DNA of 64,000 nt, taken from contig JAUSIH010000037.1 of the NCBI GenBank assembly GCA_030648205.1, forward strand, positions 3,744 to 67,743. The letters are read 5' to 3'. Shown piece by piece: positions 1 through 64,000 of the stretch. The position numbers and the translations under genes are program-made. The notes beneath the pieces were generated by a model, which was not told the DNA's origin, searched no databases, and saw only the letters and a list, made by a program, of their open reading frames with translations. Numbering within the stretch: position 1 is the stretch's first letter; each line of letters starts with the position of its first letter. The stretch is from Dehalococcoidia bacterium. Its GTDB lineage: Bacteria > Chloroflexota > Dehalococcoidia > JAUSIH01.

Positions 1-528
1 CGCATTCATGGTCTGGCCGACAGGATTGCCCGGCGCATGGGTCTGCCCGACCAGGACCGGGCCGCTCTAGCCCTTGCCGCCGTCAGTAAAGACGTCGGTC
101 TTCTGGCCGTGCCGGACGGCATCCTGATGAAGCCGGGAACCCTGAACGCAGGGGAATGGGCGCACGTGTGGCTCCACGCGCCGGTGAGCGCGCAGTGTTT
201 CCAATGCGTATCCACACTGGGCGAGCACGGTCCCTCGGCGGCGCTTCCCATTGTTCGGCACCACCACGAGCGGTGGGACGGGACCGGGTATCCTGACGGC
301 CTCCGTGACAACGCCATTCCCCTGGGCGCCCGCGTTCTGGCCGTGGCCGATGCCTACGACTCCCTGACCCATGACCGTCCTCACCGGCGGCGCTACTCGC
401 AGCAGGAGGCGCAGGCCATTTTGCACGAAGGCGCGGGAAGCCAGTGGGACCCCACCATCGTCGCCACGCTCGGCGAGATTCTGGCTGATGCCGAGCATGG
501 CGGGGCGGAAGCAGACACGCTACAATAG
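1..528 (+). CDS. HD-GYP domain phosphodiesterase, C-terminal fragment (5' end outside window)
   Basis: Frame 1 is open from nt 1. Translation contains 'HHHERWDGTGYPDGL', the HD-GYP hallmark. Stop at 526-528. Confidence 0.7.
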   Translation, partial: RIHGLADRIARRMGLPDQDRAALALAAVSKDVGLLAVPDGILMKPGTLNAGEWAHVWLHAPVSAQCFQCVSTLGEHGPSAALPIVRHHHERWDGTGYPDGLRDNAIPLGARVLAVADAYDSLTHDRPHRRRYSQQEAQAILHEGAGSQWDPTIVATLGEILADAEHGGAEADTLQ

Positions 529-533
529 CGCGC

Positions 534-1745
534 ATGGGGCTTGACCTCTCCCGGACCGCGCGCCACATTGATAGCATGGCGGGCCGTCTCCACGACGGGG
601 CCGCCGACCAGGCCGGACGCCTGACGCGCGCCCGCGCTGTTCTGCATGCCCAGGATGCCCTGCTGGACGGGCTGCGGGAAAAGCTCAAGCGCGGCGGGGA
701 CAAGGTCAAGTTCCGGGTGGCGGGCCTTTCCGACGGTCTCGCCGCCCGCCACGCCGCGCCGAGCGCCCCGTCCGACTACGTGGCCCTGGGCGCCGACGGC
801 TCGCAAATCGAGGCCGACAGGCATACGCCCGCCGCATGCTTCCTGCTCAACATCGGCACGGTGTCCCTTCGCTATGGCGCGGCCCCCGGCGCCAGCCTGG
901 ACAGCGTCCCCCTGCTGCTCGCGGACGCCGCGGACCTGGAGGTGCGCGACCCCTCCAGCAGCCGGAGCGAGCGACTGGAGGGGCCGCTTCTGGGCGTGCG
1001 CCGGGCCATCGAGGAGCACAAGGCCCTGCTGGAGCTGGCGCGCCGCGCGCCCCCGGAGCTTCCGGTCGTGGCGCTGCTGGACGGTTCGCTGGTGCTGTGG
1101 ACGCTGGCGGAACAGGCCTACCCCGAGTTCGTGCGCGAGACGCTGCTGGACAAGGCGCTGCTGCCCGTCCTGGACGAGTTCGCCGCGCTGGCCCGGTCGC
1201 GGCCTCTGGCCCTTGCGAGCTACATCAGCTATCCTAGGAGCACGGACGTCGTCAACGCCCTGCGCGTCGCCGAGTGCCCGTACGCGCCGCCCGACTGCGA
1301 CCGCCACTGCTCCGGGATGGGCGCGTTCCAGCGCAAGTGCGACAAGGTGGGCGGCGTCCTTGACCGTGACCTGTTTAGCGGGCTGCTGGCCCCAGGCGAG
1401 CGCTCCGCCCTGTTCGATATCACGTCCAAGATCGTGCAGCGGTACGGGCGGCACGCGGTGCGGTTCTTCTACCTGAACGTGGGGAACGAGATCGCGCGGG
1501 TGGAGATGCCCCAGTGGGTGGCGGACTCGCCGCGCCTGCTGGACCTGGCCCACGGCCTGGCGCTCGACCAGTGCCGGCGCGGGCGCGGCTACCCGGTGTC
1601 CCTGTCGGAGGCGCACGAGCAGGCCGTGGTCCATGAGCCGGACCGCCAGCAGTTCTGGCATCTGGTGGAAAACGCCCTGGCCCGGCGCGGCATGCGCTCG
1701 GACACGTCCGCGAAGAACGTGAGCAAGAGGACGCGATGGCTATGA
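534..1745 (+). CDS. NurA-like 5'-3' nuclease
   Basis: 403 aa. 'YVALGADGSQIEADRH' matches NurA motif I (xDGS) and a second 'LLDGSLVLW' follows. It lies upstream of a HerA-like ATPase gene. Confidence 0.55.
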   Translation: MGLDLSRTARHIDSMAGRLHDGAADQAGRLTRARAVLHAQDALLDGLREKLKRGGDKVKFRVAGLSDGLAARHAAPSAPSDYVALGADGSQIEADRHTPAACFLLNIGTVSLRYGAAPGASLDSVPLLLADAADLEVRDPSSSRSERLEGPLLGVRRAIEEHKALLELARRAPPELPVVALLDGSLVLWTLAEQAYPEFVRETLLDKALLPVLDEFAALARSRPLALASYISYPRSTDVVNALRVAECPYAPPDCDRHCSGMGAFQRKCDKVGGVLDRDLFSGLLAPGERSALFDITSKIVQRYGRHAVRFFYLNVGNEIARVEMPQWVADSPRLLDLAHGLALDQCRRGRGYPVSLSEAHEQAVVHEPDRQQFWHLVENALARRGMRSDTSAKNVSKRTRWL

Positions 1746-2380
1746 CCAGCGGCGACAGCCCTTCCGCCGCAGCGCGCGCGCACGGCGCGGAAGGGCGGCG
1801 CATCGGCGAGGTGGTCCTGGCCGAAAGCGCGCGGTTCACCGTTCACTGCTACGATTTGCACGGAGCGCCGCCTCTGGGCGCGTTCCTGCGCGCCAGCAAC
1901 GGCCATACGCCGGTGTACGCCGTCGTGGCGGGCGCCTCCACGGTGAGCATTGACGCGGGACGGCGGCCCGTGGCCCTGGGCGCGGAGATGGAGAGCGAGG
2001 AGGAGGTGTACCGGAGCCAACCACAACTGGCGCAGCTCTTCCGGACGGAAGCGCAGGCCCTGGCCGTGGGCTTCCACGATCCTTCCACGGAAGGACCGCG
2101 GCACTACCTCCCGCCGCGTCCGCCGCGCATTCACGCTTTCGTGTACCTCTGTCCGCCGGAGGAGGTGCGGGCGTTCACCCAGTCGCTGGACTTCCTGGCG
2201 CTGCTGGCGAACGCGCCCATTCCCTCAGCGGACGACGTGCTGGCCGCGTGCGTCCGGGAGGCCGCCGCCGCCCACGACGACCGGCAGGCGTTCCTGCTGC
2301 GGGCGGGCCGGGAGACGGCGCGGCTGCTGGGCGCGGACGCGCAGCGGCTCATGGCTGTCCTGAAGCGCATACGGCCGTAG
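1736..2380 (+). CDS. hypothetical protein (overlaps NurA stop by 10 nt, probably co-transcribed)
   Basis: 214-aa ORF whose start is translationally coupled to the end of the NurA-like gene. No recognisable motif. Confidence 0.45.
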   Translation: MAMTSGDSPSAAARAHGAEGRRIGEVVLAESARFTVHCYDLHGAPPLGAFLRASNGHTPVYAVVAGASTVSIDAGRRPVALGAEMESEEEVYRSQPQLAQLFRTEAQALAVGFHDPSTEGPRHYLPPRPPRIHAFVYLCPPEEVRAFTQSLDFLALLANAPIPSADDVLAACVREAAAAHDDRQAFLLRAGRETARLLGADAQRLMAVLKRIRP

Positions 2381-2394
2381 GAGCTATTCCAAAA

Positions 2395-2812
2395 ATCGGC
2401 TTCATGGTTCGACCCTTCGGCTCTGCTCAGGGCAGGCAGGCTCACCATGAACGGGAAAACCACCGCTCACCCTGAGCTTGTCGAAGGGCGAACAGGCATT
2501 TTGAAATGACTTCTAGTGTGGTGTCTCCGAAATTCATTGCCAACGTCATTGCGAGCCCCGATGAAATCGGGGCGTGGCAATCTGGTTGCGGGGTACACCC
2601 CTCCTCCAGATTGCTTCGTCCTCCTTCCGCGGAAGGACTCCTCGCAATGACAATTCCTAAGCGTATTTCAAGGACAGGACGCCAGGTTCTGTTGACAATC
2701 TGCATTTCCCCGCTCATGGTGAGCTTGTCGAATCCATGAGCGGGATAACAATATCCCCCGCTCGCCCTGAGCTTGTCGAAGGGCGAGCGAACAAGGTCAA
2801 CAGAACCTAGCG
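2395..2812. repeat. composite MITE-like repeat cluster (modules 'gctcaccctgagcttgtcgaagggcga', hairpin 'gtcattgcgag...ctcgcaatgac', 'ctagtgtggtgtc')
   Basis: Sub-modules recur at 12826-12970, 26420-26700, 28330-28540, 32840-33060, 35832-36185 and 37303-37727. The ORFs inside (2442..2717, 2506..2739) are repeat-encoded artefacts. Confidence 0.75.
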
Positions 2813-2830
2813 CGGGAAGGAAAACGAGAG

Positions 2831-3721
2831 ATGAACATCGGCGTGATAGGAACGGGCAGAATCGGCTCGCGCATGGCGGCGAACCTGCTGAAGGCCGGCC
2901 ACAAGGTGTTTGTGCACGACGTCAGGAGAGAGGCGACGGACGCGCTCGTCAAGGCGGGCGCCGCGTGGGCGGACACGCCCGCCCGCGTCGCCGCGGCCAG
3001 CGACATGACCATTGCGTCGCTGCCCGGCCCTGCTGAAGTCGAGCAGGTCGCGCTGGGACAGGACGGCGTACTCGCCGGAGCGCGGAAGGGCCATATCTAC
3101 ATTGATACGACAAGCAGCTATCCCAGCCTGATACAGCGCATAGCGGCGGAGGCGGATAAGAAGGGCGTGCAGGTGATTGATGCGCCTCTGACGGGCGGCA
3201 CATCGGGCGCCGAAGCGGGGACGCTCATCTTCATCGCGGGCGGGTCGAAGGAGGCGCTGGAGAGGGCGCAGCCGATTCTGAGTGTGCTCGGCAGGAAGGT
3301 CTTTCACATGGGGCCGAGCGGCTCCGGCAACGCCGCGAAGCTGGTCAACAACATGCTCGGCCAGATAGAGGTCTATGCCTTCGCGGAGGCCCTGGCCTTG
3401 TCGGCGAAGTTTGGCCTGGACCTCAAGCAGGTTGTGGAACTGCTCAGCAGCGGGCAGACCGGCAGCGGCATCCTCACCCAGTTCTACATGAGCAAGGGGC
3501 TGAAGGGAGACTTCGAGCCGGGCTTTACCGTGGACCTGGCGTTCAAGGACCAGACACTCATTGCACAACTTGGCAGGGAGCTTGGCGTGCCGCTCTATTT
3601 CAACGCGCTTGTCCTTCAGAGGATTGCCGATACGCGCGCCCGGGGCTTGGGGTCGAAAGACCACACGGCGGCTATCATTCCGCTGGAGGAACTGCTCAAG
3701 GTCAAGATCAGGGTCGAGTAG
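2831..3721 (+). CDS. NAD-binding 3-hydroxyisobutyrate / 6-phosphogluconate dehydrogenase-family oxidoreductase
   Basis: N-terminal Rossmann motif 'MNIGVIGTGRIGSRMAANLLKAGHKV'. The 296-aa length and C-terminal helices match the HIBADH family. SD 'ggaaggaaaacgagag' precedes the ATG. Confidence 0.8.
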   Translation: MNIGVIGTGRIGSRMAANLLKAGHKVFVHDVRREATDALVKAGAAWADTPARVAAASDMTIASLPGPAEVEQVALGQDGVLAGARKGHIYIDTTSSYPSLIQRIAAEADKKGVQVIDAPLTGGTSGAEAGTLIFIAGGSKEALERAQPILSVLGRKVFHMGPSGSGNAAKLVNNMLGQIEVYAFAEALALSAKFGLDLKQVVELLSSGQTGSGILTQFYMSKGLKGDFEPGFTVDLAFKDQTLIAQLGRELGVPLYFNALVLQRIADTRARGLGSKDHTAAIIPLEELLKVKIRVE

Positions 3722-3820
3722 ACGCGAGGCCCACGCGCCGTCGGACGGTCCGACGGACATCGCTCGCCACGAAAGTTGCTCTGTATGCTACAATCCGAAT
3801 CGTTCTGCCTATGAATAAGT

Positions 3821-5467
3821 ATGAATAAGCAAGACGTGAACAAGGACGGCGCGCAGGCCCAGCGGCTCGGCGCGGTCGTCGGCGGATCGCTCGGCGAGGG
3901 GCTGGACGTCCACCTGGACGCCGACGTCTCAGTGGAGGACGTCAAGGTTGGCCGCTTCGTTACCATCCAGGGCCAGAAGCAGCGCTTCTTCGGCGTGGTG
4001 ACGGACGTGGCCCTGGCCTCCGCCGACCAGCGGCTGTCCGCCATCCCGCCGGACGCCAGCGACCCCTTCATCGCGCAGGTGCTGGCGGGCACGGGCGCGT
4101 ACGGCCTTATCACTGTCACGCCCATGCTCACCCTCGGCGGCGGCATCGCGGGCATCGAGGGGCCGCAGCCGGTCAAGACGGTGCCGTCGCACTTCTCGGA
4201 GGCGCGCACCGCCACGGACGCGGACGTGGAGCTGGTCTTCGGGCGCGAGGACGAGCACCATTTCGTGGTGGGCACGCCGCTGGACATGGAGACCAGGGTC
4301 TGCCTGGACCTGCACGAGTTTGTGAAGCGGAGCAACGGGGTCTTCGGCAAGAGCGGCACGGGCAAGAGCTTCCTCACGCGGTTGCTGCTGATTGGCATCA
4401 TTCAGAAGCAGGCGGCGGTCAACCTCGTCTTCGACATGCACAACGACTATGGGTGGGAGGCGCCCCGCGAGGGCGGCCCGCCCGTCAAGGGCCTGAAGCA
4501 GTTCGCCCCGGGCAGGGTGGCCGTGCTGACCCTCGACCCCGAGAACGCGCGCCGACGCCGCGTGTCCACGGACGGCGATGTCCAGATTGGCTTTGAGGAT
4601 GTGCAGCCGGAAGACATCGCCATGCTGCGCGAGACGCTCAACCTCACGCCGCTGGCGGCCCAGTCCGTGTACCGGCTGGTGAAGCGCTTCGGCTCGAAGA
4701 AGTGGTTGGGGGAGTTTCTAGCGCTGGACGCGGAGGGCGTGAACGCGCTGGCCGCCGAACTCGGCGAGCACGAAGGGACGCTCCACAACCTGAGGCGGGG
4801 CCTCGACCGGCTAGGCCGCATGGGCTTCCTGGCGCCGCGCGCTCCGGTGGACTCGGTGCAGACCATCCTGTCCAACCTCCAGCAGGGGAAACACGTCGTG
4901 CTGGAGTTCGGGCGGTACGGCGAAGACCTTGCCGCCTACGTCCTCGTCGCCAACATGCTGACCCGGCGCATCCGCGAGCGCTACGTGCATCTGATGGAGC
5001 AGGCCCAGGGCGATAGGGGCCAGATGCCCCGGCCCGTCGTCATCACCATTGAGGAAGCGCACAAGTTCCTGAGTCCCGAGGTGGCTGGCATGACCGCCTT
5101 CGGGACCATTGCACGGGAAATGCGCAAGTACAACGTCACCCTGCTGGTGGTGGACCAGCGTCCCAGCGGCATTGACGAGGAGGTCATGTCGCAGATCGGC
5201 ACCAAGATCACCTGTCTGCTGGACAACGAGCGGGACATTGACGCGGTGCTGACGGGCGTCTCCGGCAGCCGGGAGCTGCGCGGCGTCCTGGCCAAGCTGG
5301 AAACGAAGCAGCAGGCGCTCATCTTCGGGCACGCGGTGCCCATGCCCGTGGTCATCAAGACACGGGAGTACGGCACCGCCAAGTCCTACGCGGAGCTGAA
5401 GTTCGCGGACGCCTCTCAGTTGAAGCGCGCCGCCGAGGATGACATAGACCTGTTTCCCAAGCAGTAG
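3821..5467 (+). CDS. HerA-like (FtsK/HerA superfamily) ATPase
   Basis: N-terminal HAS-barrel-like region ('VKVGRFVTIQGQKQRFFGVVTDV'). Walker A 'FGKSGTGKSF', Walker B 'VVITIEEAHKF' and the HerA C-terminal 'LLVVDQRPSGIDEEV' are present. Confidence 0.75.
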   Translation: MNKQDVNKDGAQAQRLGAVVGGSLGEGLDVHLDADVSVEDVKVGRFVTIQGQKQRFFGVVTDVALASADQRLSAIPPDASDPFIAQVLAGTGAYGLITVTPMLTLGGGIAGIEGPQPVKTVPSHFSEARTATDADVELVFGREDEHHFVVGTPLDMETRVCLDLHEFVKRSNGVFGKSGTGKSFLTRLLLIGIIQKQAAVNLVFDMHNDYGWEAPREGGPPVKGLKQFAPGRVAVLTLDPENARRRRVSTDGDVQIGFEDVQPEDIAMLRETLNLTPLAAQSVYRLVKRFGSKKWLGEFLALDAEGVNALAAELGEHEGTLHNLRRGLDRLGRMGFLAPRAPVDSVQTILSNLQQGKHVVLEFGRYGEDLAAYVLVANMLTRRIRERYVHLMEQAQGDRGQMPRPVVITIEEAHKFLSPEVAGMTAFGTIAREMRKYNVTLLVVDQRPSGIDEEVMSQIGTKITCLLDNERDIDAVLTGVSGSRELRGVLAKLETKQQALIFGHAVPMPVVIKTREYGTAKSYAELKFADASQLKRAAEDDIDLFPKQ

Positions 5468-5542
5468 CAAGCGGTGCGCTGGCAAGAGGGATTCGCGGCG
5501 CGCCGCCAAGCAAGAATACTGACGACGCATAAGGAGGCATGT

Positions 5543-6673
5543 ATGCAAGCTCTGGTCATCGGCGGGAGCGGCCCGACGGGCCCGTTCATCATCAACGGGC
5601 TGCTGGCCCGGGGCTATCAGGTCACGGTGCTGCACCGCGGCTTTCACGAAGTGGAGTACGACAAGCCGGTAGAGCACATTCACACGGACCCCTACTTCCC
5701 GGAGCCGGTGAAGCAGGCGCTGGGCGACCGTCGCTTTGACGTCGCCATCGTCACCTACGGGCGGACCCGCCACATCGCGGACATCCTCGCGGGCAGGGTC
5801 AAGCACCTGCTGACGGCCAGCGGCTCGCCCGCCTACCTGGGGTGGCTGGACCAGAGCCAGGCGCCCAACGGGCGGCTGGTCGGCCCTCTGCGCGAGGACG
5901 ATCCCGTTGTCCGCGACCCCAGCGTCAACAAGTTGTGCTCGCTGGTCGTCGCGACGGAAGACAGCATCCTTGAGCATGGCAAGAAGGGCGACTTCCAGAC
6001 GACCATCTTCCGCTATCCGAACATCTACGGGCCGCGCATGCTCAACCCCCGCGAGTGGTGCGTCGTCCGCCGCGTCCGCGACGGGCGCAAGTTCATGATC
6101 CTGCCCTTCGGCGGCATGACCTTCCACGAGCGGACCTACGCGGAGAACGCCGCCTACGCCTTCATGCTGGCCGTGGAAAAGCCCTTGGCCGCGAACGGGC
6201 AGATTTACAACCTGGCCGAGGAGCGCAAGTACAGCCTGCGCCAGGTGGTGGAGGTCGTGCTGGAGGTCATGGGGGCCAAGATGGAGTTCCTGGACCTGCC
6301 CTGGGACTGGGCGGAGGCGGGAAAGCCGTTCATCCGGCACTGGCACCACAAATTGCTGGACAGCACCAAGCTCCGTCAGCAGCTTGGCTACACGGAGTTC
6401 GTTCCCACCGCGGAGGCGATGCGCAGGACGGTGGAGTGGTACGTGAAGAACCCGTTGAAGCCGGGCTGCGAGGAGGAGAAGACCCTGCAGGACGCCTTCG
6501 ACTACGCGGCGGAGGACAGGGTGTATGCGATTTGCAAAGAGACGTCCGCCAGACTGGCGGAAGCGTACCAGTCCAAGTTCGCCTGGCGCCACACGTACGA
6601 GCACCCGAAGGAGGTGGGCGAGAAGCGCTACGAGCAGGGATCGGCTCCAGGCAAGGGAAAGCAGCCGTCGTAA
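5543..6673 (+). CDS. atypical NAD(P)-binding (epimerase/NmrA-like) protein, paralog of 33109..34254
   Basis: 'MQALVIGGSGPTGPFIINGLLARGYQVTVLHRGFHEVEY'. SD 'aaggagg' lies 5 nt upstream of the ATG at 5543. About 50% identical to the protein at 33109. Confidence 0.65.
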   Translation: MQALVIGGSGPTGPFIINGLLARGYQVTVLHRGFHEVEYDKPVEHIHTDPYFPEPVKQALGDRRFDVAIVTYGRTRHIADILAGRVKHLLTASGSPAYLGWLDQSQAPNGRLVGPLREDDPVVRDPSVNKLCSLVVATEDSILEHGKKGDFQTTIFRYPNIYGPRMLNPREWCVVRRVRDGRKFMILPFGGMTFHERTYAENAAYAFMLAVEKPLAANGQIYNLAEERKYSLRQVVEVVLEVMGAKMEFLDLPWDWAEAGKPFIRHWHHKLLDSTKLRQQLGYTEFVPTAEAMRRTVEWYVKNPLKPGCEEEKTLQDAFDYAAEDRVYAICKETSARLAEAYQSKFAWRHTYEHPKEVGEKRYEQGSAPGKGKQPS

Positions 6674-6715
6674 CATCCCCGCGGTGCAAGAGGCGTCCAC
6701 GCTGAATCTCAACCT

Positions 6716-7780
6716 GTGAGGTCCGTCATGGCGACCCGCGCCCGCGTCCTGGACGTCCAGGACGACCTTGAGGTCATCAACGAGTACGCCTATGAGCAGG
6801 GCTGGACGGACGGCCTGCCGATTGTTCCGCCCACCCCTGCGCGCGTGAACGCGATGATGCGCGCCGTGGACCGCCGTCCGGATGACGTGGTGGCCCACCT
6901 GCCGCCGCTACGGGCCGCCGCGACGGTGGAGAAGATAGCCATCAGCGCCGTCATGGCGTGGTGCAAGCCGGAGTACTTCCCCGTCGTGCTCGCCGCGGTG
7001 GAGGCCGCCGCGGACCCGCGTCTGTGCATTATGGCCATGAACACGACAACGAACCCCACCGTGCCGTTCGTGCTCGTGAACGGGCCTGTGCGCAACGACA
7101 TAGACCTGAACTGCTCGTGGAGCGTGCTGGGGCCGCGCAAGCGCGCCAACGCGACGATTGGCCGCGCTCTCAGCCTCATCATGATCAATTTGGCGGGTCG
7201 TTTGCCGGAGCAGACGTGCAAGGCGACGTGGAAGATGCCGGGCGCGTTCACCATGTGCGCGGGTGAATACGAGGAGGAAAGCCCCTGGGAGCCTTTCCAT
7301 ACAGACCGGGGCTTCAAGAAGGACGAGAGCACGGTCACGCTCATGTCGCCCGTCTCCGCCGTGAACATCGTGGACAATGAGAGCCAGACGCCGGACGAGC
7401 TGCTCGCCAACATCAACGCGGGCATGTTGGGCGCGGGCAGCAACAACGTCTTTCCTTTCTACGGCATCGGGAACATGGGGCTGATGCTCTGCCCCAACCA
7501 TGCACAGCTTCTGGCCCGGCAGTACACTCGGCGACAGCTCCAGGAGCACTTCCTGACTCACCTCAGGCTGCCTGCGTCGTACCTCAGCCCCCGGCGCGTG
7601 GCGATGATGAAGTCGGCGGACCTGGGGCAGATTGAGGACGGCTATGTGCGGTACGCCGCCCGCGCCGACCAGTTCCTGATCTTCGTGGCGGGCGGACTCG
7701 GCGGGCTGCATTCCGGATTCTTCCCCACGCTGGGCGACTCCAAGGCGGTGACGTACCCCATCCGCCTGCCCGACAGATAG
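6716..7780 (+). CDS. uncharacterised conserved protein, 'GWTDGLPxVPPT' family, paralog 1
   Basis: 354 aa. Shares 'EQGWTDGLPIVPPTPARV...AISAVMAWCKPEYFPVVLAAVEA...VNGPVR...IGRA' with the ORFs at 7800 and 11769. Confidence 0.6.
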   Translation: MRSVMATRARVLDVQDDLEVINEYAYEQGWTDGLPIVPPTPARVNAMMRAVDRRPDDVVAHLPPLRAAATVEKIAISAVMAWCKPEYFPVVLAAVEAAADPRLCIMAMNTTTNPTVPFVLVNGPVRNDIDLNCSWSVLGPRKRANATIGRALSLIMINLAGRLPEQTCKATWKMPGAFTMCAGEYEEESPWEPFHTDRGFKKDESTVTLMSPVSAVNIVDNESQTPDELLANINAGMLGAGSNNVFPFYGIGNMGLMLCPNHAQLLARQYTRRQLQEHFLTHLRLPASYLSPRRVAMMKSADLGQIEDGYVRYAARADQFLIFVAGGLGGLHSGFFPTLGDSKAVTYPIRLPDR

Positions 7781-7799
7781 ACCGAATCGCGGGACGAGG

Positions 7800-8867
7800 T
7801 TGCGCATGGACCTTCAGTCACAGCGCGTGGAGACGGCGGGCGCCGACGATGCGATAGAGCTGTTCTTCGATAAGGGGTGGACGGACGGCCTGCCGGTCGT
7901 GCCGCCCACGGCGGAGCGGGTGGAGCGCATGATCGCCGCCGGTGGCCGTGGGGCGGATGAGCTTGTCGGCCTCATTCCGCCCAAGGGAAGCGCCGGTACG
8001 GTCGAAAAGCTGGCCGTGAACGCCGTGATGGCGGGCTGCAAGCCGGAGTACTTCCCCGTCGTCCTTGCCGCAGTGGATGCGATGCTCGCCCCCGAGTTCA
8101 ACTGGAACGGCGTCGCCACCACGGCGCACATCGCGTCGCCGCTCGTCATCGTGCACGGCCCTGTGCGCAAGCGCATTGGCGTGAACTGTGGCTGGGGGGT
8201 CTTCGGCAACGGGTGGCGCGCGAACGGGACCATAGGGCGCGCGGTCGCCCTCATCATGTGGAACCTGGGGGGCGCCATCCCCGGCGAGACCTGTCGCAAG
8301 ACCATGGGTCACCCGGGCAAGTGGAGCTACTGCATCGGCGAGAACGAGGAGGTCAGCCCGTGGCCGCCGTTCCACGCGGAGCGGGGATTCAAGCCGGAGC
8401 AGAGCGCGGTGACGGTCTTCGGGTGCGAGGCGCCGCACGGCGTGCGCTCGGTGGGCGACGCGAAGGCCGTGATGTACAGCATTGCCAGCGCGTACTCGAC
8501 CATTGCGAACAACAACATAGCGTACATGGGCCAGGCGCTGGTGGTCGTCGGCTCCCTCTGTGCCGAGGTGTTCAGGAACGAGAATTGGTCCAGGCAAGCG
8601 GTGCAGGAGTTCATCTGGCAGCACGCGCGCCTGCCCGTGGGCGTGGTGGACGGAAGCGGCACGTACTCCGAGGGGCTGGAGCACCACTTCTGGCCGCAGT
8701 GGGTGGACAGGAAGAATCCCCGCGATCTCGCGCCCATCACGAAAAGGCCGGAGGACATCCACGTGCTGGTGGCCGGCGGCTATGGCCGCTCGTGCGCCAT
8801 CTGCCCTGGCTGGGGTGAATTCGGCGGTTTCGCGGTCACGCGGGAGGTCCGGCTGGCTTCCCGCTAA
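7800..8867 (+). CDS. uncharacterised conserved protein, 'GWTDGLPxVPPT' family, paralog 2
   Basis: 355 aa. 'DKGWTDGLPVVPPTAERV...NAVMAGCKPEYFPVVLAAVDA', collinear with paralogs 1 and 3. Confidence 0.6.
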   Translation: MRMDLQSQRVETAGADDAIELFFDKGWTDGLPVVPPTAERVERMIAAGGRGADELVGLIPPKGSAGTVEKLAVNAVMAGCKPEYFPVVLAAVDAMLAPEFNWNGVATTAHIASPLVIVHGPVRKRIGVNCGWGVFGNGWRANGTIGRAVALIMWNLGGAIPGETCRKTMGHPGKWSYCIGENEEVSPWPPFHAERGFKPEQSAVTVFGCEAPHGVRSVGDAKAVMYSIASAYSTIANNNIAYMGQALVVVGSLCAEVFRNENWSRQAVQEFIWQHARLPVGVVDGSGTYSEGLEHHFWPQWVDRKNPRDLAPITKRPEDIHVLVAGGYGRSCAICPGWGEFGGFAVTREVRLASR

Positions 8868-8901
8868 ACCGGCCAGCCGCCAACCGCGCAGCGCCGAGAA
8901 A

Positions 8902-8940
8902 CGAAGGAGCGCCCCTCCGAGGGGCGCTCCTTCGTTCTGC
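8902..8940. terminator. bidirectional intrinsic terminator (perfect palindrome 'cgaaggagcgcccctc/cgaggggcgctccttcg')
   Basis: A 16-bp perfect inverted repeat lies between convergent genes (7800..8867 + and 8953..10704 -), followed by 'ttct'. Confidence 0.6.
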
Positions 8941-8952
8941 CGGGACCTGGCG

Positions 8953-10704
8953 TTAGCGGCTTATCCAGACCTTGTCCATCTTCAGATTGTCGTAGAGACC
9001 GTTGCCCGGCTCGTAGTCCCGCACTTCCTTCCACCAGGCGCGGTAGTACAGGTCCCAGTAGGACACAATGTAACCGCCGAGTTCAATGATGCGCAACTGC
9101 ATGTTGCGGACGATCTCCTTGCGCTTCGCTATGTCCAGCGTCCGTGTCTGCTGATCGTACATCGCGTCAATCTGCTTGTCGCTGAACGAGCCGAAGTTCC
9201 GAGAGCCGTCCGTCACGTAGAGCGCCGCGAAGGTCGGGTCGGGGTCGTCCATCGGCTCCGCGAGACCCCACCAGGCTGAATCGAAGGTCTTGTTGTTCAG
9301 ACGATCGAAGGCCGGCCCTTGCTCCTGCAGGTCTAGCTGTACGTCAATGCCGACCTCCGCAAGCTGCTGCTTGATAACGGGCCCCAGGCGGCCTGAGCCG
9401 CCGATGCGGTTGAGCATCACCGTCTTGGCGCCTTTGCCGTAGCCCGCGTCCGCGAGCAGTTTCTTGGCGGCCGCAATGTCCTGGGTCTTGTCCGGCCGAT
9501 AGCCGGGCAATTTGATCAGGTCATCTGGCGTAAGTCCCCAGACACCCTGAGGGTTTAGCGCCGCTCCTATCACGCCACCACCGCCGCCGGCCTTGAGCAT
9601 GTTCTGGCGGTCCAGCGCCAGTTGAACGGCCTGTCGGACGCGCACGTCCTTCCAGGGGTCGCGGGTCATGTTCATGAAGAAGACCGTGCGGGCGAGCGCC
9701 GGGTGTTCGGCGAGAGTGACGGTGCTGGCCATCTCCGTCCGGACGGTGTCCGCCTGGGTGGGCGACAGCGCGCGTGATGCGATGGTTGTTATGCGCACGC
9801 GGCCCGCGCGGAACGCCGCGAAGCGTGTGTTGTCGTCGCGGATGATGAAGAAGGTCAGGCCATCCATGTAAGGCAGGCCCTTGTCCCAGTAATTCGGGTT
9901 CTTCTTCATCTGAATGCTGACGTCACGGTCGTGCCTGGCCCACGTGAAGGGCCCCGTGCCGTTCACCACGCGCTTCATGTCACCGTTGTTTGCCAGAAGG
10001 GTGTGCTTGGGCATCATGAGGATGTTGTCCGTGGCCATGCCGCGCAGGAACGAGGCGCTGGAGAACTTGAGGGTCACGCGGACCGTGGAGGCATCTACCG
10101 CCTCGGCCTTGCTCATCGCGGCAAGGAGCGCCTCTCCCCGCGGGCTGATGGTCTTGAACTCCTGAGGGCGCGCCATGCGGGACAGGCTATAGACGACGTC
10201 TTCCGAGGTGAACGGCTTGCCATCGTGCCAGGTCACGCCCTTGCGCAGGCGGAAGGTATAGACCGTGCCGTCCCCGTTGACCTCCCAGCTCTCAGCAAGC
10301 TCCGGCACCACCTCACCGTGGTTCTTGTAGTGGTACTTGACCAGGCCGTCGTACACGTTGCGGAGCGGGGCGAGCGAGCTGACCGATGTCTGCTCAGCTA
10401 TGTCGTAGTTGGGCGGGTCCTCAAAGTGAGCTACGTTGAGGATGCCGCCGCTGGTGGGCTGCGCGCCGCCCGCGGCAGGCACGGGCGCGGGCGCGGAGGT
10501 CGGTGGGCGGGGCGTCGGCGAAGCGGCGGTCGCCGGCGCGGACGGTGCGGTGGGCACAGCGGTGGGCCGCGGTGCGGCAGTCGCCGCGGGCGCAGCGGGC
10601 GTGGGCGCGGACGGCGCGGGCGCAGCGGCTGGCGCGCACGCTCCGGCGAGGAACGCCAGGGCCAGGACGGCTCCTGATAGACGGTGCAAACTAGATAGTC
10701 TCAC
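8953..10704 (-). CDS. ABC transporter substrate-binding lipoprotein, family 5 (peptide/nickel type)
   Basis: SBP_bac_5-like body ('NVAHFEDPPNYDIAEQTSVSSLAPLRNVYDGLVKY'). Likely GTG start at 10704 with SD 'aagaggaggg', giving signal plus lipobox 'LAFLAGAC'. The longer ORF to 10860 is probably an over-extension. Confidence 0.75.
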   Translation of the reverse strand: MRLSSLHRLSGAVLALAFLAGACAPAAAPAPSAPTPAAPAATAAPRPTAVPTAPSAPATAASPTPRPPTSAPAPVPAAGGAQPTSGGILNVAHFEDPPNYDIAEQTSVSSLAPLRNVYDGLVKYHYKNHGEVVPELAESWEVNGDGTVYTFRLRKGVTWHDGKPFTSEDVVYSLSRMARPQEFKTISPRGEALLAAMSKAEAVDASTVRVTLKFSSASFLRGMATDNILMMPKHTLLANNGDMKRVVNGTGPFTWARHDRDVSIQMKKNPNYWDKGLPYMDGLTFFIIRDDNTRFAAFRAGRVRITTIASRALSPTQADTVRTEMASTVTLAEHPALARTVFFMNMTRDPWKDVRVRQAVQLALDRQNMLKAGGGGGVIGAALNPQGVWGLTPDDLIKLPGYRPDKTQDIAAAKKLLADAGYGKGAKTVMLNRIGGSGRLGPVIKQQLAEVGIDVQLDLQEQGPAFDRLNNKTFDSAWWGLAEPMDDPDPTFAALYVTDGSRNFGSFSDKQIDAMYDQQTRTLDIAKRKEIVRNMQLRIIELGGYIVSYWDLYYRAWWKEVRDYEPGNGLYDNLKMDKVWISR

Positions 10705-11151
10705 AAACCCTCCTCTTGATACGGCCCTGTTCAGGGCCGTCCCCCCAAAAACACTTGGGGTAGGATAATATGCCGCAGATTCAAAGTCAAGCCCTGGCCG
10801 CCTTGCGCACGGAGGAGAGCGGAGCGGACTTCGTGCATCAGGCAGGCGGCAAGTCGACACAGGCTATCCAGAGGCCTTGACAGTCCATGTGTCCGCGCAT
10901 ACGATACGCTTTGGCCTCGCAGGATTGGGTTGCGCGCCGCGGCCTGCTCCTTCGCCTCGCCACGACGCAGCGCCGCCACTGTTATCGGGTGCGGACTTGC
11001 GGAGCGGTGTACGCATGCGATAAAGGCAACTCCAGGAGGACTGGACTCGCGGATTGGACAAAGCTCTGGACGGTGTCAGGGCGCCTGGGTGGCGCCCGGT
11101 GGTGGCAGGCCCCCTTTTCCCCTCGGTCGGACCGAGTGACAAGGAGCACAT

Positions 11152-11712
11152 ATGGCGAAGATACGATTGCTCCAGCCGGTGGCGCCCGAGCCGCAGGCTG
11201 CCTCGAAAGTCAGCCCGCGCCTGACCGATGGCGTGCGCGGCAAGCGGCTGGGCTTCCGCGTTTACTGGCCTCGCTTTGCTCTGTTTATGGAGAAGGCCGA
11301 GCAGGTGTTGCGCGAGCGCTATGGCATCGGCTCGGTGAACCGGATCGAGGGGCTGGTGACGCAGAACATCACCGTCTATGGAAAACAGAAAGAGGAGTGG
11401 GCGGCCTGGCAGCAGAGCAGCGACGCCGCCATTCTGGGCCTGGCTGCCTGAGGGTCGTGCACATCCTGGCTTGTCCAGGACGTGATTGACACCGAAAAGA
11501 AGGGTATTCCCACCGTCATGGTGGTGACCGAGGAGTTCGTGGAGCTGGCGAAGGCGGCGGCGCGCGCCCGCGGCTATCCCGACCTCCCCATGGTGGTGCT
11601 GCCACACCCGTTCGAGACGAAGTCCGCCGAAGAGGTCGAGAGGATAGCGGTGGAGAAGGCGGACGAGCTGGTGCGGAAGCTGACGGCCCCGCTGTCGCCC
11701 GTGCGGGCCTAG
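11152..11712 (+). CDS. UGSC-family selenoprotein (in-frame TGA = Sec at 11449-11451)
   Basis: ORFs 11152..11451 and 11482..11712 are in the same frame, separated only by TGA. Read-through gives '...ILGLAA-U-GSC-TSWLVQDVIDTEKKGIPTVMVV...'. A hairpin at 11457-11484 starts 6 nt after the TGA, like a bacterial SECIS. Confidence 0.6.
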
Positions 11713-11768
11713 GCGCGACGCCGCTCTTTTTCCGCTGGGAGTTGATGACGGAGCAGCAGGACTGACAC

Positions 11769-12824
11769 ATGTCTTCACTACAATTGCGCTCGCCGATCGT
11801 GGAGGCCGAGGACGACCTGGATGGCGTCTTCGCCGAGTATTATCGAAAAGGCTGGACGGACGGCCTGCCCATCGTCCCGCCCACGGAGGCGCGCGTGCGC
11901 CGGATGATAGAGGCGTCTGGACGCTCGCCGGACGAGGTGGTCGGGGTGTTCCCGCCGCGCCAGGCGCAGGGAACGGTGGAGCAGATAGCGGTCAACGCCG
12001 TCATGGCCGGGTGCCTGCCGGAGTACCTCCCCGTGGTGCTCGCCATCGCCGACGCGATGACCGACCCGGGCTTTGATCTCTTTTCGCTCAACACGACCAC
12101 CAATGCGGTCGCCATCCTGACCGTGGTCAACGGCCCCGTCCGCCAGCAGCTTGACATCAACTGCAGCTACGGCCTCCTTGGGCCGGGCTGGCGCGCCAAC
12201 GCGACCATCGGGCGGGCGGTGCGGCTGGTGCAGACGAACATCGCGGGTGCGCTGCCGGGGCCGGTCAGCAAGTCCACGCATGGACAGCCCGGACGCTACG
12301 CCATGTGCTTCGGCGAGTTCGAGGAGAAGAACCCCTGGGAGCCGCTGCACGTGGAGCAGGGGTTCAAGCGCGAGGAGAGCGCCGTCTCCCTGTTCACCGC
12401 GCAGGGCACGGTCCCCATCACCGAGTCGCGCACCCGGACGGCGAAGGCGCTCATCCACTTCATCGCGCACTGCATGGACATCGTGGGCACGAACAACATG
12501 CTGTCGGGGCATCCCGGCGATTCGCTGCTCATCCTGTGCCCCGACCATGCGGCGATCATCGCGCGGGACGGCTACTCGAAGAAGGCGCTCCAGGAGGCGC
12601 TCTTCGCGAAGACCAACCGGATATCGCTGAGCCGCTGGCCGGAGGACAAACACGAGGAACTTCTGAAGAACCGGAAAGCCACAGGGCGGTTCGTGTCCCT
12701 GCACGACGGCCCCGCCAACTTCCGCATCGTTGTCGCCGGGGGGCTTGGCGGCATCCATTCGACCTGGGTCCCCACCTACGGCCATTCGGTCGCCATCACC
12801 AGGCGAATCAAGGCTGGAAGCTAG
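11769..12824 (+). CDS. uncharacterised conserved protein, 'GWTDGLPxVPPT' family, paralog 3
   Basis: 351 aa. 'RKGWTDGLPIVPPTEARV...NAVMAGCLPEYLPVVLAIADA'. Confidence 0.6.
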   Translation: MSSLQLRSPIVEAEDDLDGVFAEYYRKGWTDGLPIVPPTEARVRRMIEASGRSPDEVVGVFPPRQAQGTVEQIAVNAVMAGCLPEYLPVVLAIADAMTDPGFDLFSLNTTTNAVAILTVVNGPVRQQLDINCSYGLLGPGWRANATIGRAVRLVQTNIAGALPGPVSKSTHGQPGRYAMCFGEFEEKNPWEPLHVEQGFKREESAVSLFTAQGTVPITESRTRTAKALIHFIAHCMDIVGTNNMLSGHPGDSLLILCPDHAAIIARDGYSKKALQEALFAKTNRISLSRWPEDKHEELLKNRKATGRFVSLHDGPANFRIVVAGGLGGIHSTWVPTYGHSVAITRRIKAGS

Positions 12825-12825
12825 T

Positions 12826-12970
12826 GTAGTGTCCCTGAAATACGTTCCCTATTTCACGTCATACCGGCGAAAGCCGGTATCCAGAGAAGCGCAGGGGAAT
12901 GCTGGATTCCGGATCAAGTCCGGAATGACGGACACTGTAAAGCTGTTGCTGAGACACTACACTAGCAGCG
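12826..12970. repeat. MITE-like element with terminal inverted repeats 'ctagtgtagtg...cactacactag'
   Basis: Starts 2 nt after the stop of the gene at 11769..12824. Its internal module 'ccggcgaaagccggtatccagagaagcgcaggggaatgctggattccggatcaagtccggaatgacgg' recurs inverted at 32880-32990 and partly at 35960-36010. Confidence 0.75.
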
Positions 12971-13104
12971 GAGCACAGCGCGGAGATATTGCGCGAGATG
13001 GGCTACTCGCAGGCGGACATTCAGAAGTTGAGCGACGAAGGGGCCGTGGGGCTGTCCGACAGCTCTCCGTGCCTTCCTCGGTAGCAGATTGAAAGGAGAC
13101 ACGA

Positions 13105-13974
13105 ATGGCTTACCAGTACATCCTCTACGGGGTCGAGAACCGGATAGCGACCATCACGTTGAACCGTCCGGAGAAGATGAACGCGGTGCATGACGCCATG
13201 CGCGCGGAGATCAGCGCCGCATACGCGGACGCGGCCAAGGACGATGCAGTCAAGGTGGTCATCCTGAAAGGCGCCGGGACGTGCTTTTCGGCGGGCCACG
13301 ACCTGCAGGCGGTGGGCCGGCCCTACGGGTTCAACGACGGGCGCACGGAGGAGGAGCGCAGCCGGCGCCCCAGCCAGCGCGTCCGCCTGCGCCGCGACCG
13401 CTGGATAGCGGAAATCTGGCGGGACATCCTCGTCCACCCCAAGATCACCATTGCGCAGATACACGGCCACTGCCTGGGCGGCTCAAGCCTTATGCAGCTC
13501 TGCTGCGACGTCGCGGTCGCCGCTGAGGACGCTACCCTGGGCCACCCGGAGTACCGGCTGGTCGGCCCCAAGGTAAGCCTGCTCCAGATGCTCATCATGG
13601 GAATGCGCCGCGCCAATTTTGTGTGCTACACGGGCCGCAAGTTCACGGGCAGGGAGGCGGAGCGCCTCGGCCTCGTCAGCCTGGCAGTCCCCGCCGACAA
13701 GCTGGAGGAGGAAGTGCGGACCATGGCCCAGTCCTTCGCCCAGTTCCCCGCGGACGGCATTGCCATCGGCAAGGCCATCACGCACCAGGCGCTGGAGGCG
13801 CTGGGGGTCACCAAGGCGTTCAGCCAGTGGTACATGGGCCACACGCTGGGGACCAACATCCAGTTTGAGCAGGAAGACCACAACTTCTTCCGCGAGCGCC
13901 GGGAGAAGGGCACCAAGACCGCCTTCCACGAGCGCGACGCGCGGTTTGACAAGCTTGGCAAGGCGAAACGCTAG
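13105..13974 (+). CDS. enoyl-CoA hydratase/isomerase (crotonase) family protein
   Basis: 'YILYGVENRIATITLNRPEKMNAV...ILKGAGTCFSAGHDL' is a crotonase-fold signature. SD 'gaaaggagac' precedes the ATG. Confidence 0.8.
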   Translation: MAYQYILYGVENRIATITLNRPEKMNAVHDAMRAEISAAYADAAKDDAVKVVILKGAGTCFSAGHDLQAVGRPYGFNDGRTEEERSRRPSQRVRLRRDRWIAEIWRDILVHPKITIAQIHGHCLGGSSLMQLCCDVAVAAEDATLGHPEYRLVGPKVSLLQMLIMGMRRANFVCYTGRKFTGREAERLGLVSLAVPADKLEEEVRTMAQSFAQFPADGIAIGKAITHQALEALGVTKAFSQWYMGHTLGTNIQFEQEDHNFFRERREKGTKTAFHERDARFDKLGKAKR

Positions 13975-14182
13975 CTAACTTTGCGCTCCCACAGGTACGA
14001 GCGGCGTTCAGAGGAGGGTGTCCCCGAGCAGCGGACACCCTCCCGGCTTTCTGGCACGGGCGCGGCGGCCTCGCCAAACTGGCGCGGCGGCAGGTGACGT
14101 GCTACGATTACCGTGTCGCCGCCACGGATATTCCGCACGTGGCAATCGGCGGATACGCCCTTCGGGAGCGAGGTAACCATTC

Positions 14183-15259
14183 GTGTTTATCTTCGACACC
14201 ATGCTGGGGCGCGACTACGAGCAACTGGTCGTGTGCACTGACAAGGCCTCGGGCCTACGCGCCTTCATTTGCATTCACGACACCACCCTTGGGCCGGCGT
14301 TGGGCGGAGTCCGCATCTGGCCCCACAAGACGGAGGAGGACGCGCTGACCGATGTGCTGCGGCTTGCGCGCGCCATGACGTACAAGGCGGCGGCGGCGGG
14401 ACTCTCGCTGGGCGGCGGCAAGGCGCTCATCATGGCCGACCCGCGCCGCGACAAGAGCGAGGCGCTGCTGCGGGCGTACGGCCGGTTCGTCGAAGCGGTG
14501 GGCGGCCGCTACATCACCACCGAGGACATGGGTAGCACCACGGACGACATGGAGATTATCGCCACGCAGACGCGCCACGTGATCGGCCTGCCCGTGGCGC
14601 AGGGCGGCAGCGGCGACCCGTCGTCCATGACAGCCTACGGCGTTTTTCGCGCCATGCAGGCGTGCGCGAAGGACGTCTGGGGCAATCCCTCCCTCCAGGG
14701 ACGCACGGTGGCCGTGCAGGGCTTCGGCAAGGTAGCCTCCAATCTGGCGGCGCATCTGAAAAGGGACGGAGCGCGGCTTATCGTGACCGACATCAACGAG
14801 CAGGCGGCGGACAGGGCGCGCCGCGAGTTCGACGCGCGGCTGGTCGCGCCTGACGACGTCTTCGATGCCGCGTGCGACATCTTCGCCCCTTGCGCTCTGG
14901 GCGGCGCTTTGAACGACACCACCATCCCGCGCCTGCGCTGCAAGGTGGTCTGCGGCGGCGCCAACAACCAGTTGGCGGAGGACCGACACGGTGAGGGGCT
15001 GATGAAGCGGGGCATCCTGTACGCGCCTGACTTCATCGTCAACGCGGGCGGCGTCATCAACCTCAGCGTGGAGCTGATGCCGCTGGGCTACAACGAGGAG
15101 ATGGCGCGGGAGCGCACGTCGCGCATCTATGGGACGCTGGAGAAAGTCATCGCCGTCAGCAAGGCGGAGGGCATCCCCACCAGCCGCGCCGCCGAACGCC
15201 TGGCGGAAGAGCGCGTCGGCGGGGCGCGTGCGGTCAAGCGCATCTGGCTGCCTCACTAA
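14183..15259 (+). CDS. Glu/Leu/Phe/Val dehydrogenase family (leucine/valine dehydrogenase-like)
   Basis: 'GPALGGVRIWP...AAAGLSLGGGKALIMADP' is the ELFV dehydrogenase catalytic Lys region. C-terminal Rossmann 'VAVQGFGKVASNLA'. The start could be the ATG at 14201. Confidence 0.8.
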   Translation: MFIFDTMLGRDYEQLVVCTDKASGLRAFICIHDTTLGPALGGVRIWPHKTEEDALTDVLRLARAMTYKAAAAGLSLGGGKALIMADPRRDKSEALLRAYGRFVEAVGGRYITTEDMGSTTDDMEIIATQTRHVIGLPVAQGGSGDPSSMTAYGVFRAMQACAKDVWGNPSLQGRTVAVQGFGKVASNLAAHLKRDGARLIVTDINEQAADRARREFDARLVAPDDVFDAACDIFAPCALGGALNDTTIPRLRCKVVCGGANNQLAEDRHGEGLMKRGILYAPDFIVNAGGVINLSVELMPLGYNEEMARERTSRIYGTLEKVIAVSKAEGIPTSRAAERLAEERVGGARAVKRIWLPH

Positions 15260-15272
15260 CCCGCTGTCTGTC

Positions 15273-16598
15273 ATGACACAGCCCCCCCGACAGTCCACGA
15301 CGCGTTCCGAAGCCCTGTTCGCCGAGGCGCAGCGCTACCTGGTCGGCGGGGTCAACAGCCCGGTGCGGGCATTCCGCGCCGTGGGCGGCTCGCCCCGGTT
15401 CATCGCCCGCGGGCAGGGGCCGTACGTGTGGGATGTGGACGGCAACCGGTACGTTGACTACGTCTGCTCGTGGGGGCCGCTCATCCTGGGCCACGCGCAC
15501 CCGCGGGTCATTAAGGCGGTGACGGCGGCCGCCGCGCGCGGCACGAGCTATGGCGCGCCCACCGAGGCGGAGGTGGAGTTGGCCCGTCTGGTCTGCCAGG
15601 CGATGCCCTCCATCCAGATGGTGCGCTTCACCAGCTCCGGCACCGAGGCCTGCATGAGCGCCCTGCGCCTCGCCCGCGCCTACACGGGCCGGAGCAAGGT
15701 CGTCAAGTTCGAGGGGTGCTACCACGGCCACGCCGACGGCCTGCTGGTCAAGGCGGGCTCCGGCGCGGCGACCTTCGGCGTGCCGGACAGCGCGGGGGTG
15801 CCCGCGTCCTACGCCCAGGAGACGTTGGTCTGCCCCTACAACGACCTGTCGGCCCTGGACGAGCTGTTCGACAACCATGAAGGGGAGATCGCCGCGGTCA
15901 TCGTGGAGCCCGTGGCGGCGAACATGGGCGTGGCGCCGCCGCTGCCCAGCTTCCTGGAGGGCCTGCGGCAGGTCACGCGCAAGTGTGGGGCGCTGCTCAT
16001 CTTCGATGAGGTGATTACGGGCTTCCGCGTCGCCTGGGGTGGGGCGCAGGCCCTTCCGATGTGCGGAAGGGTGACACCGGACCTGACCTGTCTGGGGAAG
16101 GTCATCGGCGGGGGGCTGCCCGTGGCCGCCTATGGAGGGCGGCGGGACATCATGGAAATGGTGTCGCCGCTGGGGCCCGTGTACCAGGCGGGCACTCTGT
16201 CCGGCAATCCGCTGGCCATGGCGGCGGGCCTGGCGACGCTGAAGGCGCTTGGCGCGCCTGGCGTGTACGAGCGGCTGGAGGCGCTGGGCGAGTCCCTGGA
16301 GCGCGGCCTGCGGGACGCGGTCGCGCTCAACGGCGTGGAGGCGTGCGTGCAGCGAGTCGGCTCCGTGCTGACGCTCTTCTTCCGCCAGGGCCCCGTCACC
16401 GACTGGGCCACGGCGAAGCGGGCCGACACGCGGCGCTACGCCGCGTTCTTCCATGCCATGCTCCGACAGGGCGTGTACCTGCCGCCCTCGCAGTTCGAGG
16501 CGTGGTTCGTGTCACTGGCGCATACGGAGGAGGACATCACGGCCACGGTGCGCGCGGCGGGCGAGGCTCTGGCGGGAGTACGTTCCGCGGCTTCTTGA
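15273..16598 (+). CDS. hemL: glutamate-1-semialdehyde 2,1-aminomutase
   Basis: 'EALFAEAQRYLVGGVNSPVRAF...GPLILGHAHP...YGAPTEAEVELA' is canonical HemL. The ATG at 15273 follows the upstream stop. The ORF extension back to 15129 is rejected. Confidence 0.9.
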   Translation: MTQPPRQSTTRSEALFAEAQRYLVGGVNSPVRAFRAVGGSPRFIARGQGPYVWDVDGNRYVDYVCSWGPLILGHAHPRVIKAVTAAAARGTSYGAPTEAEVELARLVCQAMPSIQMVRFTSSGTEACMSALRLARAYTGRSKVVKFEGCYHGHADGLLVKAGSGAATFGVPDSAGVPASYAQETLVCPYNDLSALDELFDNHEGEIAAVIVEPVAANMGVAPPLPSFLEGLRQVTRKCGALLIFDEVITGFRVAWGGAQALPMCGRVTPDLTCLGKVIGGGLPVAAYGGRRDIMEMVSPLGPVYQAGTLSGNPLAMAAGLATLKALGAPGVYERLEALGESLERGLRDAVALNGVEACVQRVGSVLTLFFRQGPVTDWATAKRADTRRYAAFFHAMLRQGVYLPPSQFEAWFVSLAHTEEDITATVRAAGEALAGVRSAAS

Positions 16599-16623
16599 GA
16601 TTGCGTTATCCGTGGGGTATACT
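16595..16623 (+). promoter_or_regulatory. sigma70-like promoter TTGAGA-17-TATACT upstream of dnaN
   Basis: -35 at 16595-16600, a 17-nt spacer, -10 at 16618-16623. It sits ~50 nt upstream of the dnaN ATG. Confidence 0.5.
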
Positions 16624-16674
16624 AGCGCCACTCGATTCTCGATATATTTCTTTTTTGCCTGAGGAGGCTGTCCG

Positions 16675-17805
16675 ATGCGTGTCTCTTGTCTTCAAGAAAA
16701 CCTGGCGAAGGGCCTCTCGATTGTGGGACGTGCGGTCGCGGTCCGCTCCACGCTGCCCGTGACGCAAAATGTTCTGATCGCGACGGACAACTCCCGGCTG
16801 AAGCTGGCGGCGACGAATCTGGAGATCGCGGTCTGCTGCTGGATAGGGGCGAAGGTGGAGGAGGAGGGAGCTCTCACGGTGCCGTCCCGCATCCTCACCG
16901 AGTTCGTCAGCGCGTTGCCCAACGACAAGATTGCCTTGACGGTACCCGCCAAGGGTAAGGTGCTGCACATGGCCTGCGGGCGCTACGAGGCGCGTATGAG
17001 CGGCATTGACGCCGACGACTTCCCGCCCATTCCGGAGGTGGGCGGCGACCTGACGGCGACGATTGAGCCGGATGTCCTCCGCACGACCATCGGCCAGGTG
17101 GCCCTCGCGGCGGCGCAGGAAGACTCGCGGCCCGTGCTCACCGGCGTGAACATGTCCTTCAGCGAGGATATGATGACTCTGGCCGCGGCTGACGGGTTTC
17201 GGCTGGCGGTGCGCAAGACCAAGCTGTCGGCCCATGTGACTGAGGCGAGCGTCATCGTGCCCGCGCGGGCGCTGATGGAGCTGGCCCGGCTGCTGGCCGA
17301 CCAGGCGGACCCGGTTGAGGTGACCGTCAACACGGCTCGCAGCCAGGTACTCTTCCGTCTGAAGAACGTGGAGCTGGTCTCGCAGCTTCTGCAAGGCACC
17401 TTTCCGAACTATACGCAACTCATTCCCCAGGGTCACGCCTCTCGCGCGGTGGTGGACGCCGGAGAGTTCCAGCGCGCCACCAAGACGGCCGCTATTTTCG
17501 CTCGGGACGCCAGCGGCATCGTCCGGATCCAGGTCACGCCCGGCGCCGACGGCGCGCGGGGCAAACTGACTGTCATGGCCCGCGCCGAGGAGGTGGGCGA
17601 CAACCAGTCCGAGATTGACGCGGTGGTCGAGGGCGAGGCGGCGAAGATCGCGTTCAACAGCAAGTACCTGCTGGACGTGCTGTCGGTGCTGGACAAGGGG
17701 CAGGTGGCGCTGGAGACGACCAGCCCGTCGAGTCCGGGCGTCATCCGGCCCGTCGGCGACGACAGCTACGTGCACGTGGTCATGCCGATGTTCGTTCAGT
17801 GGTAG
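16675..17805 (+). CDS. dnaN: DNA polymerase III beta sliding clamp
   Basis: 'MRVSCLQENLAKGLSIVGRAVAVRSTLPVTQNVLI' and a three-domain clamp architecture, 376 aa. Confidence 0.9.
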   Translation: MRVSCLQENLAKGLSIVGRAVAVRSTLPVTQNVLIATDNSRLKLAATNLEIAVCCWIGAKVEEEGALTVPSRILTEFVSALPNDKIALTVPAKGKVLHMACGRYEARMSGIDADDFPPIPEVGGDLTATIEPDVLRTTIGQVALAAAQEDSRPVLTGVNMSFSEDMMTLAAADGFRLAVRKTKLSAHVTEASVIVPARALMELARLLADQADPVEVTVNTARSQVLFRLKNVELVSQLLQGTFPNYTQLIPQGHASRAVVDAGEFQRATKTAAIFARDASGIVRIQVTPGADGARGKLTVMARAEEVGDNQSEIDAVVEGEAAKIAFNSKYLLDVLSVLDKGQVALETTSPSSPGVIRPVGDDSYVHVVMPMFVQW

Positions 17806-17881
17806 AGGTGACGGTCTGTTCAGGCGCTGGTCGGCAGGCCAATCAGCTTTGAGTTTGCCCTGACTGCGGCTGTCGGCGAAA

Positions 17882-18583
17882 CTAGGCCCTGGGCAGGAGT
17901 TCGCGGGTCATAACGCGCAGTATGCGCAGCCCCGTGGGGATGGGTGGAAGCTTGCTCCGCCCGCCGATGCGGTCACCTTCTCGGGTAGGGATCTCCGCCA
18001 CCTTGCACTTCAGCTTCAGCGCGCGGATCGTCATCTGGGACTCGATCTCGAACTGTTGCGCGTCGAGGTTCATCTCCTCGAATCGCGCCCGCCGCACGCC
18101 GCGGAAACCGTTCTGCGTATCGGTGATGTGGCCGCCCCACAGTAGCCGGAAGGCCAGGGTGAAGCCAAGATTGGCCCACTTGCGGGTTGCGATGATCTTG
18201 CCATCCTCCTCATTGCGCGCCCCTTTCATGAACCGTGAGGCGATCGCCAGGTCGGTTCCCTGCTTGACCAGGTCTACGAGGCGTACGATGTCCGCGGGGT
18301 CTTCGTTGCCGTCCGGACTGAAGAAGATGAGGTAATCCCCTTTGGTTTCCGCAGCGCCGATCTGAAAGGCAAGCCCTCGGCCGGGAACGCTCTGCCGCAC
18401 CACGCGCAGACCGCGCTGCTCCAGGAACTCCACCGTGCCGTCAGTCGACCCACCGTCGACTGCGATGCATTCGTCCACGGCGTGAAAGGGGATGCGATCA
18501 AAAAGCGCGCGTACTCCGTGGATCTCATTGCGTGTAAGCAAAATGAGCGACGTCGTGCCGGTCTGCTGTCCTGTTACTGCCAT
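17882..18583 (-). CDS. family-2 glycosyltransferase (polyprenyl-phosphate sugar synthase-like)
   Basis: 'ILLTRNEIHGVRAL...IAVDGGSTDGTVEFL...GRGLAF' is a GT2 DxD-type fold. It lies downstream of a large polytopic membrane protein gene on the same strand. Confidence 0.75.
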   Translation of the reverse strand: MAVTGQQTGTTSLILLTRNEIHGVRALFDRIPFHAVDECIAVDGGSTDGTVEFLEQRGLRVVRQSVPGRGLAFQIGAAETKGDYLIFFSPDGNEDPADIVRLVDLVKQGTDLAIASRFMKGARNEEDGKIIATRKWANLGFTLAFRLLWGGHITDTQNGFRGVRRARFEEMNLDAQQFEIESQMTIRALKLKCKVAEIPTREGDRIGGRSKLPPIPTGLRILRVMTRELLPRA

Positions 18584-18738
18584 CCCTCCTCCTGATAACG
18601 CGATGGGAAAATGTGGCGAAGCACTGTTTCCCTCACGGGAGCAAGGTCACCATTGCAGACTATATCACAAATAGGATGAGTCATGGCAGTGGGGCATGAT
18701 GCCGCTTGTTGGGGTATAGCACTCGCAGGATGAAGATA

Positions 18739-20769
18739 TTACTTCTCCCGGCGCTCCAGCACTTTGACGGCTCCCGCTGACAGCGTCTCAACATAGGTGT
18801 CTTTCAGGTACCGCACGATCTCTGGCTCCATCACGTCGATCGGGACGCCCCAAAGGGATGCGCCGTCGTATATGACGAACCGGGTCTTGTCGCGTTCAAG
18901 GTCCGCGATGACGCGCCGCCTGTCCTCCCGCGTGTTAGGCATGAGAAAGAAGTCGAATCGTGTGCTGCTCGTGCGGTCGGTCAGGAAATAGTAAACCGGT
19001 GAGTACGAAAAAACGAAGATGTGCTCGGACGGCGCCGTGCGCTCTCGAATAAAACGCACGACGCTTTCAATCTCGCCTCGCGTCTTTTGCGTGACCCACA
19101 TGCCCTCGGCGCGGGGAATGGTGAGCTGTACCGCCTCCTCGCCGTACCATGCCTGGTACGGCACGGGTGCGCCAAGAGCGGCGCGGAGTTTGAGGATGGT
19201 TTGCTGGGCGAATGGCCCGGACGCTGTGCTGTACGCCCCGTACAGCACAAGCCCTCCCGCAAGGGCCGCGACGGCGAGGCCGCGGGCTGCCATCACCCCG
19301 GGCGCGCCTCGCCTTGGCCAAAGGTCATCCATATATATCCAGGCCAGGATGGTGACCGGAGGAAGCGTGCCGACGATGGACCATGCGGCGCTGAGGGAGA
19401 GGGTGTAGGGGAAAAGGGCGACACCGAGGACGACGAGGCCGAGCTTGAGCGCATCCCTGGTATCGAACCGTCGTTTGACCAGACGAACCGCGAGACTCGC
19501 GCACACGGTCATGTACAGGGCCACTGGCAGATAGTCGGCGAGGGCCAGGGCGAGGCGGCCCACGCCGTGGGGTGGGAAGACGCCGCTGGACACGCTACGG
19601 GACAAAAGGTCCGCCGCTTCAAGCAGGCCCGCCCGGAGGTCGGGGTAAGGGATGCCAGGGTAGCTGGACACGCGATAGCCGGCGAAGGAGACGACGTTGT
19701 GGACATAAGCGGCAAGGGCGCCGTTGAGCGCAAGAAAGGCCAGGACAGGTATGGCGACCACTGCCACGCCGAGGGCGGCCCATGCCGCGGAAGTCAGCGA
19801 TGCGCGCGGGTCTCGCCTCTCCCAGGCGTTTGCGACCAGCATCACCGCGATTGCCGCGAGCGCGGCCACGCCCGTCTCCTGGCTGTAGAACAGCGCGAAG
19901 CCCGCAAGCAGGCCGGAAGCTGTCATCAGCAGGCGCGCGCGCCTCTCGCGCGCCAACCAGCAGAGAAAGACGGCCACAACGGCGGGTGTCGTCCTGAACA
20001 CGGCGCTTTGCATGCCAGGAAACAGGGGAAAGTGAATGACGATTGCCAGGACCGCTCCGGTGTAAGCCAGGAGACGCCAGCGCAGGACGCGGCGTAGCAT
20101 CAGCGCAATGGATACGAGCGCGATCAGGTTGAGAATGAAGTTGAAGACGCGCAGGGTCAACACGGATGCGCCGACGAGCGACATGGCCGCGGCCAGCGGA
20201 TACTCCATAAGCGGACCGTACAACAGGTGTGTGTCTCGGTAGAGCACGCCGCCATGCAGGACGGTATTGGCCCAACTCAAGTGCATCCCCTGGTCCTGCA
20301 GGAAGACCCAGTCCGCGCCGGTCCCCCAGAAGATGACGGGGCTGTAGGCAAGCAGAAGGACACCGGCAGCGGCCAGAGCTGCTTCCAGGAGGGTGAGTGG
20401 AGGAGAGGACACCGACGGAGGAGCGGGCTCCAAGGCGCGATATGGGGCGACGTTGATGTTATCCGCGCGGCGGGATGCCAGGAGCGCCCATGCGAGCCAG
20501 AAGATGAGGGCGACGCCGACCGTCAAAAACATCCAGAGAAGATAGTGGATGTTTTCCTTGTACTTGACGTACCCGCTCAGCGTGCCGGGGCTGATGATAC
20601 CCTGCGCCCTGGCGCTTTCCAGGGACTCCACACCGACGGGCCAGACGCTCGTTGCGACATAGGCGGCCAGCAGCCCGAGAGCAAGCCCCGCGGCGAGAGC
20701 GATGTTGCCTGTGGAAGCATTTTCCGGACGGGAGGCAAACTGTGTCGCCTTGAGGAAGGCTGCCTTCAT
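18739..20769 (-). CDS. large polytopic membrane protein, probable GT-C-type glycosyltransferase
   Basis: 676 aa with more than 12 hydrophobic helices and a soluble C-terminal domain. Operon partner of the GT2 gene. No catalytic motif verified. Confidence 0.5.
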   Translation of the reverse strand: MKAAFLKATQFASRPENASTGNIALAAGLALGLLAAYVATSVWPVGVESLESARAQGIISPGTLSGYVKYKENIHYLLWMFLTVGVALIFWLAWALLASRRADNINVAPYRALEPAPPSVSSPPLTLLEAALAAAGVLLLAYSPVIFWGTGADWVFLQDQGMHLSWANTVLHGGVLYRDTHLLYGPLMEYPLAAAMSLVGASVLTLRVFNFILNLIALVSIALMLRRVLRWRLLAYTGAVLAIVIHFPLFPGMQSAVFRTTPAVVAVFLCWLARERRARLLMTASGLLAGFALFYSQETGVAALAAIAVMLVANAWERRDPRASLTSAAWAALGVAVVAIPVLAFLALNGALAAYVHNVVSFAGYRVSSYPGIPYPDLRAGLLEAADLLSRSVSSGVFPPHGVGRLALALADYLPVALYMTVCASLAVRLVKRRFDTRDALKLGLVVLGVALFPYTLSLSAAWSIVGTLPPVTILAWIYMDDLWPRRGAPGVMAARGLAVAALAGGLVLYGAYSTASGPFAQQTILKLRAALGAPVPYQAWYGEEAVQLTIPRAEGMWVTQKTRGEIESVVRFIRERTAPSEHIFVFSYSPVYYFLTDRTSSTRFDFFLMPNTREDRRRVIADLERDKTRFVIYDGASLWGVPIDVMEPEIVRYLKDTYVETLSAGAVKVLERREK

Positions 20770-21058
20770 ACAATGCCCTGGGAGACGGGGTTATCAGGCA
20801 TGGGCTCCTGCCTATCAGATGCACCGACGCGCAGACTGGTTGAAATGGACTATTACTATACATGGCCCGATGGTCGCACGCAAAGAGGGGGACTTACACA
20901 GTCTCTCCGCGCGGTCGCCTTTTATACAGGGGTATTGTTCCTGGGTCTCCTATCAAGCGAGGCCCTAGAAGATGTCAGTCACGAGGTAACCGACAGAGAC
21001 GTGCGCGCCAGGACTGGATTTGACAAGCTGCGCGCGCTTGAGCGCAAGCTCATCGTGA

Positions 21059-21424
21059 TCAGCGGGCGCCTTTCGCCTTGGGCTTCTTTGGCGGAAGTGA
21101 CGCGGCGTAAGCAAAGGTCTTCTCAAGCCAGACCAGGATATCGCCTTCCGCGTTCAGCAAGGCCTGGGGAACAAGCACATAGTCCCCCATAGTGCGGCCC
21201 GGCATGGGATCGAACGGCTTTGAATCTGGGAGCCTGAGGAAGGCGGCGCAATCAGAGGGCGACAGCCGGAGCACGAACGAGTCCTGGTGCAGCCCCGCGA
21301 ACATGTGCCCGTTGGCGAACGCGGCGGGATAGCCGAACATCTTGCGCTTCGCCGCCTCGGGTAGGGACTGCATGGTGACCTCGAAGAGGCGGACCATCTT
21401 GCTTGGCGCAGGCTGCCATTTCAT
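21059..21424 (-). CDS. TfoX N-terminal-domain family protein
   Basis: 'MFGYPAAFANGHMFAGLHQDSFVLRLS' matches the TfoX_N-like motif. Confidence 0.55.
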   Translation of the reverse strand: MKWQPAPSKMVRLFEVTMQSLPEAAKRKMFGYPAAFANGHMFAGLHQDSFVLRLSPSDCAAFLRLPDSKPFDPMPGRTMGDYVLVPQALLNAEGDILVWLEKTFAYAASLPPKKPKAKGAR

Positions 21425-21513
21425 GACGCGACTCCCCGCTGCTGCCCGGATTAAGCGAAGGACATGTGTTGAGAACAGTGTGTTTGGCTAATGCTGGCGG
21501 GCGCTGCCAATCG

Positions 21514-22212
21514 CTACATCAGCCCCTTCACCGCCCGCTGGACAACCCGGTTCGCGATGTCCACTTTTGCCTTGGTCTCCCTTTTCAGGTCGTCCACATG
21601 GAGAGGCTGGTTCTCGGCCAGTGCCTCTTGGGCTCTCCTATCGATTAAATCCAGCATGTCTTTCTTCAGATTGTCAAACTCCTCGCCCGCCTGCTTCACT
21701 GCTCGGGACGCCAGCGGCGTGGTGCTGAAGCCCAGGACAGACAGGAAGCCCGTCCATGAAGCGCCCACGAAAATGGCCTGGAACTGCTTCGGCAAGGTGA
21801 CGTCAAAGCCCTCGACTTTCACCTTGTCGGACAGAAGCGCGGCGATTGCGCCGCCAAGGACCGCGTACAGGACGAAGCCGAGAAGGCGGGTGGTCACCTG
21901 CCCCTGCTTGATCTCGCGCTCCAGCTTCTCCAGGCGTTGGCGGTCGTCTTCCAGCTCGCGCTGGGCCGTGTCAAGGGCCTTGCCGAGCTGGTCCAATTGC
22001 GCCTGGGGAAGCGTGCTCTTCTGGAGCGTGTCCTGTATCTTGTCGATCTCCTCGCGGGTCTTCTTGTTGTGCTCCCGCAGGTCTTTCGCCTCCTGGTCCG
22101 TGTCAATAGTGTCAAAGAAGGGGCGAAACTCAGGGATGACCTCCTGCTGGGCGATGTAGATGGTGATGAGTGCACCGAGCACGCCCAGGGCGAACAGAAT
22201 CAAGAAGTCCAT
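21514..22212 (-). CDS. membrane-anchored coiled-coil protein, unknown function
   Basis: N-terminal TM ('FLILFALGVLGALITIYIA'), a long heptad-rich region and a second TM in the middle. Confidence 0.5.
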   Translation of the reverse strand: MDFLILFALGVLGALITIYIAQQEVIPEFRPFFDTIDTDQEAKDLREHNKKTREEIDKIQDTLQKSTLPQAQLDQLGKALDTAQRELEDDRQRLEKLEREIKQGQVTTRLLGFVLYAVLGGAIAALLSDKVKVEGFDVTLPKQFQAIFVGASWTGFLSVLGFSTTPLASRAVKQAGEEFDNLKKDMLDLIDRRAQEALAENQPLHVDDLKRETKAKVDIANRVVQRAVKGLM

Positions 22213-22706
22213 GGCAGTTCCTCCTTTGCGGCGCTAGCTTACGTCCCCCAACCGAAACACCTTGCTCTCGCGGATTGTGGAAACACCCGTGTGCCGTGCT
22301 TCCCGTTCGGGAAGGTGATCCGCTTTGTGTTTTCCGTTCGCGTCACCTCTATTTCGGGCGCGAACTCGGCTTTATTCTACACCCGCTGTCCATCCCTGCC
22401 GGAGGGCGGGAAGCGCGGCATGAGCACAAACTCCGTGACCGTGTAGTCGCCTGTGCAACAGCCCGGGTTTCTAGGACATGTGCCGGCCACCGCCCGCCCT
22501 TGGGCGCTTCCTCGCTTCGGAATGAGGAGATTCGCGGCGCTGCCAGCGTGAGGGTGCTGGAAGCTATTCCGCACCTAAGTATGTCGGCTTCCTTGGACCC
22601 AACCGGCATGCTATAATACAGATACTTACCCACCAGTCTGTTCCTGGCGCTATCTTCTCATTGAGGCTCTCGCGGAACGGCAAGCAGACAGGAGGGTCTT
22701 ATCCCT

Positions 22707-22735
22707 TTACACACAGATAGGCAATCTCGTATAAT
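22707..22735 (+). promoter_or_regulatory. sigma70-like promoter TTACAC-17-TATAAT upstream of the S1-like gene
   Basis: -35 at 22707-12, -10 at 22730-35. It sits at the 3' end of an unusually long (535-nt) non-coding region. Confidence 0.5.
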
Positions 22736-22748
22736 GAAACTGTAACTT

Positions 22749-23946
22749 ATGACATCTACATCGTCGGACAGCCCTTCCGAGACGCCAAACGGAATGCAGA
22801 AACTCCTGGAGCAAGAAAAAGGACAGGGGTATAAGAGTCTGCGCCGTGGGGACGTGACTGAAGGGATTGTCATGCGAATGGACAAGGACGGCATCCTTGT
22901 CAGCCTGGGCCTGAAGTCCGAGGGACTGGTGCCCGCGCAAGAGATGCGGACGCTGAGTCCGCAGGCCCTGGGCAGAATGCACGTGGGAGACCGCGTTCTC
23001 GCCACCGTCATACGTGGAGAGAACGAGTTTGGGGAAGTCCTCCTGTCGGTGGACCAGGCCCGGAGCGAGGTGGGTTGGCGGCTCCTGGAAAAGGGCCTGG
23101 AGAGCGCCGAGGCGATTGAGGTGGAGGTGACGGGCAACAACAAGGGGGGCTTGCTGGTTGACGTGGAAGGCGTTCAGGGCTTTATTCCACTCTCTCAGAT
23201 GGGGTTGATGATACGTGCGGATGACCCCCAGGCGCAGGAGAAGCTGGACAGCCTGACAGGCCAGTCCATGCGGTGTAAGGTCATCGAGTTGAACCGCCGC
23301 CGCAACCGGGTCATCCTGTCGGAGCGAGCGGCGCTCCAGGAGAAAAGGGCGCAGCAGAAGGAGCTCCTTCTGGCTGGGCTCAAGGAAGGGGATGTGCGCC
23401 ACGGACGGGTGACCGGAGTGACCACCTTCGGGGCGTTCGTGGACATCGGCGGGGCCGAGGGACTGGTGCACATCTCCGAGATGTCGTGGGAGCAGGTCGC
23501 CACGGCTGACCAGGTGGTCAAAGTGGGCGACGACGTGGAAGTCTACGTCCTCAAAGTGGACGCGGAGACCAAGAAGATAGCATTGAGCCTCCGGCGGCTG
23601 AAGCCGGAGCCGTGGCAGACGGTCACCGATCGGTATCAGGTGGGGCAGATTGTGAGCGGGATCATCACAAAGTTAACGACCTTTGGGGCCTTCGCGCGGA
23701 TTGAGGGGTCCGTGGAAGGTCTTGTCCACATATCGGAGCTGAGCGACCGTCCCATTCGACACCCCAAGGAGGTGGTGAAGGAGGGCGACACGGTACCTTT
23801 GAAGGTCCTGCGGATTGAGCCCGAGCGGCACCGCCTGGGCCTCAGCCTGCGTCAGGCGCTGGAGGCGGGCGCGGAGCCAGGGCTCTCAGTCAGCGCCGGT
23901 GCGCCGCAGAGCGCCGGGGGGGAAGCTGCTACGACGGGAGAGGAAC

Positions 23947-23954
<8 letters not shown>
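22749..23954 (+). CDS. rpsA: 30S ribosomal protein S1-like (four S1 domains)
   Basis: Four repeated S1 modules ('GDVTEGIV..', '[17 protein letters not shown]', '[22 protein letters not shown]', '[22 protein letters not shown]'). Confidence 0.8.
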
Positions 23955-26415
<2,461 letters not shown>

Positions 26416-26419
26416 GTCT

Positions 26420-26700
26420 GTTGCAAACCCTCACCCCCTGCCCCCGCTCCCTTTACGAAAGGGAGCGGGGGTATTGAATCTGGGGGTATCCCCCAGGCCC
26501 CCGCCAGAGGGACTGCGGCCCCTCTGGACACCCCAAAATGGGCCTTCGCGAGCGCCCCATGTGTTCTGTAGGCTCTGCTTCTATTGAGATGCAGGTCAAA
26601 GCTCTGCCGGGGTCTGGGGTGTCCCCAGAAGTCTTATCTCCCCCTTTCCCGCAGGAGAGGGGGAGAGGTGAGTATCTGAAGAAACAAGGCTTGTGCCGCA
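26420..26700. repeat. MITE-like repeat (module 'ctgggggt.tcccccag.cccccgccagaggg...cccctctgg')
   Basis: Near-identical module at 28470-28530 and 37440-37495. Second partial copy at 26620-26690. Confidence 0.7.
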
Positions 26701-26850
26701 GGGTAGGCGCCCGGCCTTTTGGACGGTCTAGGCTGCCAGCAGACGGAAGACGGACGTTCCAGCGGATGGGGAAGCGCAACGCTTCCCCATCTGTGTTTCC
26801 GGCGGGTGGCCCGCTATAGCTCTGCTATAATGTGGCCGGAGATAAGACTG

Positions 26851-28281
26851 ATGCCGCGCCAGCGTTCACGGATGTCCTTTTTCTGCAAGGAGTGCGGAGC
26901 GGAAAGCCCCAAGTGGGCGGGTTCCTGTCCCGCGTGCGGCCACTGGAACACAATGGTGGAAGCGCCCGCCGCCGGGCCCGCGACCTCTGGCGCCCGCTCC
27001 TGGCTCTCGTCCGCGGAGGCGGCGCCGCAGGAGCTGGCTACGCTGGCCCCCGCGGCCCGCGCGCGCCTGCCCGTGCATATCGGCGAGGTGGACCGCGTCC
27101 TGGGCGGTGGCATCGTGCCCGGCTCGCTGGTCCTGGTAGGCGGCGACCCCGGCATCGGCAAGTCCACCCTGCTGCTGCAGGTGGCGGCGTCCGCGGTGGA
27201 GGCCCTGGGACCGGTGCTCTACGTCTCCGGCGAGGAGTCGGCCCAGCAGATACGCCTGCGCGCCGAGCGTCTGGGCATCTCCGGCAAGGGCCTGTTCCTG
27301 TGCGCCGAGACGTCGCTGGAGGCTGTCCTGCGCCACATGGACGCCATGAAGCCCGCTCTGGGCATTGTGGACTCCATTCAGACGGTGTGGGCGGAGGACG
27401 TGGCGGGCGCGGCGGGAAGCGTGGCGCAGGTGCGGGAGTGCGCCCTGCGGCTCATGCAGTGGGCCAAGGCGCGCGGCACGCCCGTCTTCATCACCGGCCA
27501 CGTGACCAAGGAGGGGGCCATCGCCGGGCCGCGCGTGCTGGAGCACATGGTGGACGCGGTGCTGTACCTGGAGGGGGAGTCCTTCGGCGCCTACCGCATT
27601 CTGCGCGGGGTCAAGAACCGCTTCGGCTCCACGAACGAGGTGGGCGTCTTCGAGATGACGGACAGGGGCATGCGCGAGGTGGCGAACCCGTCGCTGGCGT
27701 TCCTTTCGCCGCACGCTGCGCCCGCTCCGGGCGTGGCCATCGTGCCGACGCTGGAGGGCACGCGGCCCCTGCTGGCGGAGGTGCAGGCGCTGACATCGCC
27801 GTCGCAGTTCGGCACGCCGCGGCGCACGGCCAACGGCGTGGACCTGAACCGGCTGCACCTTATGACGGCGGTGCTGGGCCGGCGGCTGCGCGTCCCGCTG
27901 GGGAACCAGGATGTCATCGTTAACGTGGTGGGCGGCCTGCGCATTGACGAGCCCGCCGCCGACCTGGGCATTGCGCTGGCCATCGTGTCCAGCTTCCGCA
28001 ACGTGCCCGTGCGCGACAAGATGGTGGTCGTGGGCGAGGTCGGGCTGAGCGGCGAGCTGCGCCCCGTGAGCCAGACGGACCGGCGTCTGGCGGAGGCGGC
28101 CAGCCTGGGGTTCCGCGCGTGCCTGCTGCCGAGCGCCGCCATGCCCGCGGCGCCGCCGGAGGGGCTGGAGTTGTTGCCCGCCGCTACGCTGCGGGAGGCG
28201 GTGCGATTGGCTATGCCGCTCGCGGCGAAGCCGGACGAACGGGATGCGGAAGATGACCTGGTGTTTGAGGACAAGTCATGA
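26851..28281 (+). CDS. radA: DNA repair protein RadA/Sms
   Basis: Zinc finger 'CKECGAESPKWAGSCPACGHWNT', RecA-like Walker A 'GGDPGIGKST', 'KNRFG' motif and a Lon-like C-terminal domain. The start is the ATG at 26851 or 26872. Confidence 0.9.
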   Translation: MPRQRSRMSFFCKECGAESPKWAGSCPACGHWNTMVEAPAAGPATSGARSWLSSAEAAPQELATLAPAARARLPVHIGEVDRVLGGGIVPGSLVLVGGDPGIGKSTLLLQVAASAVEALGPVLYVSGEESAQQIRLRAERLGISGKGLFLCAETSLEAVLRHMDAMKPALGIVDSIQTVWAEDVAGAAGSVAQVRECALRLMQWAKARGTPVFITGHVTKEGAIAGPRVLEHMVDAVLYLEGESFGAYRILRGVKNRFGSTNEVGVFEMTDRGMREVANPSLAFLSPHAAPAPGVAIVPTLEGTRPLLAEVQALTSPSQFGTPRRTANGVDLNRLHLMTAVLGRRLRVPLGNQDVIVNVVGGLRIDEPAADLGIALAIVSSFRNVPVRDKMVVVGEVGLSGELRPVSQTDRRLAEAASLGFRACLLPSAAMPAAPPEGLELLPAATLREAVRLAMPLAAKPDERDAEDDLVFEDKS

Positions 28282-28329
28282 CCGCTACGTCTCCGCATAC
28301 TGCGTCTTCTTTCCCCTTCGACGGGCCCG

Positions 28330-28540
28330 TCCTTCGACAAGCTCAGGACGAGCGGAAGATTGCCCCGCTCATGGTGAGCCTGTCGAACCATGAGCTTGCG
28401 CCTGCACCGTTGGGCCAGAATCCCTCACCCCCTGTGTCCCCCTCTCCCCAGGAGAGGGGGAGAGAAATGAATCTGGGGGTGTCCCCCAGACCCCCGCCAG
28501 AGGGGGACAACCCCTCTGGACTCCCCGCACATGGGCTGTC
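28330..28540. repeat. MITE-like repeat overlapping the 5' end of the larE-like gene
   Basis: Modules 'cgctcatggtgagcctgtcgaaccatgag' and 'ctgggggtgtcccccagacccccgccagagggggacaacccctctgg'. Confidence 0.7.
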
Positions 28541-29366
28541 GGAGAGGGCTCTCGACCAGAAGCTGGAGGCCCTGCACGCCCTGCTCCGCGAGATGGGTTC
28601 GGTCGTCGTCGCGTATTCGGGCGGCGTGGACAGCACCTTTGTCGCCGCTGTTGCCTGCGACGCGCTCGGCGACCGGGCGCTCGCCGTGACCGCCGTGTCG
28701 CCGCAGATTACGGACGTGGAGCTGGCGGAGGCGAAGGAGCTTGCCGTGCGCATCGGCGTCCGGCACATCGCCCTCGATACGCTGCAGATGGAGGACGCGA
28801 ACTTCGTCCGGAACGACGCGCGCCGCTGCTACTTCTGCAAGACGGAGCTGTACACGAAGCTGTCGCCCATCGCCCGCGCGCGGGGCTTCGCGTGGGTCGT
28901 GAACGGCACGAATACCGACGACCTGGGCGACTACCGCCCCGGCCTGGATGCGGCGGCGGAGCACCGCGTGCGCAGCCCGCTGGTGGAGGCGGGCGTCTCC
29001 AAGGCGGAGGTGCGGGAGCTGTCGCGGCGTCGCGGCCTACCTACGTGGGACAAGCCCGCCTCGCCGTGCCTGGCATCGCGGCTGCCGTACTGGACGCGCG
29101 TCACCGTCGAGGCGCTGACGATGGTGGGCCGCGCCGAGGCCTATCTGCATAGCCTGGGTATCCGCGAGGCGCGCGTGCGCCACCACGGCGACCTCGCCCG
29201 CATTGAGGCGGACGCGGCGGGCATGGCGCTGCTGGCGCGGGAGGACGTGCGCGCGCAGGTGAAGGAGCGGCTGCGGTCGTTCGGCTACGCGCGCGTGGAA
29301 GTGGACCCGAGAGGGTTTCGCAGTGGCAGCCTGAACGAGGCGTTGGGACGGAGGAGCGGCCCGTGA
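28467..29366 (+). CDS. larE: PP-loop ATPase, LarE-like (ATP-dependent sacrificial sulfur transferase family)
   Basis: 'LREMGSVVVAYSGGVDSTFVAAVA' is the PP-loop SGGxDS. 'CYFCK' and the C-terminal region match LarE/TIGR00268. The start is uncertain. The only in-frame ATG with an SD (28467) lies inside the repeat. Confidence 0.65.
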   Translation: MNLGVSPRPPPEGDNPSGLPAHGLSERALDQKLEALHALLREMGSVVVAYSGGVDSTFVAAVACDALGDRALAVTAVSPQITDVELAEAKELAVRIGVRHIALDTLQMEDANFVRNDARRCYFCKTELYTKLSPIARARGFAWVVNGTNTDDLGDYRPGLDAAAEHRVRSPLVEAGVSKAEVRELSRRRGLPTWDKPASPCLASRLPYWTRVTVEALTMVGRAEAYLHSLGIREARVRHHGDLARIEADAAGMALLAREDVRAQVKERLRSFGYARVEVDPRGFRSGSLNEALGRRSGP

Positions 29367-29785
29367 GGCGACATCATAAGCTAGCCATCGTCCTTGTCGT
29401 GACCGCCGTGACTCTGGCGGTGCTGGTCGCGCGGCTGAGCGTGTCGTCAATCGTCCACGCGCCGACGAAGCCGCCCGAATACACGGCGTCGGACAGCCGC
29501 ATCGAGGCGCGCGTAGGCGAGACGTTCGTGATTGTGCTTGAGTCCAATCGCACGACGGGCTATGGCTGGGCGCTGGCGGAGCAGCCGAACGCGGCGGTGG
29601 TGACGCTGGTCGGCTCGGAGTATGTTGCGCGGGGCGTCGGCATTCCCGGCCAGGGCGGCGAGGAGCGCTGGACGTTCCGCGCGGCGGGCGCGGGCGCGGC
29701 GGCGTTGCGGCTGGCGTACATGCGGCCGTGGGAGAAGGATATGCCGCCCGCGAAGACGCAGACGTATGCGGTGAGCGTGAGGTAA
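29363..29785 (+). CDS. chagasin-family (I42) peptidase inhibitor-like secreted protein
   Basis: N-terminal TM/signal and 'NRTTGYGW' (chagasin motif NPTTGYxW). About 140 aa, the typical size. Confidence 0.55.
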   Translation: MRRHHKLAIVLVVTAVTLAVLVARLSVSSIVHAPTKPPEYTASDSRIEARVGETFVIVLESNRTTGYGWALAEQPNAAVVTLVGSEYVARGVGIPGQGGEERWTFRAAGAGAAALRLAYMRPWEKDMPPAKTQTYAVSVR

Positions 29786-29882
29786 GGGGAGGCGCTGCGC
29801 TCGTTCGGCTACACTTGCGTCGAGGTTTGACTCACGGGGGTACAGGGGCGGGAGTTGAATGAGGGAGTGAGATTACAGAGCA

Positions 29883-30965
29883 ATGAAGTATCGAAACGAG
29901 CTTGAAGAACACCGTGCACTCGAATATCAACGCTGGAACAAGAAGCGGAAATTTAGGCAGACTGTTACTGTAATGTTGATCCTTGGGGCAGTAGCAGCCG
30001 TTATCGGCACTGTTGCTCTACTGGTACCCACTATCAAGCCTGACCAACAACTAACACGAGTCACTCAGTTCCTGCAAAGTCTTTCCCCGTCCACTGATAT
30101 TTCATCCGCATCAAAGGCGCTTGCTTTCCCAACTTCAGATAGCTATGCGGCGCAACCACCTGTTGCTTTAGCTACCGTTACACCGGATGCGATCAAATTG
30201 AGGTCCGAACTTCCACGGGACGTTTATGAGCAGTTTTATAACGACTTCTACGCGGGATGTGTAGATCCTCCGCGAGACAAGCTTGGAGTCGCGAAAACCT
30301 GGTCAGGCACTGGGAATTCTACGGTCATCATTCCACCACAGTTCGGCACTTATTTTCTTGTGCTCATTGCCAATCCATCCTCCTCGGGCTGGCGTTTTGA
30401 TAGCGTCCTTGACACAGGCTCCAGTGGCAAGAAACAGTCCCTAAGAGTCAGCAGCACAGCACCTACGGTGCTGACCGATTCGCAGGAATGGTGTACGATG
30501 GGCGCCGGTGTCCCACGTCCATACGCACTTGAAATCCAGTCCCAAAACTTAGCTTGGACAGTTCATTTAGTGACCTCTGGCGGCCAGAGCGTGCTCTCCA
30601 AGGCTGTCAACGATTCGTTATCTGGCTATTATGGTGTATGTCCAGCGGTACCTCCTGTGGGTAGTTTAGGTGTCCTGAGAACATGGAGTAGTACTCAAGG
30701 CAATATGCAGCAATCTATAGAGTTTGCAGGTGGGCCTCCCTTTTACTTCTTAGGGGTAAGATTCGAGCCGTTGCAAAAGGAATGGAGCTTTGAAAGTACC
30801 GAGATCAATGGCAACCGCCGGGTGGCTGGTCCGAAAGTCTCCTATCAAACCGGTGAGAGGGTTAACTTTACAGCCACATGTCCGGATGGCCCTGGGTTAG
30901 GGCATCTGGACATCCAGTCGCAAGGAGGAGATTGGACTATTTACCTGATAGGTGTCCGTAGGTAA
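29883..30965 (+). CDS. hypothetical membrane-anchored protein with internal duplication, encoded in an AT-rich island
   Basis: N-terminal TM ('VTVMLILGAVAAVIGTVALLV'). Two ~100-aa repeats both end in '...IQSQ..W T(V/I)(H/Y)L(V/I)'. Local GC is ~48% versus ~67% in the flanks. Confidence 0.5.
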   Translation: MKYRNELEEHRALEYQRWNKKRKFRQTVTVMLILGAVAAVIGTVALLVPTIKPDQQLTRVTQFLQSLSPSTDISSASKALAFPTSDSYAAQPPVALATVTPDAIKLRSELPRDVYEQFYNDFYAGCVDPPRDKLGVAKTWSGTGNSTVIIPPQFGTYFLVLIANPSSSGWRFDSVLDTGSSGKKQSLRVSSTAPTVLTDSQEWCTMGAGVPRPYALEIQSQNLAWTVHLVTSGGQSVLSKAVNDSLSGYYGVCPAVPPVGSLGVLRTWSSTQGNMQQSIEFAGGPPFYFLGVRFEPLQKEWSFESTEINGNRRVAGPKVSYQTGERVNFTATCPDGPGLGHLDIQSQGGDWTIYLIGVRR

Positions 30966-31050
30966 AAAGACAGCTTAGAGTCAACCACATTGAGGGCGAC
31001 AGCTCGATTGCTTTAGAAGTTGGCAGCAGTTGTAAAGGAGGATAGCAGTC

Positions 31051-31338
31051 ATGCCGAAAGGAAAGTCCAAACGCGGCAATGCGCACACGTCCGAAAACCT
31101 TGTCCTTCACTTTATGGCAATTCCGACCATTGTCCTAATTAGTATCTATGTCGCCGGCACTCTCGTCGAAAGCCTTTTCGGTCTGCCTGGAGCAATCAAG
31201 TATATCTTTTTGGGTATTGGCGGCACAGGCTTTGTAGTAGTTTATTTCAATCGAGAAATCAAGGCCCATTTTCAAATAGACATGGCCAGCGGAGCCAACA
31301 AACTTTACCAGACACTCAAAAATAGCAAGAAAAGCTAA
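31051..31338 (+). CDS. small two-TM membrane protein (in AT-rich island)
   Basis: 95-aa ORF with two hydrophobic helices and low-GC codon usage like its neighbour. Confidence 0.35.
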   Translation: MPKGKSKRGNAHTSENLVLHFMAIPTIVLISIYVAGTLVESLFGLPGAIKYIFLGIGGTGFVVVYFNREIKAHFQIDMASGANKLYQTLKNSKKS

Positions 31339-31617
31339 GCCATTTTGCGACAACGGATTAGAGCAATACAACAATTACTTGGCACACAACTGACACGATC
31401 GTCACCGTCTAGGTGAAGAAGCCGCTGGACAAGGTGATTCCCGTGCGCCTGTCCGCGGACGTGTGGGAGGCCCTGCGCAAGGAGGCGCGTGAGCTTGGCG
31501 TCGGGCCGACGACGGCTGTGCTCGGAATGACAGGAAACGTCGGTCCGCTCATGGATTCGACAGGCTCACCACGAGCGGGCTATTATTTGGCCTGACGCTT
31601 AATTGAGAGGCCGTCCC

Positions 31618-32817
31618 ATGACCATTGCGTACTTTGACCTGATAGGCGGCGCGAGCGGCGATATGACGCTCGGCGCGCTGGCGGACGCCGGGCTGGACAT
31701 GGCGGCGCTGGAGTCGGCGCTTCGCACTCTGCCCGTGCGCGGCTACCGCCTGGAGGCGGAGCGCGTGCGGCGCGGCGCTCTCTCCGCCACGCGCGTCCGC
31801 GTCCGCATCACACGCCGCTCCAAGCAGCCGCGCACCCTCGCCGACCTGCTCGCCATCGTCCGCGCGGGCAAGCTGCCGACGCGCGTCCGCGAGCAGGCGG
31901 CGGCCATCTTCCGTCGCCTGGCGGAGGTCGAGGCCAAAGTCCACGACGTGCCCGTCGAGCAGGTCCACTTCCACGAGCTGGGCGCGGTGGACACCGTCGT
32001 GGACGTGGTCGGCGCGTGCCTGGGCCTGCACCTGCTGGGCGTGGACCAGGTGTACGCCTCGCCGCTGCCGCTCGGCCACGGCCTCATCCGCTCTGACGAC
32101 GGCCCGCTGCCTCTGCCCGCGCCTGCCACGCTGGAGCTGGCCGCGCGCGCGAAGGCCCCCCTTCGGCCCGACGACGGCACGATGGGCGAGACGGTCACGC
32201 CCACGGGCGCGGCCATCCTGACCACCCTCGCTGAGTTCCGGCGGCCCGCCATGCGGCTGGAGCGCGTCGGCTACGGCGCGGGCGGGCGCGACACGCCTGA
32301 GCGTCCCAACGTGCTCGCCGTGTGGCTCGGCCAGCCTGTCGAGAGCGCAGGGGAGACGCCGCTGGCGCTGCTGGAGACGAACATTGACGACATGGACCCG
32401 CGCATCTACGGCCACCTGATGGAGCGGCTGCTGGAGGCGGGCGCGCGCGACGCGTGGTACACGCCCATCCAGATGAAGAAGGGGCGGCCCGCGACGATGG
32501 TGAGCGTGCTCGCGACGCCCGACCTCGAAGGCGCGCTCGTCGGTCTGCTGCTGCGCGAGACGACGACGCTGGGCGTGCGCGTGCGCGACGTGCGCCGCCA
32601 CGAGGCGCAGCGCGAGAGCGTCACGCTCAAGACGAGCCTCGGCGAGGTGCCGGTCAAGGTGAAGCGCATCGAGGGCAAGGCGGTGGGCGCGACGCCGGAG
32701 TATGATGTGTGCCGGCGCATCGCGCGGGAGAAGGGGATGCCGCTCGTGGATGTGCTGCGGCGCGTGCAGCGGGAGGCGGAGGCGAAGCTGCTCAAGGGCG
32801 GCGACAAAAGGGCATAG
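31618..32817 (+). CDS. larC: nickel insertion protein LarC (pyridinium-3,5-bisthiocarboxylic acid mononucleotide nickel chelatase) family
   Basis: 'MTIAYFDLIGGASGDMTLGALADAG' matches the LarC/DUF111 N-terminus. About 400 aa. Confidence 0.8.
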   Translation: MTIAYFDLIGGASGDMTLGALADAGLDMAALESALRTLPVRGYRLEAERVRRGALSATRVRVRITRRSKQPRTLADLLAIVRAGKLPTRVREQAAAIFRRLAEVEAKVHDVPVEQVHFHELGAVDTVVDVVGACLGLHLLGVDQVYASPLPLGHGLIRSDDGPLPLPAPATLELAARAKAPLRPDDGTMGETVTPTGAAILTTLAEFRRPAMRLERVGYGAGGRDTPERPNVLAVWLGQPVESAGETPLALLETNIDDMDPRIYGHLMERLLEAGARDAWYTPIQMKKGRPATMVSVLATPDLEGALVGLLLRETTTLGVRVRDVRRHEAQRESVTLKTSLGEVPVKVKRIEGKAVGATPEYDVCRRIAREKGMPLVDVLRRVQREAEAKLLKGGDKRA

Positions 32818-32839
32818 GTGTGTCCTGTCTCTGAAGTAC

Positions 32840-33060
32840 GCATACTAATTCATGCATGAGAAGTTGTTCGAGGAAACGCCCTTGGGCACTTGCCGTCTTT
32901 CCGGCGAAAGCCGGAATCCAGCGTTCCCTTGTGCTTCTCTGGATACCGGCTTCCGCCGGTATGACATGGAATAGGGAACGTATTTCGGGGACAGGACAGT
33001 AGATTCATTTCCCTATCTCCCTCTCCCTGTCAGGGAGAGGGAGACGCAGAGGGTGAGGGT
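32840..33060. repeat. MITE-like repeat (inverted copy of the 12826-12970 module plus hairpin 'tccctctccctgtcagggagagggag')
   Basis: 'ggcgaaagccggaatccagcgttcccttgtgcttctctggataccggcttccgccggtatgac' is the reverse complement of 12860-12930. Confidence 0.7.
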
Positions 33061-33108
33061 GGTATCCTGAACACGCTGCCCGGCGCAACGGGCTGAACGG
33101 AGAAAGAG

Positions 33109-34254
33109 ATGTCGAAGACGGCGCTGGTCATCGGCGGCACCGGCCCCACGGGGCCGTTCGTTGTGAACGGACTGATGGACCGCGGCTACACGGTCACGAT
33201 CTTCCACGGCGGCTTCCACGAGGTCGAGTTCAAGAGGCCGGTCGAGCACATCCACAACGACCCGCACTTCAAGGAGACGTTCGAGGCGGCGCTCGGCACG
33301 CGCACGTGGGACATCGTCATCTTCGCCTACGGGCGGCTGCGGCTGGCCGTTGACGTGCTCAAGGGGCATACGGGCCGGCTCATCGCGCTGGGCGGCGCGA
33401 CCGGCACCGCGGCGCAGCCGGACGACCCGCGCTGGGGGCCGTTCGGCATGCCCGCCTACGTGTCGGAGGACAACACCATCATCGAGGACAATCCGAACCG
33501 CAACAAGTTCGGCTATCAGATGGCGGAGGCGCAGGCGGCGCTGCTCCAGGCGCACAAGGAGGGCCACTACAACGCGACGTACATGGGCTTCCCCATCGTC
33601 TACGGCCCGCGGCAGCCCGGCCCGCACGAGTGGTCCATCATCCGCCGCGTGCTCGACAAGCGCCCGCACTTCATCATCGCGGACGGCGGCATCAAGCTGG
33701 AGAGCCGCGCCTACGTGGAGAACGCGGCGCACGCGCTGTTGCTGGCCGTGGACAAGCCGGACATCTCGGCGGGCAAGAAGTACGGGATGGCGGACGACAA
33801 TATCTTCACCATGCGCCAGCGCATCGAGGCCATCGCGAACTACATGGGCCACAAGTTCGAGTTCGTGGACATGCCCTTCGACCTGGCGGTCCCGTGTCAC
33901 GTGCTCTGGCGCAACGCGCGCGGGCACCGCATCCGCAACCTGCAGAAGATACGGGCTGACCTGGGGTACAGGGACGTCGTCGCCGCCGACGAGGCGATGC
34001 GCCGCACCGTGGACTGGCTGGTGAAGAACCGTCCGGAGCCGGGCGGCGAGGCGGAAATACAGCTCGGCGACCCCTTCGACTACGCGAAGGAGGACCAGCT
34101 CATTCGGGCGTGGAAGGACTGGCGGAACATGTTCCCGCGGGTGGACTACCCGGTGCTGCCGCCGGCGCACATGTACCGCCACCCGAAGAAGCCGAACGAG
34201 CCGTGGACGCGGCCCGACCACTGGGCCACCGGCAGAGGCGAGAAGCCGAAGTAG
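33109..34254 (+). CDS. atypical NAD(P)-binding (epimerase/NmrA-like) protein, paralog of 5543..6673
   Basis: 'MSKTALVIGGTGPTGPFVVNGLMDRGYTVTIFHGGFHEVEF'. SD 'ggagaaagag' precedes the ATG. Confidence 0.65.
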   Translation: MSKTALVIGGTGPTGPFVVNGLMDRGYTVTIFHGGFHEVEFKRPVEHIHNDPHFKETFEAALGTRTWDIVIFAYGRLRLAVDVLKGHTGRLIALGGATGTAAQPDDPRWGPFGMPAYVSEDNTIIEDNPNRNKFGYQMAEAQAALLQAHKEGHYNATYMGFPIVYGPRQPGPHEWSIIRRVLDKRPHFIIADGGIKLESRAYVENAAHALLLAVDKPDISAGKKYGMADDNIFTMRQRIEAIANYMGHKFEFVDMPFDLAVPCHVLWRNARGHRIRNLQKIRADLGYRDVVAADEAMRRTVDWLVKNRPEPGGEAEIQLGDPFDYAKEDQLIRAWKDWRNMFPRVDYPVLPPAHMYRHPKKPNEPWTRPDHWATGRGEKPK

Positions 34255-34284
34255 AAGCAGAAAAGCCTATGACCTAGATACTCT

Positions 34285-34329
34285 GAATGGAGCGGACCCT
34301 CGAACAGCAGGTTTCGCTCCATTCTTTTG
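34285..34329. terminator. intrinsic terminator hairpin 'gaatggagcg...cgctccattc' + TTTT
   Basis: A 10-bp perfect stem followed by 'ttttgc', between convergent genes. Confidence 0.55.
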
Positions 34330-34340
34330 CTCAAACACAC

Positions 34341-35117
34341 TCAACCAGCGGATTCTATACTTAGGGGCATCAGATGGCTCGGGTCCGTATCAAACCTAAT
34401 CCTCACACGCGTCGCTCTGAATTCAGCAGTGAATGAGCCAACCTCAATTACCGCTTCAAAAGTGCCGACTCGAACCCTTGGATAAGCTAGGCCAGTTTCA
34501 GTTGGCGTAAGCCAGTTAGTAGGATGTGGAACGTCTGCAGCTACATACAGATACTCACACCCGTTATTCCCTGAAATAGTTGTATCTATGGGGCTACGAT
34601 CGGTCCATGACCACGGGTATCGATGACCCTCCGGTGGAAAGGCGCCAGTTGGCAACTCCGGGTCTTGTGGCCCCACCGGTAGTAACCCTTGTGGAGTGTC
34701 TATCAACATTGTGATGCTGATCAGTGTTCCATAACAATCGGCGATAGGTAGAGCGCTTGGGTTTTCGACCTTCAAGCGCAGAAAGTGAACCCTATTTGGG
34801 TCTACGTAAGGTTCTGCCCAAGAGATTGTCAAGCGTTTTTGTGTTAGTAGCGTTACGCGAGAATGCTCATTTTGCCATCGTATTGCGGGCGCGATTACAA
34901 ACGCAATGATTGCCACAGGCAATACCAAGCCAAATAACATGGTGTTGCCTTCAAGTATCCCCTTCACACCATAAGCACCGACCAATCCTAGCGCCCACGC
35001 CAAAACGGTCAGCCAGTTGCTCAGAAGTGACTCGCTCTTTTCCCACCGCCAAAAAGACCACTTGAGGCAGTCCGCCCAGAAGACAAGGATTTGTTTTGCA
35101 AAAAGCAATATCCGCAC
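34341..35117 (-). CDS. hypothetical membrane protein in a low-GC patch
   Basis: 258 aa with two N-terminal TM helices. Local GC is ~50%. Confidence 0.45.
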   Translation of the reverse strand: MRILLFAKQILVFWADCLKWSFWRWEKSESLLSNWLTVLAWALGLVGAYGVKGILEGNTMLFGLVLPVAIIAFVIAPAIRWQNEHSRVTLLTQKRLTISWAEPYVDPNRVHFLRLKVENPSALPIADCYGTLISITMLIDTPQGLLPVGPQDPELPTGAFPPEGHRYPWSWTDRSPIDTTISGNNGCEYLYVAADVPHPTNWLTPTETGLAYPRVRVGTFEAVIEVGSFTAEFRATRVRIRFDTDPSHLMPLSIESAG

Positions 35118-35333
35118 GCCGCCATACTAACACATTTGTGTTCCAGGTATGGTACATAACGCGTGTCGTTCGCCCTTCTTACCCCGACCCTTCCCGAGCT
35201 GGCCGCGCGCCCGCGCCATCGGAATGAGCGATAGTCTCACGACAGCCCGTCCATCGCCTCATTGCGCTTCGGATAGCCAGCCGCTACCATAGAGCGGTTG
35301 GCTATTTTGTTTGACGACCGAGGCGCACGGGAC

Positions 35334-35831
35334 ATGGACGACCTGACACACGTCATCATCTACACGGACGGCGCCTGCCTGGGCAACCCGGGCCCGGGCG
35401 GCTACGGCGCGCTGCTCATCAACGGGGACAGGCGGCAGCACATATCGGGTGGGTACCGCCTCACCACGAACAATCGCATGGAGATCATGGCCGCCATCGT
35501 CGCGCTGGACGCGCTGCGCTCCCGCTGCCGCGTGACGCTCTACAGCGACTCGCAGTACGTCGTCAACGCCATGTCCAAAGGCTGGGCGCGGAAGTGGCGC
35601 TTAAACGGCTGGATGCGGAACAAGGACGAAAGGGCCATCAATCCTGACCTGTGGGAGCGCCTGCTCCAGCAGTGCGAGCGGCATGACGTCGAGTTCAAGT
35701 GGGTCAGGGGCCACGCGGGCATTGACGGCAACGAGCGCGCCGACCGGCTTTCCATGCAAGGGGCGCAAAAGCCCGGCCTGCCGCCGGACATCGAGTACGA
35801 AAAGACCGCCGGAGGCCCTGCGCGCAGATAG
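35334..35831 (+). CDS. rnhA: ribonuclease HI
   Basis: 'VIIYTDGACLGNPGPGGYGALL...NNRMEI...YSDSQYVVNA...WVRGHAGIDGNERADRL' are the RNase H catalytic motifs (DEDD). Confidence 0.85.
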   Translation: MDDLTHVIIYTDGACLGNPGPGGYGALLINGDRRQHISGGYRLTTNNRMEIMAAIVALDALRSRCRVTLYSDSQYVVNAMSKGWARKWRLNGWMRNKDERAINPDLWERLLQQCERHDVEFKWVRGHAGIDGNERADRLSMQGAQKPGLPPDIEYEKTAGGPARR

Positions 35832-36185
35832 CCCCTTTGAAAAAGCGGCGTCATTGCGAGTCCCGATGCAATCGGGACGTGGCAATCTGGAAGTGGGGGT
35901 GCGTCCCGTCCCCGCCGCATTGCCGTGAGAATGGCCTCTTCGTCATTCCCGCGTTCGCGGGAATCAAGGAAAGCCACGGGCATGGATTCCGGATCAAGTC
36001 CGGAATGACGGGTTGGTGGCCATGTTTTCATCTCCCGTGGCACCCCAATAGGGCATGGCTGATTGCCGCGCTGCGCTCGCAATCAGCGAACCGGGGGCGC
36101 CGCGTCTCCGCCAGATTGCTTCGCTCCGCTCGCAATGACGGACGGGGGGCGCTGCGTCCGCGGATGAGTGCACGGCTGTGTAGTA
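35832..36185. repeat. MITE-like repeat cluster (two 'gtcattgcgag/ctcgcaatgac' hairpin modules plus the 'ggattccggatcaagtccggaatgacgg' module)
   Basis: It begins right after the rnhA stop. Modules are shared with 2556-2668, 12900-12935 and 37588-37700. Confidence 0.7.
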
Positions 36186-36195
36186 CAATACGTTC

Positions 36196-37305
36196 ATGCC
36201 TTCATCATCTCTCCCTTCTACATTCTTTGACCTAACGCTGGACGAGCTGACCGAGCGGCTGCGCGGCATGGGCGAAAAGACCTTCCGCGCAAAGCAGCTC
36301 TACCACTGGGTCTATCGTCGCTTCGCCGCGTCCTACGACGAGATGACCGATCTGCCCGCGCCGCTGCGCCAGCGCTTCGTGGAGGAACTGCCGCTGCGCA
36401 GCCTCAAGCGCGTCGTGGTGCAGGAGTCGAAGGACGGCACGACGCGCAAGGCGCTCTTCCGCCTCCGCGACGGCCACACCATCGAGACGGTGCTGATGCT
36501 CTACCTGCCCAAGAAGGGCGGCGCGTGGCGGCGCACGGTCTGCGTCTCCACGCAGGTGGGCTGCGCGCTTGCGTGCTCCTTCTGCGCCACCGGCCAGATG
36601 GGCCTTGCGCGCGACCTCTCCGCCGGCGAAATCGTGGAGCAGGTCATCGCGTTCGCGCGGGAGCTGCGCCAGGAGGGTCTGGCGAAGGAGGAGCAGCCCG
36701 TCACGAATGTCGTCTTCATGGGCATGGGCGAGCCGTTCGCCAACCTGGACGGGACGTGGAAGTCCGTCCACATCCTCAACGACAAGGACGGCTACGCCCT
36801 GGGCGCGCGGCACATCACCATCTCGACGGTCGGCATCGTGCCCGGCATCCAGCGTCTCATCAAGGAGAAGGTGCAGGTCAACCTCGCCGTCTCCCTGCAC
36901 GCGCCGAACGACGAGATCCGCTCGCGCATCATGCCCATCAACAAGCGCTACCCCGTTGACGAACTGCTGAAAGCCTGCCGCGAGTACGTGGACGCCACCC
37001 ACCGTCGCGTCTTCTTCGAGTACCTCATGATCCGCGACCTGAACGACGGCATAGAGCACGCCCATGAGCTGGGGCGCAAGCTGTACGGCATGACCTGCCA
37101 CGTGAACATGCTGCCCATGAACCCCGTCCCCGGCTCTGACATGCGCGGCTCGCCTCCGGCTCGCGTCAATGCCTTCGGGGAAGAGCTCCGCAAGTGGGGC
37201 ATCCGCTCAACCGTCCGCTTTGAGAAGGGCGTGGACATCCAGGCGGGCTGCGGCCAGCTCAAGACCGCGGTGGAGAGAGGCCGCGAGAAGGCGGGCGCGC
37301 GCTAG
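36196..37305 (+). CDS. rlmN: 23S rRNA (adenine2503-C2)-methyltransferase, radical SAM
   Basis: 'FRAKQLYHWVYRR' and radical-SAM 'CVSTQVGCALACSFCATGQMG'. 369 aa. Confidence 0.9.
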   Translation: MPSSSLPSTFFDLTLDELTERLRGMGEKTFRAKQLYHWVYRRFAASYDEMTDLPAPLRQRFVEELPLRSLKRVVVQESKDGTTRKALFRLRDGHTIETVLMLYLPKKGGAWRRTVCVSTQVGCALACSFCATGQMGLARDLSAGEIVEQVIAFARELRQEGLAKEEQPVTNVVFMGMGEPFANLDGTWKSVHILNDKDGYALGARHITISTVGIVPGIQRLIKEKVQVNLAVSLHAPNDEIRSRIMPINKRYPVDELLKACREYVDATHRRVFFEYLMIRDLNDGIEHAHELGRKLYGMTCHVNMLPMNPVPGSDMRGSPPARVNAFGEELRKWGIRSTVRFEKGVDIQAGCGQLKTAVERGREKAGAR

Positions 37306-37727
37306 TGTAGTGCTTTCGCAATCTCGTTACCTGCGAGACTCTGCAACGTTGATCGCCTTTGCATGGTTCCTGGTCTTTGACCCAGGGAACCATCCCCTTC
37401 AGTTCCCCTTTCCTTCTCCGAGGAAGGGGAATGAGGGATACTGGGGGTGACCCCCAGTGCCCCCGTCAAAGGGGGCTCTGCCCCCTCTGGCTCCCTCGTG
37501 CCGGAGATTCCAGACGCACCCCTTCCGTAACGAAGCGTTGGAAGCACTACACTAGTGTCCTGTCCCTGAAATACGCGTACGAAATTGTCATTGCGAGGAG
37601 TCCTTCCGCGGAAGGACAACGAAGCTATCGGGAAGAGGGATGGACCCGGCCGCCAGATTGCCACGGCCCTCCTTCGTCTGGCCTCGCAATGACATTGTGA
37701 CAAACTTCGGGGACACCACACTAGGAA
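37303..37727. repeat. MITE-like composite element bounded by 'ctagtgtagtg' (37304) and 'caccacactag' (37717)
   Basis: It contains the 'ctggggg...ccctctgg' module, a second internal TIR pair ('cactacactagtgtcc' at 37545) and the 'gtcattgcgag...cgcaatgac' hairpin. Confidence 0.75.
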
Positions 37728-37770
37728 GAAACCTCACCAGCGGGGCCGACCGGGATTCTCGTCGTTTCGC

Positions 37771-37799
37771 TTGACATCGTCTTGGCTTGCTCCTATACT
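37771..37799 (+). promoter_or_regulatory. consensus sigma70 promoter TTGACA-17-TATACT for the tRNA-tuf operon
   Basis: -35 at 37771-76, a 17-nt spacer, -10 at 37794-99. It sits 32 nt upstream of the first tRNA. Confidence 0.6.
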
Positions 37800-37830
37800 T
37801 GTTATTTGTGTAAATCGCCGCACATGAAAG

Positions 37831-37903
37831 CGCGTCCTTGCCCGAGTGGCGCAATGGCAGCGCAGCCGATTTGTAATCGGCAGGTTAGCGGGTTCGAATC
37901 CCC
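37831..37903 (+). tRNA. tRNA-Thr (anticodon TGT)
   Basis: Acceptor 'gcccgag/ctcgggc', anticodon arm 'gccga-ttTGTaa-tcggc' and T-loop 'ttcgaat'. One C-C mismatch in my T-stem fold. CCA is not encoded. Confidence 0.6.
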
Positions 37904-37997
37904 TCTCGGGCTTTTCTCACTATCGGGAGGGGGTCTGAGCAAAGCTGTGCGCCCGCTGGCAGAGACGCAAATCGTGTGGTAAACTAGACCCTCATAC

Positions 37998-38085
37998 GGA
38001 GGGGTGGGTGAGTGGTTAATACCAGCAGGCTGTAAACCTGCCGCCCTGACGGGCTGCGTAGGTTCGAATCCTACCCCCTCCACCA
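37998..38085 (+). tRNA. tRNA-Tyr (anticodon GTA), type II with long variable arm, CCA encoded
   Basis: Acceptor 'ggagggg/cccctcc', anticodon loop 'ctGTAaa', variable arm 'gccgccctgacgggctgc' and T arm 'gtagg-ttcgaat-cctac'. Confidence 0.85.
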
Positions 38086-38124
38086 TAGAAGAAGCGGAAG
38101 AGGTAATCCCAGGCACAGAGTCGG

Positions 38125-38200
38125 GCCCTCATAGCTCAGCCGGTAGAGCACGGTCTTGGTAAGACCGGGGTCACCAGTTCGAATCTGGTTGAGGGCTCCA
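38125..38200 (+). tRNA. tRNA-Thr (anticodon GGT), CCA encoded
   Basis: Acceptor 'gccctca/tgagggc', D arm 'gctc-agccggta-gagc', anticodon arm 'cggtc-ttGGTaa-gaccg' and T arm 'accag-ttcgaat-ctggt'. Confidence 0.85.
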
Positions 38201-38223
38201 TTTAGGCAGGAGGAAGTTGTAGC

Positions 38224-39447
38224 ATGGCAAAGCAGAAGTTCGAAAGGACCAAACCGCACGTCAACATCGGCACCATCGGTCACATTGACCATGGCAAGAC
38301 AACGCTGACGGCGGCCATCACCAAGGTCCTGTCGACCAAGGGCCTGGCGAAGGAGCGCGCCTACGCGGACATTGCCAAGGGCGGTGTCGTCCGGGCCGCG
38401 GGCAAGATCCTGACGGTCGCCATCTCGCACACGGAGTACGAGACGGAAAAGCGTCACTACGCGCACGTGGACTGCCCCGGCCATGCTGACTACATTAAGA
38501 ATATGCTCACCGGCGCCGCGCAGATGGACGGCGGCATCCTCGTCGTGAGCGCGCCCGACGGCCCCATGCCGCAGACGCGCGAGCACGTGCTTCTCGCTCG
38601 TCAGGTGCAGGTGCCGTACATTGTCGTGGCCCTGAACAAGATGGACCTGGCCGAGGACCAGGAGCTTGTGGACCTGGTGGAACTTGAGGTCCGCGACCTA
38701 CTGAAGAAGTACAACTTCCCGGGTGACGATCTCCCCGTCGTCCGCGTGAGCGCGCTGAAGGTACTGGAGTGCGGCTGCGGCAAGCGCGAGTGCCAGTGGT
38801 GCGGCGCCATCTGGAAGCTCATGGACGCCGTGGACGCGAATATCCCGGTCCCGATGCGCCCCACGGACAAGCCCTTCCTGATGCCCGTTGAGGACGTCTT
38901 CGGCATCAAGGGACGCGGCACCGTGGTCACCGGTCGCGTGGAACGCGGCACCGTGAAGGTGGGCGACGAAATCGAGATTGTCGGCTTCGAGGACGCCGGG
39001 GGCGCCGCCAAGAACCGCAAGGTGATCGTGACGGGTGTGGAGATGTTCCACAAGACGCTGGACAGCGCCGAGCCCGGCGACGCCGTGGGCCTGCTCCTGC
39101 GCGGCATTGAGCGCGAGGAGATATGGCGCGGCATGGTGTTGGCCAAGCCCGGCTCCATCAAGCCGCACACCAAGGCGGAGAGTGAGGTTTACGTGCTGAC
39201 CAAGGAGGAGGGAGGCCGTCATACTCCCTTCTTCACCGGCTACAAGCCGCAGCTCTACATCCGGACCACCGACGTGACCGGGGACATCGCCCTGCCCGAG
39301 GGAGTGGAGATGTGCATGCCCGGTGACAACATCCGCATGACCATCAGGCTCATCTCGCCCGTGGCCATGGAGGCCGGACTGCGCTTCGCCATCCGCGAGG
39401 GCGGCCGGACGGTGGGCTCGGGCGTAGTCACCAAGATCACGGAATAG
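38224..39447 (+). CDS. tuf: translation elongation factor Tu
   Basis: '[32 protein letters not shown]', 'DCPGHADY', 'NKMD'. 407 aa. Contains an atypical Cys4 insertion '[11 protein letters not shown]' in domain I. Confidence 0.95.
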
Positions 39448-39473
39448 GAGACGGCGCGAAGCCGCAATAGCGT

Positions 39474-39638
39474 ATGGCCAAAAAAGGCGACCGCATCACC
39501 ATAGACATGGCGTGCAACGACTGTAAGGAGCGCAATTACAGCACGTCCAAGAACAAGCGCAACGATACCGGCCGCCTGGAGCGGAACAAGTTCTGCTCCA
39601 GGTGTGGTGGGTATCGTCCTCACAAGGAGGTCCGCTAA
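39474..39638 (+). CDS. rpmG: 50S ribosomal protein L33
   Basis: Hand translation gives '[54 protein letters not shown]' (54 aa, CxxC...CxxC zinc ribbon). It is below the 60-aa cutoff, so absent from the ORF track. Confidence 0.85.
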
Positions 39639-39906
39639 CCTGGAAGCCGCGGCAAGGGACAAAGAGGCGAAGCTGGCCAAGAAGCCGGCGGTGGGTGGAG
39701 AGCGCCCCAAGCTCAACCTGCCCGGCGTGCGCTTCTTCCAGGATATCATCGCCGAGCTGAAGCGAGTGGTCTGGCCCACCCGGCAGGATGCGATGCGCAT
39801 GAGCATGATGGTCATCATCGTCTCCGTGGCGGTGGGCCTGGCCCTGGGCGTCGTTGACTACATCTTCACAGTTGTGGTAGACCGGATACTGATTGGCGGC
39901 GCGTAG
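39604..39906 (+). CDS. secE: preprotein translocase subunit SecE (start uncertain)
   Basis: '[22 protein letters not shown]' plus a single C-terminal TM. The GTG at 39604 overlaps rpmG. The SD 'aaggagg' at 39624-30 suggests the real start may be near 39640, but no canonical codon is there. Confidence 0.7.
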
Positions 39907-39954
39907 GCGGGGCCGGCGGAAACAGCCTCGGCCACGCAGCGGGTTAAGGCATCC

Positions 39955-40554
39955 ATGACCATGACGGAAACCCAGCAAAAGGCGCAACAGACGACTACGG
40001 CCCAGGCCGCGGACACCGAGGCCAAGTGGTTTGTTGTCCATACGTACTCCGGCTACGAGGAGCGCGTCCGGCGCAACCTCACGCAGCGCATTGAGACCAT
40101 GGACGTCAAGGACAGGATATTTGAGGTCGTGGTCCCGGAGGAGTCCATCGTCGAGCTGCGGGATGGCCAGCGGCGCGAGCGCAAGGTGCGCGTTTATCCC
40201 GGCTACATTCTCGTCAAGATGGTCATGGACGAGAAGAGTTGGTTTGTGGTGCGCAACACCCCCGGCGTGACCGGCTTCGTCAGCGCCAAGGACGAGAAGG
40301 ACCGGGACGTGCCCATCCCGCTCAGCGACGATGAGGCCCAGGGCATCCTGAAGCGGATTCAGGAGAAGATACCCAAAATCAAGGTGGGGATCTCCAAGGG
40401 CCAGACGGTGCGCATCAAGGAAGGGCCGTTCGTGGACTTCATCGGCACCGTGGACCAGGTCTTCCCGGACAAGGGCAAGGTACGGGTGCTGGTCTCCTTC
40501 TTCGGTCGGGAGACCCCGGTGGAAATGGACTACTTCCAGGTGGAGAAGCAGTAA
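39955..40554 (+). CDS. nusG: transcription termination/antitermination factor NusG
   Basis: 'KWFVVHTYSGYEERV' NGN domain and C-terminal KOW 'GQTVRIKEGPFVDFIGTV'. Confidence 0.9.
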   Translation: MTMTETQQKAQQTTTAQAADTEAKWFVVHTYSGYEERVRRNLTQRIETMDVKDRIFEVVVPEESIVELRDGQRRERKVRVYPGYILVKMVMDEKSWFVVRNTPGVTGFVSAKDEKDRDVPIPLSDDEAQGILKRIQEKIPKIKVGISKGQTVRIKEGPFVDFIGTVDQVFPDKGKVRVLVSFFGRETPVEMDYFQVEKQ

Positions 40555-40584
40555 GCGGAAGGCTTCTGGTATGGACCCGGAGCA

Positions 40585-40616
40585 CCGGCCGGGGGTCGCG
40601 CCCCTGGCCTTATTTT
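40585..40616 (+). terminator. hairpin plus U-tract between nusG and rplK (attenuator/partial terminator)
   Basis: 'ccggccggggg tcgcg cccctggcc' followed by 'ttatttt'. Confidence 0.45.
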
Positions 40617-40630
40617 GTGAGTGAAGCATT

Positions 40631-41053
40631 ATGGCTAAAAAAGTCAAGACAATCGTCAAGCTCCAGATTACGGCGGGCAAGGCCACGCCGGCGCCGCCTG
40701 TCGGCCCTGCCCTGGGCCAGCACGGCGTCAACATCATGGCCTTCTGCAAGGACTATAACGAGCGGACGGCCCAGTACGCCGGCTCGATTGTGCCTGTCGA
40801 GATCACCGTCTTCGAAGACCGGTCGTTCACGTTCGTCACGAAGACGCCGCCCGCCAGCGACCTGCTGAAGAAGGCGCTGGGCGTGGAAAAGGGCTCGGGC
40901 ACGCCCAACAGGTTAAAGGTGGGCAAGCTGCCGCGCTCCAAGATCCGCGAGATCGCCCAGGCCAAGATGAAGGACCTGAACGCTTCGGACGTGGACGCCG
41001 CCATGCGGATTGTCGAGGGCACGGCCCGCAGCATGGGCATAGACATCGTCTAG
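40631..41053 (+). CDS. rplK: 50S ribosomal protein L11
   Basis: '[43 protein letters not shown]'. Confidence 0.95.
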
Positions 41054-41130
41054 TCAGGACACACACCTCGCCGCCGGCGAAGCCGGGACGGGCCGAGGGA
41101 GACGGACAGCCGTCGCTGAGGAGAACACCA

Positions 41131-41844
41131 ATGGCAATACACGGCAAAAAGTTTCAAGAAGCGGCCAAGCAGGTGGACAGGGCCAAGGCCTATGCGCCGC
41201 AAGAGGCTATTGACGTCGCCAAAAAGGCGGCCTTCGCAAAGTTCGACGAAACGGTAGAGGTGCACATGCGCATGGGCGTGGACTCGCGCCAGGCGGACCA
41301 GCAGGTCCGGGGCGTGGCCACGCTGCCTCACGGGCTGGGCAAGACGGTGCGGGTGCTCGTCTTCGCGGTGGGCGACACCGCCAAGGCTGCCCAGGATGCG
41401 GGCGCCGACTTTGTGGGCGGGGATGAGCTGATTGCGAAGGTGGACGGCGGCTGGGTGGAGTTCGACGTGGCGATGGCGACTCCCGACATCATGGGCAAGG
41501 TGGGCAAGCTGGGCAAGGTGCTGGGCCGCAAGGGCCTGATGCCCAACCCGAAGTCCGGCACGGTAGTCCAGGCAAAGGACGTCGCCAAGGCCATCGTCGA
41601 GGCCCGTAAAGGCCGTGTGGAGTTCCGCCTGGACAAGACGGGCATCATCCATGTGCCCGTGGGCAAGGCGAGCTTCGATTCTCAAAAGCTGGCGGACAAC
41701 GTCGCTGCGCTGGTGGACGCGGTCAACAAGGCGCGGCCCGCCGGCGCCAAGGGCCAGTACATTCGCACGGTGTTTCTTAAGACCACCATGGGGCCGAGCG
41801 TCAAGCTGGACGTGGCAGGCATGCTGACGAAGAAGGTGGAGTAG
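41131..41844 (+). CDS. rplA: 50S ribosomal protein L1
   Basis: '[24 protein letters not shown]...[10 protein letters not shown]'. Confidence 0.95.
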
Positions 41845-42049
41845 GAGGCGCGGCGGCCCACCACAGGGCCGCGTACCTGGCGCGCACAAGAACATACAGC
41901 GAGCCGTAGACCGCGAGTGGCCGTAAGGGCCTGAAGGGCGCCAGCCCGCTCGCCGAGGCGCATGAGAGCAGCCCCCCTGCAAGGGGTGTGTTGCACGTCC
42001 CTGCGCTCCCGTCTGCGGCCGCGGGGATTTTTGTTGGAACGGAGGTGTT
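41845..42049 (+). promoter_or_regulatory. rplJ 5' leader (candidate L10 autoregulatory leader / attenuator)
   Basis: A 205-nt structured GC-rich untranslated region ending in 'gcggccgcggggatttttgttgg' just before the rplJ SD. Position is analogous to known L10 leaders. Structure not verified. Confidence 0.35.
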
Positions 42050-42631
42050 ATGCCGGCAAAAAAGATCCCGGAAAAGAAGGTCAAGGCAGTCGAGCAGCTC
42101 CAGGACAGGATAGGGCGCTGCACGATCGCCGTCGGCGTGGACTTCAAAGGCGTTAAGGGTGGCGCCATGACGGCCATGCGGCGCAAGATGCGGGGGCAGA
42201 AGATTGAGGTGCGGGTGGTCAAGAACACCCTCACCCGCATCGCCGCGGAGAAGGCGGGCCGTCCCGACCTGATGAAGGTGGTACAGAACACGACGGCCAT
42301 CGTGTTCGGCTACGGGGACCCGGCGGAGATAGCCAAGGCGGTGTGCGAGTACGGGCAGGCGGAGAAGACGCCCCTGTCGCTTCGGGGGGCGCTTCTTGAC
42401 AGGCGCGTGCTCAGCCTTGACGATCTGAAGGTACTGGCCGCCCTGCCGCCCCGGGCCCAGCTTGTGGCCATACTCCTGGGTCAGATCCAGGCGCCGCTGG
42501 TCCGTCTGGTGTCCGTGCTGAACGGCCCGTCCCGTGGCTTGGTGACGGTCCTGCATCGCCACGCCGAGCAGTTGCAGAAGCAGGTGGCGGCTTCGGCTGC
42601 TCCTGCCGCCCCTGCTGGTCAAATTAGCTAG
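42050..42631 (+). CDS. rplJ: 50S ribosomal protein L10
   Basis: 'KKVKAVEQLQDRIGRCTIAVGVDFKGVKGGAMTAMRRKMRG'. Confidence 0.9.
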   Translation: MPAKKIPEKKVKAVEQLQDRIGRCTIAVGVDFKGVKGGAMTAMRRKMRGQKIEVRVVKNTLTRIAAEKAGRPDLMKVVQNTTAIVFGYGDPAEIAKAVCEYGQAEKTPLSLRGALLDRRVLSLDDLKVLAALPPRAQLVAILLGQIQAPLVRLVSVLNGPSRGLVTVLHRHAEQLQKQVAASAAPAAPAGQIS

Positions 42632-42666
42632 AGCGCGCATAAGCGCGTACTAAAGGAGGAATTGTC

Positions 42667-43053
42667 ATGGCCCTGAGCAGAGAAGAACTGGTGCAAGCCA
42701 TTAAGGAGCTTCCCGCTATGGATCTGGCGGAGCTGGTCAAGGACCTGGAGAAGGCATTCGGCGTCAGCGCCGCCGCGCCCGTCGCCGCGGCCGCCGCACC
42801 CGCGGCAGCAGGCGCCCCCGCAGCCGCCAAGGCGGAGGAGAAGACCGAGTTCACAGTCATCCTCAAGGAGATCGGCGCAAATAAGATCAACGTCATCAAG
42901 GCCGTCCGCGAGGTGACCACACTGGGCCTCAAGGAAGCCAAGGACCTGGTGGAGGCCGCGCCCAAGCCCGTTAAAGAGGGCATCACCAAGGACGAGGCGG
43001 CCCAGGTCAAGTCCAAGTTGGAAGCTGCCGGCGCCGTCGTCGAAGTCAAGTAA
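42667..43053 (+). CDS. rplL: 50S ribosomal protein L7/L12
   Basis: '[45 protein letters not shown]...[35 protein letters not shown]'. Confidence 0.95.
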
Positions 43054-43074
43054 GCACATCTGGCCCCTGCATAC

Positions 43075-43118
43075 AGAAGGAGGAGACCCCGGCGGAAGGG
43101 CCTCCTCCTTCTGTTGCC
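43075..43118 (+). terminator. intrinsic terminator after rplL ('agaaggaggag...ctcctccttct' + 'gttg')
   Basis: An 11-bp perfect stem with a 15-nt loop, followed by a T-containing tract. It ends the ribosomal operon. Confidence 0.55.
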
Positions 43119-43342
43119 GTTCATCCCCTGTACCCCGCCTTGCGGGGCGCGCCAGCGCACCCGTCGGTGGCCCTACTCCCACAACACGTCGCATTGCTTT
43201 TGTTGGCCCCTGAGACGCGGCGAATGACGCCTAAAAGGTCATCTTTCTCCGGCGGCGTTTCCTCCCCTATGACGCTTGCCTTTCGCCGTACCCTCCGCTA
43301 AGCTTTTGCTGACGGACCGATGACTCCCGGCAGGAGGCGCCC

Positions 43343-44050
43343 GTGGACACACATGCCCTCGACTACACCCTCCGTATCCGAGACCTGCCTGCCTCCGAGC
43401 GGCCCCGCGAGCGTCTGCGGGACGCCGGCCCCAACGCCCTCTCCGCCGCGGAGCTTCTGGCGATCCTGCTCCGCACGGGCACTCCCTCCGAGAGCGCGCT
43501 GGCCCTCGGCTCGCGCCTGCTGTCGCAGTTCGGCGGGCTGGCGGGACTCGCCCGCGCCTCGCTCCGCGAGATGTGCGCGACGCACGGTGTGGGCGAGGCG
43601 AAAGCCGCGCAGCTCATGGCAGGCTTCGAGTTGGGGAAACGACTGCTGGCGCTGCATCCGGAGGAGCGCGCCGTGGTGCGCAGCCCGGCGGACGCCGCCA
43701 ACCTTCTTCAGGCGGAGATGGGGCTTCTGGCCCAGGAGCACCTGCGCGTCCTCCTGCTGAACACCAAGAACCGGGTGATCGGCGTCTCGGAGGTGTACAA
43801 AGGCAACGTCAACTCGTCAATGGTGCGTCCCGGCGAGGTCTTCCGCGACGCCATCCGCGAGAATTGTCCCGCCATCATCGTGGCGCACAACCACCCGTCG
43901 GGCGACCCCACGCCCTCGCAGGAGGACGTGCAAATGACTCGAAGACTGGTGGACGCGGGAAAACTGCTGGACATTGAGGTGCTGGACCACCTGATCATCG
44001 CGGGCAACAGCTTTGTCAGCCTCCGCGAGAAGAAGCTGGGGTTTGAGTAG
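43343..44050 (+). CDS. radC: RadC-like JAMM/MPN-domain protein (UPF0758)
   Basis: N-terminal HhH region and the JAMM motif '[22 protein letters not shown]'. Confidence 0.8.
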
Positions 44051-44053
44051 GCA

Positions 44054-46879
44054 GTGATGCATCCGGCCACGTCCTCGCGCCTGACCATTGTAGCCATCGG
44101 CGTTGCGCTGGCCCTCCTCTTCGCGGTGGAGGAGCTGGTCCGCACCATGTCGCCTGCCATCTTTGCCGTTCCTCCGTACATCGTCGGGGTTGCCCTGCTG
44201 GTGTGGGCCACCCGAGGCGTGACCCGCCGTCGTCCGGAGGCTTCCCCCGCGGTCGCGGCGCGAGCGGGGCGGCCGGGAGCAGCGGCTATGGCGCTGCTGA
44301 GCTTCAGCGCTCTCGTGCTGGTTGTCTCGTCCATCCTTGTGATCGTGGACGCGCGCCGCGCTCCGAGCATGTACTTCGACCGGGCCATGGTGCTGATGGC
44401 CGCGGGCATGGCGGCGGGCGTTGTGGGGTTCGCTCTGTGGCTGGGATTCTCGTGGGCCGGCGCGGGCCGCTGGCTGCGCGCGAACTGGCGGGAAGTCGCG
44501 GTGATCGCCGCCATCGTCGTCTTCGGCGCTTTTCTGCGCTTGTACCGCATCGGCGAGTACCCGCCGCCGGGCGGGCTGGCCCAGGACGAAGGGCTGACAG
44601 GTGCGTCCGCGTCGCTCATCGCATTGGATCCCGGCTTCAGGCCGCAGCCCATCCATCCGATCTCGTACTACTACATCGCGGGCTACGCCGCCCGCGTTTT
44701 CGGGGACGACGTGCTCACCCTGCGTCTGGTGCACGTGGTGGTGGGCGTGGCCCTGCTGCCCGCGTTCTACCTGCTGGCGCGCGTCTTGCTAGGCGTCTGG
44801 CCCGCGCTGGCGGTGACCTTCCTTCTGGCCGTCGAACGGTGGTATGTCAACAACAGCCGACTGTTGTACAACTGGATGCACGTGTCGCTGTTTGAAGTCC
44901 TGGCCGTCCTCGGCCTCATCCTGGGATTGCGGACACGGCAGCCGGCGTACTTCGCCCTCGCCGGATGGGCGCTGTCCGAGGGCGTCAAGGGGTACGTCAC
45001 GTTCCGCGTCGTCATCATCGCCGTTGTGCTGTACCTGGTGTGGCTGGCCATCGCTGACAGGCGGGCGCTGAAGGGGAACCTGGTGAATCTGGGCGTCTTC
45101 GCCCTCACCTTCGGCGTCTTCGCCGCGCCGTACATCTCCAACGTCATCCGCGAGCCGTACTGGTTCTTCGAGCGGCACGTGGTCATCCAGAACATCGCCG
45201 CCGACGCGGCGCGTCAGAACCTTACGGTCCCGGACCTTCTGTGGCGGAACGCCCAGGGGATCCTGTCGCTGCTCATGCAGCGGGGCGAGCGCTGGGCCGT
45301 GGAGAACCTGCAGAACGCGCCGTTGCTGGACCCCGTTACAGCGGCGCTGGCCCTGGCGGGCGTGGGCTATGCGCTCGTCCGGTGGCGTCGCGAGGGCAAC
45401 GTCCTGCTGCTTCTGCTCATCGCGGGTACGCTCGCGGGAGGAGGCCTCCTGTCGCAGGACCCCATAGGCCGTCGCATCTTCGGTGTCTTTCCCATCCTGC
45501 TGCTGGTCGGCGGGCAGGCGCTCCTGGACGCGGGCCGCGCACTGGCGGGGGTCGCGTGGCGGCCCCGGCTTGTCCATGCGGCAAGCGCCACGGTCCTGGG
45601 CGTCCTGCTGGTTGGCGCCGCCGTGTCCGGCATCTACACATTCTTCTGGGGCCAGGCCCGGAACCCGGTAACGCTCATGGAGTTCATGGGGCCGCGCGTG
45701 GCGACTGCGAACGGCGTGCGGGCGCTCCCCGGCAGGCCCTATGTGTACCTGATGTCCGACCTGGAGTGGTTCCATCCCATTCAGGACTACACCTGGCTGG
45801 CGGGCCGTCCGGAGGGCCGCAGGGTGCAGGACCTGCGCGACGTGGCGCCCGGCAAGGATGCCCCGGGGCGCGACGTGGCCTTTGTCATCGCCACGCCCTA
45901 CAGCACACGCGCGCTGGCCGTCGAGCTGCAGCGGCTGTACGCGGGCGGCACGGCCACCTGGTACGATTCGCCGTTTCCCTCCGTGCGGCCATACTCGGTC
46001 GTCACCTACTACGTGACGTCGCAGGTCATGGTCAGCTCGCAGGGGCTGCTGTCCATATACCAGGAAGGTCTGTCGCCTCCCCAGCCGTCCGCGCGGCCTG
46101 ACGCGACTCTGGCGCTGGGCTGGGGCGACGGCGGCCCGCCGTCCACAGTGCGCTTCGCACGGTGGGCGGGGGCGCTCTACGCGCCCATCTCCGGAGTCTA
46201 CACCTTCTCACAGCCACCGGGCCACATCCTCGTCCTTGCCGTTGACGGTGTGGAGACGCTGGCGGCGCTGAAGACCCGAACGGCCATCCCCATGGCGCGC
46301 GGATGGCACCGCCTGGAGGCTGTCGCCACCCTTGACCCCGCGCGGCCTCCGCCCATCCTCTCGTGGCTGCGGCCGGACAACGTGGAGGAGCCTGTGCCCG
46401 CCGCGTTTCTGCGTCCTGTTGAAAGGCCGGGTGGACTCCTGGGCACCTACGAGTCGGACTCGCAGTCCTTCCAAGCCATAGACCCCGTGGTCTCCGCGTT
46501 CTGGGCGCCGCACCCGCTGCCGACGCCCTACCGCGTCCGCTGGCAGGGCGCTCTCCTGACGCCGCAGGCGGGAGCTTATCGTCTTGAGATGACGCTGCTG
46601 GGCGGGACGGCAAGGCTGTGCGTTGACGGCAACGAGGTCATCCAGGCGCAAGCCTCCCGCGACCTGCCGGGGATGACCTTCGCCGCGCCGTCGCTGAGCC
46701 TTGATGCGGGCCGGCATGCTGTGGAGATCGCGTTTGTATGGCGCGACAGCGAGGTGTCCGGAGTGGAGCTTCGGTGGGCGCCGCCAGGCGGCCAGATGCA
46801 GGTTATCCCCTCCACCGCGCTGCAGCCGGCCGCGTCGGGCGGTCCGGTGTCGGGCTCAGCCTGCCCGCCGCCTGGCTAG
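44054..46879 (+). CDS. large GT-C-fold (PMT/ArnT-like, GT39/83-type) membrane glycosyltransferase with C-terminal PA14-like domain
   Basis: 941 aa. About 12 TM helices with the first extracytoplasmic loop 'YRIGEYPPPGGLAQDEGL'. The C-terminal ~140 aa ('YRVRWQGALLTPQAGAYRLEMTLLGGTARLCVDGNEV...') resemble PA14/GLEYA. Confidence 0.55.
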   Translation: MMHPATSSRLTIVAIGVALALLFAVEELVRTMSPAIFAVPPYIVGVALLVWATRGVTRRRPEASPAVAARAGRPGAAAMALLSFSALVLVVSSILVIVDARRAPSMYFDRAMVLMAAGMAAGVVGFALWLGFSWAGAGRWLRANWREVAVIAAIVVFGAFLRLYRIGEYPPPGGLAQDEGLTGASASLIALDPGFRPQPIHPISYYYIAGYAARVFGDDVLTLRLVHVVVGVALLPAFYLLARVLLGVWPALAVTFLLAVERWYVNNSRLLYNWMHVSLFEVLAVLGLILGLRTRQPAYFALAGWALSEGVKGYVTFRVVIIAVVLYLVWLAIADRRALKGNLVNLGVFALTFGVFAAPYISNVIREPYWFFERHVVIQNIAADAARQNLTVPDLLWRNAQGILSLLMQRGERWAVENLQNAPLLDPVTAALALAGVGYALVRWRREGNVLLLLLIAGTLAGGGLLSQDPIGRRIFGVFPILLLVGGQALLDAGRALAGVAWRPRLVHAASATVLGVLLVGAAVSGIYTFFWGQARNPVTLMEFMGPRVATANGVRALPGRPYVYLMSDLEWFHPIQDYTWLAGRPEGRRVQDLRDVAPGKDAPGRDVAFVIATPYSTRALAVELQRLYAGGTATWYDSPFPSVRPYSVVTYYVTSQVMVSSQGLLSIYQEGLSPPQPSARPDATLALGWGDGGPPSTVRFARWAGALYAPISGVYTFSQPPGHILVLAVDGVETLAALKTRTAIPMARGWHRLEAVATLDPARPPPILSWLRPDNVEEPVPAAFLRPVERPGGLLGTYESDSQSFQAIDPVVSAFWAPHPLPTPYRVRWQGALLTPQAGAYRLEMTLLGGTARLCVDGNEVIQAQASRDLPGMTFAAPSLSLDAGRHAVEIAFVWRDSEVSGVELRWAPPGGQMQVIPSTALQPAASGGPVSGSACPPPG

Positions 46880-46905
46880 AGGATAGGCCGGCCCTCCGTC
46901 GGTCT

Positions 46906-47385
46906 TTAGGTCGAACTCCAGGGGATGGCGCCGATGGGCCCCACGCTCCAGTCGGGTTCGTATTGACTGTGGCCGAGGGAGAAGAGCGCGACGAGCAGAA
47001 GGATGGCGAAAGCCCACCAGTAGCGGCGGAGCGCGCGGTTGGCCAGCCCCTCGTGGTGCCTGGCAACGCGCCTGGCCCGCTCAATCTGACGATGCACCGC
47101 GTCGTGGGAGACGGCTTCACGTCGCGCCCAGCGGCTCAGAAGCTCGGCGCACTCCGCTTGGGCGAACGCGATCTCCTGGCGCGCGGACGGGCTCGTGGAG
47201 CCGACGGCGAGGGACGAAAGGTAGCTGTGCACCGACCGCAGTTGCTGCCATTCCGTCAGGCCGGGGGACTCGAAGTCCAGGGGGTTGTTGATGGTCAACT
47301 GCTGTTTGAAGAGCTGCATCTTGTTGCCCCCCTCGTTAAACGACAAGGTTAGCATGGCTGACCTTTCCACCGAAAGGCCAGCCAT
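46906..47385 (-). CDS. hypothetical protein with C-terminal TM (last gene of the minus-strand operon)
   Basis: 159-aa ORF directly downstream of lipoprotein A1. The start may be the internal Met ('MQLFKQQ'). Confidence 0.35.
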   Translation of the reverse strand: MAGLSVERSAMLTLSFNEGGNKMQLFKQQLTINNPLDFESPGLTEWQQLRSVHSYLSSLAVGSTSPSARQEIAFAQAECAELLSRWARREAVSHDAVHRQIERARRVARHHEGLANRALRRYWWAFAILLLVALFSLGHSQYEPDWSVGPIGAIPWSST

Positions 47386-47462
47386 GCTGCACAGGCGTCA
47401 ACTCGTACTAGCTACGCGCCGATCCAATGCCTCTTTCGCGGGTCGCCGCCCTGGCGTGCGGC

Positions 47463-49097
47463 TTACGGCACCACCTCTATCGCCAGCCGGAAGATGGGCA
47501 GTTGATATCCATACTCCAGGCTGGGATGGTCCTGAAGCGCGGTCAGTTGCGGCGTCTGGTACATGAAGGGGGGCTTCCCGTGCCCCTGATAGACGGTGGG
47601 GTACAGGTCAATCAAGTGCGTCCCCGGCTGGCCAGTCGCCCGCATGTTAATGACCACATCGCCTTTGCTGTTGAAGCCGCAGGCGTAGCCAATGTAGCTG
47701 TTGTCGTACGTGAGCGTGAAGGTGTTGTCAAGCTCCGTCCATCCGATGCCCTTCACGTGGACCTGGAACATCTCTCCCACCTTCACGCGGGAGGGAGTGA
47801 CCTCCACAAGACTCTGCTGGACGTAGAAGAAGGGCTCCGCGACCACCTTGTCGCCCTGCACGACCTTGAGCGTGTGCCACCCGCCGAGGTCGTCGGGGAC
47901 CTGGAAGTCCAAAGTCAGCGCACCCTGATTGTCCGATTTCGCTGTCCCCAGCGAGAGTTCCGCCAGCGCCCAGCCTCTGCCGCTCACGCGACTGCCTCTG
48001 GCCGTCATGAAGAAGACTTCGGTGGGGGTGTTGGCCGTCAGGCCCGTGACTCGCAGGGTCGCGTTGGAAAGAACGGGCCCTGTCGAGGGCGTGATGGTTG
48101 CCCGCGCTCCGGAGTTTATGGGCGTTTCACTCGCGGTGGTACGTATCGCGCTGAAGTTCAGCTTAACCACGCCCGGCTCCGGCCCGTCCAGGCTGGTGGC
48201 CGGCACGCCTGGGTCTTCCGTGACGGTGAACGTGAACTGGAAGGTGGGGGTATGACCCACTGGCGCCTGCTCCCAGTTCAGGTAGGGCACGCTCTTGTGG
48301 CCGTGCCAGAGTTCAATGACGTGTTTTCCCGGCGGCCCGCTGGCGCGAATAGCCGCCGTGGCCTGTCCACCCGTGGTGACGGTTGAAATGAACCCGGTGA
48401 ACTGGTTATCGTAGGTGAGGACCCAGGTGTTCTCGTACGGCCTCCAGCCGATCCCTTTGCCTTTGATGGTGATAGGCGTTCCTATGGGCCCTTGCGTGGG
48501 GGTGACGGTGAACTCCGGCAGGACGCGGAAGCCTCCCCGCGTCACATCCTGTCCGTCAACCACGCCGTACACGTCATGCACGCCGCCGTAGCCGTCCGGG
48601 GCGACAAGGTTCGCGCTCAGCTTGCCTTGTCCGTCGGTGACGGCGCGGCCGACAGGAACGCGCTTCTCGGTCCACTTGGCTTCGTAAAACTCTATGGTCT
48701 CCTGGCTGGGCTCCATGTCATAGCGTGCGCTCGCCGTCGCCCAGAAGAACTGCACCTCTTTGCTGGCGGGCAGGCCCTCGGCGCTGATGCTGAAGGGCTG
48801 GCCCACGCTGCCCTTGACGGGATTCACGTTGAGCGGCTTTGGGAGAGCGGCGGCGGCTGGCGCCGCCGCGGGCGCTGGCTGTCGAGGCGCGACCGCCGCC
48901 ACCGCTTCCGGCGCGCGCGGCTGCTCCATCTGCTTGGCCGCGGCCGGTGCGGCGACCGGCGCGGAACGCGGGGGTGCGGGAGAGGCCGATGAAACTCCCG
49001 GCGTACAGGCCGCCGCCAGCACAATCAGTCCAGAGAGGGCCAGATTGAATCCGGCCATCGGCAGATGTCGCTTTGGGAACGTTGCAAGGTTTTTCAT
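47463..49097 (-). CDS. uncharacterised lipoprotein 'A1' (~540 aa, internally duplicated beta-rich domains); paralog of 50037..51653
   Basis: SD 'gaaaggggggagg', then ATG at 49097. Lipobox 'VLAAAC'. Two internal repeats ('TVTPTQGPIGTPITIKGKGIGWRPYENTWVLTYDN' / 'EVTPSRVKVGEMFQVHVKGIGWTELDNTFTLTYDN'). Co-linear and similar to A2 over the whole length. Confidence 0.6.
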   Translation of the reverse strand: MKNLATFPKRHLPMAGFNLALSGLIVLAAACTPGVSSASPAPPRSAPVAAPAAAKQMEQPRAPEAVAAVAPRQPAPAAAPAAAALPKPLNVNPVKGSVGQPFSISAEGLPASKEVQFFWATASARYDMEPSQETIEFYEAKWTEKRVPVGRAVTDGQGKLSANLVAPDGYGGVHDVYGVVDGQDVTRGGFRVLPEFTVTPTQGPIGTPITIKGKGIGWRPYENTWVLTYDNQFTGFISTVTTGGQATAAIRASGPPGKHVIELWHGHKSVPYLNWEQAPVGHTPTFQFTFTVTEDPGVPATSLDGPEPGVVKLNFSAIRTTASETPINSGARATITPSTGPVLSNATLRVTGLTANTPTEVFFMTARGSRVSGRGWALAELSLGTAKSDNQGALTLDFQVPDDLGGWHTLKVVQGDKVVAEPFFYVQQSLVEVTPSRVKVGEMFQVHVKGIGWTELDNTFTLTYDNSYIGYACGFNSKGDVVINMRATGQPGTHLIDLYPTVYQGHGKPPFMYQTPQLTALQDHPSLEYGYQLPIFRLAIEVVP

Positions 49098-49133
49098 CGT
49101 CCTCCCCCCTTTCATTCGATGTACAGGCCGTTG

Positions 49134-49928
49134 CTATTCAATGATCTGGAGTCGCGTGTCCTCAGGGGGACTGCCTTGAGGAAAGATCAGGTACGGGGGC
49201 TTCCATGTGTACTTGCGCCCGTCCTTGGTGGCTATGTCAAACTCGTAGGTCAGGGCGCCCAGCGGATAGTTGAGGGGGACATCCCATTGGGTCACCCACA
49301 TGAAAGGGGCGTCAGGCTGGCGCCCGCCGGCGCGCTGGCCGAACCGCACGGTCTTTTCGTCGCCGTTCTGCATGCGCAGCTTGACGGTCGATCCATCCTG
49401 AGGTGTAAGGCGCTTCCCCGTGGATGTGTCGAACACTTCGAAGCGCCAGACTATGTTCATCCCGCGCTTGAACACGGTGGCGCCGACACAGGCGATGCTG
49501 CCCTGGATGACGTCTTCGGCATTGATCTTCAGATTGCCATGGGAGGAGGTCAGCACTTCCACGTAGACAACGAACGGGACGGGCTCGTAGAGAGAGGGTG
49601 GTGGCGGGGGTGGTGGTCGTGGCGTCGGGGCGCCGGGCACGGGCGTTGGCGCCGGTGTCCGCGGCTTGGCCAACGCCGCCGACACGAGCGCCATGCTGCC
49701 GGCTTGCTTGGCCGCGGCGGCTGCCTTCTGCTGCGCCGCCTGAATCTCCTGGTCCTTGGCGGCGAGTTGCTTCTGCAGGTCCGCTGCCTTCTTTTCCTGG
49801 GCCGTCGCCTGCGCCTTCGCGGCGTCCAGGTCTGCCTGGGAGATGCCGCTGCAAGCCGAGGCCAGCATGAGGATCGTGCCCAGCAGTCCGAACACTGCCG
49901 ACTTCTTGAACCGTATGCCGAATTTCAT
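49134..49928 (-). CDS. uncharacterised lipoprotein 'B1' (coiled-coil plus Pro-rich linker plus C-terminal domain); paralog of 51684..52493
   Basis: SD 'aaggaga', then ATG at 49928. Lipobox 'MLASACSG'. 'SQADLDAAKAQATA' coiled coil, a 'PPPPPPP' linker and the C-terminal domain 'VWRFE..D..TGKR.T..DG.TVK.R...GE......QRAGGR.PDAP.MW...WD.PLNYPLG'. Confidence 0.6.
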   Translation of the reverse strand: MKFGIRFKKSAVFGLLGTILMLASACSGISQADLDAAKAQATAQEKKAADLQKQLAAKDQEIQAAQQKAAAAAKQAGSMALVSAALAKPRTPAPTPVPGAPTPRPPPPPPPSLYEPVPFVVYVEVLTSSHGNLKINAEDVIQGSIACVGATVFKRGMNIVWRFEVFDTSTGKRLTPQDGSTVKLRMQNGDEKTVRFGQRAGGRQPDAPFMWVTQWDVPLNYPLGALTYEFDIATKDGRKYTWKPPYLIFPQGSPPEDTRLQIIE

Positions 49929-50036
49929 GCGTTCTCCTTTGTCAGTGGGGTGGTCTCGTCCATATGATGGTCGGTGCTTCAACCCAGACAAGCTGTATAT
50001 TTCGGGTCTCACCTCCGTTGGCTACCGCCTGGCCAG

Positions 50037-51653
50037 CTACGGCACCACCTCTATGGCCAGCCGGACGGCGGGCAGCTTGTATCCCAGCGACAGGGCAGGG
50101 AAGTCGTCTTTGTAGCTCAGGATGGGTACCTGGTATCCCCACGGCGGCTTCCCGTGCCCCTGATAGATCATCGGGTACAGGTCCACCAGGTGAATGCCAG
50201 GCGCGCCTGTGGCCACGAGGTTTACCGTGACGTCGCCCATGCTGTTGAAGCCGCACGCGAAGCCGATGTAGGCATTGTCATAGGTCATCGCCACGCCGTT
50301 CGTCAGCTCGGTCCAGCCCACTCCCTTGATGCGGATTGTAAAGGTCTCGCCAGCCTTCACGCGCGTTGGCGTCACGTCCACGAGGCTGATCTCGACGTAG
50401 TAGGGGACATCCGCGACAACCTTGCCCCCTTGCACCAGCTTCACCACGTGCCAGCCGCCCAGGTCGTCCGGGACCTGGATCGTCCCCGCCAGCACCCCAT
50501 TCGCGTCGGTTCTGGCCTTGAGAAGGGATGTCTCGTTCAAGCTCCACCCGCTCGGGCTGACGCGATTGCCGCGAACGGTCACCCAGAAGGCTTCCACATC
50601 GCTGTTGGGCGTGAGACCGCTCGCATTTAGCGCAGCTTTGGAGAGGATGGGGCCGGAGGCGGGTTTCAGCGTGGCGGTGGGGCCCGGCGACCGCAGGACG
50701 CCGCCCGCGCTACCTTGCGTGGTCTTGACAGCCTCGCTCACCGAGGCGACGCGGCTCGCGTCCGGCCAGTCGAGCGAGAAGGCCGGAAGGCCCTTGCTCT
50801 CGGTCACGGTGAACCAGGCGCGGAGGTCTGGTATGTGGGCGGTGCCGGACTGCTGGTTATTGAGGTACGGGACGGACTTGGCGCCATGGTTGAAGTCCAG
50901 GACGTGCTTGCCCACCGGGCCCGCGGCGCGGATGTGGGCTGTCGCCGTGCCGCGCGTGGTCACCGCCGTGATAATCCCCGTGGGCTGGTTGTTGTAGCGG
51001 AGCGCGATGGTGCTCTCGTAGACCTTCCAGCCGAGTCCGGTCATTTTGATGGTGATGGGGGTGCCGATGGGTCCTTCCTGCGGCGTGATGGTGACGTTCC
51101 GCATGATGCGGTAGCCGCCGCGCGCAACGTCGCCATTGTCCACGACGGCGAAGATGTCATGGACCTCCCCGAAGTCCTCCGGCGCCTTGAGCGACGCCGA
51201 GAACCTGCCTTGAGCGTCCGTGGTTGCCTGCCCCAGAGGCATCCGCTTCTCGACGAAATTCCTCTCGTAGAACTCGACGTTCTCCGCGGTGGCCTTCATG
51301 ACATAGCTGCCGTCCACCGTGACCCATAGCAACGTCACCGGCTTTCCGGGCGCAAGGCCGTCGCCGCTGATGGTGAAGGCGTCACCCACATAGCCCTTGC
51401 TGGGCTCGACCTTGAGCAGCTTCAGCGGTACGGGAGTGGGCGTGGGCGCCGTGGCGGGGCCGGCGCCGATCACCGGAACGTCCTGCATGTTTGGCGCAGT
51501 CGTTGTGGAAGAACTGGGGGAGGGCGGTCGCTCAGCGGGCTGCGCTTGCGGGGCAGAGACACAGGCCGCAAGCAACAGACCCGTGAGCGCAAGCATCAGG
51601 AACAGTCGTGCCCTCAAAGACCAATGCCTTGCTGATTCGTATGCGTTTGTCAT
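50037..51653 (-). CDS. uncharacterised lipoprotein 'A2' (paralog of A1)
   Basis: SD 'ggaggg', then ATG. Lipobox 'LLLAAC'. Shares '...LPxxRLAIEVVP' C-terminus and domain order with A1. Confidence 0.6.
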   Translation of the reverse strand: MTNAYESARHWSLRARLFLMLALTGLLLAACVSAPQAQPAERPPSPSSSTTTAPNMQDVPVIGAGPATAPTPTPVPLKLLKVEPSKGYVGDAFTISGDGLAPGKPVTLLWVTVDGSYVMKATAENVEFYERNFVEKRMPLGQATTDAQGRFSASLKAPEDFGEVHDIFAVVDNGDVARGGYRIMRNVTITPQEGPIGTPITIKMTGLGWKVYESTIALRYNNQPTGIITAVTTRGTATAHIRAAGPVGKHVLDFNHGAKSVPYLNNQQSGTAHIPDLRAWFTVTESKGLPAFSLDWPDASRVASVSEAVKTTQGSAGGVLRSPGPTATLKPASGPILSKAALNASGLTPNSDVEAFWVTVRGNRVSPSGWSLNETSLLKARTDANGVLAGTIQVPDDLGGWHVVKLVQGGKVVADVPYYVEISLVDVTPTRVKAGETFTIRIKGVGWTELTNGVAMTYDNAYIGFACGFNSMGDVTVNLVATGAPGIHLVDLYPMIYQGHGKPPWGYQVPILSYKDDFPALSLGYKLPAVRLAIEVVP

Positions 51654-51683
51654 GACCGCCCTCCGATCCCAGTTTAATGACTG

Positions 51684-52493
51684 CTATTCGACGATTTGAA
51701 GCCGACTGTCTGCCGTCGCGCTCACCAGCGCTGGCTGCTTCCATGTGCCAGTCGTCTTGCCATCCTTGGATGTCACAGTGATGCTGTAGTCGAGGCCGCC
51801 CAGCGGGTAGTTGAGCGGGATATCCCAAAACGCGTTCCACATCCAGGGTGCATCAGGGACGCGCCCGCCGGCTCGCTGGGACCACCGGGCGGTTATCTCC
51901 TCGCCGTGCGGGAGCCGCATCTTGACCGTCGCTCCGTCCAGGTCCGTCACCCGCTTGTCCGTGGCGAGGTCAATCGCCTCGAAGCGCCAGACGATGCGCT
52001 GCCCGCGCTTGAACACGCTGGTGGGCAGGCAGTTGACGGTGGAGGCTATGTCAAACTGGCTGGGCCTTTGTGTAGCCAGCGCCTCGACATGGAAGTAATA
52101 GGGGCCCACGGGCTGGGAGTAAGAAGCGGGAGTCACGGGCCGTGGTGGCGCCGCGACGCCGGGTGGGAGCGGCGTGGGAGTGGGAGGAGGCGGCGGCTGG
52201 GGCACTTTCTTCGCACCGATGAGCACCGTCACGCCCGCCGGGCCCGCGCTCTTCAGCGCGTCCTCTGCCTTCTTCTGCTCGGCCGTCAGCTTCTGTTGAA
52301 TGGTTGTGATCTCCTGCTGCCTGGCGGCCAGGTCCTTCTGGACAGCCGCCGTCTTCTGCTCGGCGGCGGTCGCCTGCGCCTTGGCGGCGTCCAGGTCCGC
52401 CTGGGAGATGCCGCTGCAGGCCGAGGCCAGCACCAGCGTTGCGCTCAGCGCCGAGAAAACCCCTAGCCTTTTGATACCTTTGCTAAACCCCAT
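51684..52493 (-). CDS. uncharacterised lipoprotein 'B2' (paralog of B1)
   Basis: Lipobox 'LVLASACSG'. Same coiled-coil, poly-Pro and C-terminal domain architecture as B1. Confidence 0.6.
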   Translation of the reverse strand: MGFSKGIKRLGVFSALSATLVLASACSGISQADLDAAKAQATAAEQKTAAVQKDLAARQQEITTIQQKLTAEQKKAEDALKSAGPAGVTVLIGAKKVPQPPPPPTPTPLPPGVAAPPRPVTPASYSQPVGPYYFHVEALATQRPSQFDIASTVNCLPTSVFKRGQRIVWRFEAIDLATDKRVTDLDGATVKMRLPHGEEITARWSQRAGGRVPDAPWMWNAFWDIPLNYPLGGLDYSITVTSKDGKTTGTWKQPALVSATADSRLQIVE

Positions 52494-52555
52494 GATGACC
52501 TCCTTTATCTCCTTTTTGGTGCGAGCCCAAAATACCGGCGCCGAAATGGCTTAGT

Positions 52556-53158
52556 CTATGGTCCCTTGTAGTCCAGGTTGGGGTACAAGGGGGCCGTAGG
52601 GCGGGTTACCTTGATGGCCTTGATCTCAAAACCGCCGCCTTTTGAAGATGCATGGCACGCGTTGCAGCCGTCAATGGCGTTGTCGTAAGCCTTTTCAAAG
52701 GCGGCTTTGTCTTTGGCCTTGGCCGCTGCTTCCAGGGCTTTCAGCGCTGGCGCCCAGTCACTCATGGCCTGCGCTCTTCCCGGGCGTGTCACCGCAATGG
52801 TGTTAAGCTCTTCGCCAGCGCGATAGATCTCGAAGCCGGCGAATTCCCAGTTTCCTGCCTGAGCAGCAAACCACATCAGGTTGAAGCTCTCGGTGAACTC
52901 GCGCATCCTGCCGGCTGTGCCAGGCTGGATAGCCCAGAGGGGCAGCTTTGTGTCAACCTTGGTGAACTTCTCGTCTATGATCTTGGTTACAGCTTCCGCG
53001 GAAGGGCCAGACGCACCTGCCGGGCCGGCCAGGCCTTGCGGTCCGGCAGGGCCGGGTGAGCCGGTAGGGCCAGCCGGGCCCTGGGGGCCAGCACACGCGG
53101 CCAGGACCAGAGTCATCAGGAGTCCTAGGATCAGAACAGGCCCGAGTTTTCTGAGCAC
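52556..53158 (-). CDS. cytochrome c'-like (class II, C-terminal CxxCH) lipoprotein with N-terminal collagen-like GXY repeats
   Basis: GTG start at 53158 with SD 'aaaggagg'. Lipobox 'LVLAAC'. Ten consecutive GXY triplets 'GPQGPAGPTGSPGPAGPQGLAGPAGASGPS'. Helical domain ends in 'AIDGCNACHASSKGG', a heme c site near the C-terminus as in cytochrome c'/c556. Confidence 0.6.
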   Translation of the reverse strand: MLRKLGPVLILGLLMTLVLAACAGPQGPAGPTGSPGPAGPQGLAGPAGASGPSAEAVTKIIDEKFTKVDTKLPLWAIQPGTAGRMREFTESFNLMWFAAQAGNWEFAGFEIYRAGEELNTIAVTRPGRAQAMSDWAPALKALEAAAKAKDKAAFEKAYDNAIDGCNACHASSKGGGFEIKAIKVTRPTAPLYPNLDYKGP

Positions 53159-53211
53159 GGAAACCTCCTTTGTTTGCTTACTTTGTGCAGGTCGCCGGGT
53201 AGCTCCTTTTC

Positions 53212-54189
53212 TCACCTCCTGCCGTGGACTCGGGAGATGCTGAAGGCCTGGTACAGGATGAACCCGAAGATTCCCCAGACCGCCAGTACAACAAGGGCCA
53301 GGCCAGAAGTGGCCCAGTGGTCGAGGAGTTGGTGGATGAGAGGCCGGTCCGCCACGCCGACTGTAAGAGACGCCGCCCACGGAGGTATGATGCCCAGCCC
53401 CGTCGACTCCATGACGTAGGCCGACGGCGGCGCGCCCGTGGACTGGATCGCTATGGCCTGCTCGCTCTCAGCGTACACGCCCATGCCCTCGAAGCGTGCC
53501 GTGATGGCGTACTGGTTCGTGGCAAGAGTGGGCTTGAAGTCCAGGAAGGCGACTCCTTTGGCATCGGTCTTCGCGGAGCCGATGTCCATCTTGCCCTTCC
53601 TGCCCGCGAACTCGGCGTCCAAGAGGAAGCGGACCTCCGCTTTGGGAACGGGGTTGCCGGAGCCGTCGTTCAGCGAGGCCATCAGGGCGACGGTCTCGCC
53701 TCCCGTGACCCAGGAAGAGGGAGAAACGTTCAGCTTTGTCGGGGTCAGCGCCGCGGCCCCACCGCCGCCACCGCCGCGCCGGACATTCAAGGCGCCGCGT
53801 TGCATGAAGTCGTGGATCTCGCAGTCCAGGTCGCACTTGAAGCGGAACGTGCCCGGTTTGTCCGCGAGGAACTTGAAGGTGAACTCTTTGTGTTCGGACG
53901 TGAGCTTGTCCGACTCCAGCTTGTATCCTTCCAGCACAATGATATGCTCGTCATGGATATACCCTTTGTGCGCCCACACGAAGGTCATCTCCACGAGCTT
54001 GCCCTGCTCGACTTCAATGACCGGGTCCCCTTCCTTGCCGTTGTAAGCGAACCCGGAGTCTGTTATCTCCACCCGCAGCTTCACGGGGTCATCGGCGCGG
54101 GCGACTCGCAGGGGCGTCAGCGCCAACAGAGCGACCAGGACGGCGGCGACTATTGCCGCGCGTCGTGTCCAGCTAACCATTTCTCGCAC
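53212..54189 (-). CDS. membrane-anchored cupredoxin-domain protein (type-1-like Cu site) with Ig-like domain and C-terminal TM
   Basis: N-terminal signal/TM. Cupredoxin beta-sandwich with 'WAHKGYIHDEH' and 'FKCDLDCEIHDFM' (C-x2-H-x2-M as in amicyanin, with an extra Cys 4 residues upstream). Gly-rich linker, a second beta domain and the C-terminal TM 'LALVVLAVWGIFGFILY'. Confidence 0.55.
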   Translation of the reverse strand: MREMVSWTRRAAIVAAVLVALLALTPLRVARADDPVKLRVEITDSGFAYNGKEGDPVIEVEQGKLVEMTFVWAHKGYIHDEHIIVLEGYKLESDKLTSEHKEFTFKFLADKPGTFRFKCDLDCEIHDFMQRGALNVRRGGGGGGAAALTPTKLNVSPSSWVTGGETVALMASLNDGSGNPVPKAEVRFLLDAEFAGRKGKMDIGSAKTDAKGVAFLDFKPTLATNQYAITARFEGMGVYAESEQAIAIQSTGAPPSAYVMESTGLGIIPPWAASLTVGVADRPLIHQLLDHWATSGLALVVLAVWGIFGFILYQAFSISRVHGRR

Positions 54190-55552
54190 CTCCCGTCTGC
54201 GGCGTGAGCGTGGTGGGCCCGGCCGCTAGTCCCGCGGACGGCGCCGACTGCTTGGCTTTCTCCTGCTCCCATCCTTCCTTCATCTCCCACACGGGGATTA
54301 TCGGAAAGAGCTTGGTGAAAAGCGTCAGGGTGAGCGCGAAGCCTCCGAAGGATGCCACGGTGACAGCTATCTCCACCCATGAGGGGGTATAGACGCCCCA
54401 GTCATACGGCAGAAGGGGCAGGGAAAGCGTTGGAACGACGATGATGAACCGTTTGATCCACATGCCGATGTTCACCAGGATGGACCCGATCAGCATCAGT
54501 GGGATGGTGCGCGTCCGGCGGAACGCCGCCCAGATGATGGGCAGAATCTGACCGAAGAAGAATCCCCCCCAGACCAGGGGGCTGTACTTGCCGAGCAGGA
54601 GCGACTCCAGCAGGAGTTTATCCTCGCTCGCCAGCTTGTAGCCTATGGTCAGGTACTCGGCGAAGGTGAAGTAGAGGTAGCCGATGCCGAATACCACGAG
54701 CAGGTAGCTCAGGTAGCGGAAGTGCTTCTCCGTTAAGTACTCCTCCAGGTGATAGACCTTGCGGAAGATGATCATGAGGGTGATGAGCATGGCCGTGCCG
54801 GAATACAGGGCGCCGACGGCGAAGTAGGGGGCGAAGATGGTGCTCGCCCAGCCCGCGCGGTAGGTCATGCCAAAGATCCAGGAGACCACTGAGTGCACCG
54901 TCACGCCGATGGGGATGATGATGAGCATCATGATGCCCGCGCCGCGCTCCAGGTGCCTGTGCTGCTCGGGCAATCCCTGCCATCCCAGGGAGACCAGAGA
55001 ATAGACGCGGTGACGCAGCCCGGATACCTTGCCGGCGAATTTGTCGCGCAGGAGGGCGGAGTCCGGAATAATGAACAGGAACAGGTAAATGACGCTGGCC
55101 GTCAGGTACGTGCTGATAGCCAGAATGTCCCACAGGAGGGGCGATTCAAGACGCCCGTACAGAAGAATGTTGGCGACCCGATCAGGGCGTCCCATGTCAA
55201 CTATGGGCATGAGGCCGCACATCAGCAGGGCGGAGACGGTGGTGATTTCCGCCAGGCGCGTGATCGGTCGGCGCCACTCCGCGCCCGTGATGCGCAGAAT
55301 GGCGGAGATGAAGGTGCCGGACATGCTCACTCCGCTGAAGAAGACGAAGTTGGAGATGTACAGGCCCCAGACCACCGTGTCACGCATCCCCGTGACGGCA
55401 AGGCCTCTCTGGAGCTGCTCGTAGTAGGCGACGAAGCCCACCCCCATAAGCACGACCAGGACGGCCATCCAGGCGTACCATGCGCGGGACGTATGCAAGA
55501 GGGGGCGATAGACCGTCTCTTCCAGTCGTTCTTCACGACTCGCGGTCGTCAT
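54173..55552 (-). CDS. NrfD/PsrC-family polytopic quinone-interacting membrane subunit
   Basis: 459 aa with ~10 TM helices and the typical NrfD N-terminal segment ('AWYAWMAVLVVLMGVGFVAYYEQLQRGLAVTGMRDTVVWGLYISNFVFFSG'). The start ATG at 55552 overlaps the stop of the FeS subunit. Confidence 0.8.
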   Translation of the reverse strand: MTTASREERLEETVYRPLLHTSRAWYAWMAVLVVLMGVGFVAYYEQLQRGLAVTGMRDTVVWGLYISNFVFFSGVSMSGTFISAILRITGAEWRRPITRLAEITTVSALLMCGLMPIVDMGRPDRVANILLYGRLESPLLWDILAISTYLTASVIYLFLFIIPDSALLRDKFAGKVSGLRHRVYSLVSLGWQGLPEQHRHLERGAGIMMLIIIPIGVTVHSVVSWIFGMTYRAGWASTIFAPYFAVGALYSGTAMLITLMIIFRKVYHLEEYLTEKHFRYLSYLLVVFGIGYLYFTFAEYLTIGYKLASEDKLLLESLLLGKYSPLVWGGFFFGQILPIIWAAFRRTRTIPLMLIGSILVNIGMWIKRFIIVVPTLSLPLLPYDWGVYTPSWVEIAVTVASFGGFALTLTLFTKLFPIIPVWEMKEGWEQEKAKQSAPSAGLAAGPTTLTPQTGGARNG

Positions 55553-56481
55553 TACTTGCCTCCTTCATGGGTCTTGTCCAGAGTGGCCCCCAGTTCCTGC
55601 CATGAGCGCGGGTTCTGGGTAGCGCGCTCGTCGCCGACGTGGTGGCCGTATTCCTGGCCGTGGCCGGGGATGTACCACACCCGTGGCCGCGTGCCCAGCT
55701 CCTCCTTCAGGCGGTAGGCGCTATTCTCGCCCAGGAACGTGGAGAGCTTGACGATGTCCGTGCCGTTGGTGGCGATGTCCTCGGTCAGATCGCCAAGATA
55801 GATCGCCTTCATGGGGCACTTCTCGGCGCAGGCGGGGAGCTTCCCATCCGCCGTGCGGTGCGCGCAGAGCATGCACTTCTCCACGGTACCCTGGCGGTGG
55901 GGAACGGGGAATTCAGGGCTGTACTTGGCGAATGTGGCCCCGGGCGGGTTCTGCGGCTGGTTCCAGTTGAAGGAGCGAGCTCCGTAGGGACAGGCGGCCA
56001 TGCACATGCGGCAGCCAATGCACCGCTCGTGGTTAATGAGGGTGACTCCCTCCTCCGTCCTGTAGGTGGCCCCCACCGGGCAGACCTTGACGCAGGGCGG
56101 GTTCTCACACTGCATGCACGGGCGGGGCAGGTAGTAGGTGTGGCCTGCCTCGCTTTTCACGTTCATGACCCTGAGCCACTGCTGCCCCGCCGGGACGAAG
56201 TGTTCCGTGTTGCAGGCCTCGGTGCACGCGGGCGGCTTGTCCTGCGTGACGCAGCCCTCGCACTTCCGCAGGTCAATCACCAATGTCCACTGGCGAAGCA
56301 CGCCGCCAGCCTTTTTGCCGGCTTCACCGGATGCGGTCCCGGTGGATTTACCCATCATCGAGGGCACAAGCGGCGCTGCGACGGCGGCCGCTCCGGCCAC
56401 TCCAATCAGTGCTAACAGCCGTCTCCGGCTGATTTTCCCGGCTTCGCCGGACTGGTTGGGGTCGCTGGTGTCACTGTCCAT
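55552..56481 (-). CDS. TAT-exported 4x[4Fe-4S] ferredoxin-type subunit (NrfC/PsrB/DmsB-like)
   Basis: Twin-arginine signal 'SRRRLLALIGVAGAAAVA'. Four Cys clusters ('CEGC..C...C', 'CMQCENPPCVKVCP', 'CIGCRMCMAACP', 'CMLCAH...CAEKCP'). SD 'aagggagggg' precedes the ATG at 56481. The upstream ATG at 56538 lacks an SD. Confidence 0.8.
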   Translation of the reverse strand: MDSDTSDPNQSGEAGKISRRRLLALIGVAGAAAVAAPLVPSMMGKSTGTASGEAGKKAGGVLRQWTLVIDLRKCEGCVTQDKPPACTEACNTEHFVPAGQQWLRVMNVKSEAGHTYYLPRPCMQCENPPCVKVCPVGATYRTEEGVTLINHERCIGCRMCMAACPYGARSFNWNQPQNPPGATFAKYSPEFPVPHRQGTVEKCMLCAHRTADGKLPACAEKCPMKAIYLGDLTEDIATNGTDIVKLSTFLGENSAYRLKEELGTRPRVWYIPGHGQEYGHHVGDERATQNPRSWQELGATLDKTHEGGK

Positions 56482-56640
56482 GGTCTCCCCTCCCTTGACT
56501 CGATCGAGGAACCCTCCCGCTCCTCGGCGCATATTCATATGCCAGATTCATTATGGCCGTTTAGAGGGGAGGGCAACATCCGAAAAACCTCGCGTCTTCC
56601 AGCGCGTGGAAACACCTGCTGTCAACACGTAGTCGTTCGG

Positions 56641-56670
56641 TTGCGATTCAAAGCGCGCCGCAAATATACT
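56641..56670 (+). promoter_or_regulatory. sigma70-like promoter TTGCGA-18-TATACT for the two-component system; divergent region shared with the NrfCD-like operon
   Basis: -35 at 56641-46, -10 at 56665-70. It lies in the 220-nt divergent intergenic region, 56482-56701. Confidence 0.45.
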
Positions 56671-56701
56671 AGAATAGAGTGTGAAAGCAGGTGCAGGGCG
56701 T

Positions 56702-57370
56702 ATGGAGCCGATTCGGGTTGTCCTGGGGGAAGACCACTCGCTGGTGCGCGAGGGGACGCGGCGCATCCTTGAGCAATACCCTGACCTGGTTGTCGTGGGA
56801 GAGGCCGGCGATGGGGAGCAGGCGCTTGAGATGGTGGGACGCCTGCAGCCAGACGTTGCTATCCTGGACGTTCGGATGCCAAAGCTCAGCGGCATCGAGG
56901 TAGTGCGTCGGATAAAGGCGTGCTCCCCGAACACGAAGGCATTGATGTTGACTGCCTACGATGACGACGACTACATTCTGGCATCAATGGAAGCGGAGGC
57001 GGCGGGCTATCTTCTTAAGACCGCCAGGGCCAGTGAGCTGGTAGAGGCGGTCCGGAGTGTCCATGCGGGCGAGTCTGTCCTGCACCCTGCTATCGCAGCG
57101 AAGGTGGCTCGCTTGTGGGGGCGCCGCCGGGTCAAGGTGGAGCAGGAGCCCGCCGAGGCGCTCAGCCCGCGGGAGCGCGAGGTGATGGACCTCGCCGCCA
57201 AGGGCCTTCGCAACAAGGACATAGCCGAGAAACTGTCCATAAGCGTGCGGACCGTGGAGGGACATTTCAATAGCATATTTGCCAAGCTGGGTGTCTCCTC
57301 CCGCGTTGAGGCTATTCTCTACGCGGTGTCGTTGCACACGGTCACTCCTGAAGAGGACAAGCGGACATAA
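56702..57370 (+). CDS. NarL/FixJ-family response regulator (REC + LuxR HTH)
   Basis: 'IRVVLGEDHSLVREG...VAILDVRMPKLSGIEV' receiver domain. The C-terminus 'LSPREREVMDLAAKGLRNKDIAEKLSISVRTVEGH' is a LuxR-type HTH. Confidence 0.85.
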   Translation: MEPIRVVLGEDHSLVREGTRRILEQYPDLVVVGEAGDGEQALEMVGRLQPDVAILDVRMPKLSGIEVVRRIKACSPNTKALMLTAYDDDDYILASMEAEAAGYLLKTARASELVEAVRSVHAGESVLHPAIAAKVARLWGRRRVKVEQEPAEALSPREREVMDLAAKGLRNKDIAEKLSISVRTVEGHFNSIFAKLGVSSRVEAILYAVSLHTVTPEEDKRT

Positions 57371-57372
57371 CT

Positions 57373-58941
57373 ATGGCGATTGACTACGTACGCAACGGCG
57401 ACCAGAGTTCTTCCTCGCGGCCCTTGGACGGGTTGGTTGAGAAGGGCAGGCATCGGCTTTCGCCTTATCTTCCCCGTTTCAGGGACTGGCGCTTCTGGGC
57501 GGTCCAGGGCTTGATAGCACTCATCGCGGGGACGCACACTATCCTGGAAGTCATGCGCCACAGCGGGTACACGGTCTTCGTGGGCCCTCCGGACGCGCAG
57601 GTGGTCCTGCTCTCTTTCATACCCGTCTCGCTGTTCTTCGTCCCCGTGGTGTACGCAGCCCTTAACTTCGGCCTGGCGGGCGCTGTGGCGACCGCCATAT
57701 GGTGTACGTTTCTTACAACACCCAACATCATGCTTCATTCGGAAACGGAGCGCATCCGCGAAGTCTTGCAGTTGGGGATTGTGGACGGCGTCGCGGTCTT
57801 CGTGGGGCAGCGCGTTAACCGGGAGATGAGCGCGCGGAAAGAGGCGGAAGACGCCAGCGCGGCGCTGCGTGTGTCAGAGGCCAAGTACCGGGGGCTTTTT
57901 GAGTCCTCCCCGGCGCCCATCCTCGTCCTGGACTCGCAGGGGGTCGTTTTGGAGGCCAATCCGGCGGCGGGCGTGCTGCTGGCCAGGTCTTCCGACGCTC
58001 TCAAGGGCGCCCATGTTTCTGACCTTTTTGAAACGCCGGGGGCCGAGCGGATACTGGGCTTGCTTCAGGAGGGCAGACGCGAAGACTCGTACGTTGTTTT
58101 GAAGTCCCTGGCCGGTGAGGAAACATACTTGGAGCCGATGGGGACGCGTATCAACGGCGGCCAAGCCAAAGCCGTCGTTCAGGTATTACTCAGGGACGTG
58201 ACTGTGGAGCGCCAGAGGCAGTTGGGCCTGCGGGCCTACGCCGCCCACGTGCTCCGCGCGCAGGAAGAAGAACGCAAGCGCATCGCCCAGGAGCTCCACG
58301 ATGAGACCGTCCAGACCCTCATTCTGCTGTGCCGTCGCCTGGATGTAGTGGAGACCGGGTGCGGGTCTATGCCCTCGTCCGCCATGGATGGGTTGAGGGA
58401 GGCCCGGAAGACGGCTGAAGCAGTCGTCAGAGACCTGCGGGATTTCAGCAAGGCTCTGCGGCCGCCGACGCTGGACGACCTTGGGTTGGTCACTTCCATT
58501 CGCAGGATTCTGATGGACCTGATGGACAGGGCCAAGGTGAATGGCCAGATAAAGGTGGTGGGGGAGGAGCGGCGCCTGCCGCCGGACCTGGAGCTTGCCT
58601 TATTCCGGATCGCGCAGGAGGCAATGCGGAACGTGGAGCGTCATGCCCAAGCGCGGGAAGTGACGGTGACCCTGTCCTTCTCCGGACGCGAGGCCAGGCT
58701 GGACGTTGTGGACAACGGCGTGGGCTTTGTGCTGCCTCCCCACTCGAGCGACATGGCCGCGTTCGGCCGGCTGGGGCTTCTCGGTATGCGGGAGCGGGCG
58801 GAACTGCTGGGCGGCAGGCTTGAGGTCAAGTCCACCGCTGGCAAGGGCACGCGGATCACCGCCTCTATTCCCGCTCCCGCTGACTCCACCTCACAGCCCC
58901 TCAGCCCCACCGGAAGCGCTGGGGGGAGAGGCAGTCCCTAA
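57373..58941 (+). CDS. membrane sensor histidine kinase (HisKA_3/NarX-DesK type) with PAS domain
   Basis: N-terminal TM helices, a PAS-like region ('LFESSPAPILVLDSQGVVLEANPAA'), H-box 'RIAQELHDETVQTL' and HATPase 'VVDNGVGF...GLLGMRERAELLGGRLEV'. Confidence 0.8.
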   Translation: MAIDYVRNGDQSSSSRPLDGLVEKGRHRLSPYLPRFRDWRFWAVQGLIALIAGTHTILEVMRHSGYTVFVGPPDAQVVLLSFIPVSLFFVPVVYAALNFGLAGAVATAIWCTFLTTPNIMLHSETERIREVLQLGIVDGVAVFVGQRVNREMSARKEAEDASAALRVSEAKYRGLFESSPAPILVLDSQGVVLEANPAAGVLLARSSDALKGAHVSDLFETPGAERILGLLQEGRREDSYVVLKSLAGEETYLEPMGTRINGGQAKAVVQVLLRDVTVERQRQLGLRAYAAHVLRAQEEERKRIAQELHDETVQTLILLCRRLDVVETGCGSMPSSAMDGLREARKTAEAVVRDLRDFSKALRPPTLDDLGLVTSIRRILMDLMDRAKVNGQIKVVGEERRLPPDLELALFRIAQEAMRNVERHAQAREVTVTLSFSGREARLDVVDNGVGFVLPPHSSDMAAFGRLGLLGMRERAELLGGRLEVKSTAGKGTRITASIPAPADSTSQPLSPTGSAGGRGSP

Positions 58942-59131
58942 GGAGGCCTCTGTGCCTGCCGCTCGGAATAGTACCAGCGGTAAGGCAGAACTCAGCCCCC
59001 CGCTTCTCCGCCTCGTGCCATTCCGCGGCAGGCCCCTTCTGACATGCAATCGTACCGTTGTCTTGCCCCAGGCGCGAGTCTGACAGAGCCTGTCGCTTTG
59101 CTGTCGGAGCTTTGGAAGATTGCCGTGTCGC

Positions 59132-60289
59132 TTACTTGGCCCGCTTGCCTTTGGGAGGGGTGCTCCGGCCCTTGAAGCGCTTGAGCAGGCCGGTGAGGGT
59201 GTCGCGGAAGCCACCGTACTCCAGCTCGCTGTAGGGGAGCATGGCGGCCCCGGACCATCCCTGGTCGCGCATGTACAGGGCCTTCTCCTGGGCCTTCGTC
59301 CGCACCACGTCCCAGGCGACGTTCGCGAAGAAGTCGCAGTGATTCTCGGAGAAATAACCCGCCACGTCCATGGAGAACCCCACGCAGGAGACGAGCGGCA
59401 GGCAGTATATCCCCGTGACGGGCGTGCCCAGGGGGACGGGCATGAGAGGCATGACGTGCGAGCCGCGCGCGTCGCCGCCCACGTAGTGCGCCTTGGCGAA
59501 GGGGGAGAGCAGCTCTTCCGGCGCGGGGAAGATGCCCTGGTTGCGGACGAGCGCCACGGGGTCGTCTTTGCCGGTGTATGTGCCCGCGATGCTGTGAAGC
59601 CGCTGCGCCGACACGGATACGGCCACGTCGCCCGTGGTGCGGGAGATGATCGCGTCAATGCCGAACCGCTCGTTGTCGCGGAGCAGCATGGCGATCTGGT
59701 AGTAGTCCTCCGGAGCGTTGAGTTCAATGATGCTGTCCGTTCCGGTGTGGTCCATGTCAATGATGCGGAATGTGAATCCCTTGATCATCTTGGGCAGCAT
59801 CAGGCCGGCGCAGTACATGGGGTCGGCGAAGGCGAGGAACAGGGGAAGGTTGTAGGCGCCGGGGCCGCACTTGTCGGCGGCGAACATGCAGAAGGACTCG
59901 GCGGCCCGGTTCTTGTTGGTCTTGACGGGGTTGTGGTCAAACTCCACCTCCGCCACGGCGGGGCCCGCCCCCCGGATGTTTCCCGACGGCGCATCCACCA
60001 GCAGGTCCTGTCCGGCCCCGTACAGCCCGGAGCGCTGTGCTATGGACGTCGCCTGTACAAAGGTGTTCCATGCGAACTGGTGGATGTCCGAGTTGCCCTC
60101 ACCTCGCGTGTGCGACATGAGTATGGCGATGTCGTCGCCGGTGTGGGACACAAAGCCGTCTATGACGAGTTTCTTGCCGATGGCGGATTTGACCGCCCGG
60201 CGCACCGACTCCACCATCTTCTGGGATGGCGTGGTGTGGCCGCCAATGGAGCCGACGTCTGCCTTCAGGATGGACAGGGTCATTTTCAT
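59132..60289 (-). CDS. fbp: bifunctional fructose-1,6-bisphosphate aldolase/phosphatase (FBPase class V)
   Basis: 'LSILKADVGSIGGHTTPS...FVSHTGDDIAILMSHTRGEGNSDIH' is highly characteristic of archaeal-type FBP aldolase/phosphatase. 385 aa. Confidence 0.85.
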   Translation of the reverse strand: MKMTLSILKADVGSIGGHTTPSQKMVESVRRAVKSAIGKKLVIDGFVSHTGDDIAILMSHTRGEGNSDIHQFAWNTFVQATSIAQRSGLYGAGQDLLVDAPSGNIRGAGPAVAEVEFDHNPVKTNKNRAAESFCMFAADKCGPGAYNLPLFLAFADPMYCAGLMLPKMIKGFTFRIIDMDHTGTDSIIELNAPEDYYQIAMLLRDNERFGIDAIISRTTGDVAVSVSAQRLHSIAGTYTGKDDPVALVRNQGIFPAPEELLSPFAKAHYVGGDARGSHVMPLMPVPLGTPVTGIYCLPLVSCVGFSMDVAGYFSENHCDFFANVAWDVVRTKAQEKALYMRDQGWSGAAMLPYSELEYGGFRDTLTGLLKRFKGRSTPPKGKRAK

Positions 60290-60353
60290 GGTGTTATCTC
60301 CTTCTTGATGTGTTCAGTGGGGCCACGGGCGCCAGGATGCCAATGTTATATCG

Positions 60354-61112
60354 CTATTGCGCCACCCAGCCGCCGTCCACCACCATGGGGTGCCCGGTCA
60401 CAAAGGACGCCGCGTCCGAGCAGAGCCACACGACAGCTTCAGCAATCTCCTCCGGCGCGCCCATCCTTCCGACAGGCTCTCCGGCGGCTAGCTGGGCCGC
60501 CGCCGCCGCATTTCCCCCTGTGAAGTGCTCGATCATCGGCGTGCGAATGACCCCCGGGCATACGGCGTTGACCCTGATGCCCGACTTGGCGTACTCCAGC
60601 GCGGCCGTCTTTGTCAGGCCCACGACGCCATGCTTGCTCGCCACGTAGGGCGTGACGCCGGGGAAGCCGACGAGACCGGCGATGGACGAGCAGTTGACGA
60701 TGGCGCCGCCCTTGTGCTTCAGCATCTCCGGAATCTCGTATTTCATGCAGAGCCAGACGCCCTTGAGGTTGATGCCGATGACACGGTCGAAGTTCTCCTC
60801 CGTGCTGTCAACGATAGGCGCGGCTGCCCCCTCGATGCCCGCGTTGTTGAAGGCGCAGTCCAGACGGCCGTATTTCCGGACGGTCCTCTCCACCATTGTC
60901 TGCACGTCTGCGGTCCTGGACACGTCCGTCTTGATGAAGATGGCCTGGCCGCCGGCCTTCTTGACCATCCGCACCGTCTCGTCGCCGCCGGCGACCAGCA
61001 CGTCGGCCACGACGACCCGTGCGCCCTCCCGTGCGAACGCCAGCGCCGTTGCGCGGCCTATGCCCGAGCTGGCTCCTGTGACGATGGCGACCTTCCCATC
61101 AAATGTGCCCAT
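60354..61112 (-). CDS. short-chain dehydrogenase/reductase (SDR) family oxidoreductase
   Basis: 'GKVAIVTGASSGIGRA', 'NNAG' and catalytic 'YVASKHGVVGLTK'. Confidence 0.8.
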   Translation of the reverse strand: MGTFDGKVAIVTGASSGIGRATALAFAREGARVVVADVLVAGGDETVRMVKKAGGQAIFIKTDVSRTADVQTMVERTVRKYGRLDCAFNNAGIEGAAAPIVDSTEENFDRVIGINLKGVWLCMKYEIPEMLKHKGGAIVNCSSIAGLVGFPGVTPYVASKHGVVGLTKTAALEYAKSGIRVNAVCPGVIRTPMIEHFTGGNAAAAAQLAAGEPVGRMGAPEEIAEAVVWLCSDAASFVTGHPMVVDGGWVAQ

Positions 61113-61250
61113 GATGCTGTCCTGGCCTTTCCCCCTCCCGGCTTCCGGCGTCTGTCCAGCCTAGCGGCGTTGCAACGCTCATTTCCTGCGGCTACGCGAA
61201 AAGAGGGAATGGGAGGACGTGGGCCGAGTCCGGGCGCAGTGGTCTGGGCC

Positions 61251-62915
61251 CTACGCCGCCCAGGCCGGGTTGTACACGCCGTAGACCTCGCGCAGCACGT
61301 CGCAGATTTCGCCGAGCGTTGCGTAGGCGCGCACCGCGTCCAGCATCGCCGGCATCACGTTCTGGTCGTCGCGCGCGGCCCGCTTCAACTCGTCCAGCCG
61401 CTTCAGCGTCTCCCTGTTGTCCCGCTCGTGGCGCACCTGGGCAAGCCGTTGCATTTGCCGTCGCTCGCTTTTCGGGTCGATTTTCAGGATTTGCATGGAA
61501 GTCGGCTCCTCGACGACGTAGTCGTTCACGCCGACGATGATGCGGTCGCGCCGGTCCACCTCCTGTTGGTAGCGGAAGGAGGCCTCGGCGATCTCGCGGA
61601 CGAAGAACCCGCTCTCCACGCACGCCACCACGCCGCCCATGTCCTCCACGCGCCGGAAGTACTCCCGCGCTCCCTCCTCCATCTTATTGGTCAGCCACTC
61701 CATGTAGAAGCTGCCGCCCAGCGGGTCTACCGTGTTGGCCACGCCCGTCTCGTGGGCGATGACCTGCTGCGTGCGCAGGGCGATGAGCGCCGCCTTGTCG
61801 GTGGGCAGAGAGAGGGCTTCGTCCATCGAGTTGGTGTGGAGCGACTGGGTGCCGCCCAGTACCGCCGCGAGCGCCTGAAGGGCCACGCGCGCCACGTTCA
61901 CCTCCGGCTGCTGCGCCGTCAGGGAGCATCCCGCCGTCTGGGCGTGGGTGCGCATCCACAAGGTACGCTCGCTGGTTGCCTTGTATTTCTCCTTCATCTC
62001 CCGTGCCCAGATGCGGCGCGCCGCCCGGAACTTGGCGATCTCCTCGAAGAAGTCGTTATGGACGTTGAAGAAGAAGCTCAACCGCGGCCCGAATTCGTCA
62101 ATCTTCAGGCCCCGCTCCAGACAGGCGTCCACGTAGGCGAACCCATCACTCAGCGTGAAGGCCAGCTCCTGGACCGCCGTGGACCCCGCCTCCCTGATAT
62201 GGTAGCCGCTGATGCTGATGGGGTTCCATTTGGGCATGTTACGGGTTGCGAACTCCACCGTGTCCACCACCAACTTGATGGAGGGCGCCGGCGGGAAGAT
62301 GTATTCGTTCTGGGCGATGTATTCCTTCAGGATGTCATTCTGGAGGGTGCCGCCCAGGGACGCCATGGGAATGCCCTTCTTCTCGGCGGCGATGATGTAC
62401 ATGGCCCAGATGGGCGCGGCGGGGCTGTTGATGGTCATGGACGTGGTGATCTTGTCCAACGATATGCCGTCGAACAGGACTTCCATGTCCCGCAGCGAGG
62501 ACACGGCCACGCCGCACTTGCCGAACTCGCCCTTGGAGGCGGGATGGTCCGAGTCGTAGCCCATGAGCGTAGGCAGGTCGAGCGCGACGGACAGGCCCGC
62601 GCCGCCGGACTTCAACAGGTACTTGTACCGCTGGTTCGTGTCCTCGGCGTCTCCGAAGCCCGCGAACTGGCGCATGGTCCAGAGCTTGCCGCGGTAGCCG
62701 GTGGCGTGGACGCCGCGCAGGAAGGGGTACTCGCCCGGCAGGCTCATGTCCCGCTTGTAGTCGAAGCCTTCCAGGTGGCGCTGTGTATAGACCCGCTCGA
62801 TGGGTGTATTGGAGAGGTTGGTCGGGTCTTTGCGCGCCTCGCGCGCATGGCCGTTGCTCTCCCGCGCGTGGGCCTCTTTTCCTTTAACATGGCCGAGCTT
62901 CTTGGCGTCGGGCAC
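61251..62915 (-). CDS. methylmalonyl-CoA mutase-family large (substrate-binding) subunit, no fused B12-binding domain
   Basis: '[61 protein letters not shown]' is the acyl-CoA mutase TIM-barrel signature. 554 aa. Confidence 0.85.
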
Positions 62916-63172
62916 AAGGACACCTCCCTGGGAGACGCTAGCGCCACATGCCGGCCCTGATGGAGAGGAACGCGGGCGAGTCTGCTATCATCAGATGCGC
63001 TGAAACATGCGGATTTATTGGTCTAAGTGTAGCAAAGGCGTCATATAGTGTCAACGCTGGCAAATAGGGCCACGGGACCGCCGCGCCATCCCCGGCGGAG
63101 CGCGCCTGTCTCTCTCGGCGCGTCTGGTAAACTGGAACAGGGTGCACATCCCGCAGGGAAGGGGACAGCGTC

Positions 63173-64000
63173 ATGCGCAAGCCAGAGGCCGATAGGCCGG
63201 TGCGTTCTCCAATCGCGACGACTTCGCGCCCGCCCTCCGTACGCTACGATGTGACCCTGCTGTCCCCCGGCGACCTGCACCTTTTCAACGAGGGTTCCCA
63301 TTGTCGTCTGTATCAGGCGCTGGGCGCTCACCCCCTGTCGGTCGGTGGCGAGGACGGCACGTACTTCGCCGTATGGGCGCCGGGCGCGACGCAGGTCTCC
63401 GTGACGGGTGAATTCAACGGCTGGAACAGGGCCAGCCATCTCCTGCGACCATGCGGTCAGTCCGGTATCTGGGAGGGCTTCGTTCCCGGAGTCGGCGAAG
63501 GCGCCGTTTACAAATTCAACGTGGTCTCCCGGCACGGCGGGTACAGCGTGGACAAGGCGGACCCCTTTGCGTTCCACACCGAGACGCCTCCCCGGACGGC
63601 CTCCATCGTGTGGGACGCCGCGTACGCGTGGGGCGACCAGGCATGGATGGACACGCGGCGGCGGCGCAACGCTCGGGAGGCCCCCATCGCTATCTACGAG
63701 GTCCACGTAGGCTCGTGGATGCGCGTGCCGGAGGAAGGCAATCGCTCGCTGACCTACCGCGAGATGGCCCCCCGGCTCGCGGAGTACGTGCAGCGCATGG
63801 GGTTCACGCACGTGGAGTTCTTGCCCGTCATGGAGCACCCCTTCTATGGCTCCTGGGGCTACCAGACCACCGGCTACTTCTCGCCCACCAGCCGCTACGG
63901 CGCGCCCGAGGACTTCATGTACCTGGTTGACTATCTGCACCAGCAGGGCATCGGCGTCATCCTCGACTGGGTGCCCTCCCACTTTCCGTCCGACGAGCAC
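63173..64000 (+). CDS. glgB: 1,4-alpha-glucan branching enzyme, N-terminal part (3' end outside window)
   Basis: Hand translation from the ATG at 63173 is open to the window end. It gives '...LFNEGSHCRLYQALGAH...FAVWAPGATQVSVTGEFNGWN...YKFNV...IYEVHVGSW...GFTHVEFLPVMEHPFYGSWGYQTTGYF...GIGVILDWVPSHFP'. It is not in the ORF track because it lacks a stop. Confidence 0.85.
   Translation, partial: MRKPEADRPVRSPIATTSRPPSVRYDVTLLSPGDLHLFNEGSHCRLYQALGAHPLSVGGEDGTYFAVWAPGATQVSVTGEFNGWNRASHLLRPCGQSGIWEGFVPGVGEGAVYKFNVVSRHGGYSVDKADPFAFHTETPPRTASIVWDAAYAWGDQAWMDTRRRRNAREAPIAIYEVHVGSWMRVPEEGNRSLTYREMAPRLAEYVQRMGFTHVEFLPVMEHPFYGSWGYQTTGYFSPTSRYGAPEDFMYLVDYLHQQGIGVILDWVPSHFPSDEH

What the first reader, a model, noticed from the sequence alone, without database searches (positions are those of the whole stretch)
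534..5467. Bacterial NurA-like nuclease / HerA-like ATPase locus split by an unknown ORF and a repeat-flanked dehydrogenase
A NurA-like protein (two DGS motifs) and a HerA-like ATPase (HAS-barrel plus Walker A/B, QRPS) are encoded on the same strand. They are separated by a translationally coupled 214-aa protein of unknown function, a ~420-bp block of MITE-like repeats and an unrelated NAD-dependent dehydrogenase. HerA-NurA pairs act in DNA end resection in archaea and some bacteria. HerA-like ATPases also partner with effector nucleases in anti-phage systems. The unknown middle gene and the interrupted arrangement make this a candidate variant repair or defence module.
Basis: partly seen in the sequence, partly recalled or inferred. 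Interest (0 to 1): 0.6.

Follow-up and report, generated by a model that had tools for sequence, protein, structure and literature searches.

The report
Three-gene NurA / HAS-barrel / HerA repair module
The "unknown" gene between a DNA-cutting enzyme (NurA) and its motor (HerA) is a conserved, uncharacterised partner that looks like the front end of HerA without its engine; it accompanies HerA across the bacterial phylum Chloroflexota, and only this lineage has a dehydrogenase gene inserted into the set.

Summary
534-1745 encodes a genuine NurA, supported by Pfam (E 2e-29) and by a predicted fold closest to Sulfolobus NurA. 3821-5467 encodes a HerA with HAS-barrel, DUF87 and Walker A/B motifs. 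A dehydrogenase gene and dispersed REP/MITE-like repeats lie between them.

The interpretation needs correcting. The 214-aa "unknown ORF" does not interrupt the locus. It belongs to a large stand-alone family (more than 1,100 clusters at 50% identity). Its predicted fold (pLDDT 92) matches only the N-terminal HAS-barrel part of solved HerA proteins, followed by a helical domain with no detected relative, and it has no ATPase.

This small gene sits immediately upstream of herA in 77 of 78 Chloroflexota genomes. Searching from the HerA side finds it there in 73 of 76 metagenome contigs, often with a 4-nt overlap. NurA lies directly upstream in about half of the genomes. The normal unit is therefore nurA-small-herA.

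The dehydrogenase and repeat insertion occurs only in this window and one close relative, and the genes there remain under purifying selection. Flanking genes are housekeeping and no defence system is detected, so a DNA end-resection machine with an undescribed third subunit is the best reading. How that subunit acts is inferred, not shown.

The parts
534..1745 (+). nurA: RNase H-like 5'-3' nuclease, 403 aa. Candidate catalytic residues are D88 (DGS), E161, D183 (DGS) and H361. A four-Cys cluster (C248, C255, C259, C269) is invariant or nearly so.
   Evidence: Pfam NurA E=2.3e-29. NCBI names this exact protein 'DNA double-strand break repair nuclease NurA'. The AF2 model has pLDDT 90.9. The best PDB fold match is Sulfolobus NurA 2ygk at E=4.7e-9, followed by Argonaute PIWI and RNase H.
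1736..2380 (+). Small HAS-barrel protein, 214 aa from ATG 1736 or 212 aa from ATG 1742. It has an N-terminal HerA-like HAS barrel (about aa 18-137) and a C-terminal five-helix domain (about aa 139-210), with no ATPase. It carries the conserved motif YLPPxPPRIHxF. It is the conserved partner of HerA in Chloroflexota.
   Evidence: No Pfam hit for this copy even at E<=10, but homologues pass the HAS-barrel cutoff, for example P0022 at 30.1 bits. AF2 gives pLDDT 92 and pTM 0.86. All top 50 Foldseek PDB hits are HerA chains aligned over 125-151 columns. hhalign gives a weak in-register match to HerA residues 9-73. dN/dS is 0.20 against L008.
2381..2830 (.). Mosaic of dispersed REP/MITE-like intergenic repeats. 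It includes three copies of CCGCTCACCCTGAGCTTGTCGAAGGGCGA and a ~137-bp element at 2544-2680. It is highly structured and is not part of the module.
   Evidence: Repeat families D1 and I1-I4. Further copies lie at 28331-28395, 31545-31579, 35849-35890 and 37557-37693, and in loci L057, L027 and L069. Fold z-score is -7.85. No Rfam match. The homologous spacer in L008 is different and lacks these repeats.
2831..3721 (+). Inserted passenger gene: an NAD(P)-dependent beta-hydroxyacid dehydrogenase of the HIBADH / 2-hydroxy-3-oxopropionate reductase family, 296 aa. It is unrelated to the module.
   Evidence: Pfam NAD_binding_2 and NAD_binding_11. It falls below every NCBIfam equivalog cutoff. It lies between the small gene and herA only in the window and L008; none of the 80 genome or 80 metagenome loci has it there. 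dN/dS is 0.08.
3786..3829 (+). herA 5' region. It contains a TGcTACAAT extended -10-like box (3786-3794), 26 nt before the ATG. It also has a perfect 10-bp tandem duplication TATGAATAAG x2 (3810-3829) spanning the herA start codon.
   Evidence: Read directly from the sequence. The consensus promoter scan did not call it because there is no -35 box, so promoter function is inference only.
3821..5467 (+). herA: HerA/FtsK-type hexameric dsDNA translocase ATPase, 548 aa, with its own N-terminal HAS barrel. It has Walker A at aa 176-183, Walker B/catalytic Glu in IEEAH at 410-414 and the DQRPS motif at 445-449.
   Evidence: Pfam DUF87 E=3.6e-27 and HAS-barrel 26.8 bits. Motifs. PDB sequence hits are HerA proteins (8wiv, 4d2i, 9x1l and others), matched only in the C-terminal ATPase region. 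It scores about 82 bits against NCBIfam HerA equivalogs whose cutoffs are 800-970, so it is a distinct clade. It is 53-69% identical to Chloroflexota homologues.

Best explanation
This is the Chloroflexota (Dehalococcoidia) version of the NurA-HerA DNA-end-resection machine. In this phylum it is normally a three-gene unit: nurA, a small HAS-barrel gene, and herA.

Shown here:
- HerA has all the ATPase motifs of a ring translocase.
- NurA has the RNase H-like NurA fold and conserved acidic and His residues.
- The 214-aa protein is a stand-alone paralogue of HerA's N-terminal HAS-barrel domain with an extra helical domain and no ATPase.
- The small gene is almost always immediately upstream of herA, often overlapping it by 4 nt, and it directly follows nurA in about half of the genomes.

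Inferred:
- In the solved and modelled complexes, the HAS-barrel ring of HerA is the face on which the NurA dimer docks (PMC9960219).
- The small protein is therefore most likely a stoichiometric third subunit. It would use its barrel to join or cap the HerA HAS collar and bridge or gate NurA, tuning how DNA pumped by HerA is handed to the nuclease.

In this genome's lineage, a dehydrogenase gene and later REP-like repeats were inserted between the small gene and herA. All three genes stay intact, on one strand and under purifying selection, so the machine is probably still functional. herA may now be read from its own -10-like element.
For: Domain and fold:
- Searches cover NurA and HerA.
- Searches show the small protein is a HAS barrel.

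Family size:
- 83 homologues with the single sequence.
- 818 with a profile.
- 1,133 clusters at 50% identity among 1.84 billion representatives, of which the 150 best listed are 148-372 aa, mostly about 190-250 aa.

Linkage from the small-protein side:
- herA is immediately downstream in 77 of 78 species-representative genomes with room.
- nurA is immediately upstream in 39, lies 0.4-5.8 kb upstream in 15, and is absent within 10 kb in 18.

Linkage from the HerA side:
- The small gene is directly upstream in 73 of 76 metagenome contigs.

Other linkage evidence:
- A distant homologue (P0080) directly follows a NurA with no HerA nearby, which links the family to both partners.
- A cultured Dehalogenimonas carries nurA, a 102-aa ORF, the small gene and herA in that order.

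Specificity of the insertion:
- The dehydrogenase lies between the small gene and herA only in the window and L008.
- A different gene is inserted at the same place in L131.
- dN/dS is 0.24 for NurA and 0.20 for the small protein between the two insertion-bearing genomes.

Housekeeping context and lack of a fourth partner.

The HAS-barrel ring as the NurA docking face: PMC9960219.
Against: - No direct evidence of physical interaction exists.
- The window's own small protein does not reach any Pfam HAS-barrel score, and its sequence similarity to HerA is weak (hhalign E about 0.003, probability 11%). Homology therefore rests mainly on a predicted structure.
- In 18 of 72 genomes NurA is not within 10 kb. 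A few family members (P0076, P0077, L044) sit away from both partners. Two HerA loci lack the small gene.
- Repair rather than defence is inferred from context, not tested.
- Whether herA is still co-expressed after the insertion is unknown.
Confidence: 0.6

Rival explanations
1. The small protein is a negative regulator or decoy rather than a structural subunit. By imitating HerA's HAS-barrel face it would sequester NurA, or it would intercalate into or cap the HerA ring to keep the nuclease-translocase inactive until DNA damage occurs.
For: The same structural evidence applies: a HAS barrel without an ATPase. The NurA docking face of HerA is the HAS ring (PMC9960219). A NurA-small pair exists without an adjacent HerA in L090.
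Against: The tightest linkage, including 4-nt overlaps typical of stoichiometric co-production, is with herA rather than nurA. Nothing distinguishes inhibition from activation computationally.
Confidence: 0.2
2. The module is an anti-phage or anti-plasmid defence system in which HerA scaffolds a nuclease effector (here NurA), as in SIR2-HerA or DUF4297-HerA, with the small protein acting as sensor or adaptor.
For: HerA matches PADLOC HerA models (best E=8.3e-33) and NCBIfam 'anti-phage-associated HerA', about as well as it matches repair HerA. The best PDB sequence hit, 8wiv, shares its sequence with the SIR2/HerA antiphage entries.
Against: - Those hits cover mainly the generic C-terminal ATPase region and are far below the family cutoffs (82 bits against 800-850).
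- PADLOC has no hit for NurA or the small protein, and there is no SIR2 or DUF4297 partner.
- The module was found at conserved housekeeping positions in 133 species-representative genomes, next to SelB, HemN-like, Glu dehydrogenase, FakA/DegV or ArgG, and not in variable islands.
- Two loci do have an integrase or transposase-like gene nearby.
Confidence: 0.1
3. In this particular genome the module is disabled. The dehydrogenase and repeat insertion would have uncoupled herA from nurA and the small gene, leaving the genes as decaying remnants.
For: 1,440 bp containing a foreign gene and strongly folding repeats (z=-7.85) separate genes that are otherwise contiguous or overlapping.
Against: - All three ORFs are full length and keep every family-invariant residue.
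- dN/dS is 0.20-0.24 between two genomes that share the insertion.
- All genes remain on the same strand.
- A -10-like box precedes herA.
- Another lineage (L131) tolerates a different insertion at the same site.
Confidence: 0.07

Closest known systems
Archaeal HerA-NurA end-resection complex (Sulfolobus, Pyrococcus, Thermococcus; PDB 4d2i, 2ygk, 9x1l)
   Same: It pairs an RNase H-like NurA nuclease with a HAS-barrel/RecA-like HerA hexameric translocase. The window's NurA model matches Sulfolobus NurA best. The small protein and HerA match these HerA structures.
   Different: The archaeal system has two components and is usually encoded in an operon with mre11-rad50 (PMC2288612 abstract). The locus here is bacterial and has no Mre11/Rad50 genes in the flanks examined. 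It carries a conserved third HAS-barrel-only protein. Sequence similarity is too low for phmmer or profile hits to solved NurA.
Deinococcus radiodurans NurA-HerA (bacterial type; PDB 7wrw/7wrx; PMC9960219)
   Same: It is a bacterial nurA-herA operon in which NurA docks on the HerA HAS-barrel ring and the complex resects DNA ends.
   Different: It is a two-gene operon with no stand-alone HAS-barrel partner described in that paper. DrHerA is not among the sequence-level PDB hits of the window HerA, so the clades are distant.
HerA-scaffolded anti-phage systems (SIR2-HerA/Nezha, DUF4297-HerA; PDB 8sub, 8j4u, 8ziq, 9c1m)
   Same: A HerA hexamer partners with an effector. These HerA N-terminal domains are among the best structural matches of the small protein, and PADLOC HerA models hit the window HerA.
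   Different: The effector here is NurA, not SIR2 or DUF4297. No PADLOC system is recognised, and the genomic context is conserved housekeeping.
Pfam PF09378 HAS-barrel domain / UniRef name 'Helicase HerA barrel domain-containing protein'
   Same: Some family members pass the HAS-barrel cutoff and are automatically named this way: P0073, P0328 and P0022.
   Different: This is a domain label only. No dedicated family, function or paper was found for the stand-alone ~200-aa protein. The window copy itself is annotated 'hypothetical protein'.

Membership tests
NurA nuclease (PF09376) | Profile HMM match above the curated cutoff | tested here: met
   103.1 bits against a cutoff of 21, E=2.3e-29, covering aa 85-366.
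NurA nuclease (PF09376) | RNase H-like NurA fold | tested here: met
   The AF2 model has pLDDT 90.9. The best PDB match is Sulfolobus NurA 2ygk at E=4.7e-9 and TM 0.54, followed by Argonaute PIWI and RNase H.
NurA nuclease (PF09376) | Catalytic Asp-Glu-Asp-His set (PfNurA D51/E105/D126/H411, PMC3300031) | tested here: inconclusive
   D88, E161, D183 and H361 are invariant in 13- and 37-sequence alignments and occur in the same order. The residue-by-residue correspondence was not checked by superposition.
HerA translocase (PF01935 + PF09378) | DUF87/HerA central domain and N-terminal HAS barrel above cutoffs | tested here: met
   DUF87 scores 96.3 bits against 23.2. HAS-barrel scores 26.8 bits against 25.2.
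HerA translocase (PF01935 + PF09378) | Walker A, Walker B/catalytic Glu and the QRPS motif | tested here: met
   GKSGTGKS at aa 176, IEEAH at 410 and DQRPS at 445. All are invariant in alignment A4.
HerA translocase (PF01935 + PF09378) | Hexameric ring that binds a NurA dimer | not testable with these tools
   This needs biochemistry or multimer modelling.
NCBIfam curated HerA equivalogs (repair NF040819/NF040937; anti-phage NF042943/NF042944) | Score above the equivalog cutoff | tested here: not met
   Scores of 60-83 bits against cutoffs of 800-970. The window HerA belongs to none of the curated subfamilies.
Known HerA-based defence systems (PADLOC: SIR2-HerA, DUF4297-HerA, MADS) | HerA plus the cognate effector or partner genes in the locus | tested here: not met
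   Only the HerA models hit. NurA, the small protein, the dehydrogenase and the downstream gene give no PADLOC hit.
HAS-barrel domain (PF09378), applied to the 214-aa protein | Profile HMM match above cutoff | tested here: not met
   The window copy has no hit even at E<=10. Homologues P0022 (30.1 bits) and P0041 (25.9 bits) pass the 25.2 cutoff, and several others fall just below it.
HAS-barrel domain (PF09378), applied to the 214-aa protein | HAS-barrel fold as in the HerA N-terminal domain | tested here: met
   The AF2 model has pLDDT 92. All top 50 Foldseek PDB hits are HerA chains, with best E=1.2e-6 and 125-151 aligned columns. This rests on a predicted, not experimental, structure.

The most novel reading that the evidence does not exclude
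Chloroflexota NurA-HerA may be an obligate three-component machine. In this reading a ring or collar of an ATPase-less HerA paralogue (HAS barrel plus a helical domain with no detected relative) stacks on, or inserts into, the HerA hexamer. It would then mediate or gate NurA docking. No such architecture has been described for any HerA system, whether repair or defence.
Probability: 0.35. Interest if true: 0.65.

Novelty: new variant of a known kind. Interest (0 to 1): 0.45.

Why it matters
HerA-NurA is the model helicase-nuclease for archaeal DNA end resection, and HerA rings have recently emerged as scaffolds of several anti-phage systems. All solved assemblies I found in the PDB search are HerA alone or HerA plus an effector.

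This work shows that an abundant environmental bacterial group (Chloroflexota, mainly Dehalococcoidia) almost always co-encodes an extra ATPase-less copy of the HerA docking domain. The effector-binding face of HerA may therefore itself be modular and regulated.

The question is directly testable. A cultured Dehalogenimonas carries the module, so co-expression, pull-down, ATPase and resection assays, and cryo-EM are all possible. The result would also give a name and context to a family of more than 1,000 clusters of hypothetical proteins.

For the window itself, the result is mainly a correction of the annotation logic. The "interruption" is the dehydrogenase, not the unknown ORF.

Tried and rejected
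- Sequence searches of the small protein against Pfam, NCBIfam and PADLOC gave nothing for the window copy.
- A profile of the small family against PDB sequences gave only chance hits to mevalonate diphosphate decarboxylase at E about 0.7.
- BLASTP of the small protein against the window HerA found nothing significant. hhalign found only a weak in-register match for the N-terminal half and nothing for the C-terminal helical domain.
- NurA, alone or as a profile, gave no PDB sequence hits. This was resolved by structure prediction and Foldseek.
- The first genome scan with the 42-sequence alignment failed for lack of a conserved stretch. It succeeded with a 12-sequence subset.
A paired small+HerA or small+NurA complex model could therefore not be attempted.
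- An apparent NurA::small fusion protein (P0126) looked like Rosetta-stone evidence. Its NurA motif breaks off mid-way (GYPVALAEA|PRTGG...), so it is best explained by a frameshift or read-through artefact and was discarded.
- A search for a fourth conserved partner, by clustering all flanking ORFs, found only housekeeping neighbours and antisense shadow ORFs.
- Three literature searches found no description of a stand-alone HAS-barrel partner of HerA.
- Rfam found nothing in 1-7000.
- The sigma-70 scan found no convincing promoter or terminator on the + strand.
Full report
**1. What is in the sequence**

The window is a 64-kb piece of a Dehalococcoidia (Chloroflexota) MAG; the 214-aa protein is identical to NCBI locus Q7T26_04050. 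The region 1-9000 carries the following genes, all on the + strand:
- the 3' end of a GAF/HD-GYP-type gene (37-528, Pfam HD_5);
- nurA (534-1745);
- a 214-aa ORF (1736-2380);
- a 450-bp non-coding block (2381-2830);
- a dehydrogenase gene (2831-3721);
- herA (3821-5467);
- an epimerase-like gene (5474-6673);
- two tandem paralogues with no Pfam match (6716-7780 and 7800-8867).

Pfam confirms NurA (PF09376, E=2.3e-29). It confirms HerA (DUF87 E=3.6e-27; HAS-barrel 26.8 bits against a cutoff of 25.2). It also confirms a beta-hydroxyacid dehydrogenase (NAD_binding_2 and NAD_binding_11).

The two DGS motifs lie at aa 88 and 183. The nurA stop codon overlaps an ATG of the next ORF as ATGA.

**2. 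NurA and HerA are genuine but divergent**

NCBI already names the window protein 'DNA double-strand break repair nuclease NurA'. It has no sequence-level hit to any solved structure, even as a profile.

An AlphaFold2 model built on 37 homologues has pLDDT 90.9. Its best PDB match is Sulfolobus NurA 2ygk (E=4.7e-9), followed by Argonaute PIWI domains and RNase H. That is the expected NurA/RNase H-like fold.

D88, E161, D183 and H361 are invariant in the family. They follow the order of the PfNurA catalytic set D51/E105/D126/H411 (PMC3300031). The correspondence is inferred from order and invariance, not from superposition. A four-Cys cluster (C248, C255, C259, C269) is invariant or nearly so.

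HerA matches solved HerA proteins only in its C-terminal ATPase part. It scores about 82 bits against NCBIfam repair and anti-phage HerA equivalogs whose cutoffs are 800-970. It is therefore a separate HerA clade.

**3. The 'unknown' 214-aa ORF**

This ORF is real and conserved:
- 83 homologues with the single sequence;
- 818 with a profile;
- 1,133 clusters at 50% identity in a filter-free HMM scan of 1.84 billion representatives, where the 150 best listed are 148-372 aa, mostly about 190-250 aa.

Named members are almost all Chloroflexota/Dehalococcoidia, plus one from candidate division KSB3. They are called 'hypothetical protein' or, automatically, 'Helicase HerA barrel domain-containing protein'.

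The window copy has no Pfam hit even at E<=10, but homologues P0022 and P0041 pass the HAS-barrel cutoff (30.1 and 25.9 bits against 25.2) and others fall just below it.

An AlphaFold2 model on 42 homologues is confident (pLDDT 92, pTM 0.86). It shows a beta-barrel with an inserted helical hairpin (about aa 18-137) followed by five helices (139-210). All of the top 50 Foldseek PDB matches are HerA chains: Thermococcus, Sulfolobus, DUF4297-HerA, SIR2-HerA, Deinococcus and TdpA. They align over 125-151 columns, which corresponds to the N-terminal part of HerA.

Profile-profile comparison with the partner HerA family gives only a weak match, but it is in register: small 14-75 against HerA 9-73, E about 0.003. 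The C-terminal helical domain matches nothing.

The family's strongest motifs are GEV, PPLG, RRPVARG and YLPPxPPRIHxF. The protein is thus an ATPase-less paralogue of the HerA N-terminal domain.

**4. Comparative genomics**

*From the small-protein side.* A scan of one genome per species found relatives in 133 genomes. The 80 best loci are all Chloroflexota. tblastn of the window proteins on these loci gave the following:

| Feature relative to the small gene | Count |
|---|---|
| herA immediately downstream (loci with room) | 77 of 78 |
| nurA immediately upstream | 39 |
| nurA 0.4-5.8 kb upstream | 15 |
| nurA absent within 10 kb | 18 |
| upstream flank too short to judge nurA | 8 |

The gaps between the ends of the tblastn matches for the small gene and herA run from -27 to +482 nt. 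Called genes overlap by 4 nt in L003, L006 and L173.

*From the HerA side.* A metagenome scan gave 80 contigs at 53-69% identity. The small gene is directly upstream of herA in 73 of the 76 contigs with room. In one contig (L131) a 283-aa transglutaminase-like ORF is inserted between them. Two contigs lack the small gene.

*Other cases.*
- A distant family member (P0080) directly follows a 415-aa NurA with no HerA nearby.
- Two members at 35-37% identity (P0076, P0077) have neither partner nearby.
- A cultured Dehalogenimonas sp. 4OHTPN has nurA, a 102-aa ORF, the small gene and herA in that order.

Clustering all flanking ORFs found no fourth conserved partner. The commonest neighbours are SelB, a HemN-like radical-SAM enzyme and Glu/Leu dehydrogenase. 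In L001 and L002 the neighbours are FakA/DegV and ArgG, which is housekeeping synteny.

**5. The interruption**

The dehydrogenase lies between the small gene and herA only in the window and in L008. L008 is a groundwater contig whose NurA is 94% identical and whose small protein is 88% identical, with the same GAF-HD / nurA / small / dehydrogenase order. None of the other 160 loci has the dehydrogenase there.

The spacer upstream of the dehydrogenase differs between the two genomes. The window's 450-bp block is a mosaic of short dispersed repeats that recur elsewhere in the window and in other Dehalococcoidia genomes. It folds far better than shuffled sequence (z=-7.85) and matches no Rfam family. 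'MITE-like' is therefore a fair description, and the repeats arrived independently of the dehydrogenase.

Between the two insertion-bearing genomes, dN/dS is 0.24 for NurA, 0.20 for the small protein and 0.08 for the dehydrogenase. All family-invariant residues of NurA, the small protein and HerA are retained. The module has not decayed.

A TGcTACAAT box lies 26 nt before the herA ATG (3786-3794). A gCTACAAT box ends 7 nt before the nurA ATG (520-526). Their promoter function is only an inference; the consensus scan did not call them.

**6. Mechanism**

The following comes from the literature. HerA hexamers translocate dsDNA. The NurA dimer docks on the ring of HAS barrels. Together they resect DNA ends (PMC9960219; abstracts).

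The following is shown here. All catalytic motifs are present. There is also an extra, ATPase-less HAS-barrel protein that is genomically tied first to herA and second to nurA.

The following is inferred. The small protein is a stoichiometric third subunit that uses its barrel to associate with the HAS collar of HerA. It would bridge, cap or gate NurA. A decoy or inhibitor role is the main rival, and the two cannot be separated computationally.

**7. Repair or defence**

PADLOC recognises only generic HerA models and no partner. The module was found in 133 species-representative genomes, all of the 80 listed being Chloroflexota, and it sits in stable housekeeping neighbourhoods. I therefore favour a housekeeping DNA-repair role. 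Defence is not excluded (about 0.1).

**8. Novelty and verdict**

NurA and HerA here are already annotated and ordinary. The dehydrogenase and repeats are incidental.

The new element is the conserved stand-alone HAS-barrel partner. No family model, function or paper was found for it.

I classify the finding as a new variant of a known kind and score interest at 0.45. It is of real interest to HerA/NurA specialists and directly testable, but the mechanism is inferred and the window is an atypical, interrupted instance of the module.

Noticed in passing
window 6716-7780 and 7800-8867 (+): Two tandem paralogous genes of 354 and 355 aa, 36% identical (E=1e-71), sharing a GWTDGLP(I/V)VPPT motif. 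The first has no Pfam match at E<=0.01. They lie just downstream of herA and an epimerase-like gene.
   Followed up: partly
window 3810-3829: A perfect 10-bp tandem duplication, TATGAATAAG x2, spans the herA start codon. The first copy creates a 5-codon mini-ORF (ATG at 3811, TAA at 3826-3828). It may be a scar of the rearrangement that inserted the dehydrogenase.
   Followed up: no
window 520-526 and 3788-3794: The same octamer gCTACAAT (a -10-like box) occurs twice. One copy ends 7 nt upstream of the nurA ATG, which would imply a leaderless mRNA. The other ends 26 nt upstream of the herA ATG and is preceded by TG. The consensus promoter scan called neither.
   Followed up: no
window 28331-28395, 31545-31579, 35849-35890, 37557-37693: Further copies of the short dispersed repeats found in the 2381-2830 block, including a 137-bp copy at 85% identity. 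Related copies occur in other Dehalococcoidia genomes (L057, L027, L069). This looks like a class-wide REP/MITE-like repeat family.
   Followed up: partly
L173 4674-4982 (Dehalogenimonas sp. 4OHTPN): A 102-aa ORF with no Pfam hit lies between nurA and the small HAS-barrel gene in this cultured organism. It may be a lineage-specific extra component.
   Followed up: no
L131 867-1718: In a metagenome contig, a different gene is inserted between the small HAS-barrel gene and herA: a 283-aa ORF that looks transglutaminase-like by eye. The same junction has therefore been hit independently.
   Followed up: partly
L160 4100-4942: One of the two HerA loci that lack the small gene has instead a 280-aa ORF directly upstream of herA. 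Its N-terminus looks like a DnaQ-type exonuclease (read by eye, not tested).
   Followed up: no
window 37-528 (+); L008 1997-3652: The gene upstream of nurA is the C-terminal HD_5 (HD-GYP-like) part of a GAF-GAF-HD signalling protein that is cut by the window start. The close relative L008 has the full 551-aa gene in the same position.
   Followed up: partly
protein P0126 (metagenome): An apparent NurA C-terminus::small-protein fusion of 372 aa. The NurA motif GYPVALSEAHEQ is broken mid-way, so it is most likely a frameshift or read-through artefact rather than a natural fusion.
   Followed up: yes
window NurA aa 248-269 (about nt 1275-1340): A Cys cluster (CPY..C.RHC...C) that is invariant or nearly so in Chloroflexota NurA proteins. 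It may be a metal-binding insertion, and no role for it was established here.
   Followed up: no

What the first reader, a model, noticed from the sequence alone, without database searches (positions are those of the whole stretch)
6716..12824. Triplicated unknown protein family ('GWTDGLPxVPPT...NAVMAGC(K/L)PEYxPVVLA') flanking an SBP_bac_5 binding protein and the UGSC selenoprotein
Three ~355-aa paralogs share a strongly conserved N-terminal third, including an invariant Cys in 'AVMA(W/G)C(K/L)PEY'. Two are adjacent (6716, 7800) and one follows the selenoprotein (11769). I cannot place the motif in a characterised family from memory. The repeated co-localisation with a thiol/selenol redox protein and a peptide/nickel-type substrate-binding lipoprotein suggests a functional island (catabolism or reductive processing of an imported substrate?).
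Basis: seen in the sequence. Interest (0 to 1): 0.6.

Follow-up and report, generated by a model that had tools for sequence, protein, structure and literature searches.

The report
Unnamed partner of UGSC selenoprotein
Three copies of a large, unnamed protein family sit in this region, and the family proves to be the near-constant gene neighbour (often fusion partner) of the UGSC selenoprotein, whose function has been unknown since 2007; together they probably form a thioredoxin-driven reductase.

Summary
Three paralogs of about 352 aa (6716-7780, 7800-8867, 11769-12824, all on the + strand; 36-43% identical, E 1e-60 to 1e-90) lie around an SBP_bac_5 gene on the minus strand and a UGSC selenoprotein gene (11152-11712, in-frame TGA at 11449).

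The family matches no Pfam or NCBIfam model and no PDB sequence. A confident AlphaFold model (pLDDT 93.6) has no significant Foldseek match in the PDB. The family is nevertheless large: 7,932 representatives at 50% identity.

Its defining property is its link to UGSC:
- In 58 of 80 genome loci found through the family, a UGSC gene lies within 300 bp on the same strand.
- In 70 of 70 evaluable metagenome loci found through UGSC alone, a family gene lies within 500 bp.
- The two are fused in both orders.

Other fusions or operon neighbours are thioredoxin reductase, thioredoxin, the ferredoxin:thioredoxin reductase catalytic chain and a Redoxin domain. UGSC is a weak homolog of the Sec region of glycine reductase selenoprotein B.

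Best reading: the family is the substrate-binding or catalytic subunit of a thioredoxin-system-fed selenol/thiol reductase for small organic acids. The substrate is unknown. The SBP_bac_5 link holds only in this lineage.

The parts
5474..6673 (+). 399-aa extended-SDR/epimerase-like NAD(P)-binding protein, 43 nt upstream of paralog A; a possible operon partner. Not conserved next to the family elsewhere.
   Evidence: Pfam Epimerase E 3.6e-11, partial match. A 39%-identical paralog lies at 33097-34248. A homolog appears in only 1 of 80 related loci.
6716..7780 (+). Paralog A of the unnamed family ('orphan': no adjacent UGSC gene). Motif AVMAWCKPEY.
   Evidence: no Pfam or NCBIfam hit.
7800..8867 (+). 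Paralog B of the unnamed family ('orphan'), 20 nt after paralog A. Motif AVMAGCKPEY.
   Evidence: no Pfam or NCBIfam hit. Natural tandem family::family fusions of about 710 aa exist elsewhere.
8953..10860 (-). SBP_bac_5 (Dpp/Opp/Nik-type) ABC substrate-binding protein with a long low-complexity N-terminal linker. The true start is probably downstream of the longest ORF start.
   Evidence: PF00496 E 1.7e-78. Below every NCBIfam equivalog cut-off. An SBP_bac_5 gene plus permeases also sits beside the 77%-identical ortholog of paralog C.
11152..11712 (+). UGSC-family selenoprotein (186 aa including Sec100). An AAGGAG ribosome-binding site precedes the ATG.
   Evidence: In-frame TGA giving AAUGSC. 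PF24696 127 bits. NF041046 95 bits, and weak GrdB/GrdF similarity.
11449..11451 (+). TGA codon read as selenocysteine.
   Evidence: Protein homology continues on both sides of the codon. The aligned codon is TGA in 76 of 79 homologs, TGC in 2 and TGT in 1.
11452..11493 (+). SECIS-like hairpin just downstream of the UGA (core stem-loop 11460-11484, apical loop CUUGU).
   Evidence: Local fold -20.3 kcal/mol, z -2.9 on the 48-nt segment. Equivalent hairpins follow the UGA in most of 77 homologs (mean z -1.7, 53 of 77 below -1). No Rfam family matched.
11769..12824 (+). Paralog C of the unnamed family, the canonical UGSC partner; starts 57 nt after the UGSC stop codon.
   Evidence: AlphaFold model pLDDT 93.6, pTM 0.93. 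The UGSC-then-family order on one strand is the commonest arrangement elsewhere (45 of 80 loci).
13105..13974 (+). Crotonase/enoyl-CoA hydratase family protein downstream of paralog C; probably part of this lineage's substrate pathway.
   Evidence: ECH_1 E 2.6e-40. ECH_1 also lies in the ortholog's locus and in 10 of 80 related loci.
14183..15259 (+). Glu/Leu/Phe/Val-type amino-acid dehydrogenase. Membership of the island is uncertain.
   Evidence: ELFV_dehydrog_N and ELFV_dehydrog. Similar to Trp dehydrogenase ScyB at 366 bits, below the cut-off of 600. Found in 1 of 80 related loci.

Best explanation
The three paralogs belong to a very large protein family of about 350 aa that has no family model. 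This family is the partner subunit of the UGSC selenoprotein. The functional unit is the pair. UGSC is predicted to have a flavodoxin-like fold and carries a U-G-S-C selenol/thiol couple at the start of a helix. The family protein carries a near-invariant Cys (C82 in paralog C, between two helices) and conserved Asp, Asn, Arg and Glu residues (GWTDGLP..PPT, RANATIGRA, GE.EE).

Proposed mechanism:
1. Electrons enter from NADPH through thioredoxin reductase and thioredoxin, or in some lineages from ferredoxin through an FTR-type domain.
2. They reduce the UGSC selenenylsulfide.
3. The selenolate then either attacks a substrate held by the family subunit or resolves an adduct or oxidised form of its Cys.
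4. The substrate is reduced and the Se-S bond re-forms.

The substrates are probably small organic acids or their CoA esters, and they probably differ between paralogs. In this window, UGSC with paralog C (11152-12824) is a canonical pair. Paralogs A and B are extra copies without their own UGSC gene. They may form a heterodimer, or borrow the single UGSC protein.

Shown: the paralogy, the absence from known families, the adjacency in both search directions, the fusions, and the Sec usage. Inferred: physical complex formation, the direction of electron flow, the role of C82, and the substrate class.
For: Link to UGSC:
- In 58 of 80 genome loci found through the family, a UGSC gene lies within 300 bp on the same strand (45 upstream, 13 downstream), and 65 of 80 have one within 1.5 kb. 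L021 has three UGSC-family pairs in tandem.
- In the reverse test, 76 metagenome loci were found with a UGSC-only pattern. Seventy have a family gene within 500 bp, five have flanks too short to judge, and one had no confirmable UGSC hit.
- Fusions occur in both orders: UGSC::family (P0152, P0163, P0171 and P0172 with CGSC; P0058 and P0060 called after the TGA) and family::UGSC ending at the TGA (P0134, P0149, P0183, P0228). Of 38 family members with an N- or C-terminal extension beyond the ~350-aa domain, 24 carry PF24696.

Link to disulfide-reducing machinery:
- Family::thioredoxin-reductase fusions (Pyr_redox_2, CAVC motif) occur in at least 26 clusters, plus divergent ones at 37-40% identity.
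- UGSC::family::FeThRed_B fusions exist.
- An AhpC-TSA/Redoxin domain replaces UGSC in P0222 and P0256.
- Operons in cultured organisms: trxB-trxA-family-UGSC in Arthrobacter; trxB...family-UGSC in Variovorax; family-UGSC-trxB in Roseovarius; UGSC-family-TrxB-like in Haloterrigena.

UGSC itself:
- The aligned codon is TGA in 76 of 79 genes, and a SECIS-like hairpin follows it.
- 13 of 22 UGSC proteins independently hit GrdB (TIGR01917, best E 1.1e-5), and some hit GrdF, GrdH or TIGR01918, around the Sec.

Context:
- The fused protein folds with pTM 0.89, which is compatible with a fixed domain arrangement.
- Neighbours are variable catabolic genes: TctC binding proteins in 18 loci, CoA_transf_3 in 12, ECH_1 in 10, plus acyl-CoA dehydrogenase, PrpD, Amidohydro_2 and SDR. 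Many genomes carry several copies.
Against: - No reaction, substrate or physical complex has been shown.
- The tools do not expose model coordinates, so the distance between the UGSC Sec/Cys and the family Cys could not be measured.
- The two redox motifs are not strictly co-dependent. P0259 has Ile in place of the family Cys although its UGSC domain keeps CGSC. P0141, P0168 and P0204 have degenerate UGSC motifs while the family Cys is kept.
- About a quarter of family genes, including paralogs A and B here, have no adjacent UGSC gene.
- trxB-like genes occur in only 3 of 156 genome and metagenome loci, so a dedicated reductase is the exception.
- The GrdB similarity is local and far below the family cut-offs, and Pfam GRDB did not hit.
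- The family shows no similarity to GrdE or PrdA.
Confidence: 0.6

Rival explanations
1. GrdE/PrdA-type arrangement. The family is a pyruvoyl proenzyme that cleaves itself at the conserved Gly-Cys (G81|C82) to make an N-terminal pyruvoyl group. This group binds an amine substrate, and the UGSC selenocysteine (a mini selenoprotein B) cleaves the C-N bond reductively, as in glycine, sarcosine, betaine and D-proline reductases.
For: UGSC shows reproducible local similarity to the Sec region of GrdB, GrdF, GrdH and PrdB-type proteins. The family has a near-invariant Cys preceded by a small residue. The thioredoxin system supplies electrons, as in glycine reductase. An amino-acid dehydrogenase and a peptide-type binding protein lie in this window.
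Against: No member of the family hits the Gly_reductase (GrdE/PrdA) models or any other, even at E<=5-10. In the model, C82 lies in a short turn between two helices (H70-80, H84-97). That suits a helix-capped reactive thiol rather than the strand-loop sites usual for pyruvoyl self-processing (the latter from general knowledge, not tested here). No GrdA, GrdC or GrdD-like genes appeared among the recurrent neighbours. P0259 lacks the Cys.
Confidence: 0.1
2. The family is a non-redox enzyme for organic acids (hydro-lyase, isomerase, decarboxylase or similar). Its catalytic Cys or a metal site must be kept reduced. UGSC is only a dedicated activating or repair reductant and takes no part in turnover.
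For: Weak Foldseek similarity to enzymes acting on carboxylic acids or cyclic amides: class I fumarate hydratase (E 2.4e-3), Toblerone-fold cyclic amide hydrolases and a PrpD-family epimerase. Neighbours are hydratases, CoA-transferases, PrpD and amidohydrolases. Orphan copies and members with degenerate UGSC motifs exist.
Against: The fold matches are poor (TM 0.18-0.27, rmsd above 12 A). Near-universal use of costly selenocysteine (76 of 79), 70 of 70 adjacency from the UGSC side and repeated covalent fusion to TrxR or FTR domains argue for stoichiometric electron flow rather than occasional repair.
Confidence: 0.2
3. The pair is a detoxifying or antioxidant reductase of the Msr, Prx or ArsC type. 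It would act on an oxidised small molecule or protein (sulfoxide, hydroperoxide, disulfide, arsenate or selenite) and would not be a catabolic enzyme.
For: The architecture is a reactive Cys, a resolving Sec/Cys couple and thioredoxin. A Redoxin/AhpC-TSA domain can replace UGSC. Universal stress protein genes lie next to two haloarchaeal loci.
Against: There are many copies per genome and per locus: three here, up to three pairs in L021, and five loci in one Chloroflexi MAG. The genes are consistently embedded in variable transporter, CoA-transferase and hydratase operons under LysR or IclR regulators. This pattern looks like substrate-diversified catabolism, not a housekeeping defence enzyme.
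Confidence: 0.1

Closest known systems
Glycine/sarcosine/betaine reductase protein B (GrdB/F/H with GrdE) and D-proline reductase (PrdB with PrdA)
   Same: A selenocysteine-containing subunit works with a separately encoded substrate-binding subunit. Electrons come from the thioredoxin system (glycine reductase). UGSC shows weak but reproducible local similarity to the Sec region of selenoprotein B (13 of 22 members).
   Different: UGSC is about 170-190 aa and matches only some 70 residues of GrdB, far below the cut-offs. The partner family has no detectable similarity to GrdE or PrdA. No GrdA, GrdC or GrdD components were seen. The hosts are largely aerobic or facultative soil, groundwater and marine bacteria and haloarchaea, not Stickland fermenters.
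UGSC-containing selenoprotein (Zhang and Gladyshev 2007/2008; PF24696, NF041046)
   Same: The window's 11152-11712 gene is a member. The 2008 GOS paper reports a 'UGSC/Unknown_1' fusion with a conserved Cys in the fused domain (PMC2398784). That domain is probably this family.
   Different: [quoted passage not shown] Here the predicted fold is flavodoxin-like, and the protein has a near-obligate partner. The identity of 'Unknown_1' could not be verified because the figure panel is held only as an image.
Thioredoxin-dependent Cys-relay reductases (MsrA/B, ArsC, peroxiredoxins) and their natural Trx/TrxR fusions
   Same: A reactive Cys at a helix start, a resolving Sec/Cys couple, and recycling by Trx/TrxR. 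Fusion to TrxR-like or Trx-fold domains occurs.
   Different: No sequence or fold relationship to any of them. The catalytic subunit has no significant Foldseek match in the PDB. The genomic context is catabolic, not stress-related.

Membership tests
UGSC family (PF24696 / NF041046), for ORF 11152-11712 | Match to the family model above its curated cut-off | tested here: met
   PF24696 scores 127.3 bits against a cut-off of 25, covering model positions 2-171 of 172. The stricter NCBIfam equivalog NF041046 scores 95.4 bits, below its cut-off of 125.
UGSC family (PF24696 / NF041046), for ORF 11152-11712 | U-G-S-C motif encoded by an in-frame TGA, followed by a SECIS-type hairpin | tested here: met
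   AAUGSC with TGA at 11449-11451. A hairpin lies at 11452-11493. 76 of 79 homologs use TGA. No covariance model for bacterial SECIS elements was available to score the hairpin.
SBP_bac_5 (PF00496), for ORF 8953-10860 (-) | Match to the family model above its cut-off | tested here: met
   264.8 bits against 32.4. No NCBIfam equivalog (DppA, OppA, NikA, GsiB) cut-off is reached, so the ligand is unassigned.
Any Pfam-A or NCBIfam family, for the three paralogs | Any model hit | tested here: not met
   No families at E<=0.01 for the three paralogs. No consistent hit among 48 relatives at E<=10 (Pfam) or E<=5 (NCBIfam). RefSeq names plasmid-borne homologs 'hypothetical protein'.
GrdE/PrdA pyruvoyl proproteins (Gly_reductase), for the three paralogs | Sequence similarity to the family | tested here: not met
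   No Pfam or NCBIfam hit of this kind in 48 members, even at permissive thresholds.
GrdE/PrdA pyruvoyl proproteins (Gly_reductase), for the three paralogs | Self-cleavage at a Cys to generate a pyruvoyl group | not testable with these tools
   A conserved Gly-Cys exists, but cleavage can only be shown by protein chemistry.
Selenoprotein B (GrdB/GrdF/GrdH/PrdB; TIGR01917, TIGR01918), for the UGSC protein | Full-length match above the curated cut-off | tested here: not met
   19.9 bits against a cut-off of 602; only residues 88-165 align, to model positions 335-406. Pfam GRDB is not hit at E<=1.
Selenoprotein B (GrdB/GrdF/GrdH/PrdB; TIGR01917, TIGR01918), for the UGSC protein | Local homology around the selenocysteine | tested here: met
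   13 of 22 UGSC proteins hit TIGR01917 (best E 1.1e-5), 4 hit GrdF, 3 hit GrdH and 3 hit TIGR01918.
Thioredoxin-fold oxidoreductases, for the UGSC protein (as suggested in the literature) | Thioredoxin-like fold | tested here: not met
   In the fusion model, the best PDB matches of the UGSC part are flavodoxin-like proteins: azoreductase, flavodoxin and lumazine synthase (target TM 0.4-0.57, E about 2e-3 and above). These are weak matches and no Trx-fold protein is among the 50 matches listed.
Class I fumarate hydratase, Toblerone-fold cyclic amide hydrolases and MmgE/PrpD, for the three paralogs | Global fold similarity (TM of about 0.5 or more) | tested here: not met

The most novel reading that the evidence does not exclude
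The UGSC-partner pair may be a new class of selenoenzyme whose catalytic subunit has an undescribed fold. It would reduce C=C or C-X bonds next to a carboxylate in di- or tricarboxylic acids or their CoA esters. The route would be a covalent thioether or selenoether intermediate: the family Cys or the Sec adds to the substrate, the other chalcogen cleaves the adduct, and the resulting Se-S bond is recycled by thioredoxin. This would be a cofactor-free, thioredoxin-driven 'ene/alpha-substituent reductase', diversified into many substrate-specific paralogs in aerobic soil, groundwater and marine microbes.
Probability: 0.25. Interest if true: 0.85.

Novelty: new variant of a known kind. Interest (0 to 1): 0.66.

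Why it matters
[quoted passage not shown] This analysis shows three things:
- UGSC almost never occurs alone: 70 of 70 evaluable loci have the partner gene beside it.
- The partner is a huge family without any family model or name (7,932 representatives at 50% identity, no Pfam, NCBIfam or PDB relative).
- Evolution has repeatedly wired the pair to thioredoxin reductase, thioredoxin and an FTR domain.

Together these turn an open question into a direct experiment. The pair exists in cultured organisms: Paracoccus versutus, Variovorax sp. SRS16, Roseovarius sp. THAF8, Arthrobacter sp. ERGS1:01, Sporomusa termitida, Vibrio europaeus and several haloarchaea with Cys forms. It also points to an annotation gap: thousands of 'hypothetical proteins', plus many UGSC fusions that gene callers split at the TGA codon. 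If the pair is a reductase for organic acids, it would extend selenoprotein-B-type chemistry from anaerobic Stickland fermenters to aerobic heterotrophs. It would also help explain why such organisms keep the selenocysteine machinery.

Tried and rejected
Searches that found nothing:
- Pfam and NCBIfam on the three paralogs and on 48 relatives gave nothing.
- A PDB sequence-profile search gave nothing below E 0.18 for the family, and only a spurious designed-protein hit for UGSC.
- Foldseek against the PDB gave no match at E<=1e-3 for the paralog C model or for the fusion model.
- An Rfam scan of the window found only three tRNAs and no SECIS family.

Unavailable or unreadable:
- Model coordinates are not exposed, so the Sec-to-Cys distance in the fused model could not be measured.
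- The 'Unknown_1' domain of Zhang and Gladyshev 2008 could not be checked. The panel is an image and the sequence file is truncated.

Low yield:
- The search for homologous proteins with the UGSC protein returned a single hit, probably because gene calls split the protein at the TGA.

Ideas tested and dropped:
- SBP_bac_5 as a general partner: only 7-9 of 80 loci.
- The upstream epimerase-like gene and the ELFV dehydrogenase as partners: 1 of 80 loci each.
- Dedicated trxB as a universal neighbour: 3 of 156 loci.
- Phosphosulfolactate-synthase-like and aconitase X/DUF126 genes, seen beside some plasmid loci: 0 of 156 loci.
- Orthology of paralogs A and B to the two halves of the tandem fusions: no specific correspondence.
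- A three-Cys Fe-S site, suggested by the class I fumarase similarity: C132 is not conserved.

Full report
**Observation.** The window (about 65% G+C) carries three ORFs on the + strand: 6716-7780 (354 aa), 7800-8867 (355 aa) and 11769-12824 (351 aa).
- They align over their full length. MAFFT gives 39% and 44% identity to the first copy; tblastn gives 36-43% pairwise, with E from 6e-65 to 3e-90. The window has no fourth copy.
- The quoted motifs (GWTDGLPxVPPT, AVMA(W/G)C(K/L)PEY) are present.
- Conservation is not confined to the N-terminal third. It continues through RANATIGRA and GE.EE.(S/N)PW.P.H to about residue 210, and resumes in a C-terminal VAGG motif.
- Between the tandem pair and the third copy lie two genes. 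One is an SBP_bac_5 gene on the minus strand (8953-10860; E 1.7e-78). The other is a UGSC selenoprotein gene (11152-11712, +) with an in-frame TGA at 11449-11451 that gives A-A-U-G-S-C.
The one correction is that the binding-protein gene is on the opposite strand.

**The family is not placed anywhere.**
- None of the three paralogs hits Pfam-A or NCBIfam at E<=0.01.
- Scanning 48 diverse relatives one by one at E<=10 (Pfam) and E<=5 (NCBIfam) gave only scattered single chance hits.
- A profile of the family finds nothing among PDB sequences below E 0.18.
- AlphaFold2 with a 48-sequence alignment gives a confident alpha/beta model (pLDDT 93.6, pTM 0.93). Foldseek against 350,542 PDB chains finds no match at E<=1e-3. 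The best hits are class I fumarate hydratase (E 2.4e-3, TM 0.27, rmsd 16 A) and Toblerone-fold cyclic amide hydrolases (TM about 0.2).
- The family is large. An exhaustive HMMER search finds 7,932 representatives at 50% identity with E<=1e-3, of which 2,516 have E<=1e-30.
- It is taxonomically broad: Chloroflexota, Beta-, Alpha-, Gamma- and Deltaproteobacteria, Methylomirabilota/Rokubacteria, Binatia, Poribacteria, Actinomycetota, Bacillota and haloarchaea.
- Every source name seen for stand-alone family members is 'hypothetical protein'.

**The conserved link is to UGSC, not to the binding protein.**
- I fetched 80 genome loci through the family alone and searched them with the window's proteins.
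- 66 of the 80 contain a UGSC homolog. In 58 it lies within 300 bp on the same strand (45 upstream as here, 13 downstream), and in 65 within 1.5 kb. L021 carries three UGSC-family pairs in tandem.
- For the reverse test I fetched 76 metagenome loci through a UGSC-only peptide pattern. Because the pattern starts with Cys, it selected Cys-form proteins. Seventy have a family gene within 500 bp on the same strand, five have flanks too short to judge, and one had no confirmable UGSC hit.
- So UGSC essentially always has this partner, while about a quarter of family genes are 'orphans' like paralogs A and B.
- By contrast, SBP_bac_5 appears in only 7-9 of the 80 loci, and the upstream epimerase-like gene and the ELFV dehydrogenase in one each.
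- SBP_bac_5, its permeases, a CoA-transferase and a crotonase do flank the 77%-identical ortholog of paralog C in a related Chloroflexi MAG. The binding protein therefore belongs to this lineage's substrate island.

**Fusions.** Many family members carry extra domains.
- UGSC::family with a full CGSC domain: P0152, P0163, P0171 and P0172.
- UGSC::family called from a Met after the TGA: P0058, P0060 and many proteins of 410-470 aa.
- Family::UGSC that stops exactly at the TGA (profile position 92): P0134, P0149, P0183 and P0228.
- Of 38 family members with an N- or C-terminal extension beyond the ~350-aa domain, 24 carry PF24696.
- Family::thioredoxin-reductase-like flavoprotein (Pyr_redox_2, CAVC motif): at least 26 clusters at 64-100% identity, plus divergent ones at 37-40% identity and 92-97% coverage.
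- UGSC::family::ferredoxin-thioredoxin-reductase catalytic chain (P0264 and one more).
- An AhpC-TSA/Redoxin CxxC domain in the position of UGSC (P0222, P0256).
- Tandem family::family proteins of about 710 aa. These make a dimer of paralogs A and B plausible.

**Operons in cultured organisms.** In annotated plasmids and chromids the pair sits next to thioredoxin-system genes in four of the nine annotated loci examined.
- Arthrobacter sp. ERGS1:01: trxB-trxA-family-UGSC.
- Variovorax sp. SRS16: trxB, then a TTT binding protein, an SDR, the family gene and a CGSC-type UGSC.
- Roseovarius sp. THAF8: family-UGSC-trxB.
- Haloterrigena turkmenica: UGSC-family followed by a TrxB-like protein with a CAKC motif.
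- In the 156 genome and metagenome loci, a trxB-like gene is present in only three. Usually the housekeeping thioredoxin system would have to serve.

**The UGSC protein.**
- The codon aligned with Sec is TGA in 76 of 79 homologs, TGC in two (Sphingomonas and the archaeon Natrialba) and TGT in one.
- A hairpin with a G/U-containing loop starts about 10 nt after the UGA, here (11452-11493) and in most homologs (mean z -1.7; 53 of 77 below -1). It overlaps the conserved CTSWS(V/I)HD codons.
- The window protein, and 13 of 22 homologs tested independently, hit glycine reductase selenoprotein B (TIGR01917, best E 1.1e-5). Some also hit GrdF, GrdH or TIGR01918, over about 70 residues around the Sec. 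Pfam GRDB is not hit.
- In the model of the fused protein P0152 (pLDDT 87.2, pTM 0.89), the UGSC part resembles flavodoxin-like proteins, with the CGSC motif at the start of a helix. This is not the thioredoxin-like fold suggested in the literature, although these matches too are weak (E about 2e-3 and above).

**How it most likely works.** Co-location, co-orientation and fusion in both orders are shown. From them I infer that the two proteins form one enzyme.
- Fusions and operons with TrxR, Trx, an FTR domain and a Redoxin domain suggest that electrons arrive by dithiol-disulfide exchange and reduce the U-x-x-C selenenylsulfide.
- The family subunit supplies a near-invariant Cys in a turn between two helices (C82). 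It also supplies invariant Asp, Asn, Arg and Glu residues that could hold a carboxylate.
- The selenolate would then act on a bound substrate, or on an adduct of C82.
- The neighbours vary but are recognisably catabolic: TctC binding proteins in 18 loci, SDR in 13, luciferase-like monooxygenases in 13, CoA_transf_3 in 12, ECH_1 in 10, acyl-CoA dehydrogenases in 8, Amidohydro_2 in 7, and MmgE/PrpD, MaoC-like and DUF6282 genes.
- Genomes often carry many copies. Both points suggest paralogs specialised for different small organic acids or CoA esters.
- Caveats: the two redox motifs are not strictly co-dependent (P0259 against P0141, P0168 and P0204), orphans exist, and no chemistry has been demonstrated.

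**Comparison with known systems.**
- The closest analogues in mechanism are glycine/sarcosine/betaine reductase protein B and D-proline reductase. Each has a Sec subunit and a substrate-binding subunit, and glycine reductase is fed by thioredoxin.
- UGSC fails membership of selenoprotein B (20 bits against a cut-off of 602), and the partner shows no relation to GrdE or PrdA.
- Cys-relay reductases (Msr, ArsC, Prx) share the logic but neither sequence nor fold.
- The 2008 GOS study noted a 'UGSC/Unknown_1' fusion with a conserved Cys. This is probably the same family, but it could not be verified. Later reviews up to 2026 still describe the functions of this group of selenoproteins as largely uncharacterised.

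**Verdict.** The triplicated protein is a member of a very large family with no name or model that is the near-obligate partner of the UGSC selenoprotein. I rate it a new variant of a known kind: a thioredoxin-fed selenoenzyme with a new catalytic subunit. Interest is about 0.66. Function and substrate are still inferred, but the system is now directly testable in several cultured organisms.

Noticed in passing
window 534-1745 (+) and 3821-5467 (+): A NurA nuclease-like gene (E 2.3e-29) and a HerA/DUF87 ATPase gene (E 3.6e-27) lie upstream of the island. A 3-hydroxyisobutyrate-dehydrogenase-like gene (2831-3721) separates them. A bacterial NurA-HerA pair may be a repair or defence module.
   Followed up: no
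window 5474-6673 and 33097-34254 (+): Two 39%-identical paralogs of an unusually long (381-399 aa) extended-SDR/epimerase-like protein that only partly matches the Epimerase model. One sits directly upstream of paralog A.
   Followed up: partly
window 11452-11493; 76 genome loci with TGA-type UGSC (among L001-L080): The SECIS-like hairpin is built from the codons of the conserved CTSWS(V/I)HD peptide: ACG UCG UGG pairs with CCA CGA. Protein and RNA constraints therefore overlap, which may explain why this peptide is so invariant in Sec forms.
   Followed up: partly
proteins P0122, P0126, P0139, P0181, P0199, P0240: Tandem family::family fusions of about 710 aa. In several, a motif search for the (M/L)AGC-type pattern finds it in only one half or in neither. 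This hints at heterodimers with one catalytic and one degenerate subunit, and may bear on paralogs A (AWC) and B (AGC).
   Followed up: partly
L157 4722-5510 (Arthrobacter) and L158 3889-4356 (Natrinema zhouii): Genes annotated 'phosphosulfolactate synthase' (ComA-like) lie near the pair in two unrelated cultured organisms. None was found in the 156 genome and metagenome loci. A possible hint of sulfonate-type substrates in some subfamilies.
   Followed up: partly
L159 2917-4622 (Sporomusa termitida) and L161 3052-4761 (Vibrio europaeus): In both loci with a fused UGSC::family protein of 561-574 aa, aconitase X and its DUF126 small subunit lie next to it. An FAD oxidoreductase (Sporomusa) or an enolase-family gene (Vibrio) lies immediately downstream.
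   Followed up: no
L158 8057-8890, L164 7053-7904; also L010, L018, L045, L049, L055: A DUF6282 protein (amidohydrolase-like) directly follows the pair in two Natrinema plasmid loci (L158, L164). tblastn homologs occur in five more loci, among them the haloarchaeon Natrialba (L049), Robertmurraya (L018), Dehalococcoidia MAGs (L010, L045) and an Acidobacteriota MAG (L055). It may be a subfamily-specific third component.
   Followed up: partly
P0071 residues about 350-430: One family member carries a C-terminal extension with an ACEDC (CxxC) motif that resembles a NifU-like domain. Pfam did not recognise it at E<=0.01.
   Followed up: partly
window 37840-38200 (+): A tRNA cluster: Thr(TGT), Tyr(GTA), Thr(GGT). 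No tRNA-Sec was found in the 64-kb window.
   Followed up: no
loci L001, L003, L004, L021, L040 (one Chloroflexi MAG, JACPQD01): A single groundwater Chloroflexi genome contributes five separate loci with ten family copies in all. This is an extreme paralog expansion of the UGSC-partner system.
   Followed up: no

What the first reader, a model, noticed from the sequence alone, without database searches (positions are those of the whole stretch)
11152..11712. Selenoprotein gene: two adjacent ORFs are one reading frame interrupted only by TGA encoding the 'UGSC' motif, with a SECIS-like hairpin
ORF 11152..11451 ends with TGA (11449-51). ORF 11482..11712 is in the same frame. The intervening codons read TGA-GGG-TCG-TGC = U-G-S-C, exactly the signature of the annotated 'UGSC family (seleno)protein', a Sec/Cys redox motif. 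A hairpin at 11457-11484 ('gtgcacatcctgg cttgt ccaggacgtg') sits 6 nt downstream of the TGA. Its G/U-containing apical loop lies ~20 nt after the TGA, matching bacterial SECIS geometry. Automated callers would split or truncate this gene.
Basis: partly seen in the sequence, partly recalled or inferred. Interest (0 to 1): 0.75.

Follow-up and report, generated by a model that had tools for sequence, protein, structure and literature searches.

The report
UGSC-family selenoprotein gene with SECIS hairpin
The two short ORFs are one 186-codon gene of the known UGSC selenoprotein family, in which an in-frame TGA followed by a conserved RNA hairpin encodes selenocysteine; the call is correct but the family is already known, and a conserved partner gene of unknown function sits next to it.

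Summary
Window 11152-11712 (+) is one reading frame with a single TGA (11449-11451) followed by GGG-TCG-TGC, giving U-G-S-C. The read-through product matches Pfam UGSC (PF24696) end to end (E 9e-37). Twenty-eight other distinct homologous sequences from metagenomes carry TGA at the same codon, each followed by a conserved in-frame C-terminal half. Genuine Cys forms have Cys exactly at that column. In the window's own clade the post-TGA half has dN/dS of 0.08-0.17. A hairpin sits in one fixed register (stem nt 17-21/27-31 from the U of UGA, loop 22-26). It is paired in 143 of 145 cells, with compensatory changes at three pairs (0 of 500 shuffles reach it).

Two gaps remain. The window holds no selA, selB, selD or tRNA-Sec, and the source genome could not be retrieved. 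The window's loop (CUUGU) also lacks the G in the first two loop positions that 26 of 29 relatives have.

Extra findings: a 351-aa protein of unknown family is encoded immediately downstream in nearly all loci and is fused to UGSC in some. The UGSC domain models as flavodoxin/Rossmann-like, not thioredoxin-like, and is remotely related to the Sec region of glycine reductase protein B.

Verdict: a new member of a known selenoprotein family.

The parts
11141..11146 (+). Shine-Dalgarno-like AAGGAG, 5 nt upstream of the ATG
   Evidence: Read directly from the sequence.
11152..11712 (+). Complete UGSC-family selenoprotein gene: 186 aa, Sec at residue 100, stop TAG at 11710-11712
   Evidence: Single frame with one TGA. 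Pfam PF24696 positions 2-171 of 172, E 8.8e-37. NCBIfam NF041046 at 95.4 bits. dN/dS of the post-TGA half is 0.15-0.21 against L060, L002 and L001.
11449..11451 (+). In-frame TGA read as selenocysteine (Sec100)
   Evidence: TGA sits at the same column in 29 distinct homologous sequences. Cys occupies that column in 7 aligned Cys forms and in 33 distinct Cys-form genomic sequences. The column is invariant.
11449..11460 (+). U-G-S-C motif codons (TGA GGG TCG TGC)
   Evidence: U-G-x-C is conserved in all Sec forms.
11464..11480 (+). SECIS core hairpin: stem 11464-11469 pairs with 11475-11480, apical loop CUUGU at 11470-11474
   Evidence: MFE fold. The family-wide core stem (nt 17-21/27-31 from the U of UGA) is paired in 143 of 145 cells, with three or four pair types at three positions. 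Covariation score is 0.306 against 0.101 for shuffles (0 of 500 reach it), and slid registers reach at most 0.103.
11452..11493 (+). Extended SECIS stem predicted for this sequence only (lower helices 11452-11457/11487-11493 and 11460-11462/11482-11484)
   Evidence: The outer pairs are not conserved across the family: pairs 14-34, 15-33 and 16-32 are paired in only about half or fewer of the sequences.
11769..12824 (+). Conserved partner gene: 351 aa, uncharacterised family, probably the large subunit that works with the UGSC protein
6716..7780 (+). Paralog of the partner gene (43 % identity), with no UGSC gene next to it
   Evidence: tblastn and blastp. No Pfam hit.
7800..8867 (+). Second paralog of the partner gene (38 % identity)
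8953..10860 (-). Divergently transcribed SBP_bac_5 solute-binding protein (ABC transporter), a recurrent neighbour of the module
   Evidence: Pfam PF00496, E 1.7e-78. Homologs lie near UGSC in about 16 related loci.
13105..13974 (+). Enoyl-CoA hydratase/isomerase gene downstream of the module (context)
   Evidence: Pfam ECH_1, E 2.6e-40. Syntenic in L060 at 93 % identity and present near the module in L044, L047, L059 and L077.

Best explanation
Window 11152-11712 is a single gene for a 186-residue member of the UGSC protein family. The UGA at 11449-11451 is decoded as selenocysteine, and the coding-region hairpin 18 nt downstream (core 11464-11480) acts as the bacterial SECIS element that recruits SelB carrying Sec-tRNA(Sec).

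Shown here: gene continuity, family membership, the Sec/Cys column, purifying selection after the UGA, and a structurally conserved, covarying hairpin.

Inferred: actual Sec insertion, because the genome's selABCD genes were not seen.

Inferred mechanism of the protein: it is a small flavodoxin/Rossmann-like alpha/beta domain. The U-x-x-C pair sits in the beta3-alpha3 loop and at the N-terminus of the helix, and is expected to cycle between selenol/thiol and a selenenyl-sulfide. It works as the redox-active small subunit of a two-component enzyme whose large subunit is the 351-aa protein encoded immediately downstream (11769-12824). The Sec region is remotely homologous to the Sec region of glycine, sarcosine and betaine reductase protein B. 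The neighbouring genes encode solute-binding or Tct transporters, CoA-transferase III and enoyl-CoA hydratase. Together these suggest a reductive step in the catabolism of an imported small organic acid or amino-acid derivative. The substrate is unknown.
For: - One frame with a single TGA followed by GSC.
- Pfam PF24696 matches across the TGA, E 8.8e-37, 127 bits against a cutoff of 25. All 27 aligned relatives match PF24696 and NF041046.
- An exhaustive phmmer search with the N-half found 29 cluster representatives. 26 of them end exactly at ...D-x-A-(I/V)-x-G-L-(A/G)-(A/G), and one reads through with Cys.
- A metagenome scan with a pattern that ends at the Cys codon of UGxC gave 39 matches. 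38 are UGSC genes with TGA at that codon; in the 32 whose contig reaches the next stop, 81-93 conserved codons continue in frame.
- The Sec column is invariant and is Cys in the genuine Cys forms.
- dN/dS of the post-TGA half is 0.15-0.17 for the window against L060 and L002, and 0.21 against L001.
- Hairpin: -20.3 kcal/mol, z = -2.43. The family-wide core is paired in 143 of 145 cells. Pair types at 18-30 are GC, CG, GU and UA; at 19-29 UA, GC, UG and GU; at 20-28 GC, AU, GU and CG. Covariation is 0.306 against a shuffled mean of 0.101 (0 of 500), and slid registers reach at most 0.103. Position 18 is a synonymous third-codon position that tracks the Q/H codon choice at position 30.
- Local MFE of nt 13-36 is -9.0 kcal/mol for Sec forms and -3.4 for Cys forms at equal GC.
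- The element meets the published bSECIS criteria (PMC13188914, Fig. 2A) for loop size, stem length, spacing (18 nt) and MFE.
- UGSC is an established selenoprotein family: 255 Sec and 21 Cys forms in the GOS data (PMC2398784).
- Sec decoding and tRNA-Sec are known in Chloroflexi (PMC1794560, PMC5389517). The closest named relatives of the partner protein are Chloroflexi MAGs.
- Partner link: the gene is adjacent in nearly all loci and fused in frame in L079.
- GrdB link: 17 of 27 members hit TIGR01917, best E 3.9e-6, and the window protein aligns to profile positions 335-406.
- Fold and position of the Sec-equivalent Cys.
Against: - No selA, selB or selD gene and no tRNA-Sec were found in the 64-kb window or in about 0.9 Mb of related loci. 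The source genome could not be found.
- The window's apical loop is CUUGU, so the G is not in the first two loop positions as the bSECIS model requires. Only the window, L002 and L060 share this loop; the other 26 have G23-U24.
- The NCBIfam equivalog score is 95.4 bits, below the curated cutoff of 125.
- Cys-form homologs in Dehalococcoidia keep 5 of 5 core pairs, so the hairpin is not exclusive to Sec forms and part of its complementarity fits the protein motif W..(H/Q/Y)D.
- The sequences are phylogenetically related, so only roughly 8-10 independent compensatory events underlie the covariation counts.
- The functional model (two-component reductase) rests on synteny, one fusion architecture, weak HMM hits and AF2 models. 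There is no biochemical evidence.
Confidence: 0.88

Rival explanations
1. The TGA is a genuine stop and there are two separate genes: a 99-aa protein (11152-11451) and a 76-aa protein that starts at GTG 11482. In other words, the family is split here.
For: TGA is used as a real stop by 5 of 44 confident genes in the window. Gene callers in public databases annotate the homologs this way. No Sec machinery was seen.
Against: The 10 codons between the TGA and GTG 11482 (GSCTSWLVQD) contain some of the most conserved residues of the family. The called start of the second piece differs between homologs, lying 69-72 nt after the TGA in L001, L002 and L004 and 124 nt after it in L079, and it always lies inside conserved sequence. 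There is no ribosome-binding context. Cys forms are single proteins. The Pfam model aligns straight across the TGA.
Confidence: 0.03
2. The gene is a pseudogene: a Cys codon (TGC or TGT) mutated to TGA, and the downstream part is decaying.
For: TGC to TGA is a single-base change. Cys forms of the family exist.
Against: The same TGA occurs in 29 distinct sequences spanning 27-92 % protein identity. The downstream half is intact in all of those that are complete. Its dN/dS is 0.08-0.23 within the window's clade, similar to the N-half. The TGA also appears in independent metagenomes (L002, L060), which excludes a sequencing error.
Confidence: 0.03
3. The UGA is read through, but not as selenocysteine. 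It could be read by near-cognate suppression or by lineage-specific recoding to Cys, Trp or Gly, with the hairpin acting as a general read-through stimulator.
For: Sec machinery is unverified for this genome. TGA is unusually rare as a stop here (5 of 44, against 26 TAG and 13 TAA) despite 64.5 % GC. The window's loop lacks the canonical G position.
Against: Only one in-frame TGA occurs in 64 kb, so recoding is not genome-wide. The five TGA-terminated genes run into non-coding sequence, and three of the five meet further stops within 30 codons. The codon sits at the redox-active Cys column of a family documented as selenoproteins. The hairpin has SECIS spacing and size.
Confidence: 0.05

Closest known systems
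UGSC family (seleno)protein (Pfam PF24696; NCBIfam NF041046; 'UGSC-containing protein' of the Sargasso Sea and GOS selenoproteome studies)
   Same: Full-length domain match. The U-G-S-C motif sits at the same column. Sec and Cys forms both exist. The SECIS lies within the coding region directly after the UGA. The reported tendency to be fused to an unknown domain matches the UGSC::partner fusion seen here.
   Different: The score is below the NCBIfam equivalog cutoff (95 against 125 bits). From the E-values, the best member of the clade examined here reaches only about 109 bits, so this is a divergent subfamily, apparently of Chloroflexota. The window's SECIS loop is CUUGU rather than xGUxU. 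The 2008 paper guessed a thioredoxin-like fold, but the AF2 model of a Cys homolog is flavodoxin/Rossmann-like.
Selenoprotein B of glycine, sarcosine, betaine and D-proline reductases (GrdB, GrdF, GrdH, PrdB; TIGR01917, TIGR01918)
   Same: There is weak but recurrent HMM similarity (17 of 27 members, best E 3.9e-6) restricted to the region of GrdB that carries its Sec (profile positions ~335-406 of 431). Both are Sec enzymes of small-molecule catabolism that work with a second, substrate-binding polypeptide.
   Different: Only about 75 residues align (19.9 bits against a cutoff of 602). UGSC is 186 aa, not about 430. No GrdA, GrdC, GrdD, GrdE or PrdA genes are nearby. The partner protein has no detectable similarity to any Grd or Prd subunit.
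Canonical bacterial SECIS (E. coli fdhF type; consensus model of Zhang and Gladyshev as summarised in PMC13188914)
   Same: The stem-loop lies inside the ORF, with 18 nt between the UGA and a 5-nt apical loop, a stem of at least 5-6 bp, and MFE well below -7.5 kcal/mol. Most family members have G-U at loop positions 2-3.
   Different: In the window and its two closest relatives the G is at loop position 4 (CUUGU). The lower stem is not conserved across the family.

Membership tests
UGSC family (Pfam PF24696) | Full-length match above the Pfam gathering score | tested here: met
   127.3 bits against a cutoff of 25, E 8.8e-37, profile positions 2-171 of 172, spanning the TGA.
UGSC family (NCBIfam NF041046 equivalog) | Score at or above the curated cutoff of 125 bits | tested here: not met
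   95.4 bits, E 3.2e-27. The best of 27 relatives has E 3e-31, which corresponds to about 109 bits. The clade is therefore a divergent subfamily.
UGSC family | U/C-G-S-C motif at the conserved position, with Sec aligning to Cys in homologs | tested here: met
   TGA-GGG-TCG-TGC. The column is invariant. It is Cys in 7 aligned Cys forms and in 33 distinct Cys-form genomic sequences, and TGA in 29 distinct Sec-form sequences.
Bacterial selenoprotein gene | In-frame UGA with conserved, selected coding sequence on both sides | tested here: met
   dN/dS of the C-half is 0.08-0.23.
Bacterial selenoprotein gene (bSECIS model, PMC13188914 Fig. 2A) | Apical loop of 3-9 nt, upper stem of 4-16 bp, 16-37 nt between UGA and loop, MFE at or below -7.5 kcal/mol | tested here: met
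   The loop is 5 nt, the stem is 6 bp (a 5-bp core is conserved), the spacing is 18 nt, and the MFE is -20.3 kcal/mol.
Bacterial selenoprotein gene (bSECIS model) | [quoted passage not shown] | tested here: inconclusive
   The window loop is C-U-U-G-U, so the criterion is not met in the MFE fold. It is met only if the closing G21-C27 pair is opened. 26 of 29 relatives have G at loop position 2, followed by U.
Bacterial selenoprotein gene | Structural conservation of the SECIS with compensatory changes | tested here: met
   143 of 145 core cells are paired, three pairs show four pair types each, and 0 of 500 shuffles reach the observed covariation.
Bacterial selenoprotein gene | selA, selB, selC (tRNA-Sec) and selD present in the genome | not testable with these tools
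   They are absent from the 64-kb window. The source genome is not among the GTDB representatives matched and is not in the exact-match index. The trait is documented in Chloroflexi.
Bacterial selenoprotein gene | Selenium physically incorporated at the UGA position | not testable with these tools
   This needs 75Se labelling or mass spectrometry.
Glycine/sarcosine/betaine/proline reductase selenoprotein B | Full-length match to TIGR01917 or TIGR01918 above cutoff | tested here: not met
   19.9 bits against a cutoff of 602, and only profile positions 335-406 align.
Glycine/sarcosine/betaine/proline reductase selenoprotein B | Genomic association with GrdA/GrdE/GrdC/GrdD or PrdA | tested here: not met
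   None of the 40-odd window genes scanned with Pfam belongs to those families.
Thioredoxin-fold thiol/selenol oxidoreductase | Thioredoxin fold carrying the UxxC motif | tested here: not met
   [not shown]

The most novel reading that the evidence does not exclude
The UGSC protein and the 351-aa downstream protein may form a previously uncharacterised, widespread two-component selenoenzyme that is sometimes fused into one chain. The catalytic subunit has a fold with no close solved relative. The Sec site descends from the same ancestor as that of the glycine/proline reductase B proteins. If so, this would be a new class of Sec- or Cys-dependent reductase acting on imported small organic acids or amino-acid derivatives in Chloroflexota, Actinomycetota and aquatic bacteria.
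Probability: 0.4. Interest if true: 0.6.

Novelty: new member of a known kind. Interest (0 to 1): 0.3.

Why it matters
For annotation, the gene is systematically mis-called. 26 of 29 database cluster representatives stop at the Sec codon, and the fused 570-codon form is split into two genes. As a result the family's real size, its Sec/Cys ratio and its architecture are under-recorded outside marine data sets.

For biology, UGSC is among the most abundant aquatic selenoprotein families, yet it has no known function. Three observations here give concrete handles for working out what it does:
- It is locked to, and sometimes fused with, a very large uncharacterised protein family (at least 7995 homologs with no Pfam model and no solved fold).
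- It is not thioredoxin-like.
- Its Sec region resembles that of GrdB.

Tried and rejected
- The word-indexed homolog search with the Sec-to-Cys substituted product returned only one hit, a truncated protein.
It was therefore run with the N-terminal half only.
- The 23-sequence alignment A1 was too divergent for locus scanning.
- The genome-contig scan returned only Cys forms, because one derived pattern required a Cys codon. It did not recover the source genome; the best identity was 36 %.
- An exact look-up of the partner protein found no record.
- ARAGORN found no tRNA-Sec on 39 Sec-form loci.
- A tblastn probe with an E. coli SelD sequence written from memory found nothing in 0.9 Mb. This is uninformative given the short flanks.
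- PDB sequence searches gave only marginal hits: Blr0248 at E 0.02 for UGSC and cathepsin B at E 0.1 for the partner. Both were judged spurious.
- The afdb50 fold library was unavailable.
- Figure S1A of PMC2398784 (the UGSC/Unknown_1 fusion) is held only as an image, so the identity of 'Unknown_1' with the partner could not be verified.
- A covariance-model search of the window was considered and not run. Coding homology alone would produce the hit, so it would not be independent evidence.
- The thioredoxin-fold idea was rejected on the basis of the model.

Full report
**1. Observation.**
Reading 10900-11900 and translating 11152-11712 shows a single frame of 187 codons. It starts at ATG 11152, preceded by AAGGAG at 11141-11146. 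There is one internal stop, TGA at 11449-11451, and the terminal stop is TAG at 11710-11712. The codons after the TGA are GGG TCG TGC, giving U-G-S-C. The mechanically listed ORFs 11152..11451 and 11482..11712 are in the same frame. The quoted hairpin string is at 11457-11484. The product is 186 aa, not 187. A scan of both strands for TGA codons flanked by at least 60 stop-free, coding-like codons on each side found only this one in 64 kb.

**2. Family.**
With Cys substituted for Sec, the product matches Pfam PF24696 'UGSC family' over profile positions 2-171 of 172 (127 bits, cutoff 25, E 8.8e-37). It matches NCBIfam NF041046 'UGSC family (seleno)protein' at 95.4 bits, which is below the curated 125-bit cutoff. 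UGSC-containing proteins have been a recognised selenoprotein family since the Sargasso Sea and GOS analyses. GOS contained 255 Sec forms and 21 Cys forms with a UxxC motif (PMC2398784). The family is listed in current catalogues under NF041046 (PMC13188914).

**3. The TGA is conserved and the downstream half is translated.**
- An exhaustive phmmer search with the N-terminal 99 residues found 29 cluster representatives. 26 are 91-115 aa long and end exactly at the ...D-x-A-(I/V)-x-G-L-(A/G)-(A/G) position, which means they were truncated by gene callers at the same stop. One (P0010, 179 aa) continues with Cys.
- The contigs for four of these (L001-L004) each show TGA followed by G-(S/A)-C-T-S-W and an intact C-terminal half.
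- A metagenome scan used a degenerate DNA pattern that ends at the Cys codon of UGxC, so it does not constrain the hairpin. It gave 39 matches. 38 are UGSC genes with TGA at that codon, and only L064 was a chance match. In the 32 whose contig reaches the next stop, 81-93 conserved codons (…GYPDLPMVVVPHPFET…) continue in frame.
- L060 is fully syntenic with the window: SBP5, UGSC, partner and ECH at 86-93 % amino-acid identity.
- Within the window's clade the post-TGA half has dN/dS of 0.15 (against L060), 0.17 (against L002) and 0.21 (against L001). The N-half has 0.06-0.07 against L060 and L002. The post-TGA half is therefore under protein-level selection.

**4. Sec aligns with Cys.**
A genome scan returned 35 loci from Dehalococcoidia and Actinomycetota MAGs. 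All have Cys at this column, as GLGT-C-GSC-TTF or GLGT-C-WGT-APW. In a 27-sequence alignment the Sec/Cys column is one of only three invariant columns.

**5. SECIS.**
- The 47 nt from the UGA fold into a hairpin at -20.3 kcal/mol (z = -2.43; 4 of 200 shuffles fold as well). The stem is nt 16-21/27-32, counting the U of UGA as 1 (window 11464-11469/11475-11480). The loop is CUUGU (11470-11474).
- Across 29 distinct Sec-form sequences the hairpin sits in the same register, although both the nucleotides and the encoded residues differ. Examples are UCCUGG/CCAGGA, CGGAG/CUCCG, GCGGC/GUUGC and CUUGG/CCAAG.
- Pair counting gave 143 of 145 paired cells for the 5-bp core. Pairs 18-30, 19-29 and 20-28 each show four pair types. 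The covariation score is 0.306 against a shuffled mean of 0.101 (0 of 500 shuffles reach it), and slid registers reach at most 0.103.
- Position 18 is a synonymous third-codon position (TCC, TCG, GCG or GCT). Its partner, position 30, switches the residue between Gln and His, so the RNA structure is dictating an amino-acid choice.
- Against the published bSECIS criteria (PMC13188914 Fig. 2A), loop size, stem length, spacing (18 nt) and MFE are all met. The requirement for a G in the first two loop positions is met by 26 of 29 relatives (G23-U24). It is not met by the window, L002 and L060, whose loop is CUUGU. Because this clade still shows purifying selection after the UGA, the variant loop is presumably functional, but that is an inference.
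- Controls: Actinomycetota Cys forms keep only 3-4 of 5 core pairs. The mean local MFE is -3.4 kcal/mol for Cys forms and -9.0 for Sec forms at equal GC. The Dehalococcoidia Cys forms, however, keep 5 of 5 pairs. They may carry a relic SECIS, or part of the complementarity may come from the protein motif.

**6. Sec machinery.**
ARAGORN and Rfam find only tRNA-Thr, tRNA-Tyr and tRNA-Thr in the window. Pfam scans of more than 40 genes found no SelA, SelB or SelD; the only translational GTPase is EF-Tu. TGA terminates 5 of 44 genes, and these run into non-coding sequence, so the genome is not recoded. The source genome could not be retrieved. The partner protein's closest named relatives are Chloroflexi MAGs at 77 % and 57 % identity. 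Selenoproteins and tRNA-Sec are documented in that phylum. The refutation criterion 'no machinery in the genome' therefore remains untested.

**7. What the protein is likely to do.**
- The Sec-equivalent Cys96 lies in the beta3-alpha3 loop, and the +3 position is the first residue of the helix. That is the usual geometry for a redox-active UxxC or CxxC pair.
- 17 of 27 members give weak hits to glycine reductase selenoprotein B (best E 3.9e-6), and the window protein aligns to profile positions 335-406. Some members also hit GrdF, GrdH and the generic selenoprotein-B model.
- The 351-aa gene at 11769-12824 lies immediately downstream of the UGSC gene in nearly every Sec-form or Cys-form locus with enough sequence.
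- In L079 the two are one 570-codon frame. The order is UGSC N-half, TGA, UGSC C-half, linker and partner. The frame has the same SECIS core, and databases call it as two genes.
- Recurrent neighbours are SBP_bac_5/ABC or TctABC transporters, CoA-transferase III and enoyl-CoA hydratase.
- The most likely model is a two-component enzyme in which UGSC supplies the selenol/thiol redox pair to the partner, acting in the catabolism of an imported small molecule. This model is inferred, not shown.

**8. Verdict.**
The gene is a new, somewhat divergent member of a known selenoprotein family, probably from a Chloroflexota genome. It is not a new kind of element. The residual uncertainty is the unseen Sec machinery and the atypical loop. 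The more interesting lead is the conserved, sometimes fused, uncharacterised partner.

Noticed in passing
[not shown]
   Followed up: partly
L079 2581-4293 (Logan SRR29054610); P0088, P0090: This is a natural UGSC::partner fusion selenoprotein. It is a single 570-codon frame with TGA at 2875-2877 and the same SECIS core, lies next to TctABC transporter genes, and is called in databases as a 98-aa gene plus a 429-aa gene. It is probably the 'UGSC/Unknown_1 fusion' mentioned in PMC2398784.
   Followed up: partly
L005-L009 (Dehalococcoidia MAGs), about 10280-10330 in each locus: Cys-form UGSC homologs with the motif C-W-G-T, which lack the second Cys, still keep 5 of 5 base pairs of the SECIS core hairpin in the same register. 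This may be a relic SECIS left after a Sec-to-Cys conversion.
   Followed up: no
whole window (44 confident genes): Stop-codon usage is TAG 26, TAA 13 and TGA 5. TAG dominating and TGA being rare is unusual for a 64.5 % GC genome, where TGA normally dominates.
   Followed up: no
L055 (about 2775 and 6568 on the minus strand) and L070 (156 and 3949): Some metagenome contigs carry two divergent UGSC Sec-form genes about 3.8 kb apart, with an SBP_bac_5 gene and a partner-family gene between them. One Chloroflexi MAG (locus tags HYX92_*) has at least five partner paralogs. The module is therefore expanded in some genomes.
   Followed up: no
window 534-1745 and 3821-5467: A NurA nuclease gene and a HerA-type (DUF87, HAS-barrel) helicase gene lie upstream of the partner paralogs. 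This is a bacterial NurA-HerA pair and is unrelated to the finding.
   Followed up: no
window 47463-56538 (-): This is a run of genes with no Pfam hits (550, 292, 538 and 269 aa), followed by an Ig-like-domain protein, an NrfD-type membrane subunit and a 4Fe-4S dicluster protein. It resembles part of an alternative-complex-III or Qrc-like respiratory module but has no recognisable molybdopterin subunit.
   Followed up: no
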